DNA of 46,614 nucleotides from an uncultured Chitinophagaceae bacterium (GTDB lineage: Bacteria > Bacteroidota > Bacteroidia > NS11-12g > UBA9320). A program made the translations under genes and the position numbers. Positions 1-46,614 of this stretch are shown piece after piece. Positions within the stretch are counted from its first letter, which is position 1; each line of letters opens with the position of its first letter. The stretch is from positions 1 to 46,614 of the forward strand of contig CAZYJD010000008.1 in the NCBI GenBank assembly GCA_964647785.1, in the 5' to 3' direction. The notes below the pieces were generated by a model. That model saw nothing but the letters and a program-made list of their open reading frames with translations. It ran no database searches and was not told the DNA's origin.

Positions 1-20
1 ATCAAGCTCACCAATATGCA

Positions 21-1040
21 ATGGCAAGCCTACTGCTTTTAGGGGTTGCGAGCTTGGTGAAGGTAACTTCCGGTATTTATCTGGTTGCAAGCTGGATGAC
101 CATTTGTTATGCGTTATGGAAAGCACCGGTCGAGAGAAAATGGATCAAATACGGCTTGTTCAGCCTTGTATTTTTAATGGTGGCATTGGGGGTTGCGGTA
201 TACGATTATTATTGGGTGCATAAAATAAATATCGATTACTACGCACCAGTATTCATGAGCAAAATAAACCCGGTAAAAAGTCTGAATGAATGGAGGGATA
301 TTTTTAGTGCAATGAGGTTTTGGGATCGAGAGTATTACAGTACTCCCCAGTACATTTTTGCATCTTTTACATTATTGATTTCAGGCATTCGCACCGGTCG
401 TAAATTGAGAAAACTCTTGCAATCAGAGGTGTATGTATTCACCTCATTGCTTATCATAGGAATTCTGATTTGGAGCATCCTCTTCGGAAAACAGCTACCC
501 GATCATGATTACTATTTTCTGAGCTCTTTTTATCCGTGGCTAGGCATCATGATGCTGATTGAAAGCAGAAGCATCATGAAACGGGAAGGTTGCATGGGAG
601 GTTTGCTTTGGCTGTTTCTGGGAATATCCGCATTCAGCATCGGTGCAACCCAATTTGAAAAAAGGCAAGATGACCATTATGTGAATGGTTTTACTACTGT
701 GGACAATCATGTGGATTGGCTAAAAAAAGCAAAACTGCCTGATAATTTGATTGGAAAAAATGAACTCATATTTGTGTTTTATGAGTTTGAGCCCAATCTA
801 TCTTTGGTTTATTTTGACCGAAGAGGGATGGTATTTAACCATGAAGAAATGAGCCGTAAAACTGATCATATTGAATATTGGGGAAAACGATTGCAACCCG
901 CATACATCATCATTCGCAACATTTGGATTTCGAACTTAGAAAATGATCAAGCTGCACTTTTTTCTGATATGAAGAAAGTGTATGAGACCAATGATTTTAC
1001 TGTTTACAAAAGCCCTGCGCAATGGACGTTGAAGCCGTAA
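21..1040 (+). CDS. Hypothetical polytopic membrane protein: about six N-terminal TM helices and a ~140-aa C-terminal soluble domain. The frame stays open to the window edge, so the N-terminus may be truncated.
   Basis: 339-aa ORF with several hydrophobic 20-aa stretches (LLLLGVASLV..., LFSLVFLMVALGVAV..., FTSLLIIGILIWSILF..., LLWLFLGISAFSIG...). There is no in-frame stop between nt 3 and 21. No recognisable catalytic motif. Confidence 0.5.
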   Translation: MASLLLLGVASLVKVTSGIYLVASWMTICYALWKAPVERKWIKYGLFSLVFLMVALGVAVYDYYWVHKINIDYYAPVFMSKINPVKSLNEWRDIFSAMRFWDREYYSTPQYIFASFTLLISGIRTGRKLRKLLQSEVYVFTSLLIIGILIWSILFGKQLPDHDYYFLSSFYPWLGIMMLIESRSIMKREGCMGGLLWLFLGISAFSIGATQFEKRQDDHYVNGFTTVDNHVDWLKKAKLPDNLIGKNELIFVFYEFEPNLSLVYFDRRGMVFNHEEMSRKTDHIEYWGKRLQPAYIIIRNIWISNLENDQAALFSDMKKVYETNDFTVYKSPAQWTLKP

Positions 1041-1375
1041 GGGCCTTTTGCCTTTCTATGCCTCACTGCACAGAAGATTTTCCATTTGACCAAGACACCC
1101 TTGTTTTTCGTGTGGGCGGAAAAATATTCGCCATACTTCCCTTGGATAATGGTTATGAAATCAATTTAAAATGTGATCCGGATAGAGCTTGTGAACTCAG
1201 AGAAATGCATGCTTTCATCAGGCCCGGTTTTCATATGAACAAGAAGCACTGGAATACCGTATTGTTTAGCAGAATCTCAAACCATCAAATGATTCATGAT
1301 ATGATCATCCACTCATATGAATTGGTGCACAAGGGATTGAGCCAGAAAGTAAAATCTGAATTATCCAGAAAATAA
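1022..1375 (+). CDS. MmcQ/YjbR-family small DNA-binding-like protein (DUF419-like).
   Basis: 117-aa ORF whose length and motif pattern (FRVGGKIFAIL...HMNKKHWNTV) match the MmcQ/YjbR family. It overlaps the upstream ORF by 19 nt and is followed by a hairpin terminator. Confidence 0.65.
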   Translation: MDVEAVRAFCLSMPHCTEDFPFDQDTLVFRVGGKIFAILPLDNGYEINLKCDPDRACELREMHAFIRPGFHMNKKHWNTVLFSRISNHQMIHDMIIHSYELVHKGLSQKVKSELSRK

Positions 1376-1415
1376 AATGCCGGAATCCAAAGGGAAACCG
1401 GCATTGCTTTTATTA
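1376..1415. terminator. Bidirectional intrinsic terminator between convergent genes.
   Basis: aatgccgg(1376-1383)...ccggcatt(1398-1405) forms an 8-bp stem followed by gcttttattatt. On the minus strand the same hairpin is followed by attttat. It lies between the stops of the 1022..1375(+) and 1427..2377(-) genes. Confidence 0.5.
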
Positions 1416-1426
1416 TTAAGAATCAA

Positions 1427-2377
1427 TTATTCTGTAATCAGCTTGTCAATGATGTGAAGTACACCATTGGTGCCGTATACATTGGTAACTGTTACATTGA
1501 TATCACTGTTAATTTTAAGGCTTCCCGCAGAACCGGAAACAGTCATGTCATATCCATCAGTTTTAACCACACCGGGTTGAATGGAAGCAGATGTAATTGC
1601 GCTACCAGTAATCACATGGTTTTTCATCATTTTACTGGTTTCAATTGGATTCATACGAGCGATGGTTACATTCTTATTGGATACATATGCTTGGACTGCC
1701 GCATTGTTCGGAGCAAAAACAGTAAGCAATGCTGAGTTGTCATTCCATTCATCGCGGAACTTTTTAGAAGAGGCCTGATTGCTTACCACGCCTGCTGCTG
1801 AGTGGAATTCTTTTAAATCGCCATTGTTATTCATTTGTGCATAAACAGTGGGCGGAAGAAGCGCTCCACCACCAATGAAATGAACGATTCCGTTGGTAGA
1901 AACGGAGGTGGTATTGATGGAATGCGTTCCATTGATATTCACGAGCTCACCGTTCTTAACAAAATACAGGCTCAGACCTTGTCCTGCGGGTCCTCCTTTG
2001 TTCTCAGAACTCATATAACCTTTCATGGGCATATCCGTTGCATTTACTTTACCTGCGAGCATGTGATATTGAAGAATGGCTTTTAGTTCTTCGGCGGTAA
2101 AATCATCTACCGTTATGATGCCGGCATCTCTCATCATTTGATTATCGGGAGCAAACAATGTATACTCTTGCGAACCATTAAATGCAGTCTCTAGACCCGC
2201 CTTTTGAATGGCAGCAACCAAGGTAGAATAATTGGCGTCAGCTTCAATAATGGCCATGCTGTTGAGGGTTGGAATGGGTTCGGGTTCTTCGCCAGCTTCT
2301 TCACCGCAAGAAGACCAAAATAATGTACCGATGGTCAACAAGGCCATCAGCATCATAGAAATGTGTTTTTTATTCAT
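1427..2377 (-). CDS. Fasciclin (FAS1) domain lipoprotein with two FAS1 repeats.
   Basis: Lipoprotein signal MNKKHISMMLMALLTIGTLFWSSC. FAS1 hallmark motifs TLFAPDNQ and TVFAPNNAAV occur with two-domain periodicity. Confidence 0.75.
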   Translation of the reverse strand: MNKKHISMMLMALLTIGTLFWSSCGEEAGEEPEPIPTLNSMAIIEADANYSTLVAAIQKAGLETAFNGSQEYTLFAPDNQMMRDAGIITVDDFTAEELKAILQYHMLAGKVNATDMPMKGYMSSENKGGPAGQGLSLYFVKNGELVNINGTHSINTTSVSTNGIVHFIGGGALLPPTVYAQMNNNGDLKEFHSAAGVVSNQASSKKFRDEWNDNSALLTVFAPNNAAVQAYVSNKNVTIARMNPIETSKMMKNHVITGSAITSASIQPGVVKTDGYDMTVSGSAGSLKINSDINVTVTNVYGTNGVLHIIDKLITE

Positions 2378-2426
2378 GTGCTAAAATTTGTCCGAAAATA
2401 TGGTTTTCATCTGAACTCAAAGCCCC

Positions 2427-3167
2427 ATGAAATTTATTTTCGCACTTCTTAGAGTAAATTTACAAACAGCTTTGAAGAAAATAGAACGAGTAATCATAGG
2501 CTATCGCTTTGATTTTTATGCTGATGGCGTGATTCACTGGCCTGAACGCAATACCTTAATCATAAGTGACCTACATGTTGGGAAAAGTACCCATTTCAGA
2601 AAAAATGGTTTGCCACTCGGTCCTGAGAACTTTGAAAATGACGTGGGTAAATTGTCCGCCATGCTCGATTCTCTTCGCGTTGAAGAAGTATTATTATTGG
2701 GTGATGTTTTTCACAGTACCTCTAACTGGGAGCACGATGTATTTCATCAATTTCTTACGGAAAGGAAAGAAAAATTTGTTTTGATAGCCGGCAATCATGA
2801 TCGTCACAGCCTTAAAAATGATCCAACTACTGCAAGTCATTTTAGTAAAGTTGTTCATCGCATGCCATTGGGGCCCTTTTTGTTTTCTCACGAACCGATA
2901 GAACAAGGCGATCTATTTAATTTCTGTGGGCATTTGCATCCTGCATTTCGCCTAAAAGGAAAGGGACGTCAAAGCATAAAAGCCCGATGCTTTGTTTTGG
3001 GGAAAAGGCAGTGCATTTTACCTGCATTTGGTGCTTTGAATGGCAGCGCTTTAGTTGAACCAAAACAGAGCGAGGCAGAAGTTCTTCTATTGATCGGAGG
3101 TGAAATTCATCCTCATCGATTGCGTAATTCAGCAACAAATAAAACATCTCCTCCGATATCTCTTTGA
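2427..3167 (+). CDS. Calcineurin-like metallophosphoesterase, PdeM-like (ligase-associated DNA damage response endonuclease family).
   Basis: Motifs IISDLHVGK, LLLGDVFHS and IAGNHDRH are spaced as in PdeM-type phosphoesterases, and the ~230-aa length fits. The true start may be an internal Met. Confidence 0.6.
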   Translation: MKFIFALLRVNLQTALKKIERVIIGYRFDFYADGVIHWPERNTLIISDLHVGKSTHFRKNGLPLGPENFENDVGKLSAMLDSLRVEEVLLLGDVFHSTSNWEHDVFHQFLTERKEKFVLIAGNHDRHSLKNDPTTASHFSKVVHRMPLGPFLFSHEPIEQGDLFNFCGHLHPAFRLKGKGRQSIKARCFVLGKRQCILPAFGALNGSALVEPKQSEAEVLLLIGGEIHPHRLRNSATNKTSPPISL

Positions 3168-4246
3168 TCGAGGTAAGTCTGTTTTACCACATGCAGGCCC
3201 AATTCAGCTTCAAACCATTGCAGATTTTCTTCATTCTCGGTTTCATACACACTGCATGTGATGTATTGAATGATACCATTTGATTGGAGATATTTAGCAG
3301 CTCCCAGCACAATAGCCCTTTGCAGTTGCTGGTACTCCTTTAATTTAGTGCTATCAAAAAAACACAGAGACTCAGGATTTCGCCTCCATGTGCCGCTGCC
3401 CGAACAAGGCACATCGGCAATGATGTGATCAAATTTCGATGGCAAATGAGGCGGGAGTTTAAACCCAGGCAAAGATGGATCTGCCACAAATACCTTGGGC
3501 CTTACCGAGCGCGATTGAAAGCGTTTTTTCAGATTTTCAAGGATCGATTCACGAACATCGCTTGTAAAGATTTGATGCGCCTCGTAATTATCTGCAACAA
3601 AGAGGGATTTACCACCTGAGCCCGCACAACAATCCCAAATCAACGCTCCCTTCTGCACAGGAATGAAATTGGATGCCATTTGAGATGCGATATCCTGTAC
3701 TTCAAAAGAGGTAGGCGACATTAAACTTGCCAGATCAGTCGAAATCGGGAGGGCGAAAGAATTTTTTATAGGACCTGCCTGAGAACCAACCGGCGCAATG
3801 GCATTATTCAGTGTTCGGAACCAAAGTTTAGGCAGTTGAAATAACCAAGTTGGATTGTGGTCCTTCAATTGAGTAGACCATTGTTCAAATGCAGGAAAGA
3901 TCTGCGATAATTTAAGGTCAGGATACAGACGTTGTGCTGAATGCCACCTGATCATATCCCCGTCCTCGGCCAATGCCAATGCTTCAAATTCACTGAAGTC
4001 GAAAGCCCCTGGATACAAAAGATCCAGCTTCAACAACCAGGCACCCAACTCCCATTTCAAATCGTTTCCCTTACGCCATTGTCCAGTTCTCAGATAGGCG
4101 TAGCAGTAGTCCCGATAAAATCTTCGGTCTCTGGAGCCGAAATTTCTATGCGAGCGGAAGTATTTACGGATATATGGGTCAAATGGCAGACCAGCATTGT
4201 AAGAGCGCATGATTTCTCGCGCTATTTCCTTTTTTCTGGCAAACAT
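3113..4246 (-). CDS. RsmB/NOP2/Sun-family SAM-dependent RNA (cytosine-C5) methyltransferase (no NusB-like N-terminal domain).
   Basis: SAM-binding motif DCCAGSGGKS and catalytic motifs DVPCSGSGTWRRNPE...TCS. The 3' end overlaps the 2427..3167 ORF by 55 nt (convergent). Confidence 0.85.
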   Translation of the reverse strand: MFARKKEIAREIMRSYNAGLPFDPYIRKYFRSHRNFGSRDRRFYRDYCYAYLRTGQWRKGNDLKWELGAWLLKLDLLYPGAFDFSEFEALALAEDGDMIRWHSAQRLYPDLKLSQIFPAFEQWSTQLKDHNPTWLFQLPKLWFRTLNNAIAPVGSQAGPIKNSFALPISTDLASLMSPTSFEVQDIASQMASNFIPVQKGALIWDCCAGSGGKSLFVADNYEAHQIFTSDVRESILENLKKRFQSRSVRPKVFVADPSLPGFKLPPHLPSKFDHIIADVPCSGSGTWRRNPESLCFFDSTKLKEYQQLQRAIVLGAAKYLQSNGIIQYITCSVYETENEENLQWFEAELGLHVVKQTYLDQRDIGGDVLFVAELRNR

Positions 4247-5541
4247 CAGGGCTGTACTTCCTGAAGCTTCCCTTCTTCAAAACGATACATTCTTGCATTG
4301 TCATTTTGCATGCAATTGCCCTCCAATTTGAAGGCATAAGAAGTAAAAGCATAATGCAAATTGTAATCATCTATGAACGATGCAAAGTGCTGGCCGAAAG
4401 CCATCAGTGCCTCGCCAAAAAAACGGAACTGATCGTAACCAAGCAAGGCTAATTCTGCTGGTGGAATGGCGTATTTATCGACATATCTCTTTCTAATTTG
4501 GTTCACGGCATCCACCTCTTCATATTGCCCTGAAGAAGAAATCACTTGAACGTTTAATTTCTCCCAAAAGCTATAGTCATTGTTGGTGAAAGTCAACCAT
4601 TTTTGGTCGCCATAAACCACCGCTTCTTTCCCGTGGGCAATGATCTTTCCCGATATCACGCTGAGTGTATTTTGATCATCAGTGGCAATGAATACAGGCA
4701 AGCCATCTCTTTTCAGGTACTTAGACCACTCAATCCATTTTGATCCTTCGGCAATGATGTAGGGGTGGTTGCTATTTTTCAATTCACGAATGAGTATCGG
4801 AGTAAAATTTTGATCAAATCGACTGTTGTCTCTCACAATGATCAGCTGTTCATCCGGATGTTGTGTTTGAAGAGCATTAACGAGGGTTTTGGCTTTTATC
4901 ACTGAACCCGGAATGTTGTTATAGAAGTACTGATTTTTTACGGGCAGGGAATCAACCGCAGTAAGCGGTGAAAAAACCGGTATTTTATTTTGGGCTGCAA
5001 AGGAGGCCATCAAGCTCATATGATCTTCCTGAATGGGTCCAACGACGAGGTCCATGCGATCCAATTTACCAGAGGCGATTAAGTCCTTCAGCTTATTGGT
5101 ATCATTTTGATTATCGAAAACATGAAAGTTCAATTTCAAGCCTTCTGTTTCCAGTTCCTCTATGGCTAGCAAGGCACCCGAGTAATATTCATACATGAGG
5201 GCCGATCTCTTTTTTGCAATGGCAGAGTTAAAGCCCAGCTGAAAAGGTAATATGAGCGCCAGGTTGTAGGACTCTTTTCTTGGCGGAACCATGAATACCT
5301 TGCCTTGGTATTCGGTATGAATGAGTTGTTCATCTTTGTCATGGAGCTTATGCGAAGCACTTTTCTCGCTTGCATCTTGTGCTTCAGCCTCAGTGATTTC
5401 TTCTTTCACTGTTTCGTGATTTACTGAGCGAGCTGAATTTCTTGCGATGCTGCATGAAGAAACATACAACAACAAGAGCAGCAGATATTTTTTATTCCCA
5501 TTCAATGGTAGACGGGGGCTTGGAACTAATGTCATAAACAA
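4246..5541 (-). CDS. Type-I periplasmic binding protein-like lipoprotein (LivK/ANF-receptor fold). No ABC permease or ATPase partner is adjacent.
   Basis: Signal/lipobox ...[18 protein letters not shown], followed by an alternating alpha/beta PBP-like pattern ([10 protein letters not shown]..., DLVVGPIQ..., IPVFSPLTA...). Beginning at the annotated ATG would overlap the guaA 3' end by 50 nt. An in-frame TTG at ~5521 (M/LNGNKKY) is an alternative start. Confidence 0.5.
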
Positions 5542-7030
5542 CCCTATTGATTCCTTTAACGTTATTAATTATGGCTGAAGAAGTTTCAGCTAAAAATTGG
5601 TGTGGTAAATCAGCCCAATCTGCCGTCATACCATCCACGGAAGTAACCGCTCTCAGACAAATGACATTCTCATAGGTTCTTTCATCACCCATAACGCCTA
5701 CTGATCGCACTGGCAAATAAATCGCTCCTGCCTGCCATACTTTATCATATAGGCCGTATTCTTTCAATCCTCTGATAAATATATGATCTGCCTCTTGTAG
5801 AATACGCACCTTATCAGCAGTGATGGCATCTATGATTCTGATCGCCAAACCTGGTCCCGGAAATGGATGTCTGCTTATGAATTGATCTGGTAAATTGAGT
5901 TCATTCCCAATTGCCCTAACTTCATCCTTAAACAACATTCTCAGAGGTTCCACTAGTTTCAACTTCATTTTTTCAGGCAGGCCACCTACATTGTGATGAG
6001 ATTTAATGGTAGCGGAGGGACCTTTCAGCGATACAGATTCAATCACATCGGGGTAAATGGTTCCCTGACCCAACCAAGATACATCATTCAACTTGTGAGC
6101 TTCCTCATCAAAGACTTCAATAAACATGCCACCGATGATTTTTCGTTTCTGTTCAGGTTCACTTATTCCGTCAAGTGCTTCCAGAAAACGCCCTGAGGCA
6201 TCCACACCGATGATGTTTAAGCCGAGAACTTTATATCCTTCCAACACCTCCTCATACTCGTGTTTACGCAAGAGGCCGTTGTTGACGAAAATGCAGTACA
6301 ACTGTTCGCCTATTGCTTTATGGATAAGGGTTGCGGCAACCGTTGAATCCACTCCGCCAGATAGCCCCATGACCACCTTGTCGTTGCCAATCAGCTGTCT
6401 TATTTCCTCAACGGTACTCTCTACAAAATGTGCCGGAGTCCAATCGCCTTGGCAACCACATATCTCGTAAACGAAATTATGCAGCAACTGCTTTCCTTGT
6501 AAGCTATGCGTAACCTCAGGGTGAAACTGTATGCCGTAGATCTTTTTTTCCTTATGAGAAAAAGCGGCAACAGGTATGGTTTGGGTATGAGCAATGATTG
6601 TCCATTCATCAGGCAAAAAAGTTATGCTATCGGCATGCGACATCCAAACCTGTGTATCTTCATCCAGTAAATGAAGCAGGCCATGATCAGCACTTTTTTT
6701 CATTCTTGCCCTGCCATATTCTCGTATGGCTGAGGTTTCTACCTTTCCACCGCTTTGGCGGGCGATCAATTGTGCACCGTAGCAGATCCCCAGAACGGGG
6801 ACAGGCAAATCAAAAAGATCCCAACTGGGTACTGGGGCATCTTCTTCACTCACGGAACAAGGGCTGCCACTTAAAATAACTCCTTTGATATCTGCATTGA
6901 GCTCCAAAGGATGGTTGTAAGGATGTATTTCACAATAGACATGTAATTCTCTCAATCTTCTAGCGATGAGCTGTGTATACTGTGAACCGAAATCGAGTAT
7001 GAGTATGGTCTCCTGCATGCTTTCTATCAA
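5492..7030 (-). CDS. guaA: GMP synthase (glutamine-hydrolysing).
   Basis: N-terminal class-I glutamine amidotransferase ([27 protein letters not shown]...CYGAQL...HPE) and ATP pyrophosphatase P-loop SGGVDSTV. The C-terminal dimerisation domain ends ...IEWE. Length 512 aa. Confidence 0.97.
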
Positions 7031-7114
7031 AAGGCAAAATTAGACAAAAAGCACGGGGGTAACCCACACAAAAACTTTAAACAACCCCCAATTAAGAGGA
7101 AGTTACCTACAGCT

Positions 7115-7807
7115 TTAGTCTTCTGTGAATTTATAGCCTACCCCACGGAGTGATTTAAAATATTTTGGGGTTTTAGGATCAGGTTCAAAATACTTGCGAA
7201 ATGCGAGGATAAAATTATCAATGGTGCGTGTAGAAGGATAAACAGAGTACCCCCAAACGGTTTGAAGAATTTTCTCTCTTGAAACAACTTCATTTTTGTT
7301 TTCTATCAGTAGTTTAAGCAGCAAGGCTTCCTTCTTGGTGAGTACAAACGGACCATTTACCCCGCGGGCCTCATAAGAATCGAAGTTGATATAATTGGGA
7401 CCAAACTCATATTCGCTCGGGGCATTTTTCACTTCAGGTGCCTCATTTCGATCCAGTAATTTTTGGATGCGAATAAGAAGTTCGTCCAGATTAAAAGGTT
7501 TCGTAAGGTAATCATCTCCACCCTTTTTCAAGCCCATGATGCGATCTTCAGGGGTGCTTTTTGCAGACAAGAATAAGATTGGAATTCTATCGTCCTGCAG
7601 TCGGATGTTTTCACAAACAGCTAAGCCATCAATATTGGGTATCATGATATCCAGGATTACTAGATCAAATTTTTGTTCTTTAAAAGTTGATACTGCTGCA
7701 ATGCCATCGTGAACCACAACCGGGTGGTGGCCCTCGAGTTCGAGATTCATTTTAATCACATCTGAAAGACTTTTCTCGTCTTCTACCAGTAAAATCCTTT
7801 TTTTCAT
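7115..7807 (-). CDS. OmpR/PhoB-family response regulator (receiver domain plus winged-helix DNA-binding domain).
   Basis: MKKRILLVEDE...DLVILDIMIPNIDG receiver motifs. The C-terminal winged helix ends ...RGVGYKF. Confidence 0.9.
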   Translation of the reverse strand: MKKRILLVEDEKSLSDVIKMNLELEGHHPVVVHDGIAAVSTFKEQKFDLVILDIMIPNIDGLAVCENIRLQDDRIPILFLSAKSTPEDRIMGLKKGGDDYLTKPFNLDELLIRIQKLLDRNEAPEVKNAPSEYEFGPNYINFDSYEARGVNGPFVLTKKEALLLKLLIENKNEVVSREKILQTVWGYSVYPSTRTIDNFILAFRKYFEPDPKTPKYFKSLRGVGYKFTED

Positions 7808-7853
7808 AATGTTATGGCTAAATCGTTGATGTCGTAAAAATAGACAAAAGCCA

Positions 7854-9017
7854 TCAATTCAATTTCCTATTATCGTCACACTTTAAACGAATGAAAAAAC
7901 GAGATCCCTTTGGTTCGTTGGCTTCAACCCATACTTTGGCTTTCTGTTTGCGGAGCGATTCTTTGACAATAAACAGGCCCAAACCGGTCCCCTTGGTATC
8001 TCTAACCTCCTCATCCTGTACGCGATAGAATTTTTTAAATATGCGTTTCGCATCTTTTTTACTCACCCCTATTCCCTGATCAGCAACCTCAATGAGACAG
8101 AATTGATTCTGTTTGCTCAATTTCACAAAAACCGGTGCTGCATTCGAGTATTTGATGGCATTTTCAATTAAGTTATTGACCGCCATTCTTATGATGAAAG
8201 GATCTCCGTAATAATCAATGCTCGGCTCTATTTCTGTACTCACATCTGCTTTAATTGCAAAATTATTGCACGTTTTTTCCAGCATCTCCGAAAGTGAAAA
8301 ATGCACTTGATCATAGGTGTAACGCTCATTTTCAATTTGCATCGCCGTGAGCATATTTACCGTGAGATCATTTAAGCGTTCCGTGTTCTCGAGCGCATTC
8401 TCAAGCATTTGTTTTAGCATTTCAGGAGGCAGCTCACGTTTGATCATGGTTTGCAATAACAACTTCACAGTAGCAATCGGTGTTTTCAGTTCATGCGTAA
8501 CGGACAAGAGGAAGTTGTTTTGTTGCTTGTTGAGGTTGTAGATCATTCTTACACTGTAGTACACCCCATAAACACCCACTCCCACTAGCAGTGCCAGCAG
8601 CAGTGATTCGAAGAGATAGATTCTTTTTTGATTTTCTCTTTCCTGTTCTAGTTTATTTCTTTTTGACGCAGAAATATTGATTTCCAGCAAAGTTTTCGGA
8701 CCATTTTGAAAAAAAAGCCCTGCATAATTGAAACCATAACGTTCTTGAATAAACCGCTTCACTTTCAGCGTATCTGCAACCAGTTGCAGGTCTCTCAAGT
8801 AAAAGGTGTCATTGTACACGCTACTTAATTCTCCTCTGCGCACAGACTCAATCAAGTTTAAAACACAATCTTGCTTGCCGGCTTTCAGTACCTGATTTTT
8901 GAGTTGATACTCATTGTTTGAGAAGTTGATCAATGAATACGTAAGCCAACCGAAAGCGGCCAGAACATAAAGCACGATGATAAAAAAGAAAAACTGAAGC
9001 CGCATGTTGGATGCCAA
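7854..9017 (-). CDS. Sensor histidine kinase with two TM helices flanking a ~100-aa extracytoplasmic region.
   Basis: H-box HELKTPIATVKLLL; N-box NLIENAIKYS; G-boxes DQGIGV and GTGLGLFIV. It sits immediately upstream of, and co-directional with, the response regulator. The start could be the Met at 9005. Confidence 0.9.
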   Translation of the reverse strand: MASNMRLQFFFFIIVLYVLAAFGWLTYSLINFSNNEYQLKNQVLKAGKQDCVLNLIESVRRGELSSVYNDTFYLRDLQLVADTLKVKRFIQERYGFNYAGLFFQNGPKTLLEINISASKRNKLEQERENQKRIYLFESLLLALLVGVGVYGVYYSVRMIYNLNKQQNNFLLSVTHELKTPIATVKLLLQTMIKRELPPEMLKQMLENALENTERLNDLTVNMLTAMQIENERYTYDQVHFSLSEMLEKTCNNFAIKADVSTEIEPSIDYYGDPFIIRMAVNNLIENAIKYSNAAPVFVKLSKQNQFCLIEVADQGIGVSKKDAKRIFKKFYRVQDEEVRDTKGTGLGLFIVKESLRKQKAKVWVEANEPKGSRFFIRLKCDDNRKLN

Positions 9018-9050
9018 AAATAAATGTTTATGTCATTACTTCGCCCCGCC

Positions 9051-9293
9051 ATGGACGAACTACCGAAAATCAGTAAAAGAATGCTGAGCCTCAGAAATGG
9101 GGTTGACAAAGATGAGATTTGGGTGGCCTATCGAGGTCTTGTATATGATCTTGGAGAGAGTCGTTTATGGAAAAACGGAAAACACTATGAGCATTGGGCT
9201 GGTCAGGATCTTACAGACGAGCTGAAGAACGCCCCTCATACCGAGCGCGTATTTGATCGCTTTAAGGCGATAGGGAGACTTACTGACAGCTAA
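9051..9293 (+). CDS. Small cytochrome b5-like heme/steroid-binding domain protein (bacterial ~80-aa family).
   Basis: The core VAYRGLVYDLGESRLWKNGKHYEHWAGQDLTDELKNAPH matches the conserved ...YKGKVYDVS..LWKGGKH....AG.DLT..L..APH pattern. The ORF track begins at 9024; I preferred the internal Met at 9051 on family length. The 3' end overlaps rpiB by 14 nt. Confidence 0.5.
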   Translation: MDELPKISKRMLSLRNGVDKDEIWVAYRGLVYDLGESRLWKNGKHYEHWAGQDLTDELKNAPHTERVFDRFKAIGRLTDS

Positions 9294-9708
9294 TCTTGCC
9301 TACCCTATTGGCATGTCTGCCCCCTTCAAAAGTGGCATTCATGTATGCCCTTACAATTTCCAGGGCTTCCTCAGCGGAGACGAAACGAGCCGGAATACAA
9401 ATGACGTTGGCATTGTTATGCTGACGAGCCAAAGCAGATATTTCGGCATTCCAGCAAAGAGCCGCGCGAATGTTCTGGTGTTTATTCGCAGTCATGCAAA
9501 CTCCATTTCCGCTGCCACAAATTAAAATACCCCATTCAGTTTCGGCTGATTCAATGCTATTGGCCAATGGATGCACATGGTCGGGGTAATCTACTGAATC
9601 GGTTTGATCGGTTCCGAAATTCACCCAATCAATTTCATTTGTAAGGGCATTCATGATGAAGTGCTTCAATTCAGTTCCTGCGTGATCATTTGCGATGGCT
9701 ACTTTCAT
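9280..9708 (-). CDS. rpiB: Ribose-5-phosphate isomerase B.
   Basis: MKVAIANDHAG...GILICGSGNGVCMTANKH are signature RpiB/LacAB motifs. Length 142 aa. Confidence 0.9.
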   Translation of the reverse strand: MKVAIANDHAGTELKHFIMNALTNEIDWVNFGTDQTDSVDYPDHVHPLANSIESAETEWGILICGSGNGVCMTANKHQNIRAALCWNAEISALARQHNNANVICIPARFVSAEEALEIVRAYMNATFEGGRHANRVGKISCQ

Positions 9709-9720
9709 AACTATTCTTTT

Positions 9721-10512
9721 TTAGGGGTTATTGAGGGCTTGTCTTTTTTCTATACGGCGAGTGAGGATGATTCCTGCTTCGTAGAGGAAATAAATCGGAA
9801 TACCTAAAATCACCTGACTTGCGACATCTGGTGGTGTCAATAAAGCAGAAAGCACCAGTATGATGATCACCGCATGTCTTCTGTATTTTCTTAAAAAAGC
9901 AGTACTAACGATCCCCAGCTTGGCAAGAAAATAAATGAACAACGGCAATTGAAAAATAATCCCAGCCGCAAGAGTCAGGGCTGCTACAAAAGAGATGTAT
10001 GATTCGAGGCTTATGATGTTGCTCACTTCTTCTGAAATGGAATAGTTCCCCAGAAAATTTACCGAAACAGGGGTCAAAATGAAATAGCCGAAAAGCACCC
10101 CTGTCATGAATAGCATGCTGCTAGAAAAAACTATGCCCGTGGTGTATTTCCTTTCAGAGGGTTGCAGAGCAGGTCTGATGAACCGCCAAAATTCCCATAG
10201 AACAAATGGAAATGCCAGAATAAATCCAGCGATAATTGACACCATAATGTGCTGAAAAAACTGTCCGGTGATGGTTATGTTTTGAACTGAAAAACTGAGT
10301 TCATTCAAGCAGAGTCGGTCATCGGCATAGAGATAGTTCGAAAGATCGCATAATTTCCGATAGCTCCAGAAGTCAGTGCGTTTTGGCCCAAAAATCAGCA
10401 CATCGAACAATATTCTGGTATTGATAAATGCTAGAAGTGCTGCGATGAAAACCGCTACGACCGAACGAAAGAGGTGTTTTCTAAGCACATCAATGTGCTC
10501 AAGAAAAGACAT
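9721..10512 (-). CDS. tatC: Twin-arginine translocase subunit TatC.
   Basis: N-terminal MSFLEHIDVLRKHL is the canonical TatC start (internal Met; cat at 10510-10512). Six TM helices and the FIRPALQPSERKY motif. The ORF track's 27-codon upstream extension (MCVEECSC...) was rejected. Confidence 0.9.
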   Translation of the reverse strand: MSFLEHIDVLRKHLFRSVVAVFIAALLAFINTRILFDVLIFGPKRTDFWSYRKLCDLSNYLYADDRLCLNELSFSVQNITITGQFFQHIMVSIIAGFILAFPFVLWEFWRFIRPALQPSERKYTTGIVFSSSMLFMTGVLFGYFILTPVSVNFLGNYSISEEVSNIISLESYISFVAALTLAAGIIFQLPLFIYFLAKLGIVSTAFLRKYRRHAVIIILVLSALLTPPDVASQVILGIPIYFLYEAGIILTRRIEKRQALNNP

Positions 10513-10567
10513 GCTATCATTTTCCTGTTCGTCTATATCGACCTGATCCAAGGGCACGGCAGCGTTC

Positions 10568-11320
10568 TTACATGAGCATTCCTCCACACACACTGATTAC
10601 CTGACCGGTAATGTAGGTGGACTGGTCGGAGGCGAGAAAGAGGCAAAGGGAGGCGACGTCCTCTGGTGTTCCTGCTCTTTTAAGAGGAATGTTCTCCACC
10701 CATCCCTCTACCACTTTTTCATCAAGGGCAGCAGTCATTTCGGTGGCAATAAATCCAGGCGTAACAGCATTGCATCGGATATTTCGGGAACCCAATTCTT
10801 TTGCCATGGATTTAGTAAAACCGATGATTCCTGCTTTCGAAGCTGAATAGTTTGCTTGTCCTGCATTGCCATTCACCCCAACCACTGAAGACATGTTAAT
10901 GATGGAACCTGATTTATTTTTGAGGAACGTACGCAAACAAGCTTTGGTGAGATTAAAAACAGATTTCAGGTTTACTTCTATCACTTCATCCCACTGTTCT
11001 TCAGACATCCTCATGAGAAGATTATCACGGGTAATTCCTGCATTATTGATGAGAACATCGATGGTGCCAAAATCATTTAGAATGGCCTGAACCAAATGTT
11101 CTGACTGTTCGAAGCTTGAAGCATCACTCTGGTACCCCTTGATTTCCGTTTGGTACTTGGATTGAATTTCTGATTCGAACTGTCGTGCTTTTTCAATAGA
11201 GCTTGCAAAGGTGAATGCAATCTTACACCCCTCGGATGCAAAGAGTTCTGCAATGCCTTTTCCAATGCCTCTTGAAGCTCCTGTAATGAGGGCTACTTTT
11301 CCTTCTAATGATTTTGCCAT
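10568..11320 (-). CDS. fabG: 3-oxoacyl-[ACP] reductase-like short-chain dehydrogenase/reductase.
   Basis: GKVALITGASRGIGKGIA Rossmann motif, NNAG, and catalytic S...YSASKAG (YxxxK). The start MAKSLEGKVAL at 11320 is preferred over 11341. A FabG assignment versus another SDR cannot be proven from sequence alone. Confidence 0.75.
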   Translation of the reverse strand: MAKSLEGKVALITGASRGIGKGIAELFASEGCKIAFTFASSIEKARQFESEIQSKYQTEIKGYQSDASSFEQSEHLVQAILNDFGTIDVLINNAGITRDNLLMRMSEEQWDEVIEVNLKSVFNLTKACLRTFLKNKSGSIINMSSVVGVNGNAGQANYSASKAGIIGFTKSMAKELGSRNIRCNAVTPGFIATEMTAALDEKVVEGWVENIPLKRAGTPEDVASLCLFLASDQSTYITGQVISVCGGMLM

Positions 11321-11347
11321 ATGCGCCGTGATCAGGGGCAAAAATAC

Positions 11348-11380
11348 TCAAAAAAAAACCCCGGAAGAGCTTCCGGGGTT
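11348..11380 (-). terminator. Strong intrinsic terminator for the 11401..11943 lipoprotein gene.
   Basis: Perfect 10-bp GC-rich stem aaccccggaa(11357-11366)/ttccggggtt(11371-11380) with a 4-nt loop. On the minus strand it is followed by T9, the complement of A-run 11348-11356. Confidence 0.75.
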
Positions 11381-11400
11381 ACAATGAGATGCTGGTTAAA

Positions 11401-11943
11401 TTATAAATCTTCGATTCTTTTTATTTCGAAAGTTCCATCAGTAACCGTGCCTGAGGCCAATGAGGTTGCTTGCAATTCGCCACCGAAAGTTCCGATGCAT
11501 TTGGCACCGATCTCCCCAAAGGTGGTTACATCAATTGAAATCTCTTCGCGGGGTTTTGGGGCATACTGTGTTTTACGAACACCCTCTCCTACGTTCAACT
11601 CAATATTAGCAGCGCCATTGGCAATTGAATAAGAACCGCTTGAATTTCCGGTGAAAGACATTTCAAGTTCAATGTACTCGCTTTTTTCTTTGGTGCGACC
11701 TTTCAAGATGAAAGTAGTTCTGTTGTCTACAGTCGAGAATTGTGCGTAGCTGGCATTCGTATCCAAAACAACACTTTTCATTTCGCCATTTAATTTAAAC
11801 ACGACTTCAGGTGTTTGAACGTTCGTGTTATTGTCGGTGGTGTCAGCAGGAATCGGTTCGGGATCATCTCCGCAACCAGTACTTACCACGAGGGTAGAGG
11901 CGAAAAATAACGCCAGGGTTGAAAGTAAGAGTAATTTTTTCAT
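11401..11943 (-). CDS. Small beta-rich lipoprotein of unknown function.
   Basis: Signal and lipobox MKKLLLLSTLALFFASTLVVSTGC. No recognisable motifs. Followed by a strong terminator. Confidence 0.6.
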   Translation of the reverse strand: MKKLLLLSTLALFFASTLVVSTGCGDDPEPIPADTTDNNTNVQTPEVVFKLNGEMKSVVLDTNASYAQFSTVDNRTTFILKGRTKEKSEYIELEMSFTGNSSGSYSIANGAANIELNVGEGVRKTQYAPKPREEISIDVTTFGEIGAKCIGTFGGELQATSLASGTVTDGTFEIKRIEDL

Positions 11944-12020
11944 ATCCGTTTTTTGTTTTGCAATTATACAATTCTAATACAAACCCGCTTCATTTTGGTT
12001 GAATCTAAGTCTTTTTACTT

Positions 12021-12707
12021 TCAAATTCCATGCAGGTCTGAGACCCATATTCGCTCCTGATCATATCTAATCAAGGCCGCATCTCCTCCAAGGAGTTCAT
12101 TTTGACCATTGATATGAATGATGGCTGTTCCTTCTTTTAGGCCAATTACAGGCATAGCCGGATGAGCAAGGGTAAATTCTGTTATTCTTTGCAGGCGGGT
12201 TTCGCCTTTGTGGTGCGGCAAACTTTCTTCAGTGTAGTGCGGATTGATCTGATAAGGAAAAAGTCCCAACGCTTCAAAAGAAACGGGCTGCACAATGGGC
12301 ATATCATTGGTGGTATAAATGAATGGACAGGCCACATTTGATCCGGCACTCCAACCAACAAAAGGCAGTCCATTGATCACCGCTTCTTTGATTTTATGCA
12401 TCCAATTTCTTTCCTGCATTTCTTTTAGCAACTGGAAAGTATTTCCTCCTCCCACCGCAATGGCATCAAAACTGTTCAAGTCGGTTTCAGCCGGGTTTAA
12501 GTTTTGGATACCCACCAATTCTAGCCCCATCGGTTCAAAAACCTCAGATACCTTGGTGCAGTAATCCTCCCAGGAAATACTTACGCCTGCAAAGGGCACA
12601 AACAGAACGCGTCCTTTTGCTGCATCAATAAATCCATTGAGCCAGGGCAAGGCATGTGATAAAAAGCCCTGAGAGGTGGTAGAATTACTTAGGAGCAGTA
12701 GCTTCAT
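12021..12707 (-). CDS. pepE: Peptidase E (S51 family alpha-aspartyl dipeptidase).
   Basis: MKLLLLSNSTT...FVPFAG...IAVGGGNTFQLL...GWSAGSNV (catalytic Ser region) follow the PepE pattern. Confidence 0.8.
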   Translation of the reverse strand: MKLLLLSNSTTSQGFLSHALPWLNGFIDAAKGRVLFVPFAGVSISWEDYCTKVSEVFEPMGLELVGIQNLNPAETDLNSFDAIAVGGGNTFQLLKEMQERNWMHKIKEAVINGLPFVGWSAGSNVACPFIYTTNDMPIVQPVSFEALGLFPYQINPHYTEESLPHHKGETRLQRITEFTLAHPAMPVIGLKEGTAIIHINGQNELLGGDAALIRYDQERIWVSDLHGI

Positions 12708-13404
12708 CGCTGTTCTTGATGATATCGAGCAGCTCTACTTCAAAGATTAAAACTGCATTTGGTGGGATGCTTCCATCTCTTGTTCCACTTTCACCATAGG
12801 CCAGTTGAGGTGGAATGAAAAGTTCCCATTTCGACCCCACGGGCATTTTAGTGATTGCCTCTTTCCACCCAGGGATCATCTCACCCAAAACAAATTTGAG
12901 GGGTTCACCTCTTTCAACTGAGCTGTCAAATACTTTTCCGTCGATGAGCATTCCCGTATAATGGGCCAATATTTGATCTTCTTCAGTAGGAATGGGGCCA
13001 TCACCTTGTCTGAGGATGCGGTATTGGGTGCCGCTTTCAAGTGAAACCACGCCTTCCTTGCTTTTATTTGTTTCCAGCCATTGCTTAGCCTTTTCCAAGT
13101 TGGCATTTGCTTCTTCGTTAAAACGATTCATAAAATACTCCTGCATCAAGGTCATTGAAACTTCTTTGGAGATGGCCAAATTTGAATCGTTGGTAAGCAT
13201 GTCTTCAATCCCCTTCCGCAAGGCATCGTAGTTCAGGTCTCCTGCCTTATTTTGTTTGAGGTTTTGGCCCACATTCAATCCAATGGCATAGCTCACACTG
13301 TCCACAGTGTTTTCGAGCGAGCCCAGTTCATTCATTTTTTGGCTGCATGAGGTGGCCATCATCCCAATGGCAGCAGCTACGATAGATAGTGTATAGGTTT
13401 TCAT
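12685..13404 (-). CDS. FKBP-type peptidyl-prolyl cis-trans isomerase lipoprotein (FkpA-like).
   Basis: Lipoprotein signal MKTYTLSIVAAAIGMMATSC. FKBP_N-like helix region, then FKBP core YTGMLIDGKVFDSS...GEMIPGWKEA...IPPQLAYG. Confidence 0.85.
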   Translation of the reverse strand: MKTYTLSIVAAAIGMMATSCSQKMNELGSLENTVDSVSYAIGLNVGQNLKQNKAGDLNYDALRKGIEDMLTNDSNLAISKEVSMTLMQEYFMNRFNEEANANLEKAKQWLETNKSKEGVVSLESGTQYRILRQGDGPIPTEEDQILAHYTGMLIDGKVFDSSVERGEPLKFVLGEMIPGWKEAITKMPVGSKWELFIPPQLAYGESGTRDGSIPPNAVLIFEVELLDIIKNSDEATAPK

Positions 13405-13408
13405 TTAA

Positions 13409-14251
13409 TTATTTGTCGCTTAAAATGAGTGGCAATCCGTCATTATCTCCCAAAACAACGATTTTGGAGTTAGGTGATTCTGATAGCCGAAGGGTTGCCT
13501 CGATGCCTTTTTCTTTGAGAATAAGGGGATTAAGACTGGCACTTAAAATGCGGTTGGCATTGGCCTTTCCTTCAGCTTCAATTCTTTGACGTTCTGCTTC
13601 TTTCTGAGCAATGGCCAGCTTGAATTCGTATTTCTGGTTTTCCTGCTCCTGTTTCAATTTATCTTCAATTGCCGTTTTGATTCGATCAGGCAAAACGATT
13701 GAACGGATGAGTACCTGTTCAATGGTGACATGCTTATTGGTGAGTAATTTTTCCATTTCTGAAAAGATTTCACCTTGGATGCCCTCTCGTTTGGTGCTGT
13801 ATATCTCCAAGGGCGTGTATCTACCAATCACACTTCTGGAAGCAGAACGCAAAGATGGAATAACTACTTTGTCGAGGTAGTTCGGTCCAATTTGATCATG
13901 CAGGTAACCCACTTCATCTGTAAGAGGCCGATACCAGATGGATACATCTGTATTGATTTGAAGACCATCAGAAGAAAGAACGTTCATGGCCTCATTGATT
14001 TCCTGTTGTCTCACATCGTAAATAACCATGCGATTCCAAGGGGCAATGAAATGAAAACCTTCTTTGTAAACCTTTTCTTTGTTAAGCCCTCCTGCAAACT
14101 TCCGGAACAACACTCCCCGTTCTCCCGGCTGGAGCGTGATGGTGATATTGCTCCAAAATATGATGAGAAATATGACCCCCACCACTACAAAAACGATGGG
14201 CAATACTTTTTTGGGATCGGGGCGATCAGTACGGGTGTTATAACTGGACAT
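13409..14251 (-). CDS. SPFH/band-7 (prohibitin/HflC-like) membrane-anchored protein.
   Basis: N-terminal TM (LPIVFVVVGVIFLIIFW), then an SPFH domain pattern and a C-terminal coiled-coil (KLKQEQENQKYEFKLAIAQKEAERQRIEAEGKA). Confidence 0.85.
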   Translation of the reverse strand: MSSYNTRTDRPDPKKVLPIVFVVVGVIFLIIFWSNITITLQPGERGVLFRKFAGGLNKEKVYKEGFHFIAPWNRMVIYDVRQQEINEAMNVLSSDGLQINTDVSIWYRPLTDEVGYLHDQIGPNYLDKVVIPSLRSASRSVIGRYTPLEIYSTKREGIQGEIFSEMEKLLTNKHVTIEQVLIRSIVLPDRIKTAIEDKLKQEQENQKYEFKLAIAQKEAERQRIEAEGKANANRILSASLNPLILKEKGIEATLRLSESPNSKIVVLGDNDGLPLILSDK

Positions 14252-14253
14252 AA

Positions 14254-15858
<1,605 letters not shown>

Positions 15859-15911
15859 CTAAAAATGGGCTGCAATATTAGTGTATTTAAGGGAGAAAGG
15901 CGACCGGTACT

Positions 15912-16565
15912 TCAGGGAGAAAGACGTGATATTTGCCAAGCTGCACTTGGTTGATCTCTTTGAAAGCGAATTCTGTCATGCAATCGATTAGGGCGCCCTT
16001 GCCAAAATTCTATGGTCGAAGGAATGACGGCATAACCTCCCCACCAGCTTGGTCGCGGCACCTCTGTATCAGCGTATTTTGCTTCGAGTTCAGCAAGTCG
16101 TTTATCGAGTAATTCACGGTTATCAATGGGTTGACTTTGTTCAGAGACCCAGGCACCAATTTTACTGCCTTTGGGTCTCGAATTAAAATATGCATCCGAC
16201 TCTTCTGCAGATACTTTCTTTACAACACCTTCAATACGCACCTGACGTTCCAGATCCAACCAATTAAAATTCAAGGCAACTGCCGGGTTTTTCTCCATTT
16301 CCTGTCCTTTGGCTGAATTATAATTGGTATAGAAAATGAAATTTTCATTTTCCAGGCCTTTTAAGAGTACCACTCTGCTTTTGGGAAATGAATCAAGACC
16401 AATGGTTGACAGAACCATCGCGTTGGGTTCTTCTATTTCAGATTTTAGCGCTTCTTCAAACCAATAGCTAAAAAATGCAAATGGATCTTTACCCACGGAC
16501 TCCAAGTCAAGTTTTTCTTTGCTGTAGTTCTTTCTTAGTTGATGAATGTGCTTTAAATCGGTCAT
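15912..16565 (-). CDS. pdxH: Pyridoxamine 5'-phosphate oxidase.
   Basis: LRKNY...DPFAFFSYWFEEA...MVLSTI...PKSRVVLLKG...EFWQGRPNRLHDRIRF follow the PdxH pattern. Length 217 aa. Confidence 0.9.
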   Translation of the reverse strand: MTDLKHIHQLRKNYSKEKLDLESVGKDPFAFFSYWFEEALKSEIEEPNAMVLSTIGLDSFPKSRVVLLKGLENENFIFYTNYNSAKGQEMEKNPAVALNFNWLDLERQVRIEGVVKKVSAEESDAYFNSRPKGSKIGAWVSEQSQPIDNRELLDKRLAELEAKYADTEVPRPSWWGGYAVIPSTIEFWQGRPNRLHDRIRFQRDQPSAAWQISRLSP

Positions 16566-16602
16566 TGGTACAAAAATACATTCACAAAAGAGGAATGCTA
16601 AT

Positions 16603-18764
16603 ACAACAAAAAAGGGAGACCCATGGCCTCCCTTTTCTGATGTGTATGATTTGGTGTATTATTTCGTCACATTGATCTTCCAGCTGCTCCAGCCGCTTTC
16701 TGTTTGCGCCTGTACCAGATAGATACCGCTGCTCAACGCACCCATATCTACTTTCCAGCTACTACCGGTCATTTGTTCGATTACTGCATTCACCTGACGT
16801 CCACTCAAATCGGTGATCTTCAAGCCGGACAATTCGCCCTTGCCTTCTTTCACGTTTACTGTAAACACCCCGTTATTCGGGTTCGGGTAAATATTCAGCA
16901 GATCACTTCTGTTGATGTCGTTCACTCCGGCGATTGCATCTTCGATGTCAATGCTGCCCAGTGAATCCAAACATCCACATCCGTCGGTGGTGTTGATCAA
17001 CAGCTTTACGCGATAGGTGGTGGGTTCGGTGAACACTACCGTAGGCTCTACTTCACGATAAACACCCTGTCCTTCAATCAACCAGGTGTAGGCATCTGAT
17101 CCGTAGCTCTTGTTGGCCGGACTGAACACCCATTCTCTTCCCCAGTTATCTCCTGTGGATGTTTGGGTGTAAGCACAACTTGGGGTTTCGTTGATGGTGA
17201 TGGTTGAACGCGCTGTGTCGCTACATCCGCCTTCAATGCTCGCTACCAATTCTACATTGTAAGTGGTGCTCGTACTTGGGCTATAAACTTTCTTCGGTGA
17301 GTTCTCACTTGAGCTCGTTCCGTCGCCAAAGTTCCAGTTGTAGCTAATGATACCTCCACTGCTGGTGGTTTGGTTTCCGAAGTCTACTATTTCTCCTGAG
17401 CATGCGCCGGCTGCATCAAATGATGCAATTGGCTGAAGTTTTACATCTACCATTTTGCTCACCGTGCTCTGGCAATTGTTGCTCGCATCTACTGTGAGGG
17501 TTACCATGCGCTCACCCAGACCGCTGTACTTATGCTCAGGGTTTTTCTGATCTGAGCTGTTGCCATCGCCAAAGTCCCAGCTGTATACATACAGCAATCC
17601 GCTTGGCTCGGTGGTGGTGTTTGTGAACTGCGTTGGATCTACGTTACATACCTGACCGAAGCTGAAGTCTGCTACTGGACCTGGTGCTATATTTACTGTC
17701 TTGGTGATGCTATCCTGGCAGTTGAACTGGCTAATGGCTACCATCTTAACGCTCTTGGCGCCGCTGGTGGTAAAGGTATAAGCAGGGTTGTTTATGGTTT
17801 CATACTCGCCTGGTTCAAAGGTCCACTTCACCCCCACAAAATCGGTGGTGCTGATCGTGCTATTGTTATTGAACTGGATGGCGGCTCCCTGGCACTGTCC
17901 CTCGAATTCAAATTCAGCTACCGGCTTGGCAAACTGATTTGCATTCTTTGTCAACGTGCTTACACAACCATTGGCTGTTGCGCGAAGGGTTACGCGATAT
18001 CCACCTGGTGTATTGTACTCATGCTCCGGATCTTCCATCGTGCTGGTATTTCCATCACCGAAGTCCCAGCTATAGGTAATCGGTGAGTTGCCTACGATCG
18101 TGGTTTGGTTATCGAACTTAATCTTGGTGCCTTCACAGGCGTTCAACACCTTGAATGAGATATTCGGAATGTGGTTCACTTCTACCGTTACGGTCGTGTC
18201 ATCGCTGAAGCCCAATTCGGTGGTTACCGTCAGTTTTACCGTAAAGGTTCCTGCATTCTTGAACAAATGAACTGGATCGGTAAAGTCGCTGGTTTCTCCA
18301 TCACCGAAATCCCACATATAGGTCATGAATCCTTTCAATACACTTGAGGTGTTGGTAAACTCAGTTACATCGCCCAAGCATACACGGGTTACTTCAAAGT
18401 TCGCCGTTGGGATTGGGGCAATGTAGATATAACGTGTAATGAAGGTGTCGCAGCCATTGGCCAGGTTACGAATGCCGATGGTGGCCATGATGGTGCTATC
18501 TTCCCATCCTACACTCGGTGAATAGGTCAATGTTCCATTGTCTGTTGAGGTTGGATTGGTCGTGCTCAGGTCGCCCGTGGGTATTGGGGTGCCATTTACA
18601 CTGCTGAAATCAATACTGCTGATGGTCCAAGTGGTGCCGAAGCTCGAGTTTGGATTGTTTACCGGTGGCTTCAACTCATAGGTGATGCTGCGGCCTTCCG
18701 TGGTCAAATCCGGATCGTTCTTAGATCCGCGCTTGAAGTAACCGTCGAAGTTGTTGCCTTCAAT
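16603..18764. repeat. Direct repeat copy A (2,162 bp, 100% identical to 20533..22694).
   Basis: Spot-checked at about 12 positions along the tract, all with a constant +3930 offset. Antisense ORFs 16704..16964 and 18088..18270 are duplicated at exactly +3930. Identity ends at 16602/20532 (t vs a) and at 18765/22695. Confidence 0.95.
16606..16632 (-). terminator. Candidate intrinsic terminator 3' of T9SS paralogue 1 (lies inside the duplicated tract).
   Basis: Minus-strand read GGGAGGCCATGGGTCTCCC + TTTTTTGTTGT. The stem is GGGAG/CTCCC (5 bp), followed by T6. Rated modest because of the short stem and 9-nt loop. Confidence 0.4.
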
Positions 18765-20405
18765 AATTTCAGCTTCTTGAAGTAATTCCTTCACCTCTGC
18801 TTCCATGCCAACGCGGCCGGGAGAGTTACAGGTGTAGGTGTATTTCACTCCAACATCTAAAGAATAGGTAGTGTAGGCACCGATGCTAGCAAACATACCA
18901 TTGCAAACAGTTCCTCCTGATATACCTAAGAACTGGTCTTTGGTATTTCTAGTACCGGCATTGAGAATTACATTGTTTGAAAGTGATCCATTTGGAACCA
19001 CCGTAAAGTAAATACTGTAAGTTTTATTTGGTGAAAGCACATAACCATTGAGGTCAATATCCATAACATAAGGACGATTATTATTGGTTGCAACCACATT
19101 ACCTGTACCTTCTGATAGTTTGGTCCAGTCGACAGGATTGGTGGTGAAGAAACCTTCTTTGATGTACAATTCGTAGGGAACATCATTGTTGAAATCCATT
19201 ACAAATTGCAAGGTATCAAGGCTGATCGCAGAGGGTCCTACATCAAATTGAAGGAAACCACCTTCTTCATCTGCTTGATTGGAGACTCTTATCGCAGTTC
19301 CGGTACTCAGTCCATTGGTCAAGTAACTTCTTTCTGCGATACGTATGGCCTCAGCATAGAATGAATCTGTTTCGTAAAGGAATGGACTCTTGGTATTGCT
19401 TCCACGCGCCACAATATTCCCTCCAACCGGAGCATCGTACCAAAAAACATCATCCCGGCTATCAGATGTGGTGGCCTTCAAGTCAACCGTTCCAATACCA
19501 CATCGCTCTGCATCCGCCGGAATAGGATTGCCAGGAACCCCTAAGAAATAAATTGATTTACTTAGGGTATCATCAACATTAATTGTATCTCGAATGCCAT
19601 TAGGCATGGCACTCCAAATCTTAAAGTTGTAGTTGGTGTAAGCACTGAATGTGGTGTTGGTTTCCAAACGAACATCTACAAATGCTCCTGTTCGAAGGGT
19701 GTCTGCCAATCGGTAGTTGCTGCCACTATTCCATTTAACCATTTTAGGTGTCCCGCCATTGATGCTGTAATAAATATCAGCGCTGTCAAGTCGCTTTGTA
19801 CCGCTATTGGAAAGTCTGGCAACAATATCAGAGGGTGTTTCACAGCCAAAGGATGGCTTCACCAAGGCAGAAATTGCCGAGTTCACAGGAGCCGGCAATT
19901 CAAAAATGTCTATTTCCCTGTAGTTCAGATTGCTCTGCTGCCCGGTACCAGGACGCATATCGGTGAGCCTAAGTCGGCTGGTGGTTACCGGAGTAAAGTT
20001 CAAGGTATTTACACAATTGGATTGAGAAAGTGTGAATCTTGCTATATCCCGATAAGTAGATCCATCCCAATATTGCAACTTACATCCGGCAAGAAAACGG
20101 CTGGTGGTTTGGGCGTGATAAATTACCATCTTGTTAATGGTGTGGCTTCTAGACCATACCCATTGGATATAGTCTGTTGATGCCGGAGGATTAGCACTCC
20201 ACACAAAAGCCTGCTGGGTGCCGCAAGTGCCATAATCCTTATCATTAATTCGATTCAAATTCCAGCAACCCAGCGCGGAGGTGGTTTGACAGGTTACGGT
20301 TGCATCGGGTGCAATGTTCTTTTGTTGAGCAAACAATTGTGGACCTCCAAGGATCAGGATTAGCCCAAAAAGCTTGTAGAAATGTGTTAGTAGAACTTTT
20401 TTCAT
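16659..20405 (-). CDS. T9SS-secreted large surface protein, paralogue 1: N-terminal discoidin-like domain, five PKD repeats, C-terminal T9SS sorting domain.
   Basis: 1248 aa. Signal peptide MKKVLLTHFYKLFGLILILGGPQLFAQQ. PKD signatures WDFGDGETS, WDFGDGNTS, WTFEPGEYE, WDFGDGNSS, WNFGDGTSS. The C-terminal LNIYPNPNNGVFTVNV...GIYLVQAQTESGWSSWKINVTK is a type-A T9SS C-terminal domain. Confidence 0.85.
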   Translation of the reverse strand: MKKVLLTHFYKLFGLILILGGPQLFAQQKNIAPDATVTCQTTSALGCWNLNRINDKDYGTCGTQQAFVWSANPPASTDYIQWVWSRSHTINKMVIYHAQTTSRFLAGCKLQYWDGSTYRDIARFTLSQSNCVNTLNFTPVTTSRLRLTDMRPGTGQQSNLNYREIDIFELPAPVNSAISALVKPSFGCETPSDIVARLSNSGTKRLDSADIYYSINGGTPKMVKWNSGSNYRLADTLRTGAFVDVRLETNTTFSAYTNYNFKIWSAMPNGIRDTINVDDTLSKSIYFLGVPGNPIPADAERCGIGTVDLKATTSDSRDDVFWYDAPVGGNIVARGSNTKSPFLYETDSFYAEAIRIAERSYLTNGLSTGTAIRVSNQADEEGGFLQFDVGPSAISLDTLQFVMDFNNDVPYELYIKEGFFTTNPVDWTKLSEGTGNVVATNNNRPYVMDIDLNGYVLSPNKTYSIYFTVVPNGSLSNNVILNAGTRNTKDQFLGISGGTVCNGMFASIGAYTTYSLDVGVKYTYTCNSPGRVGMEAEVKELLQEAEIIEGNNFDGYFKRGSKNDPDLTTEGRSITYELKPPVNNPNSSFGTTWTISSIDFSSVNGTPIPTGDLSTTNPTSTDNGTLTYSPSVGWEDSTIMATIGIRNLANGCDTFITRYIYIAPIPTANFEVTRVCLGDVTEFTNTSSVLKGFMTYMWDFGDGETSDFTDPVHLFKNAGTFTVKLTVTTELGFSDDTTVTVEVNHIPNISFKVLNACEGTKIKFDNQTTIVGNSPITYSWDFGDGNTSTMEDPEHEYNTPGGYRVTLRATANGCVSTLTKNANQFAKPVAEFEFEGQCQGAAIQFNNNSTISTTDFVGVKWTFEPGEYETINNPAYTFTTSGAKSVKMVAISQFNCQDSITKTVNIAPGPVADFSFGQVCNVDPTQFTNTTTEPSGLLYVYSWDFGDGNSSDQKNPEHKYSGLGERMVTLTVDASNNCQSTVSKMVDVKLQPIASFDAAGACSGEIVDFGNQTTSSGGIISYNWNFGDGTSSSENSPKKVYSPSTSTTYNVELVASIEGGCSDTARSTITINETPSCAYTQTSTGDNWGREWVFSPANKSYGSDAYTWLIEGQGVYREVEPTVVFTEPTTYRVKLLINTTDGCGCLDSLGSIDIEDAIAGVNDINRSDLLNIYPNPNNGVFTVNVKEGKGELSGLKITDLSGRQVNAVIEQMTGSSWKVDMGALSSGIYLVQAQTESGWSSWKINVTK

Positions 20406-20532
20406 ATAGATAATATTTGTATTTGCCGAAACTAATAAAGATGTTATCTATGAAGAAATAGTTTTACTACCAATATTTCCACAGCCTTGAAATGGTGGTC
20501 ATGGTACTCTGAAAATGATGTTCAAATGACAA

Positions 20533-22694
20533 ACAACAAAAAAGGGAGACCCATGGCCTCCCTTTTCTGATGTGTATGATTTGGTGTATTATTTCGTCAC
20601 ATTGATCTTCCAGCTGCTCCAGCCGCTTTCTGTTTGCGCCTGTACCAGATAGATACCGCTGCTCAACGCACCCATATCTACTTTCCAGCTACTACCGGTC
20701 ATTTGTTCGATTACTGCATTCACCTGACGTCCACTCAAATCGGTGATCTTCAAGCCGGACAATTCGCCCTTGCCTTCTTTCACGTTTACTGTAAACACCC
20801 CGTTATTCGGGTTCGGGTAAATATTCAGCAGATCACTTCTGTTGATGTCGTTCACTCCGGCGATTGCATCTTCGATGTCAATGCTGCCCAGTGAATCCAA
20901 ACATCCACATCCGTCGGTGGTGTTGATCAACAGCTTTACGCGATAGGTGGTGGGTTCGGTGAACACTACCGTAGGCTCTACTTCACGATAAACACCCTGT
21001 CCTTCAATCAACCAGGTGTAGGCATCTGATCCGTAGCTCTTGTTGGCCGGACTGAACACCCATTCTCTTCCCCAGTTATCTCCTGTGGATGTTTGGGTGT
21101 AAGCACAACTTGGGGTTTCGTTGATGGTGATGGTTGAACGCGCTGTGTCGCTACATCCGCCTTCAATGCTCGCTACCAATTCTACATTGTAAGTGGTGCT
21201 CGTACTTGGGCTATAAACTTTCTTCGGTGAGTTCTCACTTGAGCTCGTTCCGTCGCCAAAGTTCCAGTTGTAGCTAATGATACCTCCACTGCTGGTGGTT
21301 TGGTTTCCGAAGTCTACTATTTCTCCTGAGCATGCGCCGGCTGCATCAAATGATGCAATTGGCTGAAGTTTTACATCTACCATTTTGCTCACCGTGCTCT
21401 GGCAATTGTTGCTCGCATCTACTGTGAGGGTTACCATGCGCTCACCCAGACCGCTGTACTTATGCTCAGGGTTTTTCTGATCTGAGCTGTTGCCATCGCC
21501 AAAGTCCCAGCTGTATACATACAGCAATCCGCTTGGCTCGGTGGTGGTGTTTGTGAACTGCGTTGGATCTACGTTACATACCTGACCGAAGCTGAAGTCT
21601 GCTACTGGACCTGGTGCTATATTTACTGTCTTGGTGATGCTATCCTGGCAGTTGAACTGGCTAATGGCTACCATCTTAACGCTCTTGGCGCCGCTGGTGG
21701 TAAAGGTATAAGCAGGGTTGTTTATGGTTTCATACTCGCCTGGTTCAAAGGTCCACTTCACCCCCACAAAATCGGTGGTGCTGATCGTGCTATTGTTATT
21801 GAACTGGATGGCGGCTCCCTGGCACTGTCCCTCGAATTCAAATTCAGCTACCGGCTTGGCAAACTGATTTGCATTCTTTGTCAACGTGCTTACACAACCA
21901 TTGGCTGTTGCGCGAAGGGTTACGCGATATCCACCTGGTGTATTGTACTCATGCTCCGGATCTTCCATCGTGCTGGTATTTCCATCACCGAAGTCCCAGC
22001 TATAGGTAATCGGTGAGTTGCCTACGATCGTGGTTTGGTTATCGAACTTAATCTTGGTGCCTTCACAGGCGTTCAACACCTTGAATGAGATATTCGGAAT
22101 GTGGTTCACTTCTACCGTTACGGTCGTGTCATCGCTGAAGCCCAATTCGGTGGTTACCGTCAGTTTTACCGTAAAGGTTCCTGCATTCTTGAACAAATGA
22201 ACTGGATCGGTAAAGTCGCTGGTTTCTCCATCACCGAAATCCCACATATAGGTCATGAATCCTTTCAATACACTTGAGGTGTTGGTAAACTCAGTTACAT
22301 CGCCCAAGCATACACGGGTTACTTCAAAGTTCGCCGTTGGGATTGGGGCAATGTAGATATAACGTGTAATGAAGGTGTCGCAGCCATTGGCCAGGTTACG
22401 AATGCCGATGGTGGCCATGATGGTGCTATCTTCCCATCCTACACTCGGTGAATAGGTCAATGTTCCATTGTCTGTTGAGGTTGGATTGGTCGTGCTCAGG
22501 TCGCCCGTGGGTATTGGGGTGCCATTTACACTGCTGAAATCAATACTGCTGATGGTCCAAGTGGTGCCGAAGCTCGAGTTTGGATTGTTTACCGGTGGCT
22601 TCAACTCATAGGTGATGCTGCGGCCTTCCGTGGTCAAATCCGGATCGTTCTTAGATCCGCGCTTGAAGTAACCGTCGAAGTTGTTGCCTTCAAT
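20533..22694. repeat. Direct repeat copy B (2,162 bp, 100% identical to 16603..18764).
   Basis: Same evidence as copy A. It spans 56 bp of 3' UTR and terminator plus the last 2,106 coding nt (701 codons plus stop) of paralogue 2. Confidence 0.95.
20536..20562 (-). terminator. Candidate intrinsic terminator 3' of T9SS paralogue 2 (a duplicate of 16606..16632).
   Basis: Identical sequence to the copy-1 hairpin plus T6, at offset +3930. Confidence 0.4.
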
Positions 22695-24311
22695 CACTGC
22701 TGCTTCTTGCAATTGTTCCTTCACTTTTGCTTCCATCCCTACGCGACCATTGCTCACACAACCGTAGCGGTAGTGTATCCCCATTGAAAGCGCATAGGTG
22801 GTGTAGGCTCCTTGACTTCCGAAGCTTCCGAGGGTTACGGTATTTCCTGAGAATGATAAAAACTCATCTGCGGCATCACGTGTACCCGGGTCAAGCATAA
22901 TGTTATTATCGGTCACCTCAACGTAGATGCTGTAGGTGGTATTTGCCGCAAGAGTGTATCCATCTGCAGGCACTGTGAAGGCCGGCCATGTTCCTGAAGT
23001 ACCATAGGTGGCAACCGTTCCTTCAGACAAGAGGGTCCAATCAACAGGATTGGTGGTAAAAGCCCCTTTCTTGATGTACAGTTTATAAGGTGTGCTGCTT
23101 GCCTGATAGGCCGTGAAAATGAATGAGTCTACGGTAAGGGCTGCCACACCTGTTTTCAATTCCATGAAACCTCCTTCAATATCTGCCGTAGAAGTTGATA
23201 CGATGTAAGAACCACCACCAACAGAATTGGCTAAAAAGAAGGGGGATGAGAAGCGCGCTGCTTCTGCAAAAAATGAATCTGTCTGATATAGGAAGGGGCT
23301 GGTGGCTGTCTGGCCATTGGCTACAATGCTACCGCCTGCAGGGCTGTCATACCAAAGCACTTCATCTTTTGAATTACCCGTTTTGGCTGTCAATTGAACT
23401 GTGCCCACCCCGCATCTTTCAACATCCGATGGAACCGGGTTCGAGGGCGTTCCCAACATATAAATAGATTTACTCAGCGTATCATCTGCATTTACCGTAT
23501 CGGACTTGCCGTTGGGCATGGAGCTCCAAATCTTGAAATCCTGCGTACTGAAGGCAGTGAAAGTCTCGTTGGTGGCAACCGTAACATCAGCAAAAGCACC
23601 TGTTTTGAGGGTGTCGGCTATTTTGAAATTGCTACCGCTGTTCCATTTTACCATTTTAGGGGTACTGCCATTGATGCTGTACCATATATTGGCACTATCC
23701 AATCTTTCAAGACCATTATTTGAAAGTCTAACTACGATATCAGAAGGAGAATCGCAGCCAAATGAAGGTTTAACCAAAGCAGAAATGGACGCATTGAGCG
23801 GTGCAGCCACATCATAAATCTCAATTTCTCTGAAATTCGGATTGCTGTACTGCCCCACATTGGCCATGGTCCAAGTGGTGATACGCATTTTGGTAGCCGT
23901 AAGCGGAGTGAAGTTGATGGTGTTCTCACACTGAACGGTCAAATTACCAAATGAAGCATGTGTCACCCATGCAGATCCGGTCCAACGTTCGATCACGGCA
24001 CCATTCAAGTAACGCCCTGTGGTTTGACCGTGGTAAATAACCATTTTGTTTACGGTAACTGTTTTTCCCCAGTCCCACTCCAAATATGGGTTTCCCCTAC
24101 CGGGAGCCCAGTTGAACCAGGTTTCTTGCGTACCACAAGCTCCGATCACCTTGTTGTTGGTCCCTTCAGGTGGATAGGTTGCATTGGAGAAAACGTTTGT
24201 TGCCAATTTGGCATCGGGTGCGATGTTTTTCTGGGCATTTGCTTCGGCAAAGGGCCATGCGACAATCAAAATTGCCAGCACCGCAGTTAATTGGTAAAAT
24301 TTTTTATTCAT
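20589..24311 (-). CDS. T9SS-secreted large surface protein, paralogue 2. The diverged N-terminal 539 aa are followed by a C-terminal 701 aa identical to paralogue 1.
   Basis: 1240 aa. Signal MNKKFYQLTAVLAILIVAWPFAEANAQ. The N-terminal half is ~50-75% identical to paralogue 1 in blocks (NIAPDA, NKMVIYH, ISALVKPSFGC, MVKWNSGSN). From ...IEGNNFDGYFKRG to the stop it is identical, with the same PKD repeats and C-terminal sorting domain. Confidence 0.85.
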   Translation of the reverse strand: MNKKFYQLTAVLAILIVAWPFAEANAQKNIAPDAKLATNVFSNATYPPEGTNNKVIGACGTQETWFNWAPGRGNPYLEWDWGKTVTVNKMVIYHGQTTGRYLNGAVIERWTGSAWVTHASFGNLTVQCENTINFTPLTATKMRITTWTMANVGQYSNPNFREIEIYDVAAPLNASISALVKPSFGCDSPSDIVVRLSNNGLERLDSANIWYSINGSTPKMVKWNSGSNFKIADTLKTGAFADVTVATNETFTAFSTQDFKIWSSMPNGKSDTVNADDTLSKSIYMLGTPSNPVPSDVERCGVGTVQLTAKTGNSKDEVLWYDSPAGGSIVANGQTATSPFLYQTDSFFAEAARFSSPFFLANSVGGGSYIVSTSTADIEGGFMELKTGVAALTVDSFIFTAYQASSTPYKLYIKKGAFTTNPVDWTLLSEGTVATYGTSGTWPAFTVPADGYTLAANTTYSIYVEVTDNNIMLDPGTRDAADEFLSFSGNTVTLGSFGSQGAYTTYALSMGIHYRYGCVSNGRVGMEAKVKEQLQEAAVIEGNNFDGYFKRGSKNDPDLTTEGRSITYELKPPVNNPNSSFGTTWTISSIDFSSVNGTPIPTGDLSTTNPTSTDNGTLTYSPSVGWEDSTIMATIGIRNLANGCDTFITRYIYIAPIPTANFEVTRVCLGDVTEFTNTSSVLKGFMTYMWDFGDGETSDFTDPVHLFKNAGTFTVKLTVTTELGFSDDTTVTVEVNHIPNISFKVLNACEGTKIKFDNQTTIVGNSPITYSWDFGDGNTSTMEDPEHEYNTPGGYRVTLRATANGCVSTLTKNANQFAKPVAEFEFEGQCQGAAIQFNNNSTISTTDFVGVKWTFEPGEYETINNPAYTFTTSGAKSVKMVAISQFNCQDSITKTVNIAPGPVADFSFGQVCNVDPTQFTNTTTEPSGLLYVYSWDFGDGNSSDQKNPEHKYSGLGERMVTLTVDASNNCQSTVSKMVDVKLQPIASFDAAGACSGEIVDFGNQTTSSGGIISYNWNFGDGTSSSENSPKKVYSPSTSTTYNVELVASIEGGCSDTARSTITINETPSCAYTQTSTGDNWGREWVFSPANKSYGSDAYTWLIEGQGVYREVEPTVVFTEPTTYRVKLLINTTDGCGCLDSLGSIDIEDAIAGVNDINRSDLLNIYPNPNNGVFTVNVKEGKGELSGLKITDLSGRQVNAVIEQMTGSSWKVDMGALSSGIYLVQAQTESGWSSWKINVTK

Positions 24312-24457
24312 TTTAAAGAAATCTTAAGCCTCGAATTTAAGCCTTCTTCATAGTAAAAGAAATATTCTAATCAAAATTGCGTCATACAATTGTCAGAAAG
24401 ACGGATTTAACAGTATCGCAGCTTGCAATTATCAATAAAACCAATAGACAAACCAGA

Positions 24458-25780
24458 TCATCCAAATGGCATTCGAGGCATGCCTCCGCGGCCCTGAAGT
24501 TTGTTCAGGTTCTTCATCATTTTGCGCATGTCTGCAAATTGCTTGAGCAAACGATTCACCTCGGTAACACTGGTTCCACTGCCATCTGCGATTCTTTTCC
24601 TTCTTGAGCCATCGATGAGTTCAGGTGCATTTCTCTCTTGGGGGGTCATGGAGCGAATGATGGCTTCAATACCTTTGAACGCATCATCGGAAACATCTAT
24701 ATCTTTCATGGCCTTCCCTACTCCGGGGATCATGGCCATGAGATCTTTCAGATTGCCCATTTTTTTAATTTGCTGGATCTGATTTAAAAAGTCATCCAGA
24801 TCAAATTGGTTTTTACGCAGTTTTCGCTGCAATTTCTCCGCTTCCTCTTGGTCGTAAGTCTGTTGGGCCTTTTCTACGAGAGAAACAATATCACCCATCC
24901 CCAAAATTCGATTGGCCATTCGATCCGGGTGAAATACATCCAGTGCATTCATTTTCTCCCCTTGACTAACAAATTTTATGGGCTTCTGAACCGTTGATTT
25001 TATTGATAAAGCTGCACCACCTCTGGTATCACCATCCATTTTGGTGAGCACCACCCCATCAAAATTAATTCGATCATTGAAAGCTTTGGCCGTATTCACT
25101 GCATCTTGCCCGGTCATGGCATCCACCACAAAGAGTGTTTCAGCAGGATCGAGTTTACCCTTGAGAAGTGAAATCTCATTCATCATGGTTTCATCGATGC
25201 TCAAACGACCAGCAGTATCGATGATCACCGCGTTGAAACCTTCATTTTTTGCTTTTTGAATGGCTTTTTGGGCGATATCAAGTGGATTGGGATTTCCTTT
25301 TTCAGCAAAAACTTCCACCCCAGTTTGTTCTCCCAAAACACCGATCTGATCAATGGCTGCAGGTCGATATACATCACATGCCACCAGCAGGGGTTTCCGC
25401 CCTTTTTCCTTCAGATGCAAGGCAAGTTTTCCCGAAAATGTTGTTTTACCCGAACCTTGTAAGCCTGCAATCAAAATCACAGCCGGATTAGGCTTAAGAT
25501 TGATATGCGCCGTCTCCCCTCCCAGCAATTTCACCAATTCATCGTTAACGATTTTTGTCATTAATTGGCCGGGGGAAACGCTCTTAATCACATTTGCTCC
25601 AAGAGCTCTTTCTTTGACTTCATTGGTAAAGTCTTTAGCAATCTTGTAGCTTACGTCTGCATCCACCAACGCCCTGCGAATTTCTTTGACGGTTTCGGCG
25701 ATATTGATTTCTGAAATCCTTCCTTGCCCTTTTAGGGTTTTGAAGGCTTTTTCCAGTCGGTCGGATAAATTTTCGAACAT
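24458..25780 (-). CDS. ffh: Signal recognition particle protein Ffh.
   Basis: Canonical N-terminus MFENLSDRLEKAFKTLKG (internal Met; cat at 25778-25780). GTPase motifs GLQGSGKTT, DTAGR, TKMDGD. The Met-rich M-domain ends ...RGGMPRMPFG. The ORF track's 23-codon N-terminal extension was rejected. Confidence 0.97.
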   Translation of the reverse strand: MFENLSDRLEKAFKTLKGQGRISEINIAETVKEIRRALVDADVSYKIAKDFTNEVKERALGANVIKSVSPGQLMTKIVNDELVKLLGGETAHINLKPNPAVILIAGLQGSGKTTFSGKLALHLKEKGRKPLLVACDVYRPAAIDQIGVLGEQTGVEVFAEKGNPNPLDIAQKAIQKAKNEGFNAVIIDTAGRLSIDETMMNEISLLKGKLDPAETLFVVDAMTGQDAVNTAKAFNDRINFDGVVLTKMDGDTRGGAALSIKSTVQKPIKFVSQGEKMNALDVFHPDRMANRILGMGDIVSLVEKAQQTYDQEEAEKLQRKLRKNQFDLDDFLNQIQQIKKMGNLKDLMAMIPGVGKAMKDIDVSDDAFKGIEAIIRSMTPQERNAPELIDGSRRKRIADGSGTSVTEVNRLLKQFADMRKMMKNLNKLQGRGGMPRMPFG

Positions 25781-26121
25781 AGCTTTAAAAAGGTTGGCAA
25801 ATTTAGTGCATTCAACCCGAGCCTTCAAGTGCAATGAACAATAGGCCATCTGCTTTTACCCCATAAGATCAAACTACAGGTGAACTCTCTCAGGCATCAT
25901 CACAGCGTGGGAGCGCAAGCCTTTTGATAACATTCTAAATCTTTACTACCTTGATTCAGTACATCAAAAGAAGCATTTGATCCATCTACTTTGGGTCTGT
26001 GCAATCCCAGCGCAATGAGCAGCCGAACACATCATCTTCGTCAAGCTTTCTTTGAACGTTGAATGTAAATGAGGGTCGGTTCAAGATCATGTCCTTTTTT
26101 TTAGTTTTTTTTGCCCCCAAT

Positions 26122-26841
26122 ATGATTCGTAAGCATTTTATTTCTACCCTGATGGTAATGAGTTTGTTTGCTTGTACCGAAAAAAAAGAGCCCATCAAAA
26201 GTCAAATCAAAGTCTATGAGAATCTGTATGAGCAGGCGCTGGGTTTCAAAGATGGCCCTACTGCGATTATGGCGTTGAATCGCATTCTTTTACTGGACTC
26301 TAGCAACCTGCAATATTCAGATTCACTTGCAGGCTTGTACATTAAGACCGGTAATTATAATGGTGGCTTGCAATTGGCGAAAAAAGTTTTTGCAGCAGAC
26401 AGCAGCAATTATCGCATCTTGGAGCTGACGGGCCTGGCAAATCAGCAATTAGGAAATTATCCTGAGGCGGTAGGTAATTTCAATCGCTTGTTCGAAAAAA
26501 GCGGTGATCCCAAGTACCGTTATCAGGTTGCTACCTTGTATTTCGAAAGTGAAGATTTTGGTGCAGCTGACTCTATCAGTACAGAAATACTGGCACGCGG
26601 AAGAGATACCAGCACCATTATTGAGATGTCACCTGCTGGCGTGTTAGAGCAGGTGCCAATTGAAGCGGCCTGCTATAATTTAAAGGCCATGATTGAAGCC
26701 GAGGGCAAGAGCAACTTCAATCAATCTGTAGACTATCTGCGTAAGGCGCTAGAAATTTATCCGGAGTTTCAGTTCCCACAGATGTACATCCAACGCATTC
26801 AGCAATACCAACAGATGATGCGTTATCAAGGAGGTTATTGA
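26122..26841 (+). CDS. Tetratricopeptide-repeat lipoprotein.
   Basis: Lipoprotein signal MIRKHFISTLMVMSLFAC (atg at 26122). Repeated TPR-like 34-aa helical units (AIMALNRILLLDSSNLQYSDSLAGLYIKTGNY..., ELTGLANQQLGNYPEAVGNFNRL...). Confidence 0.7.
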   Translation: MIRKHFISTLMVMSLFACTEKKEPIKSQIKVYENLYEQALGFKDGPTAIMALNRILLLDSSNLQYSDSLAGLYIKTGNYNGGLQLAKKVFAADSSNYRILELTGLANQQLGNYPEAVGNFNRLFEKSGDPKYRYQVATLYFESEDFGAADSISTEILARGRDTSTIIEMSPAGVLEQVPIEAACYNLKAMIEAEGKSNFNQSVDYLRKALEIYPEFQFPQMYIQRIQQYQQMMRYQGGY

Positions 26842-27380
26842 CGGGGAGTCCAGGAAACTTCAGGGGCACCCATATCTACGCTTACTTTTCTACTGAGGCT
26901 GAAGAGGTAGTCGCTCAAACGATTGAGGTATTTTACGATTAATTCTTCGACCTCTTCATTTTGCCCTAGATGAACCACCAATCGTTCTGCTCTGCGACAA
27001 ACGCAACGAGCAATATGAACTTGGGCATTTTCTATGCACCCACCAGCGAGTACAAATGATCTCAGTTCAGGCAGAGAATCTTGTATGCGATCGATGGCTT
27101 TTTCAAGCAACTCCACATCTGAGTGATGCAGCATAGGAACTTTCACTTTCTCCTTTCCCGGATCTGTTGCGAGCCTCGAACCAATCGTGAACAAGCGATC
27201 TTGAACTTCTTTTATGAGATCTGCGTCTTCACCTTTGGCAAAAGTACCTATCAGTCCTACATGGGCATTCAATTCATCTACGGTGCCGTATGTTTCAATT
27301 CTCAAATGCGCCTTGCTAACCCTGGTGCCTCCGAGCAGTGAGGTATGACCGGTATCTCCTTGTTTGGTGTAAATTTTCAT
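26835..27380 (-). CDS. ATP:cob(I)alamin adenosyltransferase, PduO-type (MMAB family).
   Basis: MKIYTKQGDTGHTSL...TYGTVDELNAHVGL and the downstream helical bundle pattern. Length 181 aa. Overlaps the TPR gene's 3' end by 7 nt (convergent). Confidence 0.85.
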   Translation of the reverse strand: MKIYTKQGDTGHTSLLGGTRVSKAHLRIETYGTVDELNAHVGLIGTFAKGEDADLIKEVQDRLFTIGSRLATDPGKEKVKVPMLHHSDVELLEKAIDRIQDSLPELRSFVLAGGCIENAQVHIARCVCRRAERLVVHLGQNEEVEELIVKYLNRLSDYLFSLSRKVSVDMGAPEVSWTPRQ

Positions 27381-27444
27381 AGTAATTGTTGGATGTACAG
27401 AAGTTGAAACACCGTCTTACTAAACTTGTTCAGTTAGATTGCTT

Positions 27445-28116
27445 TCAATTATCCACGATTTTACCATCAATCATCCTGATAACCCTTTCGGAATATTCTG
27501 CAATATCTTCTTCATGGGTTACCATCACGATGGTGTTACCTTGTTCATGTATTTGTTCAAAAAGCTCCATGATTTCGTAACTACTTTTTGAATCGAGGTT
27601 TCCAGTTGGTTCATCTGCAAGCAGAATAGAAGGACGGTTGACCATGGCCCTCGCAATGGCAACTCTTTGCTTTTGCCCCCCAGAAAGTTCATTCGGCAGA
27701 TGTTTCCAACGATCAGATAAGCCAACAGCTTTCAATACTTCATGTGCTCTTTCATGTCGTTCTTCCCGGCCAACACCTGCATAGACCAGTGGCAGTGCTA
27801 CGTTTTCCATGGCATTGATTCTCGGTAGCAGGTTGAACGATTGAAATACGAATCCAATTTCCCTGTTTCTCACTTCAGCTAAATCAGCATCATTCATGGT
27901 TTGCACCTCCGTACCATTCAGCACGTATGAACCAGAGCTGGGAGAATCAAGACATCCAATGATATTCATTAAAGTGGATTTGCCTGAACCAGAAGGCCCC
28001 ATTAAGGCAACAAATTCTGATCGCTCAATATCCGCGTTTACACCATTGAGGGCATAAAGGTCCATCTTTCCTACGTGATAGACTTTGGTAATTTCTCTCA
28101 GTTCAATGAGTGGCAT
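27445..28116 (-). CDS. lolD: ABC transporter ATP-binding protein, LolD/FtsE/MacB-like.
   Basis: Walker [11 protein letters not shown]-loop, signature [15 protein letters not shown], Walker [14 protein letters not shown]-loop. 223 aa with no TM domain. The LolD assignment is by family resemblance only. Confidence 0.8.
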
Positions 28117-28406
28117 TACTTCCGAATCACCTTGGGAACCCTGAAATAATCAGAATCAGCATCCGGGGCATTTTTGAGGGCGTCCTTTTGCGAGATCATC
28201 TCACCTACTTCATCTATTCTCAACTTATTCCCTTCTTCATTGATATAAATCAGGGGAGCTACACCATCGGTATCCACCTCTTTTAGTTTTTCACAGAATG
28301 CGATGATTCGCTCAAGATCTGCCTTGATGGTTTCTTTTTGTTCACCCTCGAACTGAAGGCGAGCCAAATGGGCCAGTTGATCTATTTTATCTTCAGAAAT
28401 ATTCAT
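28116..28406 (-). CDS. gatC: Asp-tRNA(Asn)/Glu-tRNA(Gln) amidotransferase subunit C.
   Basis: 96 aa. [33 protein letters not shown] follows the typical GatC pattern. Its stop overlaps the lolD-like start in a TAATG arrangement (shared A at 28116). Confidence 0.85.
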
Positions 28407-28498
28407 TCTTGTTCATACTTAAGTTTTCAAATTTCAGCCAATAAGCCTCAAGGAAAATAAGCAATGGACCGCTGTGCTTGAATAATCGATCAATGCAC

Positions 28499-28903
28499 TC
28501 AAGCAGACTCCATAACCTCTCTGAGTCTATGCGCTTGGGTATTGATAAATTCCTTCAATGGGCCCTGTGCAAGCATTTTCATCATCATATTTAAATCGGC
28601 ATCTACATAGGCCAACAGCGCTGTGGATGCACCATCATCACTGAGTTCCCAGTGCACTGTAAATGTAAACGGTATGCTCCCTTCCGGTTCAAGGACGATT
28701 CTTCGATTTTCTTCACAGCTTCCTTTCTTCATACGCACTTTGCCCATTCCGTCAATTTTCAGATGGGCTTCCTCCTCATCGGCATGAAACTCACTTACCC
28801 TTGATGGCATGAGTTGTTCGTAGTTTCTAAGATCGGCAAGAAAGGCATATACCTCCTGTGCTGGTCGATTCACTATTATTTTGTCGCTTTCAATTCTGGT
28901 CAT
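28499..28903 (-). CDS. SRPBCC (Bet v1/polyketide cyclase-like) superfamily protein.
   Basis: 134 aa. The N-terminal ...IIVNRPAQEVYAFLADLRNYEQLMP resembles the helix-grip fold family. Confidence 0.65.
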   Translation of the reverse strand: MTRIESDKIIVNRPAQEVYAFLADLRNYEQLMPSRVSEFHADEEEAHLKIDGMGKVRMKKGSCEENRRIVLEPEGSIPFTFTVHWELSDDGASTALLAYVDADLNMMMKMLAQGPLKEFINTQAHRLREVMESA

Positions 28904-29424
28904 TCTATGGTGATTTGTTTATTGGAGGGAGTTGCTAAAAATCCTGCAGTGAGTACTGCGATAACTGCGCCTATGATCAGGCTTTCAAATAACACACTTT
29001 TAGCTTGCCCTAATGGGGTAAACTGCGCATGGATGGCAGTTTCTACCTTCTGGATATTCTCATCCGTTCGGTCTGCTTCATCCAAATTGGCCACATAATT
29101 TTTATAAGCCAATTCTGCGGGTTTATCGAACATGGTTGGACTGGTTAAAAACCAAATGCTGTAGAACAATATGACCACGATTCCTCTGATAGAGGATACT
29201 GCAAGACCCCTGACCATTGTTTGGCCCAAGCTGATCTGGCCATTTTTTTTACGGTAGGCAATCACGGCGAAAACGATGCAAAGTGCAAGAATTGCCCATG
29301 AGCCTATGGTGAACATTAATTGCCTTTGTGGTTCGAGGTAACGTTCTTCAACATAGTGAAAGTACATGGCTATACCCGGTACTACTCCTGCAACCCCTCC
29401 CATTAACCAGGTGATCCAATTCAT
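28900..29424 (-). CDS. DUF4199-like small membrane protein (four TM helices).
   Basis: 174 aa with four hydrophobic helices. The pattern is common in Bacteroidota DUF4199 proteins. Overlaps the downstream gene by 4 nt. Confidence 0.5.
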   Translation of the reverse strand: MNWITWLMGGVAGVVPGIAMYFHYVEERYLEPQRQLMFTIGSWAILALCIVFAVIAYRKKNGQISLGQTMVRGLAVSSIRGIVVILFYSIWFLTSPTMFDKPAELAYKNYVANLDEADRTDENIQKVETAIHAQFTPLGQAKSVLFESLIIGAVIAVLTAGFLATPSNKQITIE

Positions 29425-29461
29425 TGGTTAAATTTTATGTAAGTCTAGGATACCTGATGAA

Positions 29462-29830
29462 TTAGTAATCATCACGGCCATCATCATCCTCATCATCTCG
29501 GTTTCGACTGAACTCCTCAAAATCATATTCAGGCATGAGTTCTGTCTTTACGTGATTAACCGTTTCGTTGAAGGCATCCATGAACTTATTGAAATCTTCC
29601 TTATAAAGAAAAATTTTATGCTTCACGTAATTGCCATCATCAAACCTGCGCTTGCTTTCGGTAATGGTGATGTAATAATCGTTGGCACGGGTTGTTTTTA
29701 CATCGAAGAAATAAGTTCTTTTTCCAGCTTTCACTCGTTTGGAAAACACTTCTCTGCTATCGCGATCCTGCTCGTACATTGTTTCCGTAAATTTTTTATC
29801 AAAAAAAACGAAATTCTTGAAGTCCGGCAA
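29462..29830 (-). CDS. DUF3276 / PUR-alpha-like nucleic-acid-binding protein with an acidic C-terminal tail.
   Basis: 122 aa. RTYFFDVKTTRANDYYITITE...KIFLYKEDFNKF form PUR-like repeats. The tail is RNRDDEDDDGRDDY. Confidence 0.6.
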   Translation of the reverse strand: MPDFKNFVFFDKKFTETMYEQDRDSREVFSKRVKAGKRTYFFDVKTTRANDYYITITESKRRFDDGNYVKHKIFLYKEDFNKFMDAFNETVNHVKTELMPEYDFEEFSRNRDDEDDDGRDDY

Positions 29831-29855
29831 GCGCCATTCAATTATTTAAGAAATA

Positions 29856-31625
29856 TTAAACTTCCTCTGTGGAGGTTTTCTGCTGTTCATACATTTGGAA
29901 ATAAATTCCTTTCAGGGCAATGAGTTGCTCGTGAGAGCCTTCTTCGGCTATCTTTCCTTCTTTGATAACCAAAATTCGGTCGGCCTGTTCAGCCATGCTG
30001 AGACGATGGCTGATTAATAGTGCCGTTCTGTTTTTCAGAAAGCTGCGCAGGTTATTCATGATCAGCAATTCTGTTGAGGTATCGACTGCAGAAAGGCTAT
30101 CATCCATGACCATAATTTCGGGTTCTGCTGCCATGGCTCTAGCAATGGATACTCTCTGCTTTTGGCCCCCTGAAAGGCTGATCCCCCTTTCACCAAGAAC
30201 CGTTTGAAATTGAGAACTGAAGGCCTCTATGTCATCTTTTACATCGGCGAGCTCAGCGTAGTACTCCGGCCCCTTTTGTTGCTGAAGACCGGCATACAAA
30301 ATATTGCTTTCAATGGTATCGCCAAACAGAAAAACATCTTGCGGCACGTATCCAAATAGTGAACGGTACGATTTGGTATTCAAATTCCTGATATCCACTC
30401 CATCCAAGGTAATTGCTCCTGCATTGGGGTCGTAAAACCGAGTGAGCAATGCTGCAATAGTTGATTTTCCCGATCCGGTTGCCCCCACCAGGGCTAGCAC
30501 CTCAGATTTATGGATGGTGAAATTCAATCCCTTCAGTACTTCGTCTTTTCCCGGATAAGAGAAATGAATATTCCTGAATTCAATCGACTCATTCAATTCA
30601 CTTACTTCCAATTGACCGCTAGCTATTTCAGGGATTTCGTTTAAAAAAACATTGATACGCTTTTGCGAAGCTTCAGCCCTTTGCACCAGTGAAGTTACCC
30701 AGCCCAAAGACGCTACAGGCCAGGTGAGCATGTTCACATAAATGATGTATTCTGCAATATTGCCATAGGTGAAGTTACCGGCAATAACTTCTTTTCCTCC
30801 AATCCATATGGTGATGATGATGCTGCAACCAACCAGCATCATCATCAGCGGAAAAAACAACGCATCTACCTTCACCAGATGCATGTAGTTGCTCTTATAT
30901 TCATCGCTTTGATCGCGAAAACTTTGTTCAAAATCTTTTTCAACTGCATAGCTCTTCAACACCCTGATTCCTGAAAAAGACTCCTGAACAAAGGCGGTGA
31001 TGGAAGATAACTTCTGCTGAATACGATCGCTTCGTCTGTTGATCATATCACTCACATAATAAATGCTCAAGGAAAGCACAGGAAGTGGAAGAAGCACCCA
31101 GAAAGTGATTTTTGCATTGATGGTTAGCATAAAACCTATGACCATAAAGAATAGCACCACCAAGTTGAGCGTGTACATGATTGCTGGCCCCAGGTACATG
31201 CGCACCCGGCTTACATCTTCACTGATGCGATTCATCAAATCACCTGTAAAGTTTCGGTTGTAAAAGCCCGCACCCAGTTTCTGATAATGTTCGTAAATCT
31301 CATTTTTCAAGTCGTACTCTATAAGCCTGCTCATGACAATAAGCGTTTGACGCATGAAGTACATGAACACCCCTTTTACAATGGCGCTGCCCAAAACAAG
31401 TAGGCCGAATTGCAGCGCAGTAACACCCACTTCTCTGGCAACCTCTTCCGGAATACTCGAACCACTGATGCCTTTCATACTTTCAGCCATTTGATTCACG
31501 GCCATTCGCACAAGGGGTGCGATGGCAATGGCAAAGACATTGGATCCGATGATGAATAGCAATCCACCGACGAGATACCAGCGATATTTGAACAAGTATT
31601 TATTGAGTGATCGTAGAGATTTCAA
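29856..31625 (-). CDS. ABC exporter, fused permease-ATPase (MsbA/type-I exporter family).
   Basis: 589 aa. An N-terminal six-TM domain, then Walker A GATGSGKST, signature [15 protein letters not shown], Walker B MVMDDSLSAVD. Confidence 0.9.
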   Translation of the reverse strand: MKSLRSLNKYLFKYRWYLVGGLLFIIGSNVFAIAIAPLVRMAVNQMAESMKGISGSSIPEEVAREVGVTALQFGLLVLGSAIVKGVFMYFMRQTLIVMSRLIEYDLKNEIYEHYQKLGAGFYNRNFTGDLMNRISEDVSRVRMYLGPAIMYTLNLVVLFFMVIGFMLTINAKITFWVLLPLPVLSLSIYYVSDMINRRSDRIQQKLSSITAFVQESFSGIRVLKSYAVEKDFEQSFRDQSDEYKSNYMHLVKVDALFFPLMMMLVGCSIIITIWIGGKEVIAGNFTYGNIAEYIIYVNMLTWPVASLGWVTSLVQRAEASQKRINVFLNEIPEIASGQLEVSELNESIEFRNIHFSYPGKDEVLKGLNFTIHKSEVLALVGATGSGKSTIAALLTRFYDPNAGAITLDGVDIRNLNTKSYRSLFGYVPQDVFLFGDTIESNILYAGLQQQKGPEYYAELADVKDDIEAFSSQFQTVLGERGISLSGGQKQRVSIARAMAAEPEIMVMDDSLSAVDTSTELLIMNNLRSFLKNRTALLISHRLSMAEQADRILVIKEGKIAEEGSHEQLIALKGIYFQMYEQQKTSTEEV

Positions 31626-31633
31626 GGGTCAAA

Positions 31634-31660
31634 TTTGAGACAAAAAAAAGACTAATTTTG
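31634..31660 (+). promoter_or_regulatory. Candidate Bacteroidota sigma-A promoter for the Leu/Phe/Val dehydrogenase gene.
   Basis: TAATTTTG (31653-31660) matches the Bacteroidetes -7 consensus TAnnTTTG, 35 nt upstream of the ATG. TTTG at 31634-31637 is a possible -33 element. The 15-bp spacing is shorter than the usual 19-21 bp. Confidence 0.3.
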
Positions 31661-31694
31661 CAGCCTAAAAAACACTGATTACAAATCCTAATAA

Positions 31695-32795
31695 ATGAAC
31701 CAGGCAGCAGGTATTAAGTTTGACACTGAATTCGATTTATTTGATCGATTGGGTGCTCATGATCACGAACAGGTGGTGGTTTGCAATGACAATCACACCG
31801 GTTTAAAGGCCATCATCGCTATACACAACACCGTATTGGGCCCGGGTTTGGGTGGTACACGAATGTGGCACTACAAAACGGAAGCCGATGCAATGCGAGA
31901 TGTGCTACGTCTTTCGCGGGGCATGACTTACAAAGCGGCCATTAGCGGTCTCAATCTTGGAGGAGCGAAAGCTGTAATCATAGGAGATTCCAACCGACAC
32001 AAAACTGAGGCACTCATGCGTAAATTTGGTCGTTTCGTTGAGAATTTGAACGGCAAGTATATCACTGCAGAAGATGTTGGAACCACCACCCTCGACATGG
32101 AGTACGTTGCAATGGAAACAGACAGCGTTGTGGGCCTGCCTGAAAGTCGTGGCGGAGGAGGAGATCCTTCACCCGTTACAGCATATGGTACGTACATGGG
32201 AATGAAGGCCTCTGCGAAGAAAGTTTACGGAAATGACTCACTCGGCGGTAAAAAAATTGCCATTCAGGGCATTGGCAAAGTGGGAATGCATCTTGTAGAA
32301 TACCTGCACAAAGAGGGTGCTGAAATTTATGTGAGCGACATCAACGAAGCTGCTTTGCAACACGCTTCGTCGGCTTATGGTGCAAAGGTGGTCAATGGAG
32401 AAGATATGCTAGATTTAGATATGGATATTTTCGCCCCATGTGCATTGGGTGCAATCTTGAACAATAACAGCATTGACCGGCTTAATTGTGCCATTGTTGC
32501 GGGAGCAGCAAACAATCAGTTGGAGAATGAAGACATCCACGGTCCGTTGATCCGTAAAAAGGGTATTTTGTATGCTCCTGACTTCCTCATCAATGCCGGT
32601 GGGTTGATCAATGTTTACAGTGAATACACCGGTTACAACCATGAGAATGCAATTCGCGATACTGAAAAAATTTACGACACGCTTTTGGGCATTTATGAAC
32701 TTTCTGATGCCAAAGATATTCACACCCAAAAAGCAGCAACTGAAATGGCTGAAAAAAGAATCAATGATATACTCAAGGTGAAGTCCACCTATTGA
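31695..32795 (+). CDS. Leu/Phe/Val dehydrogenase (Glu/Leu/Phe/Val dehydrogenase family, short form).
   Basis: Catalytic Gly-rich motif GLGGTRMW...K; the substrate region LNLGGAKAVI; NAD-binding GIGKVGMHL. Length 366 aa, typical of leucine dehydrogenase. Confidence 0.88.
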   Translation: MNQAAGIKFDTEFDLFDRLGAHDHEQVVVCNDNHTGLKAIIAIHNTVLGPGLGGTRMWHYKTEADAMRDVLRLSRGMTYKAAISGLNLGGAKAVIIGDSNRHKTEALMRKFGRFVENLNGKYITAEDVGTTTLDMEYVAMETDSVVGLPESRGGGGDPSPVTAYGTYMGMKASAKKVYGNDSLGGKKIAIQGIGKVGMHLVEYLHKEGAEIYVSDINEAALQHASSAYGAKVVNGEDMLDLDMDIFAPCALGAILNNNSIDRLNCAIVAGAANNQLENEDIHGPLIRKKGILYAPDFLINAGGLINVYSEYTGYNHENAIRDTEKIYDTLLGIYELSDAKDIHTQKAATEMAEKRINDILKVKSTY

Positions 32796-32817
32796 GAACA
32801 TGAAATATGCTCATATG

Positions 32818-32846
32818 AAAGCCTCCGCAATTGGAGGCTTTTTTTG
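32818..32846 (+). terminator. Strong intrinsic terminator after the dehydrogenase gene.
   Basis: aaagcctcc(32818-32826)-gcaatt-ggaggcttt(32833-32841), a 9-bp stem, followed by a T-run through 32845. Confidence 0.8.
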
Positions 32847-32857
32847 TTATTTGCTGC

Positions 32858-34330
32858 ATGATTCTTGAAAGAAAGTCCTATTTATGGCTTTTCTGCTTCG
32901 GGCTTAGTTTCTTAGCGTTAGGCATTTTCTTGTATTTCTCTTTTATTTCAGCCGGTGCGGCCGGAGGAATGGATAGCTATGAGCACTATCTCATTGCACG
33001 CTACAGCTGGAAATATCCTCAACTTTTTCTCGATCAATGGGGCAAACCGCTCTATACCATCATTGCCTCTCCTTTTGCACAGTTGGGTTTTGAAGGGGTT
33101 GTTGTATTGAATATTCTCTTGCTGATTGCCACTTCCTGGGTAAGCCTTTTTGCAGCAAGGGCACTCCAGATGAAAAACAGCTGGCTTGCGTTTGTTGCGG
33201 TACTCGCCTCTCCTATTTTCATCGACAATACCATCAGTGGCTTAACAGAGCCCTTGAATGCGCTTATGCTGGCAGTGGTTATTCTGTTATTTGCCAGTCA
33301 AAAGGAAATGAGCGCCGCACTCATTTCTGGTTTTTTACCCTATGCTCGATCAGAAGGGTATGTCATACTGGCGGTCATAGGACTCTACTTGTTGATTTAT
33401 AAGAGGAATTATTGGGCAACAGCTTTGCTTTTTGTGGGCTCTTTGGTTTTCAATTATTTAGGTTGGTGGCTCGATCATGGCCCAAATGAGGCAGGTGATC
33501 CATTTTGGGTGATCACGCACAACCCCTATCTGAACTTTGAACTCAGTGGTCGAAATATTTGTGGCAACGGCCCCTTATTGCATTATATTAAAATCTCCAA
33601 CTATATTTTCGGCAGAACCCTGCTTGTTTTGATTGCAATTGGCATCTTCTTCATTCCAATCAGGTTCTTTCAAAAGGGTAAAAAATCTGATCGACTCACT
33701 GAGCAAGTTTTCTTTTTCGGTTGGGGTATTTTCTGTCTTTATTTCGCCATCCATTCCGCCATATGGTACTTGGGTATGATGGGTAGTTGTGGTTTGCAGC
33801 GGGTCATGATTGTTATCATTCCATCTTCAGCGCTCATGGCGGTGTACGCATTCAATGAGCTCACTGGGCTTTTGAATAACAAAACAAAGCTGATGAAGGG
33901 GCTTGGTTTCCTTATTTTGGCGGGCGTGTTATTTGAACCTTTCAACTATGGCAAGGGGAAATACCCCATGCCCATCAGCGAGGAACAAGAATTATTCTTA
34001 GAACTGGCTGATTGGTATGGGCAACAGGATTTTTCCGGCAGAACGGTGTATTTCTTCTATCCTTGGTTGAATGTGCTTTTAGACATCGACCCCTATGATT
34101 CTGAACGCTTCATAAAATTATGGAGTTTTGATGAAAGTTGGGCACCTCATGGTAGCATCTTAATCTGGGATGGTCATTTTGGTCCGAATGAATGCAACAT
34201 TCCATTGGAGCGATTGCAAACAGATGAGCGCTATCGTCACGTACAATCTTTTATTCCTAAAATACCATTTAAGACATTGAACGATTATCCTTTCGAGATT
34301 CACGTTTATGAGTGGACTGGAAACCCCTAA
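32858..34330 (+). CDS. Polytopic membrane protein, putative GT-C fold glycosyltransferase (ArnT/PMT-like).
   Basis: About 11 predicted TM helices. The first extracytoplasmic loop carries GMDSYEHYLIARY, resembling the DExRYAEIAR motif of GT83/GT39 enzymes. A ~130-aa C-terminal soluble domain. Start moved to atg 32858 because the upstream terminator hairpin overlaps the earlier track start. Confidence 0.45.
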   Translation: MILERKSYLWLFCFGLSFLALGIFLYFSFISAGAAGGMDSYEHYLIARYSWKYPQLFLDQWGKPLYTIIASPFAQLGFEGVVVLNILLLIATSWVSLFAARALQMKNSWLAFVAVLASPIFIDNTISGLTEPLNALMLAVVILLFASQKEMSAALISGFLPYARSEGYVILAVIGLYLLIYKRNYWATALLFVGSLVFNYLGWWLDHGPNEAGDPFWVITHNPYLNFELSGRNICGNGPLLHYIKISNYIFGRTLLVLIAIGIFFIPIRFFQKGKKSDRLTEQVFFFGWGIFCLYFAIHSAIWYLGMMGSCGLQRVMIVIIPSSALMAVYAFNELTGLLNNKTKLMKGLGFLILAGVLFEPFNYGKGKYPMPISEEQELFLELADWYGQQDFSGRTVYFFYPWLNVLLDIDPYDSERFIKLWSFDESWAPHGSILIWDGHFGPNECNIPLERLQTDERYRHVQSFIPKIPFKTLNDYPFEIHVYEWTGNP

Positions 34331-34360
34331 TTGTATCTTTGTAGACAAGTAAACATCCCG

Positions 34361-35065
34361 ATGCCAGAAATTGAAGTTGTTTTAAGTCCTGCCCTATTTC
34401 CTTTCTATGATGCAGAGGGTAAAAATATTGTTGTTATCGACATTCTGAGAGCCAGCAGTGCCATTGTAACTGCCATTGCCAATGGTGTTCAATCCGTTAT
34501 CCCTGTAGAAAACCTAGAGGAGGCCCGTTCCTATCAATCCAAGAATTTTCTGATTGCAGGAGAACGCAATGGAATGAAAGTGGATGGATTCGACCTGGGA
34601 AACTCACCCCTTGAATACTGCAATCACCACCTGAACGGAAAAGAAATTGTGCTAACCACCACCAATGGTACGCGTTGCATCGAGATGGGCAAGAATTTCG
34701 GCAACATCATCATTGGGAGCTTTTTAAACATGCAAGCGGTAGCAGACCATTTGTTGAATGATAAGAAAGATGTGTTGCTGTTTTGTGCTGGATGGAAAAA
34801 CCGATTCAATCTTGAAGATACACTTTTTGCCGGTGCATTGGTACATTTATTAAAAGACCATTTTCATTTCGATTGCGATTCAAGCCTTGCCGCATTGAAG
34901 CTCTATGAATCGAATAAAGATCGTCTCGACGAATTCTTGGAGCAGGCTTCACATGTTAAGCGGTTTAAAAGGCTCGGCGTTAAAGGTGACAAGGCTTTTT
35001 GTTTACAACAAAACATTTTTTCCGTTGTTCCTGTGCTGAAAAACGGAAAGCTCATTACAGAATGA
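34361..35065 (+). CDS. 2-phosphosulfolactate phosphatase (ComB) family protein.
   Basis: IVVIDILRASSAIVTAIANG...IAGERNG...LTTTNGTR follow the ComB family pattern. Start at atg 34361; the track's 34331 start is a TTG ten codons upstream, 1 nt after the upstream gene's stop. Confidence 0.75.
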   Translation: MPEIEVVLSPALFPFYDAEGKNIVVIDILRASSAIVTAIANGVQSVIPVENLEEARSYQSKNFLIAGERNGMKVDGFDLGNSPLEYCNHHLNGKEIVLTTTNGTRCIEMGKNFGNIIIGSFLNMQAVADHLLNDKKDVLLFCAGWKNRFNLEDTLFAGALVHLLKDHFHFDCDSSLAALKLYESNKDRLDEFLEQASHVKRFKRLGVKGDKAFCLQQNIFSVVPVLKNGKLITE

Positions 35066-35156
35066 GATATGATTTACTGATCAATCATCATTATCAATAA
35101 GGACCGCACTTGATATTTCGAAGTACTTGGTTATTTTTACTTGAAATAATCGAGGT

Positions 35157-37862
35157 ATGAAAGAGCAATTAAAGAGAATCCTATTGATTTCATTTTGTTT
35201 ATTAACTGGAGGCAGTTACGCACAATTCAGCAGCCCGGGGAAGCAAATAACCGACGATCAAACGCCATTACAACATGCAAAACTCTATAAAGGCATTGGT
35301 TTGGATACCATTGCCTGTAATGGTGACACCCTTCAATACGGCAGATTTAAAGCAAGCAGCCTTCGGGCCATCAACGTTTCCAAAGGCTACGCACTCGGAC
35401 AATTTTACTCAGCACCAGGCGAGGTAAGCATAGCTGGCTTCAGCTTTTATGCATGGGCAAATACCACAGCAACAGACTCGATTGAAATCATATGCCGAGT
35501 CTACGAAGCTGATTCTGATAGTCTTCCCAAGGGTAAACTGCTTCAAACCGAACGATTAAAAATAGATACGTCATTCGGTGGTGGATTGCTGAGCGTGCTG
35601 GAAAAGAAAATTAAATTCGATACCGTTGTCATCACTGACAAGCCCTTCATTTTGGTTTTGGAATCGAATGATACCAATCGCGTAGCTGTTGTTGCCAACG
35701 ACTGGTTATCGGGCGATGGCGAACGGGAAAATCTCGCTTGTGGCACTGTTGGAGGAACTTGGTATCGCTGTTTGAACCTTAACATCTCTGGTAATCCACT
35801 CGATTGCGATATATTAATGGAACCCCATGTGCAATACAGCTTGAGTGTCGATTTTAGCTTTGATGATTGCTACAATTACCGAGACTCGGTAAAGTTTAAA
35901 AATCGCTCTTCTGATTTCTTTTTCGATCCTATGTACAACCGCTGGGCACTGAACAACAACCAGCGCTTTAGTTTCCTCTGGAATTATGGGCACAATGCAG
36001 GTTCATATTACGCTGAGGAAGGTGCGATCAGGTATAGCAATCCAGATAATTATGATATTCGGCTCATTGGTCGTTTACTCCATTACAAAACCTCTACCTA
36101 TTGTATCGACACAATGATTAGAAACTTATACTACCGACCTTCTGAAATAAGCTTCACCGGGAATAACACAGATAGCATGTGCTCAGGCGACAGCGCTCGA
36201 TTATTGGCACTGAGCAATGGTAATATTTCCTGGTACCGAACACCAAACGACACGGCCTTTCTTTATGGAAACACTTATGTAAGCGGACCAAAGTATCGGA
36301 ATGATACCGTATATGTCGTTAGCAGAAATGAACATTGCAGCAGTCGCTTGTTAGAAAAGATTATACGGGTAAATCAGACCCCAAAGATTCTTTCAGTTCT
36401 CAATGATTCTGTTTGTCTGAACTCCATTGCCAATTTAAGTGCGAATACCGATACAGGCACCATCCGCTGGTATAGGGATAGTATCGGTGGGCTTTATTTT
36501 CACCAGGGAGAAGTATACAGCACCGGAACTCTTAGCAATCCACAAAAATTTTATGTTCAGGCATACCACCGTGGCTGTTACAGCACCAAGCGACTGTCCG
36601 TACAGGCCTTTGTGGGAATTGATTTTGCCCCAGCAGAACCTCAGGTGGTCAGAGATACCTTGGTTTGCTTACTGGATGGAAATGTGCAAATTAAAGCGGC
36701 AGCAAAAAACAATGACCAACTCAGATGGTATACCGATCCATCGGGTGGCTCCCATTTCCAAACCGGGAACTTTCTGAACGTAAGCATCAACAAACTAGGA
36801 AGGCAAACTTTTTATGTAGATGCCTTTGATGGAAATTGCGCCAGCAGCCGTTTAAGTGTATCCGTGCGCACCTTCACCTTTCCCACTTTCAGCAATCAAC
36901 AAGGAAGCATGGAGACTTGTGAGGGTGATAGCGTGACCATTGATTTGGGTATACAAAATGGTTTTGCACGTTGGTATGAAACTGAAACGGATATGAACTG
37001 GATTCATGAGGGCAGCAGTTTAGTACTCAAAAATCTATCCAATGATACCTCTTTCTGGTTCGTACCAACCAATGGCATATGCGCGGACACCGCAAGATAT
37101 CCCCTTGAGATATTGGTGCATCCTTATGGCATTTTGAACTCAAGTAATCAACAAAAAGAGGCCTGCTCCGGCAAATCAATTACGCTACAGGCTCAATCTC
37201 AAATAGGCACCATTGTTTGGTACGGCGATAGTGCGGCCAATAATGAATTAGGCCGAGGAAATTTGTATACCATCCCCGCACCTGAAAAACCAACTACTTA
37301 CTATTTTGCGGCAGATAACCGAGGTTGCAGATCTGCAATTAACTCATATGAACTGAGCGTTCTTCCTTCAGCCGATGCGAGTTTTGATTTTTCAGTTATT
37401 GAGCCGGGTAGCTTTCAATTTGCAGCACGAACCAATGGACAAGGATTTTATCGCTGGAATATGGGCGACGGCGGAACGGCCAATGGATTTAGAGTGAATC
37501 ATACTTTCGACAAGAATGGCGATTATGAGGTTCAACTGGTAGTGGTACCTCAGAATGGCTGCAATGATACCGCTATCAGAAAAATAAGTGTAAGCGGACT
37601 GGCCTCTTTAGCACTTCACCCGACAAATAATTTCATTCAGGTCTTTCCCAATCCATTCGACCATCAATTGAATATCGAGTCAAATACAACATTGTATGCA
37701 ACAATGGTTGACATAAGCGGACGCATTATTCTTTCGAAGAGACTTGAAGTAAAAGAACAACTGGATACGCGTGAACTAGAAAAAGGCATGTATCTGTTGC
37801 ATTTGAGTGAACCATCTACCGGAGAGTTATATGAAACTTTTAAACTGATCAAAACATATTAA
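35157..37862 (+). CDS. T9SS-secreted large protein with five tandem Ig-like repeats, one PKD domain and a C-terminal T9SS sorting domain.
   Basis: 901 aa. Signal MKEQLKRILLISFCLLTGGSYAQ. Five ~85-aa repeats, each with a ...(I/L)xWY...G...Y... motif (ISWYRTPND, IRWYRDSIGG, LRWYTDPSGG, ARWYETETD, IVWYGDSAA). PKD-like WNMGDGGTANG. C-terminal domain FPNPFDHQLNIES...GMYLLHLSEPSTGELYETFKLIK. Confidence 0.8.
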   Translation: MKEQLKRILLISFCLLTGGSYAQFSSPGKQITDDQTPLQHAKLYKGIGLDTIACNGDTLQYGRFKASSLRAINVSKGYALGQFYSAPGEVSIAGFSFYAWANTTATDSIEIICRVYEADSDSLPKGKLLQTERLKIDTSFGGGLLSVLEKKIKFDTVVITDKPFILVLESNDTNRVAVVANDWLSGDGERENLACGTVGGTWYRCLNLNISGNPLDCDILMEPHVQYSLSVDFSFDDCYNYRDSVKFKNRSSDFFFDPMYNRWALNNNQRFSFLWNYGHNAGSYYAEEGAIRYSNPDNYDIRLIGRLLHYKTSTYCIDTMIRNLYYRPSEISFTGNNTDSMCSGDSARLLALSNGNISWYRTPNDTAFLYGNTYVSGPKYRNDTVYVVSRNEHCSSRLLEKIIRVNQTPKILSVLNDSVCLNSIANLSANTDTGTIRWYRDSIGGLYFHQGEVYSTGTLSNPQKFYVQAYHRGCYSTKRLSVQAFVGIDFAPAEPQVVRDTLVCLLDGNVQIKAAAKNNDQLRWYTDPSGGSHFQTGNFLNVSINKLGRQTFYVDAFDGNCASSRLSVSVRTFTFPTFSNQQGSMETCEGDSVTIDLGIQNGFARWYETETDMNWIHEGSSLVLKNLSNDTSFWFVPTNGICADTARYPLEILVHPYGILNSSNQQKEACSGKSITLQAQSQIGTIVWYGDSAANNELGRGNLYTIPAPEKPTTYYFAADNRGCRSAINSYELSVLPSADASFDFSVIEPGSFQFAARTNGQGFYRWNMGDGGTANGFRVNHTFDKNGDYEVQLVVVPQNGCNDTAIRKISVSGLASLALHPTNNFIQVFPNPFDHQLNIESNTTLYATMVDISGRIILSKRLEVKEQLDTRELEKGMYLLHLSEPSTGELYETFKLIKTY

Positions 37863-37884
37863 GATTTGATCATAGTTGTTAAAA

Positions 37885-37919
37885 AGACCTGAACGTTGCA
37901 ACGTTCGGGTCTTTTTTTT
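37885..37919 (+). terminator. Strong intrinsic terminator after the T9SS cargo gene.
   Basis: agacctgaacgttg/caacgttcgggtct, a near-perfect ~13-bp stem with one G·U, followed by T8 (37912-37919). Confidence 0.85.
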
Positions 37920-38178
37920 GGGTGGGTGAAAGCGTTCTTTGTTCTAAAGACGCTTAATGAAACATGATAACCCCTTCAAAAAGGATTAATCAAGCTCATT
38001 GATTGACCGGGCCAAATGATGATTGAATTCATTGATGGAAATGAAAAGCGATGGTCAGGCGTTGATCATTTTCACAAGTAAATGGTGCACCAAAATAATA
38101 GAGAGCATTTACTGACAATTCATTCAGCAACCAAAATCTTTGGCTACTAATAGCACAAGAATAAAAGGTGAGTGCAAT

Positions 38179-38211
38179 AAAAAAGGTCATCGCATGAACA
38201 ATGACCTTTTT
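38179..38211. terminator. Palindromic hairpin 20 nt downstream of the actF stop. Likely terminator of the ACIII operon, bidirectional in form.
   Basis: aaaaaggtcat-cgcatgaaca-atgaccttttt. The ggtcat/atgacc stem is flanked by an A5/T5 run, so a T-run follows the stem on either strand. Confidence 0.45.
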
Positions 38212-38230
38212 GAAGTAATCTTATAGTTGA

Positions 38231-39625
38231 TTATACCCCTACATCATAATTGGCTGATTCCAGCAAGTATGGGTGATTCTTAGGATAGAGTGATGCTTTG
38301 GTTAGGGCGTGACTTACGATGTAAATAAACAATCCCGCAAAAGCCATGGTTGTTCCAATTTCCAACAAGCCTATGCCTGAATTCTCTGGACCTACAGCAC
38401 CCGGCATCACCATTAGATACATATCAACCCAGTGACCCACCAAAATAACAGATCCGGCAAGCACCAATACATAAGGACTTCTTTTCGCATTTCTCATCAT
38501 CAGAATGAGGAAAGGTGCAAAGAAATTCATGGCAATATTCACGAAGAAAAATGGTCTGTAATACCCATGGAGGCGGGCATCATAATAAACCGTTTCTTCA
38601 GGAAGGTTAGCATACCAAATTAGCAGGTATTGTGCCAACCAGATGTATGTCCAAAAAATACTGAAAGCAAACATGAACTTACCTAAATCATGCATCAGTT
38701 CATCGCTTACAAGTTCCATGTATCCCTGGCGCTTCAGATAAACCACAAACAAAGCAATAATGGTCATTGTGGTCACAAAGGTGATGGCAAAGTTGTATAC
38801 AGAAAAGATGGTACTGAACCAATGTGCATCAATGCTCATCATTACCAACCAGCTCAAAATAGAAAAGCTGAAAGCAAAAATGAATATGAAGGCTGCAGAG
38901 AACCTGATGCTTTTCAAGAAATTGCTTGTGTCTCCATCTGAAAGCTTGTCTTCAGCCAGAGATAACCTTCTCAATACCGTTCGGAAAATTATCCAAATGA
39001 TTCCAATCAAGGGCACTCCAAACAAGAAAAAACGCTTATTCAAGAACCATGATTTCTTATCCAAGAGGGCATCAGGGGCAACTTCTTCACCGCTGTACAT
39101 ATAGCTGTACCAATGATATACTTCTTCCTTGGAAAGGAACAACACCACAAATAGGATGGCAAAGCCAATGGGCAAATATGCACTCATCGCTTCAGGCACC
39201 CTTTTCACCATGGTAGGCCACCCAGCATTTGCCGCGTAATTAAGTGCAATAAAGAATAGGGCTCCGATACCAAAGAGCATGAAATAGTATGAATTCATCA
39301 ATAGATTGGCCCATAACCTACTGGTCCAACTTTTGGTGTGTCCTCCTCCATGTCCAGGCGCCTCATGGCCTGCTTCATCTGCATGGGTTTCGGCATGTTC
39401 TTCAGCTGATGAAGCCGTAGCTTCATGATGCTCAGCACCGGCTGATTCGTTGTGCTCAACAACCACAGCATGATCATCTGCGCCATGCCAATGACTTTTA
39501 ACCTGCATTGCACCTATTACTGCCAATATGATACCGAGCAGCAATAAGCCTCCGGCAAATAAACGGCCTCTGGAAGTGAAGCGAAACTGCTCGTCTTTAA
39601 TTTCTGTTATGTGATGGTGACCCAT
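38231..39625 (-). CDS. actF: Alternative complex III subunit ActF (NrfD/PsrC-like polytopic membrane subunit) with a His-rich N-terminal insertion.
   Basis: 464 aa. Last gene of the ActA-B-C-D-E-F order. Ten or more TM helices with NrfD-like topology. A 55-aa His/Glu/Ala-rich segment follows TM1. Confidence 0.8.
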   Translation of the reverse strand: MGHHHITEIKDEQFRFTSRGRLFAGGLLLLGIILAVIGAMQVKSHWHGADDHAVVVEHNESAGAEHHEATASSAEEHAETHADEAGHEAPGHGGGHTKSWTSRLWANLLMNSYYFMLFGIGALFFIALNYAANAGWPTMVKRVPEAMSAYLPIGFAILFVVLFLSKEEVYHWYSYMYSGEEVAPDALLDKKSWFLNKRFFLFGVPLIGIIWIIFRTVLRRLSLAEDKLSDGDTSNFLKSIRFSAAFIFIFAFSFSILSWLVMMSIDAHWFSTIFSVYNFAITFVTTMTIIALFVVYLKRQGYMELVSDELMHDLGKFMFAFSIFWTYIWLAQYLLIWYANLPEETVYYDARLHGYYRPFFFVNIAMNFFAPFLILMMRNAKRSPYVLVLAGSVILVGHWVDMYLMVMPGAVGPENSGIGLLEIGTTMAFAGLFIYIVSHALTKASLYPKNHPYLLESANYDVGV

Positions 39626-39661
39626 TGTATAATCTTTAAAGCTACTTGTTTATGAACTAAT

Positions 39662-40327
39662 TTAATCTTCAGAAATCATTTCTACGGAACTGGTTTCTGT
39701 TATTTCTTCGGCACTTACATTATCATCTGCAGTAGCGAAATTGAAATTCTCTTCACCATATGCAAGGTATTTCACATAGTGAATGACTTCCCAGCGTTCT
39801 TTTGGTGATAGAACCATGGCGTGCGATCCCATAAGACCTTTTCCATAGGTAATGGTGTGGAAAATCTTACCTACCGGTAAATCCTTGATGTAATCGCTCT
39901 GGTAGTTCGGCCAGGGAGGCTTAACATAACGTCCTTCCTGCATAACTGGCCCATCATTTCCACCTTTCTTACCATGACAGTTCCAGCAATAGGTGTTGTA
40001 AAGAATTTTGCCAGTTTCTACCACTTCTTTGGTAGCCGGAATAGCAGCTTTGAGTGATGCTGACATCTCATATCCTTCACCATTGTCGGGGTACGGGTAC
40101 AGATAATCCAACTGTCCTCTTGCAATGCTGCCTTTTACCGGCAGTCTCATGCTCATTCCACCGGGGTTATGGCTCCACTTTTTAGTTTGGGTAAACGCTT
40201 CATACCCCTTACTAACATACATGTCAGGCGCGTATTCGATTCCTGGATTGTCACCACCAGCAGTGCAACCTGCCAGACCTAGAGCCAGACTTCCGAATAT
40301 TACGTAAACTGTTGATTTTAATTTCAT
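39662..40327 (-). CDS. actE: Alternative complex III subunit ActE (monoheme cytochrome c lipoprotein).
   Basis: Lipoprotein signal MKLKSTVYVIFGSLALGLAGC (start at the internal Met; cat 40325-40327). Single heme motif CWNCHG. Position between actD and actF. The track's upstream extension, which would overlap actD by 68 nt, was rejected. Confidence 0.8.
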   Translation of the reverse strand: MKLKSTVYVIFGSLALGLAGCTAGGDNPGIEYAPDMYVSKGYEAFTQTKKWSHNPGGMSMRLPVKGSIARGQLDYLYPYPDNGEGYEMSASLKAAIPATKEVVETGKILYNTYCWNCHGKKGGNDGPVMQEGRYVKPPWPNYQSDYIKDLPVGKIFHTITYGKGLMGSHAMVLSPKERWEVIHYVKYLAYGEENFNFATADDNVSAEEITETSSVEMISED

Positions 40328-40331
40328 GGGC

Positions 40332-40916
40332 TTAATCGTTGTTATCTGTATTTCCCTTTGAATCTTTCGTATGGTTGTTTGAACCGAGAAGATCTCCATT
40401 TCTTTCCCTTAATTCCAAAGCACCTTCATTTTTGAATATCTCAGAAATTTCTCCAACATTCAAACCGTCTTTGCCTTCAATTGCAACAAACAATCGATCA
40501 TCAGTCTGACGTGGATCTATGATGTCAGGCTTGATTCCGTGAATCATTTTGGTTCTGGCAAAGAAAAGCAACCCCATACCGAATGCAGTACATAATACCG
40601 TAACTTCAAACGTAACGGGCACCATCGACGGCAGCATTTTATAAGTATCCGGTTTACCACCAATGATCATCGGCCAGTCCCAAACCATGATATAAAATTG
40701 CAAGAGCAGTCCCAGAGAAAAACCAATGGCACCGCAAATGAAAGCGCCAACCGTGAGATTGCTCCTTTTTATTCCCATTGCGGTGTCAAGACCGTGAACA
40801 GGAAACGGAGTGTAGCAGTCGAAAATTTCATACCCTTTTTTACGGAGTTTGCTCACTGAGCTCAGCACTCCATCGGGATTGTCGAATACGCCTAATATTA
40901 AATGTTTATCCAGCAT
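40332..40916 (-). CDS. actD: Alternative complex III subunit ActD (DUF3341 membrane protein).
   Basis: MLDKHLILGVFDNPDGVLSSVSKLRKKGYEIFDCYTPFPVHGLD is typical of ActD. Two TM helices. Position between actC and actE. Confidence 0.8.
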   Translation of the reverse strand: MLDKHLILGVFDNPDGVLSSVSKLRKKGYEIFDCYTPFPVHGLDTAMGIKRSNLTVGAFICGAIGFSLGLLLQFYIMVWDWPMIIGGKPDTYKMLPSMVPVTFEVTVLCTAFGMGLLFFARTKMIHGIKPDIIDPRQTDDRLFVAIEGKDGLNVGEISEIFKNEGALELRERNGDLLGSNNHTKDSKGNTDNND

Positions 40917-40925
40917 GGTTTCTGT

Positions 40926-42272
40926 TTATTCCTTGTCTTTAATGATACCTTTAACTTCTGCCATATTAACTACTGGCAAGAATTTAGCAAATAGGAAGAA
41001 GAGGGTGAAGAACAACCCAAATGTTCCGATGAATATGCCAACTTCCACCCATGTCGGGTAGTACATCGCCCAAGAAGATGGCAAGTAGTCTCTGTGAAGT
41101 GAGGTTACGATGATCACAAAACGCTCAAACCACATTCCGATGTTCACAATGATCGACATGAAAAAGATGAACCATGGGGTGGTTCGGGCCCATTTGAACC
41201 AGAATACCTGAGGTGCAAGCAAATTGCAAGACATCATGGTCCAATATGCCCACCAATATGGTCCGAAAGCACGGTTAATAAATGCATATTGCTCATATTC
41301 AACACCTGAATAAGCTGCAATAAAGAATTCAGTTAAGTATGCCAAACCTACCATGGATCCGGTAAGCATAATCACTTTGGTCATTGCCTCTAGGTGACTG
41401 ATGGTGATGTAGTCTTCCAATTTCATCACTTTACGCGCCACCACCAATAGGGTTAATACCATACCGAAACCGGAGAAAATTGCTCCTGCCACAAAGTATG
41501 GAGGAAAAATGGTGGTGTGCCAACCTGGGATGACAGAGGTTGCAAAGTCAAAAGATACAATGGTGTGAACGGATAGCACCAATGGCGTTGATATACCCGC
41601 CAAAATGAGGGATACCACTTCATAGCGATGCCAGTTTCTGGCCGAGCCATTCCAGCCCATCGAAAAGAAATTATACCAGAATTTGCGTGCTTTTGTCTTT
41701 GCGCGGTCACGAACAGTAGCGATATCAGGGATCAAGCCCAAATACCAAAACAGAAGAGATACCGAGAAGTAGGTTGAGATCGCAAACACGTCCCAAAGAA
41801 GAGGTGAATTGAAATTAACCCAAAGTGACCCAAACGCGTTAGGAAGTGGCAATGGCCAGTACCCCAACCAGACACGCCCCATGTGAAAGAGCGGAAAAAG
41901 TGCCGCACACATTACGGCAAATATGGTCATGGCTTCTGCCGATCGGTTGATTGACATTCTCCATTTCTGACGGAAAAGCAAAAGAATTGCCGAGATCAGT
42001 GTTCCGGCATGTCCGATACCCACCCAAAATACGAAGTTGGTAATGTCCCAGCCCCACATAACGGTTTTGTTCACCCCCCATGTACCTATCCCCACTAAGG
42101 TGGTATACCCCAGGGTAATGGCCAAGAGAATCAAGGCAAAGAATGAAAGGATAAAGCCCATCCACCATGCCTTGGATGGTTTGTTTTCAATAGGGCGACA
42201 GATATCATTGCTTACGTCTGCAATGCTCTTGTTGCCTGTTACTAGCGGTTTTCTTATACTGGCCTGATACAT
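40926..42272 (-). CDS. actC: Alternative complex III subunit ActC (NrfD/PsrC-family quinol-interacting membrane subunit).
   Basis: 448 aa with about ten TM helices. Trp- and Tyr-rich loops are typical of the NrfD family. It sits immediately 3' of actB. Confidence 0.9.
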
Positions 42273-42285
42273 GTCAAATAGCTAT

Positions 42286-45200
42286 TTAAGAGTGATGTGC
42301 TCCTGATTTTTCAATTTCTTTTTTGTTTCTGATCTTGGTCATATATACCACCGAAGGACGAACATCCAATTCTTCCAACATGTGGTATGAGCGTTCGTTC
42401 TTGTACAACTTAGATATTTCACTGGATTGATCATTCAAGTCTCCGAACACGATGGCATTGGATGGACAAGAGCGAGCACAAGCGGTTTGAACATCGCCAT
42501 CGCTCATCTTTCTTCCTTCACGCTTGGCCGCGAGTTTGGCAGATTGAATGTTCTGGATGCAGAAACTGCATTTTTCCATAACCCCACGTGTACGAACGGT
42601 CACATCCGGATTGATCACCATCTTACCTAGATCATTATTGAAATGATAATCAAACATATCGTTGTCGTTGTACCTGAACCAATTAAAGCGTCTTACTTTA
42701 TACGGACAGTTGTTTCCACAATATTTTGTACCAATGCAACGATTGTAAGTCATTTGGTTGAGACCTTCCTTGCTGTGTGTTGTAGCGAGCACAGGGCAAA
42801 CCGTTTCGCATGGTGCATTGTCGCAATGCTGACACATTACCGGCTGGAAAACCACCTTTACATTATCGTAATGCTTGAAATCCTCGCCATTCTTAGCTTT
42901 TTCTATGGCATCAATTTCCGTCTCCTTGGTTACGTAGGCTCCTTCCTGGAAAGTTTCTTCAACATCGAATGGACCCACTTTCACCGTGGCATCCAATTCA
43001 CGGTCAGATGCAAACGAGTAATAACGGTCAATACGAATCCAATGCATTTCCCTTCTTCGCCTGATTTCATCTCTTCCCACCACGGGGACATTGTTTTCGA
43101 TGCTACAACTTACCACACAAGCACCACAACCGGTACAAGCATTCAGGTCTATAGCCATTGCCCAATGGTGGCCCTTGCTATAGTCATAATCTTCCCAGAG
43201 TGAAATGAGGTTATGCTTATGCTCATTGCGCACATATGGGTTTTCGTTGTATTCAGACAAGGTGGCTTCGCGAACCATGTCACGACCTTCAATTGAATGG
43301 TGCGTTTGTGTTCTTGCCAATTCATAACTGGCTGAAGCTTTCTCAACTTTAACTCCGGATGTAACATTGAAGTTCAGAGCGCCATTGGCATCCCGAACCG
43401 CAAATGGGTAAGCATTTTTACCCAAATCTTTCAGGTCATTTTTCACTGTTTCCGGAAGTTTTCTTCCGTATCCAACAGCTATGGCCAAAGTACCGGTAGC
43501 CTGTCCGGGTTGGATCAGAACCGGCATATTTTCCAAGGTGTATGCACCGGTGGTGATATTCACTGTGTCGCCATCTTCCACTCCGATTGAAGCGGCCTCT
43601 GTTTTAGACATGGAAACATAGTTATCCCAGGTCACCTTGCTGATTGGATCGGGCATTTCATGAACCCATGGATTTGTCCCCATTGCTCCATCTTTCGGTC
43701 CGCCTTTTAGATAGAGAATGAGTTCCTTATCTGCATTCTTTACATTTTTCTCTACACCAGCAACAATTTCCGAGGCAATGACCCCAAGTGCTGGAACGGA
43801 AGATGCAACTTCACCTTTGTTATATACACCTCTCTCGAGTGCTTTATCCCATGCTGGAGTGATGCTTTCTTTCCAATTATTCTTGATGAACTGATACGAC
43901 AAGCTGTAACCATCTTCAGCTTTGTTTTCCATTCCAGCCCAAACCAAAAGCGATTCAATTTCCTGACGAGTATTGAAAACCGGACTGATGGTGGGTTGAG
44001 TTAATTGGAAAAGACCTTTTTTCACCTCTGCATCGGCCCATGACTCAAGATAATGATTGGATGGACAAACATAGTTGGCCAGCTCTGCAGTTTCATCACG
44101 CGTTCCTGCAGTTGAAACCACCATGCCTACCTTCTTCAAGGCAGCCATCAATTTTGTGGTTTCAGGATAACTGTAAACTGGATTCGTTCCAACAAACAAG
44201 GCTGCTCCCACTTTATTCGCAGAAGCATCAGCTACAAAGCGGTCAAAACCTTCTTCTGAGTAAGTATGCTGCATCGAGTAATTATCAACATCGATCGTTT
44301 GACCATAATTCTCGAGCAAATGATTGATGGCATTGACCACCATCTGATTTTCCTTAATGTTCGACTTGGACACCACCAAAGATTTTCCTTTAGCTTTCCA
44401 AAGCGCTTCTGCCACCTGTGCAATGGCGTTGCCTGCCAATTCTTCCTGACGAGCCATCGGCATTTGTGAAACACCCGCCTTTTGGGCGAGCTTATTGTAG
44501 AGGGTCACCAAATAGATTCCTTCTTTTGATTCCTTCATAGGGAATCTGTAATCAGCATTGGCACCACTCAAACTCAGGATCGACTCGAACTGAAAATGCT
44601 GAGACATTTTACCGCTCTTGGGCACACGGTTTTTAACGTAATCTTTAGAGAATTCTACTGGACTGATCCATGTTCCGAGAAAATCAGCACCAAAGCTTAC
44701 AATCACCTCAGCTTTTTCAAAGTGATAAGAAGGAACTACTTTTTTACCGAAGCTAGCATCATTTGCATTGAGGATACCTGAATACGATACCGGCTGGTAT
44801 TGGTAAACCGCAGCAGCAGGATACTTAGCTTTGAATACCTCGAGGGCTTTGTTCAAGCTCGGGCTGTTCGCTTTATCCACCACGATGGCGATTTCTTTAC
44901 CTGCAGCTTGAGCAGCATCTAGAGCTTTGATCACATCTGCATCAACTTTGCTCCAATCTTCAATTTCGATTCCGTCTTTATCCACAGGATGCGCCAATCG
45001 ATTGGTGTCATAAAGAGAAAGAATACTGGCTTGTCCTGTACCGCAAAGACCACCTTTTGAAATAGGCGAATCTTCATTGCCTTCCAATTTAATGGGTCGC
45101 CCTTCACGCACCTTCACCAAAACCCCACAGCCCACATTGCAGGCGCCACATGTAGAGGCATAGTATAAAGGAAGCCCTGGTGTTACATTCGATGGCTTTT

Positions 45201-45438
45201 CCACATATGGTATGGCATACTTTACAGGAGCCTTGTTACAGGCTGCCAATGCCACCGCACTGATGCTAAAACCAAAATATTTCAAAAAATCGCGCCGGTT
45301 GGTATTGAACTCACCCACACCCGAGAGCGCTTCTTCGAGGGGCAAACCTTCGGCAAATTCATTTTTACTGGCGGCTACGAAATCTGGTCTTTTTTCGAGT
45401 TCCTCCAGTCCTTTCCAATATTGATTCTTGTTGCTCAT
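42286..45438 (-). CDS. actB: Alternative complex III subunit ActB: molybdopterin-oxidoreductase-like domain (B1) fused to a 4Fe-4S ferredoxin domain (B2), Tat-exported.
   Basis: 1050 aa. Twin-arginine signal NRRDFLKYFGFSISAVALAAC. Cys clusters CTGCGACVVSC, CQHCDNAPCETVCP, CIGTKYCGNNCPYKV and CSFC. N-terminal GLCGTGQASI in the MopB-like domain. Confidence 0.92.
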   Translation of the reverse strand: MSNKNQYWKGLEELEKRPDFVAASKNEFAEGLPLEEALSGVGEFNTNRRDFLKYFGFSISAVALAACNKAPVKYAIPYVEKPSNVTPGLPLYYASTCGACNVGCGVLVKVREGRPIKLEGNEDSPISKGGLCGTGQASILSLYDTNRLAHPVDKDGIEIEDWSKVDADVIKALDAAQAAGKEIAIVVDKANSPSLNKALEVFKAKYPAAAVYQYQPVSYSGILNANDASFGKKVVPSYHFEKAEVIVSFGADFLGTWISPVEFSKDYVKNRVPKSGKMSQHFQFESILSLSGANADYRFPMKESKEGIYLVTLYNKLAQKAGVSQMPMARQEELAGNAIAQVAEALWKAKGKSLVVSKSNIKENQMVVNAINHLLENYGQTIDVDNYSMQHTYSEEGFDRFVADASANKVGAALFVGTNPVYSYPETTKLMAALKKVGMVVSTAGTRDETAELANYVCPSNHYLESWADAEVKKGLFQLTQPTISPVFNTRQEIESLLVWAGMENKAEDGYSLSYQFIKNNWKESITPAWDKALERGVYNKGEVASSVPALGVIASEIVAGVEKNVKNADKELILYLKGGPKDGAMGTNPWVHEMPDPISKVTWDNYVSMSKTEAASIGVEDGDTVNITTGAYTLENMPVLIQPGQATGTLAIAVGYGRKLPETVKNDLKDLGKNAYPFAVRDANGALNFNVTSGVKVEKASASYELARTQTHHSIEGRDMVREATLSEYNENPYVRNEHKHNLISLWEDYDYSKGHHWAMAIDLNACTGCGACVVSCSIENNVPVVGRDEIRRRREMHWIRIDRYYSFASDRELDATVKVGPFDVEETFQEGAYVTKETEIDAIEKAKNGEDFKHYDNVKVVFQPVMCQHCDNAPCETVCPVLATTHSKEGLNQMTYNRCIGTKYCGNNCPYKVRRFNWFRYNDNDMFDYHFNNDLGKMVINPDVTVRTRGVMEKCSFCIQNIQSAKLAAKREGRKMSDGDVQTACARSCPSNAIVFGDLNDQSSEISKLYKNERSYHMLEELDVRPSVVYMTKIRNKKEIEKSGAHHS

Positions 45439-45459
45439 GGATTCAATTCTTTTTTAAGA

Positions 45460-46344
45460 TTAATAATGACACTTACCACACTCCAAACCGCCATTCTCAG
45501 CCACCGAAATGTATTCTTTGCCTTCAATCTTCATGTTCTTATGCACTTCTTCGTAGTACGGATTATTTTCCACATCAATCCCTCTCTCTCTGTGACAATT
45601 GATGCACCATCCCATCTGCAGACTAGAGAATTGATATACTTTATCCATTTCTTGGATGGGGCCGTGACAATTTTGGCACTCCAACTTTCCAACTTTCACG
45701 TGTTGTGAGTGGTTGAAGTATGCAAGATCTGGAAGGTTATGAATTCTCACCCACTCAATGGGCTTTTGCTCATAATCGGCGATGTAAGAACCGCTTTCAC
45801 CATCGAAACCAATGGCGTTGTAAATCTTTTGAATCTCAGGAGATACTTTACCATCATACCTTTCACGCAACTGAACATAACGATGGCAGTTCATGCACGT
45901 ATTTGCTGATGGTATGCTTGCGTGGCGACTTTTCTCTACGGTGTAATGGCAATACTTACAATCCAACTCAAGTGTTCCTGCATGGATTTTGTGAGAGAAA
46001 TTAATGGGTTGGGTGGGAGCATATCCTTGCTGAACACCTACTTCATTCATTCCGAAAAGATAGCCATATGCACCCATGGAAACTGCCAACACCCCAATAA
46101 CAACAAGGGTCACAATGGTAGGATTCCATTTTTTTACAACAGGCTTAACATTGGTCTCAAGGAACCCTGCTTCTTTTTGTTCTCCAAATTTCTCAGCGAC
46201 GATGGCCGATAAATTTCGCTTGATTCCATAGAGCAAACCAGCGATTACCAAGAGAACGAGCCCTAAAACAATGATGGTTAAATAAGTGGAACTTGAATAA
46301 AAACCTGTGGCTTGTGCCAAAACCATTAGCTCTGTCATTAGCAT
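45460..46344 (-). CDS. actA: Alternative complex III subunit ActA (membrane-anchored pentaheme cytochrome c).
   Basis: N-terminal TM anchor. Five CxxCH motifs: CKYCHY, CMNCHR, CQNCHG, CINCHR, CGKCHY. It is the first gene of the operon. Confidence 0.9.
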   Translation of the reverse strand: MLMTELMVLAQATGFYSSSTYLTIIVLGLVLLVIAGLLYGIKRNLSAIVAEKFGEQKEAGFLETNVKPVVKKWNPTIVTLVVIGVLAVSMGAYGYLFGMNEVGVQQGYAPTQPINFSHKIHAGTLELDCKYCHYTVEKSRHASIPSANTCMNCHRYVQLRERYDGKVSPEIQKIYNAIGFDGESGSYIADYEQKPIEWVRIHNLPDLAYFNHSQHVKVGKLECQNCHGPIQEMDKVYQFSSLQMGWCINCHRERGIDVENNPYYEEVHKNMKIEGKEYISVAENGGLECGKCHY

Positions 46345-46387
46345 TTTTTGTCGATTTAATACTGTCTTACATCCTTTTGATGCGGTG

Positions 46388-46422
46388 CAAAATTAATCCA
46401 ATCGACAGTTGTTCATAGACAA
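46388..46422 (-). promoter_or_regulatory. Candidate Bacteroidota-type promoter for the actABCDEF operon.
   Basis: The minus strand reads TAATTTTG (46395→46388), matching -7 TAnnTTTG, 44 nt upstream of the actA ATG. A TTG at 46422→46420 is 24 nt upstream of it. The spacing is somewhat long. Confidence 0.25.
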
Positions 46423-46489
46423 GTTACCCACATGAAAAACAATTTAGATAACTTCTAAATAAATGTGTAAAAAGCTGTTTTTGTGAAGC

Positions 46490-46614
46490 TTAAGTTTTCT
46501 TATTGATGGTGGTGTCAAGGGTCTGATAAACAGAGTTGTTGCTCATAAACTCTGGAACAATCGTCTTCATCATTTTCACCAATTTCACATTGTCAATGCG
46601 ATCCTTGTTTTCAT
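46490..46614 (-). CDS. 3' end (41 codons) of an unidentified gene that continues beyond the window edge.
   Basis: An open frame on the minus strand from the window edge to the stop (tta at 46490-46492). It reads ...ENKDRIDNVKLVKMMKTIVPEFMSNNSVYQTLDTTINKKT*. No recognisable motifs. Confidence 0.3.
   Translation of the reverse strand, partial: ENKDRIDNVKLVKMMKTIVPEFMSNNSVYQTLDTTINKKT

What the first reader, a model, noticed from the sequence alone, without database searches (positions are those of the whole stretch)
16603..22694. Two tandem T9SS adhesin-like genes share a 2,162-bp perfectly identical 3' tract
Positions 16603..18764 and 20533..22694 are identical base for base at a constant offset of 3930 bp. 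The tract covers the last 701 codons of both ~1,240-aa genes (five PKD repeats plus the T9SS C-terminal sorting domain) and 56 bp of 3' UTR including the terminator hairpin. The 5' ~1.6 kb of each gene is clearly diverged (patchy ~50-75% amino-acid identity). An old duplication would not leave zero synonymous differences across 2.1 kb, so the tract has most likely been homogenised very recently by gene conversion or non-allelic recombination. The result is two surface proteins with different N-terminal putative binding heads on an identical stalk and anchor. That looks like a cassette-style system for varying surface-protein heads and is a hotspot for deletion or expansion by unequal crossover.
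Basis: seen in the sequence. Interest (0 to 1): 0.78.

Follow-up and report, generated by a model that had tools for sequence, protein, structure and literature searches.

The report
Twin surface-protein genes sharing homogenised tails
Two neighbouring genes for secreted surface proteins keep different sugar-binding-like heads, while recombination between the copies repeatedly makes their 2.1-kb stalk-and-anchor ends identical; this is a clear new example of a well-known process.

Summary
Window 16603..18764 equals 20533..22694 base for base (2,162 bp). On the minus strand this covers the last 701 codons, the stop and 56 bp with the terminator of two tandem genes. Gene A is 16659..20405 and gene B is 20589..24311; they lie between ffh and pdxH.

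The heads are 52% identical in protein and saturated at synonymous sites. The tails have no differences.

The syntenic locus of a related species (L027, about 75% nucleotide identity) decides the mechanism. Head A groups with its orthologue (75.6% aa), but the tails group by genome: 100% identical in the window and 96.5% in L027, against 70-80% between species. This is concerted evolution, so the duplication is old and the tails are repeatedly homogenised. A distant relative (L017) shows the same pattern, with almost the same 5' boundary in the head-stalk linker.

Metagenome contigs break exactly at the repeat edges. Two contigs carry a hybrid junction joining the gene B signal peptide to head A.

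Caveat: short-read assemblers can write one collapsed repeat twice, so exact identity and copy number need long reads.

Nothing indicates a programmed cassette system: no recombinase, silent copies or inverted repeats were found. I file it as a new member of a known kind, of moderate interest.

The parts
20589..24311 (-). Gene B: 1240-aa T9SS cargo protein. Order of parts: signal peptide, CBM32/discoidin-like domain, Ig-like domains, second beta-sandwich, linker, 5 PKD domains plus one PKD-like domain, type A C-terminal sorting domain.
   Evidence: ORF list and translation. Pfam PKD_4 x5 and Por_Secre_tail at 45.9 bits against a cut-off of 27. TIGR04183 at 38.8 bits against a cut-off of 23.
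16659..20405 (-). Gene A: 1248-aa paralogue with the same architecture, directly downstream of gene B on the same strand.
   Evidence: The head model has mean pLDDT 80.6 and four beta domains. Foldseek matches CBM32 / F5-8 type C folds with TMt 0.63-0.78.
22695..24311 (-). Head B (539 codons), the diverged part of gene B.
   Evidence: 52% aa identity to head A. pS 0.78 and dN 0.43 against head A.
18765..20405 (-). Head A (547 codons), the diverged part of gene A. It is orthologous to the head of P0047 (gene A' in L027).
   Evidence: 75.6% aa identity to the L027 A' head, against 51.6% to head B.
20533..22694 (-). Repeat copy R_B: linker, stalk (PKD domains), sorting domain, stop codon and 56-bp 3' UTR of gene B.
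   Evidence: Identical to 16603..18764. Logan contigs L004, L011 and L012 stop at 22665 and L007 at 22666, about 30 nt (k-1) inside the 5' edge.
16603..18764 (-). Repeat copy R_A: the same 2,162 bp at the end of gene A.
   Evidence: L028 starts at 16632 (30 nt inside the 3' edge) and JGI contig L015 starts at 16729 (127 nt inside).
20537..20569 (-). Intrinsic terminator hairpin of gene B (15-bp stem, then a T-run), inside the repeat.
   Evidence: Terminator scan and alignment.
16607..16639 (-). Intrinsic terminator hairpin of gene A, identical to that of gene B. The repeat ends 4 nt after the T-run region.
20406..20532 (-). Unique spacer between the end of repeat copy R_B and the start codon of gene A. 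It presumably holds gene A's promoter.
   Evidence: Alignments. It has no similarity to the region upstream of gene B.
24211..24233 (-). Conserved 23-nt motif (codons for QKNIAPDA) just after the signal peptide of gene B. It is the crossover site of the hybrid junction seen in metagenome contigs.
   Evidence: Repeat family D5, 87% identical to 20302..20324. L008 and L010 switch from gene B sequence to gene A sequence here.
20302..20324 (-). Partner copy of the 23-nt motif, in gene A.
24458..25849 (-). ffh (SRP54), the upstream flank. It anchors synteny with L027 and with contigs from other samples.
   Evidence: Pfam SRP54, SRP_SPB and SRP54_N. Synteny.
15912..16565 (-). pdxH, the downstream flank and second synteny anchor.
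   Evidence: Pfam PNPOx_N and PNP_phzG_C. Synteny.

Best explanation
Genes A and B are old tandem duplicates. They encode type IX secretion (T9SS) surface proteins with CBM32/discoidin-like, probably glycan-binding, heads on a PKD-domain stalk and a type A C-terminal sorting domain.

Ordinary homologous recombination between the two directly repeated copies keeps overwriting one 3' end with the other. This could be non-reciprocal gene conversion during repair, or cycles of unequal sister-strand exchange. The linker, stalk, sorting domain and terminator (2.1 kb) therefore evolve in concert.

The heads escape. They are now too diverged (about 50% nucleotide identity) to support strand exchange, and presumably selection keeps two binding specificities. 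The tract is thus bounded on one side by the head-stalk linker. On the other side it is bounded by the point just after the terminator, where the downstream sequences become unrelated.

Shown here: the repeat, the mosaic divergence, tails grouping by genome while head A groups by orthologue, the same boundaries in other lineages, and a natural hybrid junction.

Inferred: the enzymology (a RecA-type pathway), the direction and timing of events, selection on the heads, and glycan binding.
For: (1) The exact 2,162-bp repeat spans the last 701 codons, the stop and the terminator.

(2) In the heads pS = 0.78 (saturated) and dN = 0.43. In the tail there are 0 differences over 456 synonymous and 1,647 non-synonymous sites.

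(3) The syntenic locus L027 (ffh-B'-A'-pdxH-ABC-F-Band_7) is about 75% identical in nucleotides to the window. Head A is 75.6% aa identical to head A', against 51.6% to head B. The tails are 100% identical in the window and 96.5% in L027, but only 70-80% nt (83-85% aa) between species. The head tree is ((A,A'),(B,B')) and the tail tree is ((A,B),(A',B')).

(4) L027's two tails are distinguishable: 79 mismatches in the 2,312-bp BLAST match, 52 of them inside the homogenised tract, in clusters. They are therefore two real copies, and the patchy pattern fits repeated conversion tracts.

(5) Between species the tail evolves as fast as the heads (45.5% aa against 42-44% versus L002). Purifying selection therefore cannot explain the identity.

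(6) There is an independent case in a distant relative. L017 is about 30% aa identical and has two tandem genes. A perfect 2,186-bp tail repeat starts within about 10 codons of the homologous position, and the heads are diverged, with unrelated N-terminal domains.

(7) In L027 the tract starts about 60 nt upstream of the window's boundary and ends just after the terminator T-run, as in the window. In the head model the boundary (residue 548) falls in a low-confidence linker after the last strand, residues 532-539.

(8) Independent datasets of the same species break exactly at the repeat edges. An ENA scaffold reproduces the order head B-R-spacer-head A-R-pdxH.

(9) A hybrid junction between the gene B signal peptide and head A occurs in two samples, and two further samples branch at that site.
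Against: Perfect identity may be produced by the assembler. In a de Bruijn graph the two tails collapse into one node that is written twice when the loop is traversed.

For the same reason the ENA strain carries little weight at strain level. Its two copies are again identical to each other, and both differ from the window's repeat at the same six synonymous sites, but this is not independent evidence of concerted evolution.

Orthology of the B heads is weak: 56.2% aa between B and B', against 57.2% between B' and the A heads. The argument rests on head A.

No conversion event has been observed directly, and no recombination genes were examined.

Some pdxH-side contigs (L029-L031) cross the 3' repeat edge without a branch. 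A simple two-copy structure with identical tails does not predict this.
Confidence: 0.8

Rival explanations
1. Assembly artefact. Either only one gene copy exists, or the two tails are real but noticeably different, and a short-read graph assembler collapsed them and wrote the consensus twice.
For: The window is a single 46.6-kb contig of unknown technology. Other short-read assemblies of the same species break at the repeat edges. The ENA scaffold's two copies are again identical to each other, as loop traversal would produce. A JGI contig reads head A-R-spacer, which looks like an arbitrary walk through the loop.
Against: A single copy is excluded by the graph topology. The repeat has two different left flanks and two different right flanks in several independent samples. 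The junction from the repeat's end into the spacer and head A is read directly. The related species L027 has both copies resolved at 96.5% identity in the same order. A few hidden differences between the window's copies cannot be excluded, but the tails would still be far more alike than the heads.
Confidence: 0.07
2. A recent whole-gene tandem duplication, after which one head was replaced by a diverged allele imported from another organism. No tail homogenisation was involved.
For: Imported patches do occur at this locus. There is a 225-bp stretch with 36 mostly synonymous differences in head A between two strains, and it is not derived from head B. In L017 the two N-terminal domains are unrelated, so head modules have been exchanged at some time.
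Against: Both genes sit in the same order between ffh and pdxH in a species about 25% diverged in nucleotides, and head A is clearly orthologous there. The pair therefore predates the species split, yet the tails group by genome in both species. Independent recent duplication plus head import at the same site in both lineages is much less parsimonious.
Confidence: 0.05
3. A dedicated, programmed variation system that switches heads on one expression site, with cassettes or a site-specific recombinase, as in pilE/pilS, vlsE or shufflons.
For: It has a shared stalk with alternative heads. Hybrid and possibly deleted or expanded haplotypes occur in natural samples. The architecture recurs in the family.
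Against: Both genes are complete, each with its own start codon, signal peptide and terminator. No inverted repeats occur in 15800..24700. The six neighbouring genes scanned are ffh, pdxH, an ABC-F ATPase, a Band_7 protein, a TPR protein and a peptidase-like gene, with no recombinase among them. Family members also occur as single genes.
Confidence: 0.04
4. Strong purifying selection on the stalk and anchor alone keeps the tails identical.
For: The six differences between the two strains' repeats are all synonymous. The stalk and sorting domain are functionally constrained modules.
Against: There are no synonymous differences over 456 synonymous sites, and the 56-bp untranslated end is also identical. 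The same tail is only 70-80% identical in nucleotides between species and 45% aa identical to the next relative, so it diverges as fast as the heads.
Confidence: 0.01

Closest known systems
Leptospira ligA / ligB
   Same: Two paralogous surface adhesins are built of Ig-like domains. A roughly 2.1-kb stretch is nearly identical between them, and it includes non-coding sequence: from -266 nt upstream to +1890 in strain Fiocruz L1-130. The rest of each protein is unique, and recombination among lig genes is documented (PMC7821625).
   Different: It is the mirror image of this case: the shared part is the 5' end with the promoter, not the 3' end with the terminator. The genes are not adjacent tandem copies. 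The organism is a spirochaete and the proteins are lipoproteins, not T9SS cargo.
Bartonella quintana vomp array (trimeric autotransporter adhesins)
   Same: Tandemly arranged adhesin paralogues have conserved and variable regions. Natural and in-host variants arise by deletion of array members (PMC10936683, citing Zhang et al. 2004).
   Different: Secretion is type Vc rather than T9SS. The conserved probe region cited is at the 5' end. Immune evasion in a mammalian host is the accepted driver. The ecology here is unknown; the related sequences come from public metagenome assemblies whose sample types were not examined.
Porphyromonas gingivalis hagA / rgpA / kgp adhesin regions
   Same: [quoted passage not shown] The repeats could not be resolved by automated short-read assembly, and their diversity is ascribed to domain rearrangement and recombination (PMC5266723).
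   Different: The genes are dispersed, not tandem. The shared modules are haemagglutinin/cleaved adhesin domains rather than a PKD stalk, sorting domain and terminator. The heads are proteases.
Helicobacter pylori babA / babB
   Same: Outer-membrane adhesin paralogues have near-identical ends and a diverged ligand-binding middle. Gene conversion between them has been observed during infection.
   Different: The loci are dispersed, both ends are shared, and the protein family and secretion route are different.
Concerted evolution of bacterial duplicate genes in general, for example tufA/tufB and rRNA operons (own knowledge)
   Same: RecA-dependent gene conversion keeps paralogues identical within a genome while they diverge between species.
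   Different: Those cases homogenise the whole gene. Here only one module is homogenised, and the boundary at the head-stalk linker recurs in three lineages.

Membership tests
T9SS type A cargo protein | C-terminal sorting domain (Por_Secre_tail / TIGR04183) above the curated cut-off | tested here: met
   Pfam PF18962 scores 46.2 and 45.9 bits against a cut-off of 27. TIGR04183 scores 40.3 and 38.8 bits against a cut-off of 23.
T9SS type A cargo protein | N-terminal Sec signal peptide | tested here: inconclusive
   Both proteins start with a basic residue stretch, a hydrophobic stretch and an A-x-A/Q-like end (MKKVLL...LFAQQ; MNKKFY...EANAQ). The model has a helix at residues 4-19. No dedicated signal-peptide predictor was available.
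T9SS type A cargo protein | T9SS machinery in the same genome, and demonstrated secretion | not testable with these tools
   Only 46.6 kb of the genome is available. A second Por_Secre_tail protein lies at 35157..37862. A family member in another genome sits next to PorV, PorU-like and PorP/SprF genes.
Interlocus gene conversion / concerted evolution | A tract far more similar between paralogues than the rest of the genes, including silent and non-coding sites | tested here: met
   0 of 2,162 nt differ, including 456 synonymous sites and the 56-bp UTR. The heads have pS 0.78.
Interlocus gene conversion / concerted evolution | Phylogenetic incongruence: the tract groups by genome while the flanking part groups by orthologue | tested here: met
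   Window against syntenic L027: the head tree is ((A,A'),(B,B')) and the tail tree is ((A,B),(A',B')). The B-B' grouping is weak; the A-A' grouping is strong.
Interlocus gene conversion / concerted evolution | Recombinant molecules between the paralogues observed directly | tested here: inconclusive
   A hybrid junction between the gene B signal peptide and head A is present in contigs from two samples, and two more samples branch there. The full structure of those molecules is unknown.
Interlocus gene conversion / concerted evolution | Dependence on homologous recombination functions (RecA pathway) | not testable with these tools
   This needs genetics in a cultured representative.
Programmed antigenic or phase variation system (silent cassettes or invertible shufflon) | Promoterless or truncated silent donor cassettes feeding one expression site | tested here: not met
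   Both genes are full-length ORFs, each with a start codon, a signal peptide and its own terminator.
Programmed antigenic or phase variation system (silent cassettes or invertible shufflon) | Site-specific recombinase and inverted repeat sites at the locus | tested here: not met
   No inverted repeats of 20 nt or more occur in 15800..24700. The six flanking genes scanned look like housekeeping genes.
CBM32 / F5-8 type C (discoidin-like) glycan-binding module in the head | Sequence match above the family threshold | tested here: not met
   PF22633 scores 22.5 and 25.3 bits, below the cut-off of 27.8. DUF7402 scores 21.6 bits, below 27.
CBM32 / F5-8 type C (discoidin-like) glycan-binding module in the head | The fold | tested here: met
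   In the AlphaFold model (pLDDT 80.6) the head matches solved CBM32 modules: 2v72 with TMt 0.78 and rmsd 3.4 A, and 7blg, 4a44 and 2j1a with TMt 0.66-0.70. Ligand binding itself was not tested.

The most novel reading that the evidence does not exclude
The shared stalk may be more than a passive by-product. It could act as a built-in recombination handle that makes this T9SS adhesin locus a contingency locus in natural populations. Exchange within the 2.1-kb tail, and occasionally at the conserved 23-nt motif after the signal peptide, would continually produce single-gene, hybrid-head and expanded-array variants. Populations could then change which glycan-binding head, and how many copies of it, they display. 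The recurrence of the same head-stalk boundary in three lineages would then reflect selection for this modular design.
Probability: 0.15. Interest if true: 0.6.

Novelty: new member of a known kind. Interest (0 to 1): 0.4.

Why it matters
It gives a clean, comparatively tested case of module-limited concerted evolution in T9SS surface proteins of little-studied Bacteroidota known so far mainly from metagenome assemblies. The binding heads diverge freely, while the stalk, sorting signal and terminator are kept uniform by recombination.

In practice, such loci are mis-assembled or broken in short-read metagenomes: nearly every independent contig examined here ends at the repeat edge. Copy number, head repertoire and strain variation of these adhesins will therefore be under-counted.

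The locus also offers a natural system for measuring conversion tract boundaries and unequal-exchange products with long-read metagenomics. It does not reveal a new mechanism.

Tried and rejected
- Exact look-up of gene A and gene B products found nothing. The window's gene A was later found in the collection as P0199, on a 46,614-bp NCBI contig.
- The scan of species-representative genomes gave only one distant, truncated locus (L001, 44%). The organism's own species is not usefully represented there.
- The word-index protein search with head A returned only two hits and missed known close relatives.
- I tested whether the clustered strain differences in head A came from head B, as a head-to-head conversion. 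They did not: 9 sites match B, 8 are sites where the window's head A already matches B, and the rest match neither.
Truncated products of head A, head B and the repeat are not in the collection. I therefore could not retrieve the head A and repeat-only contigs from the samples with the hybrid junction.
- There is no exact match to the Bacteroidota -7 promoter motif TAnnTTTG upstream of either gene, and sigma-70-like hits are below the chance expectation. Promoters remain unassigned.
- DNA similarity among the internal PKD repeats is limited to the WDFGDG motif (39 nt, 64-85%). Intragenic repeat slippage is not the source of the pattern.
- Three further family members were looked up to gauge generality. 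Two are single-copy and one contig holds only the gene, with no terminal overlap. The tandem homogenised state is recurrent but not universal.
- The other T9SS protein in the window (35157..37862) is unrelated except for weak PKD similarity.
Full report
**1. The observation**

A direct comparison shows that window 16603..18764 and 20533..22694 are identical over 2,162 bp at an offset of 3930. The match cannot be extended by a single base on either side.

Both genes are on the minus strand. Gene A is 16659..20405 (1248 aa) and gene B is 20589..24311 (1240 aa). They are separated by 183 bp and lie between ffh (24458..25849) and pdxH (15912..16565).

Read in the direction of the genes, the tract begins exactly at a codon boundary (codon 548 of A, codon 540 of B). 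It runs through 701 codons and the stop, and ends 56 bp later, just after a strong terminator hairpin with its T-run.

Pfam finds five PKD_4 stretches, a weaker PKD-like stretch and a Por_Secre_tail domain above threshold. NCBIfam TIGR04183 (T9SS type A sorting domain) is also above its cut-off.

The heads are 52% identical in protein.

**2. How different are heads and tails?**

On a codon alignment the heads have a proportion of synonymous differences of 0.78, which is saturated, and dN is 0.43. The tail has no difference at 456 synonymous and 1,647 non-synonymous sites.

The untranslated 56 bp are identical too. Purifying selection cannot produce this. Against the next relative (L002) the tail is 45.5% identical in protein and the heads 42-44%, so the tail diverges between species as fast as the heads.

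**3. Is the structure real?**

The window is a complete 46,614-bp NCBI contig. Neighbouring proteins occur with identical sequence in a dozen other assemblies.

Contigs anchored on ffh from four other sequencing runs stop at window 22665 or 22666. That is about 30 nt (k-1 for k = 31) inside the 5' edge of the repeat. A contig anchored on pdxH starts 30 nt inside the 3' edge, and a JGI contig starts 127 nt inside it.

This is the expected signature of a repeat with two different left flanks and two different right flanks.

An ENA scaffold (L014, 215 kb) reads 60 nt of head B, then the repeat, the spacer, head A, the repeat and pdxH. This is the same order as in the window. A single-copy or mis-joined assembly is therefore excluded.

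What cannot be excluded is that the exact identity is made by the assembler. In a de Bruijn graph two near-identical tails collapse into one node, and that node is written twice when the loop is traversed.

The same applies to the ENA scaffold. Its two copies are identical to each other, and both differ from the window's repeat at the same six synonymous positions. This looks like concerted evolution at strain level, but it is not independent evidence. The copy number of the spacer-head A-repeat unit is also not fixed by graph topology.

**4. The decisive comparison**

A profile search with the heads found P0047, a close relative of gene A. Its contig, L027 (JGI, 13.5 kb), is the syntenic locus of a related species: ffh, B', A', pdxH, ABC-F, Band_7. 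It is about 75% identical in nucleotides to the window in the housekeeping flanks.

| Comparison | Heads | Tails |
|---|---|---|
| A vs A' (between species) | 75.6% aa | 83-85% aa, 70-80% nt |
| A vs B (within the window) | 51.6% aa | 100% nt |
| A' vs B' (within L027) | 57.2% aa | 96.5% nt |
| Tree | ((A,A'),(B,B')) | ((A,B),(A',B')) |

The duplication therefore predates the split of the two species. Since then the tails have been homogenised separately in each lineage. This is the textbook test for concerted evolution.

The B-B' grouping is weak (56.2%), so the argument rests on head A.

L027's two tails are distinguishable. There are 79 mismatches in the 2,312-bp BLAST match, and 52 of them lie inside the homogenised tract, clustered in patches between perfectly identical stretches. 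They are therefore two physical copies, and the patchiness fits repeated conversion tracts of limited length.

**5. Recurrence and boundaries**

In L027 the homogenised tract begins about 60 nt upstream of the window's boundary. It ends just after the terminator T-run, as in the window.

A distant family member shows the same pattern. L017 is about 30% aa identical and lies on a 162-kb JGI contig. It has two tandem genes of 1272 and 1239 aa with a perfect 2,186-bp tail repeat. The repeat starts within about 10 codons of the homologous position. The mid-head regions are diverged, and the N-terminal domains show no BLASTP similarity.

Another relative (L002) carries at least 3.5 whole units of 3,877 bp at the end of a 1.16-Mb contig. 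The well-resolved units are about 99% identical to one another, and the copy at the contig end is noisier.

A fourth locus (L016) has three tandem T9SS genes whose tails are only 43% identical. Other members are single-copy. Homogenised tandem copies are thus recurrent in this family but not universal.

An AlphaFold model of head A (mean pLDDT 80.6) has four beta domains. The last strand ends at residue 539, and residues 541-567 are a low-confidence linker. The repeat starts at residue 548, so the boundary lies at the head-stalk junction.

The head matches solved CBM32 / F5-8 type C carbohydrate-binding modules (TMt 0.63-0.78). The Pfam sequence match is below threshold. 'Glycan-binding head' is therefore a reading at the level of the fold only.

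**6. Recombination seen in natural populations**

Two contigs, L008 and L010, come from two sequencing runs. Each carries ffh, the upstream spacer and the signal peptide of gene B. Thirty nucleotides identical to head A follow directly.

The switch lies in a conserved 23-nt motif that encodes QKNIAPDA (window 24211..24233 and 20302..20324). Two further runs branch at that point. The molecule is either a deletion product (a single hybrid gene) or a head conversion from A into B. The contigs are too short to tell which.

Three contigs on the pdxH side cross the 3' repeat edge without a branch. One JGI contig reads head A, the repeat, then the spacer that precedes head A. These observations fit deletion and expansion haplotypes, or graph pruning and arbitrary walks through the loop. 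I leave them unresolved.

Separately, head A differs between two strains by 36 mostly synonymous changes packed into 225 bp (window 19992..20217). These do not come from head B, so the patch is an imported allele.

**7. Mechanism**

The best-supported account has four parts:
- an old tandem duplication;
- divergence of the heads;
- repeated homologous recombination between the direct repeats, by gene conversion or by cycles of unequal exchange;
- a homogenised segment running from the linker to the terminator.

The 3' boundary is where the downstream sequences become unrelated. The 5' boundary is where the heads become too diverged for strand exchange. Why the heads diverged in the first place is inferred, not shown; selection for different ligands and module replacement, as in L017, are both possible.

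Nothing indicates a dedicated system. Both genes are complete, there are no inverted repeats, and no recombinase is found among the six neighbouring genes scanned.

**8. Comparison with known cases**

Partial homogenisation of adhesin paralogues is well known.
- Leptospira ligA and ligB share a near-identical stretch from -266 to +1890 (PMC7821625).
- The Bartonella quintana vomp genes form a tandem array that loses members in vivo (PMC10936683).
- The P. gingivalis T9SS cargo genes hagA, rgpA and kgp share identical repeats that defeat short-read assembly (PMC5266723).

The present case is new in three respects. It lies in a family known so far only from poorly characterised Bacteroidota. The homogenised module is the 3' stalk, sorting domain and terminator. 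The same boundary recurs in three lineages.

It is a new member of a known kind.

**9. Verdict**

The gene-conversion reading is supported, with about 0.8 confidence. The 'cassette system' reading is not supported as a programmed mechanism. Exact identity and copy number await long reads. Interest is moderate (0.4).

Noticed in passing
window 19992..20217 (head A, minus strand): Against the ENA strain (L014), 36 of the 40 head A differences fall in this 225-bp stretch (about 16% divergence, against about 0.1-0.3% elsewhere). Almost all are synonymous and they are not derived from head B. It looks like a short allele imported by homologous recombination from a diverged lineage.
   Followed up: yes
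L008 and L010 (Logan SRR33375187, SRR33375158), last ~40 nt; window 24211..24233 and 20302..20324: There is a hybrid junction. The signal peptide of gene B continues into head A sequence, with the crossover inside the conserved QKNIAPDA motif. L009 and L013 stop at the same point, as at a branch. The molecule is either a single-gene deletion product or a conversion of head B by head A.
   Followed up: partly
L029, L030, L031 (Logan SRR29965068, DRR337554, ERR4674194): Contigs run from pdxH across the 3' edge of the repeat and 375-1,956 nt into it without breaking. Two identical tail copies with different downstream flanks would not predict this. It hints at single-copy haplotypes or pruned minor branches. 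DRR337554 also yields a contig that does stop at the 5' edge.
   Followed up: partly
L032 (JGI 3300047562, 2,517 bp): The contig reads 253 nt of head A, the full repeat, then 102 nt of the spacer that normally precedes head A. This is either an arbitrary walk round the assembly loop or evidence for two or more copies of the A unit. Its repeat differs from the window's by more than the other strains' repeats do (29 mismatches in 2,415 nt).
   Followed up: partly
L002 (GCA_963852545.1, end of a 1.16-Mb contig), 1..13793: There are at least 3.5 tandem whole-gene units of 3,877 bp. The well-resolved units are about 99% identical, heads included. The last copy, at the contig end, is full of indels and is split into small ORFs. 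This looks like an array expansion that ended the contig.
   Followed up: partly
L017 13825..17544 compared with 9875..13693: The second gene of this pair has a different N-terminal domain of about 165 aa (no BLASTP similarity) in place of the discoidin-like domain. The profile search also splits the family into members that match from residue ~10 and members that match only from ~130-175. The outermost head module therefore appears to have been swapped during evolution.
   Followed up: partly
L027 4208..4214: Gene B' of the related species is split into ORFs of 1135 and 114 aa by a frameshift shortly before the sorting domain. This is either a sequencing error or a recently inactivated copy.
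   Followed up: no
L016 1700..13699: Three tandem T9SS genes (1362, 1369 and 1246 aa). The tails of the first and third are only 43% identical and there is no nucleotide repeat. This is an example of the non-homogenised state in the same family.
   Followed up: partly
window 35157..37862 (+): A further 901-aa protein has a Por_Secre_tail and, per the precomputed Pfam annotations of its copies in other assemblies, Ig_7 and PKD domains. It has an unrelated N-terminal region, so the window carries a third T9SS cargo gene.
   Followed up: partly
fold search of the head A model: Among the weaker structural matches are fragments of GhpA, the grappling-hook protein of Aureispira (9g8b, 9flp), with low TM scores. 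I made nothing of it.
   Followed up: no
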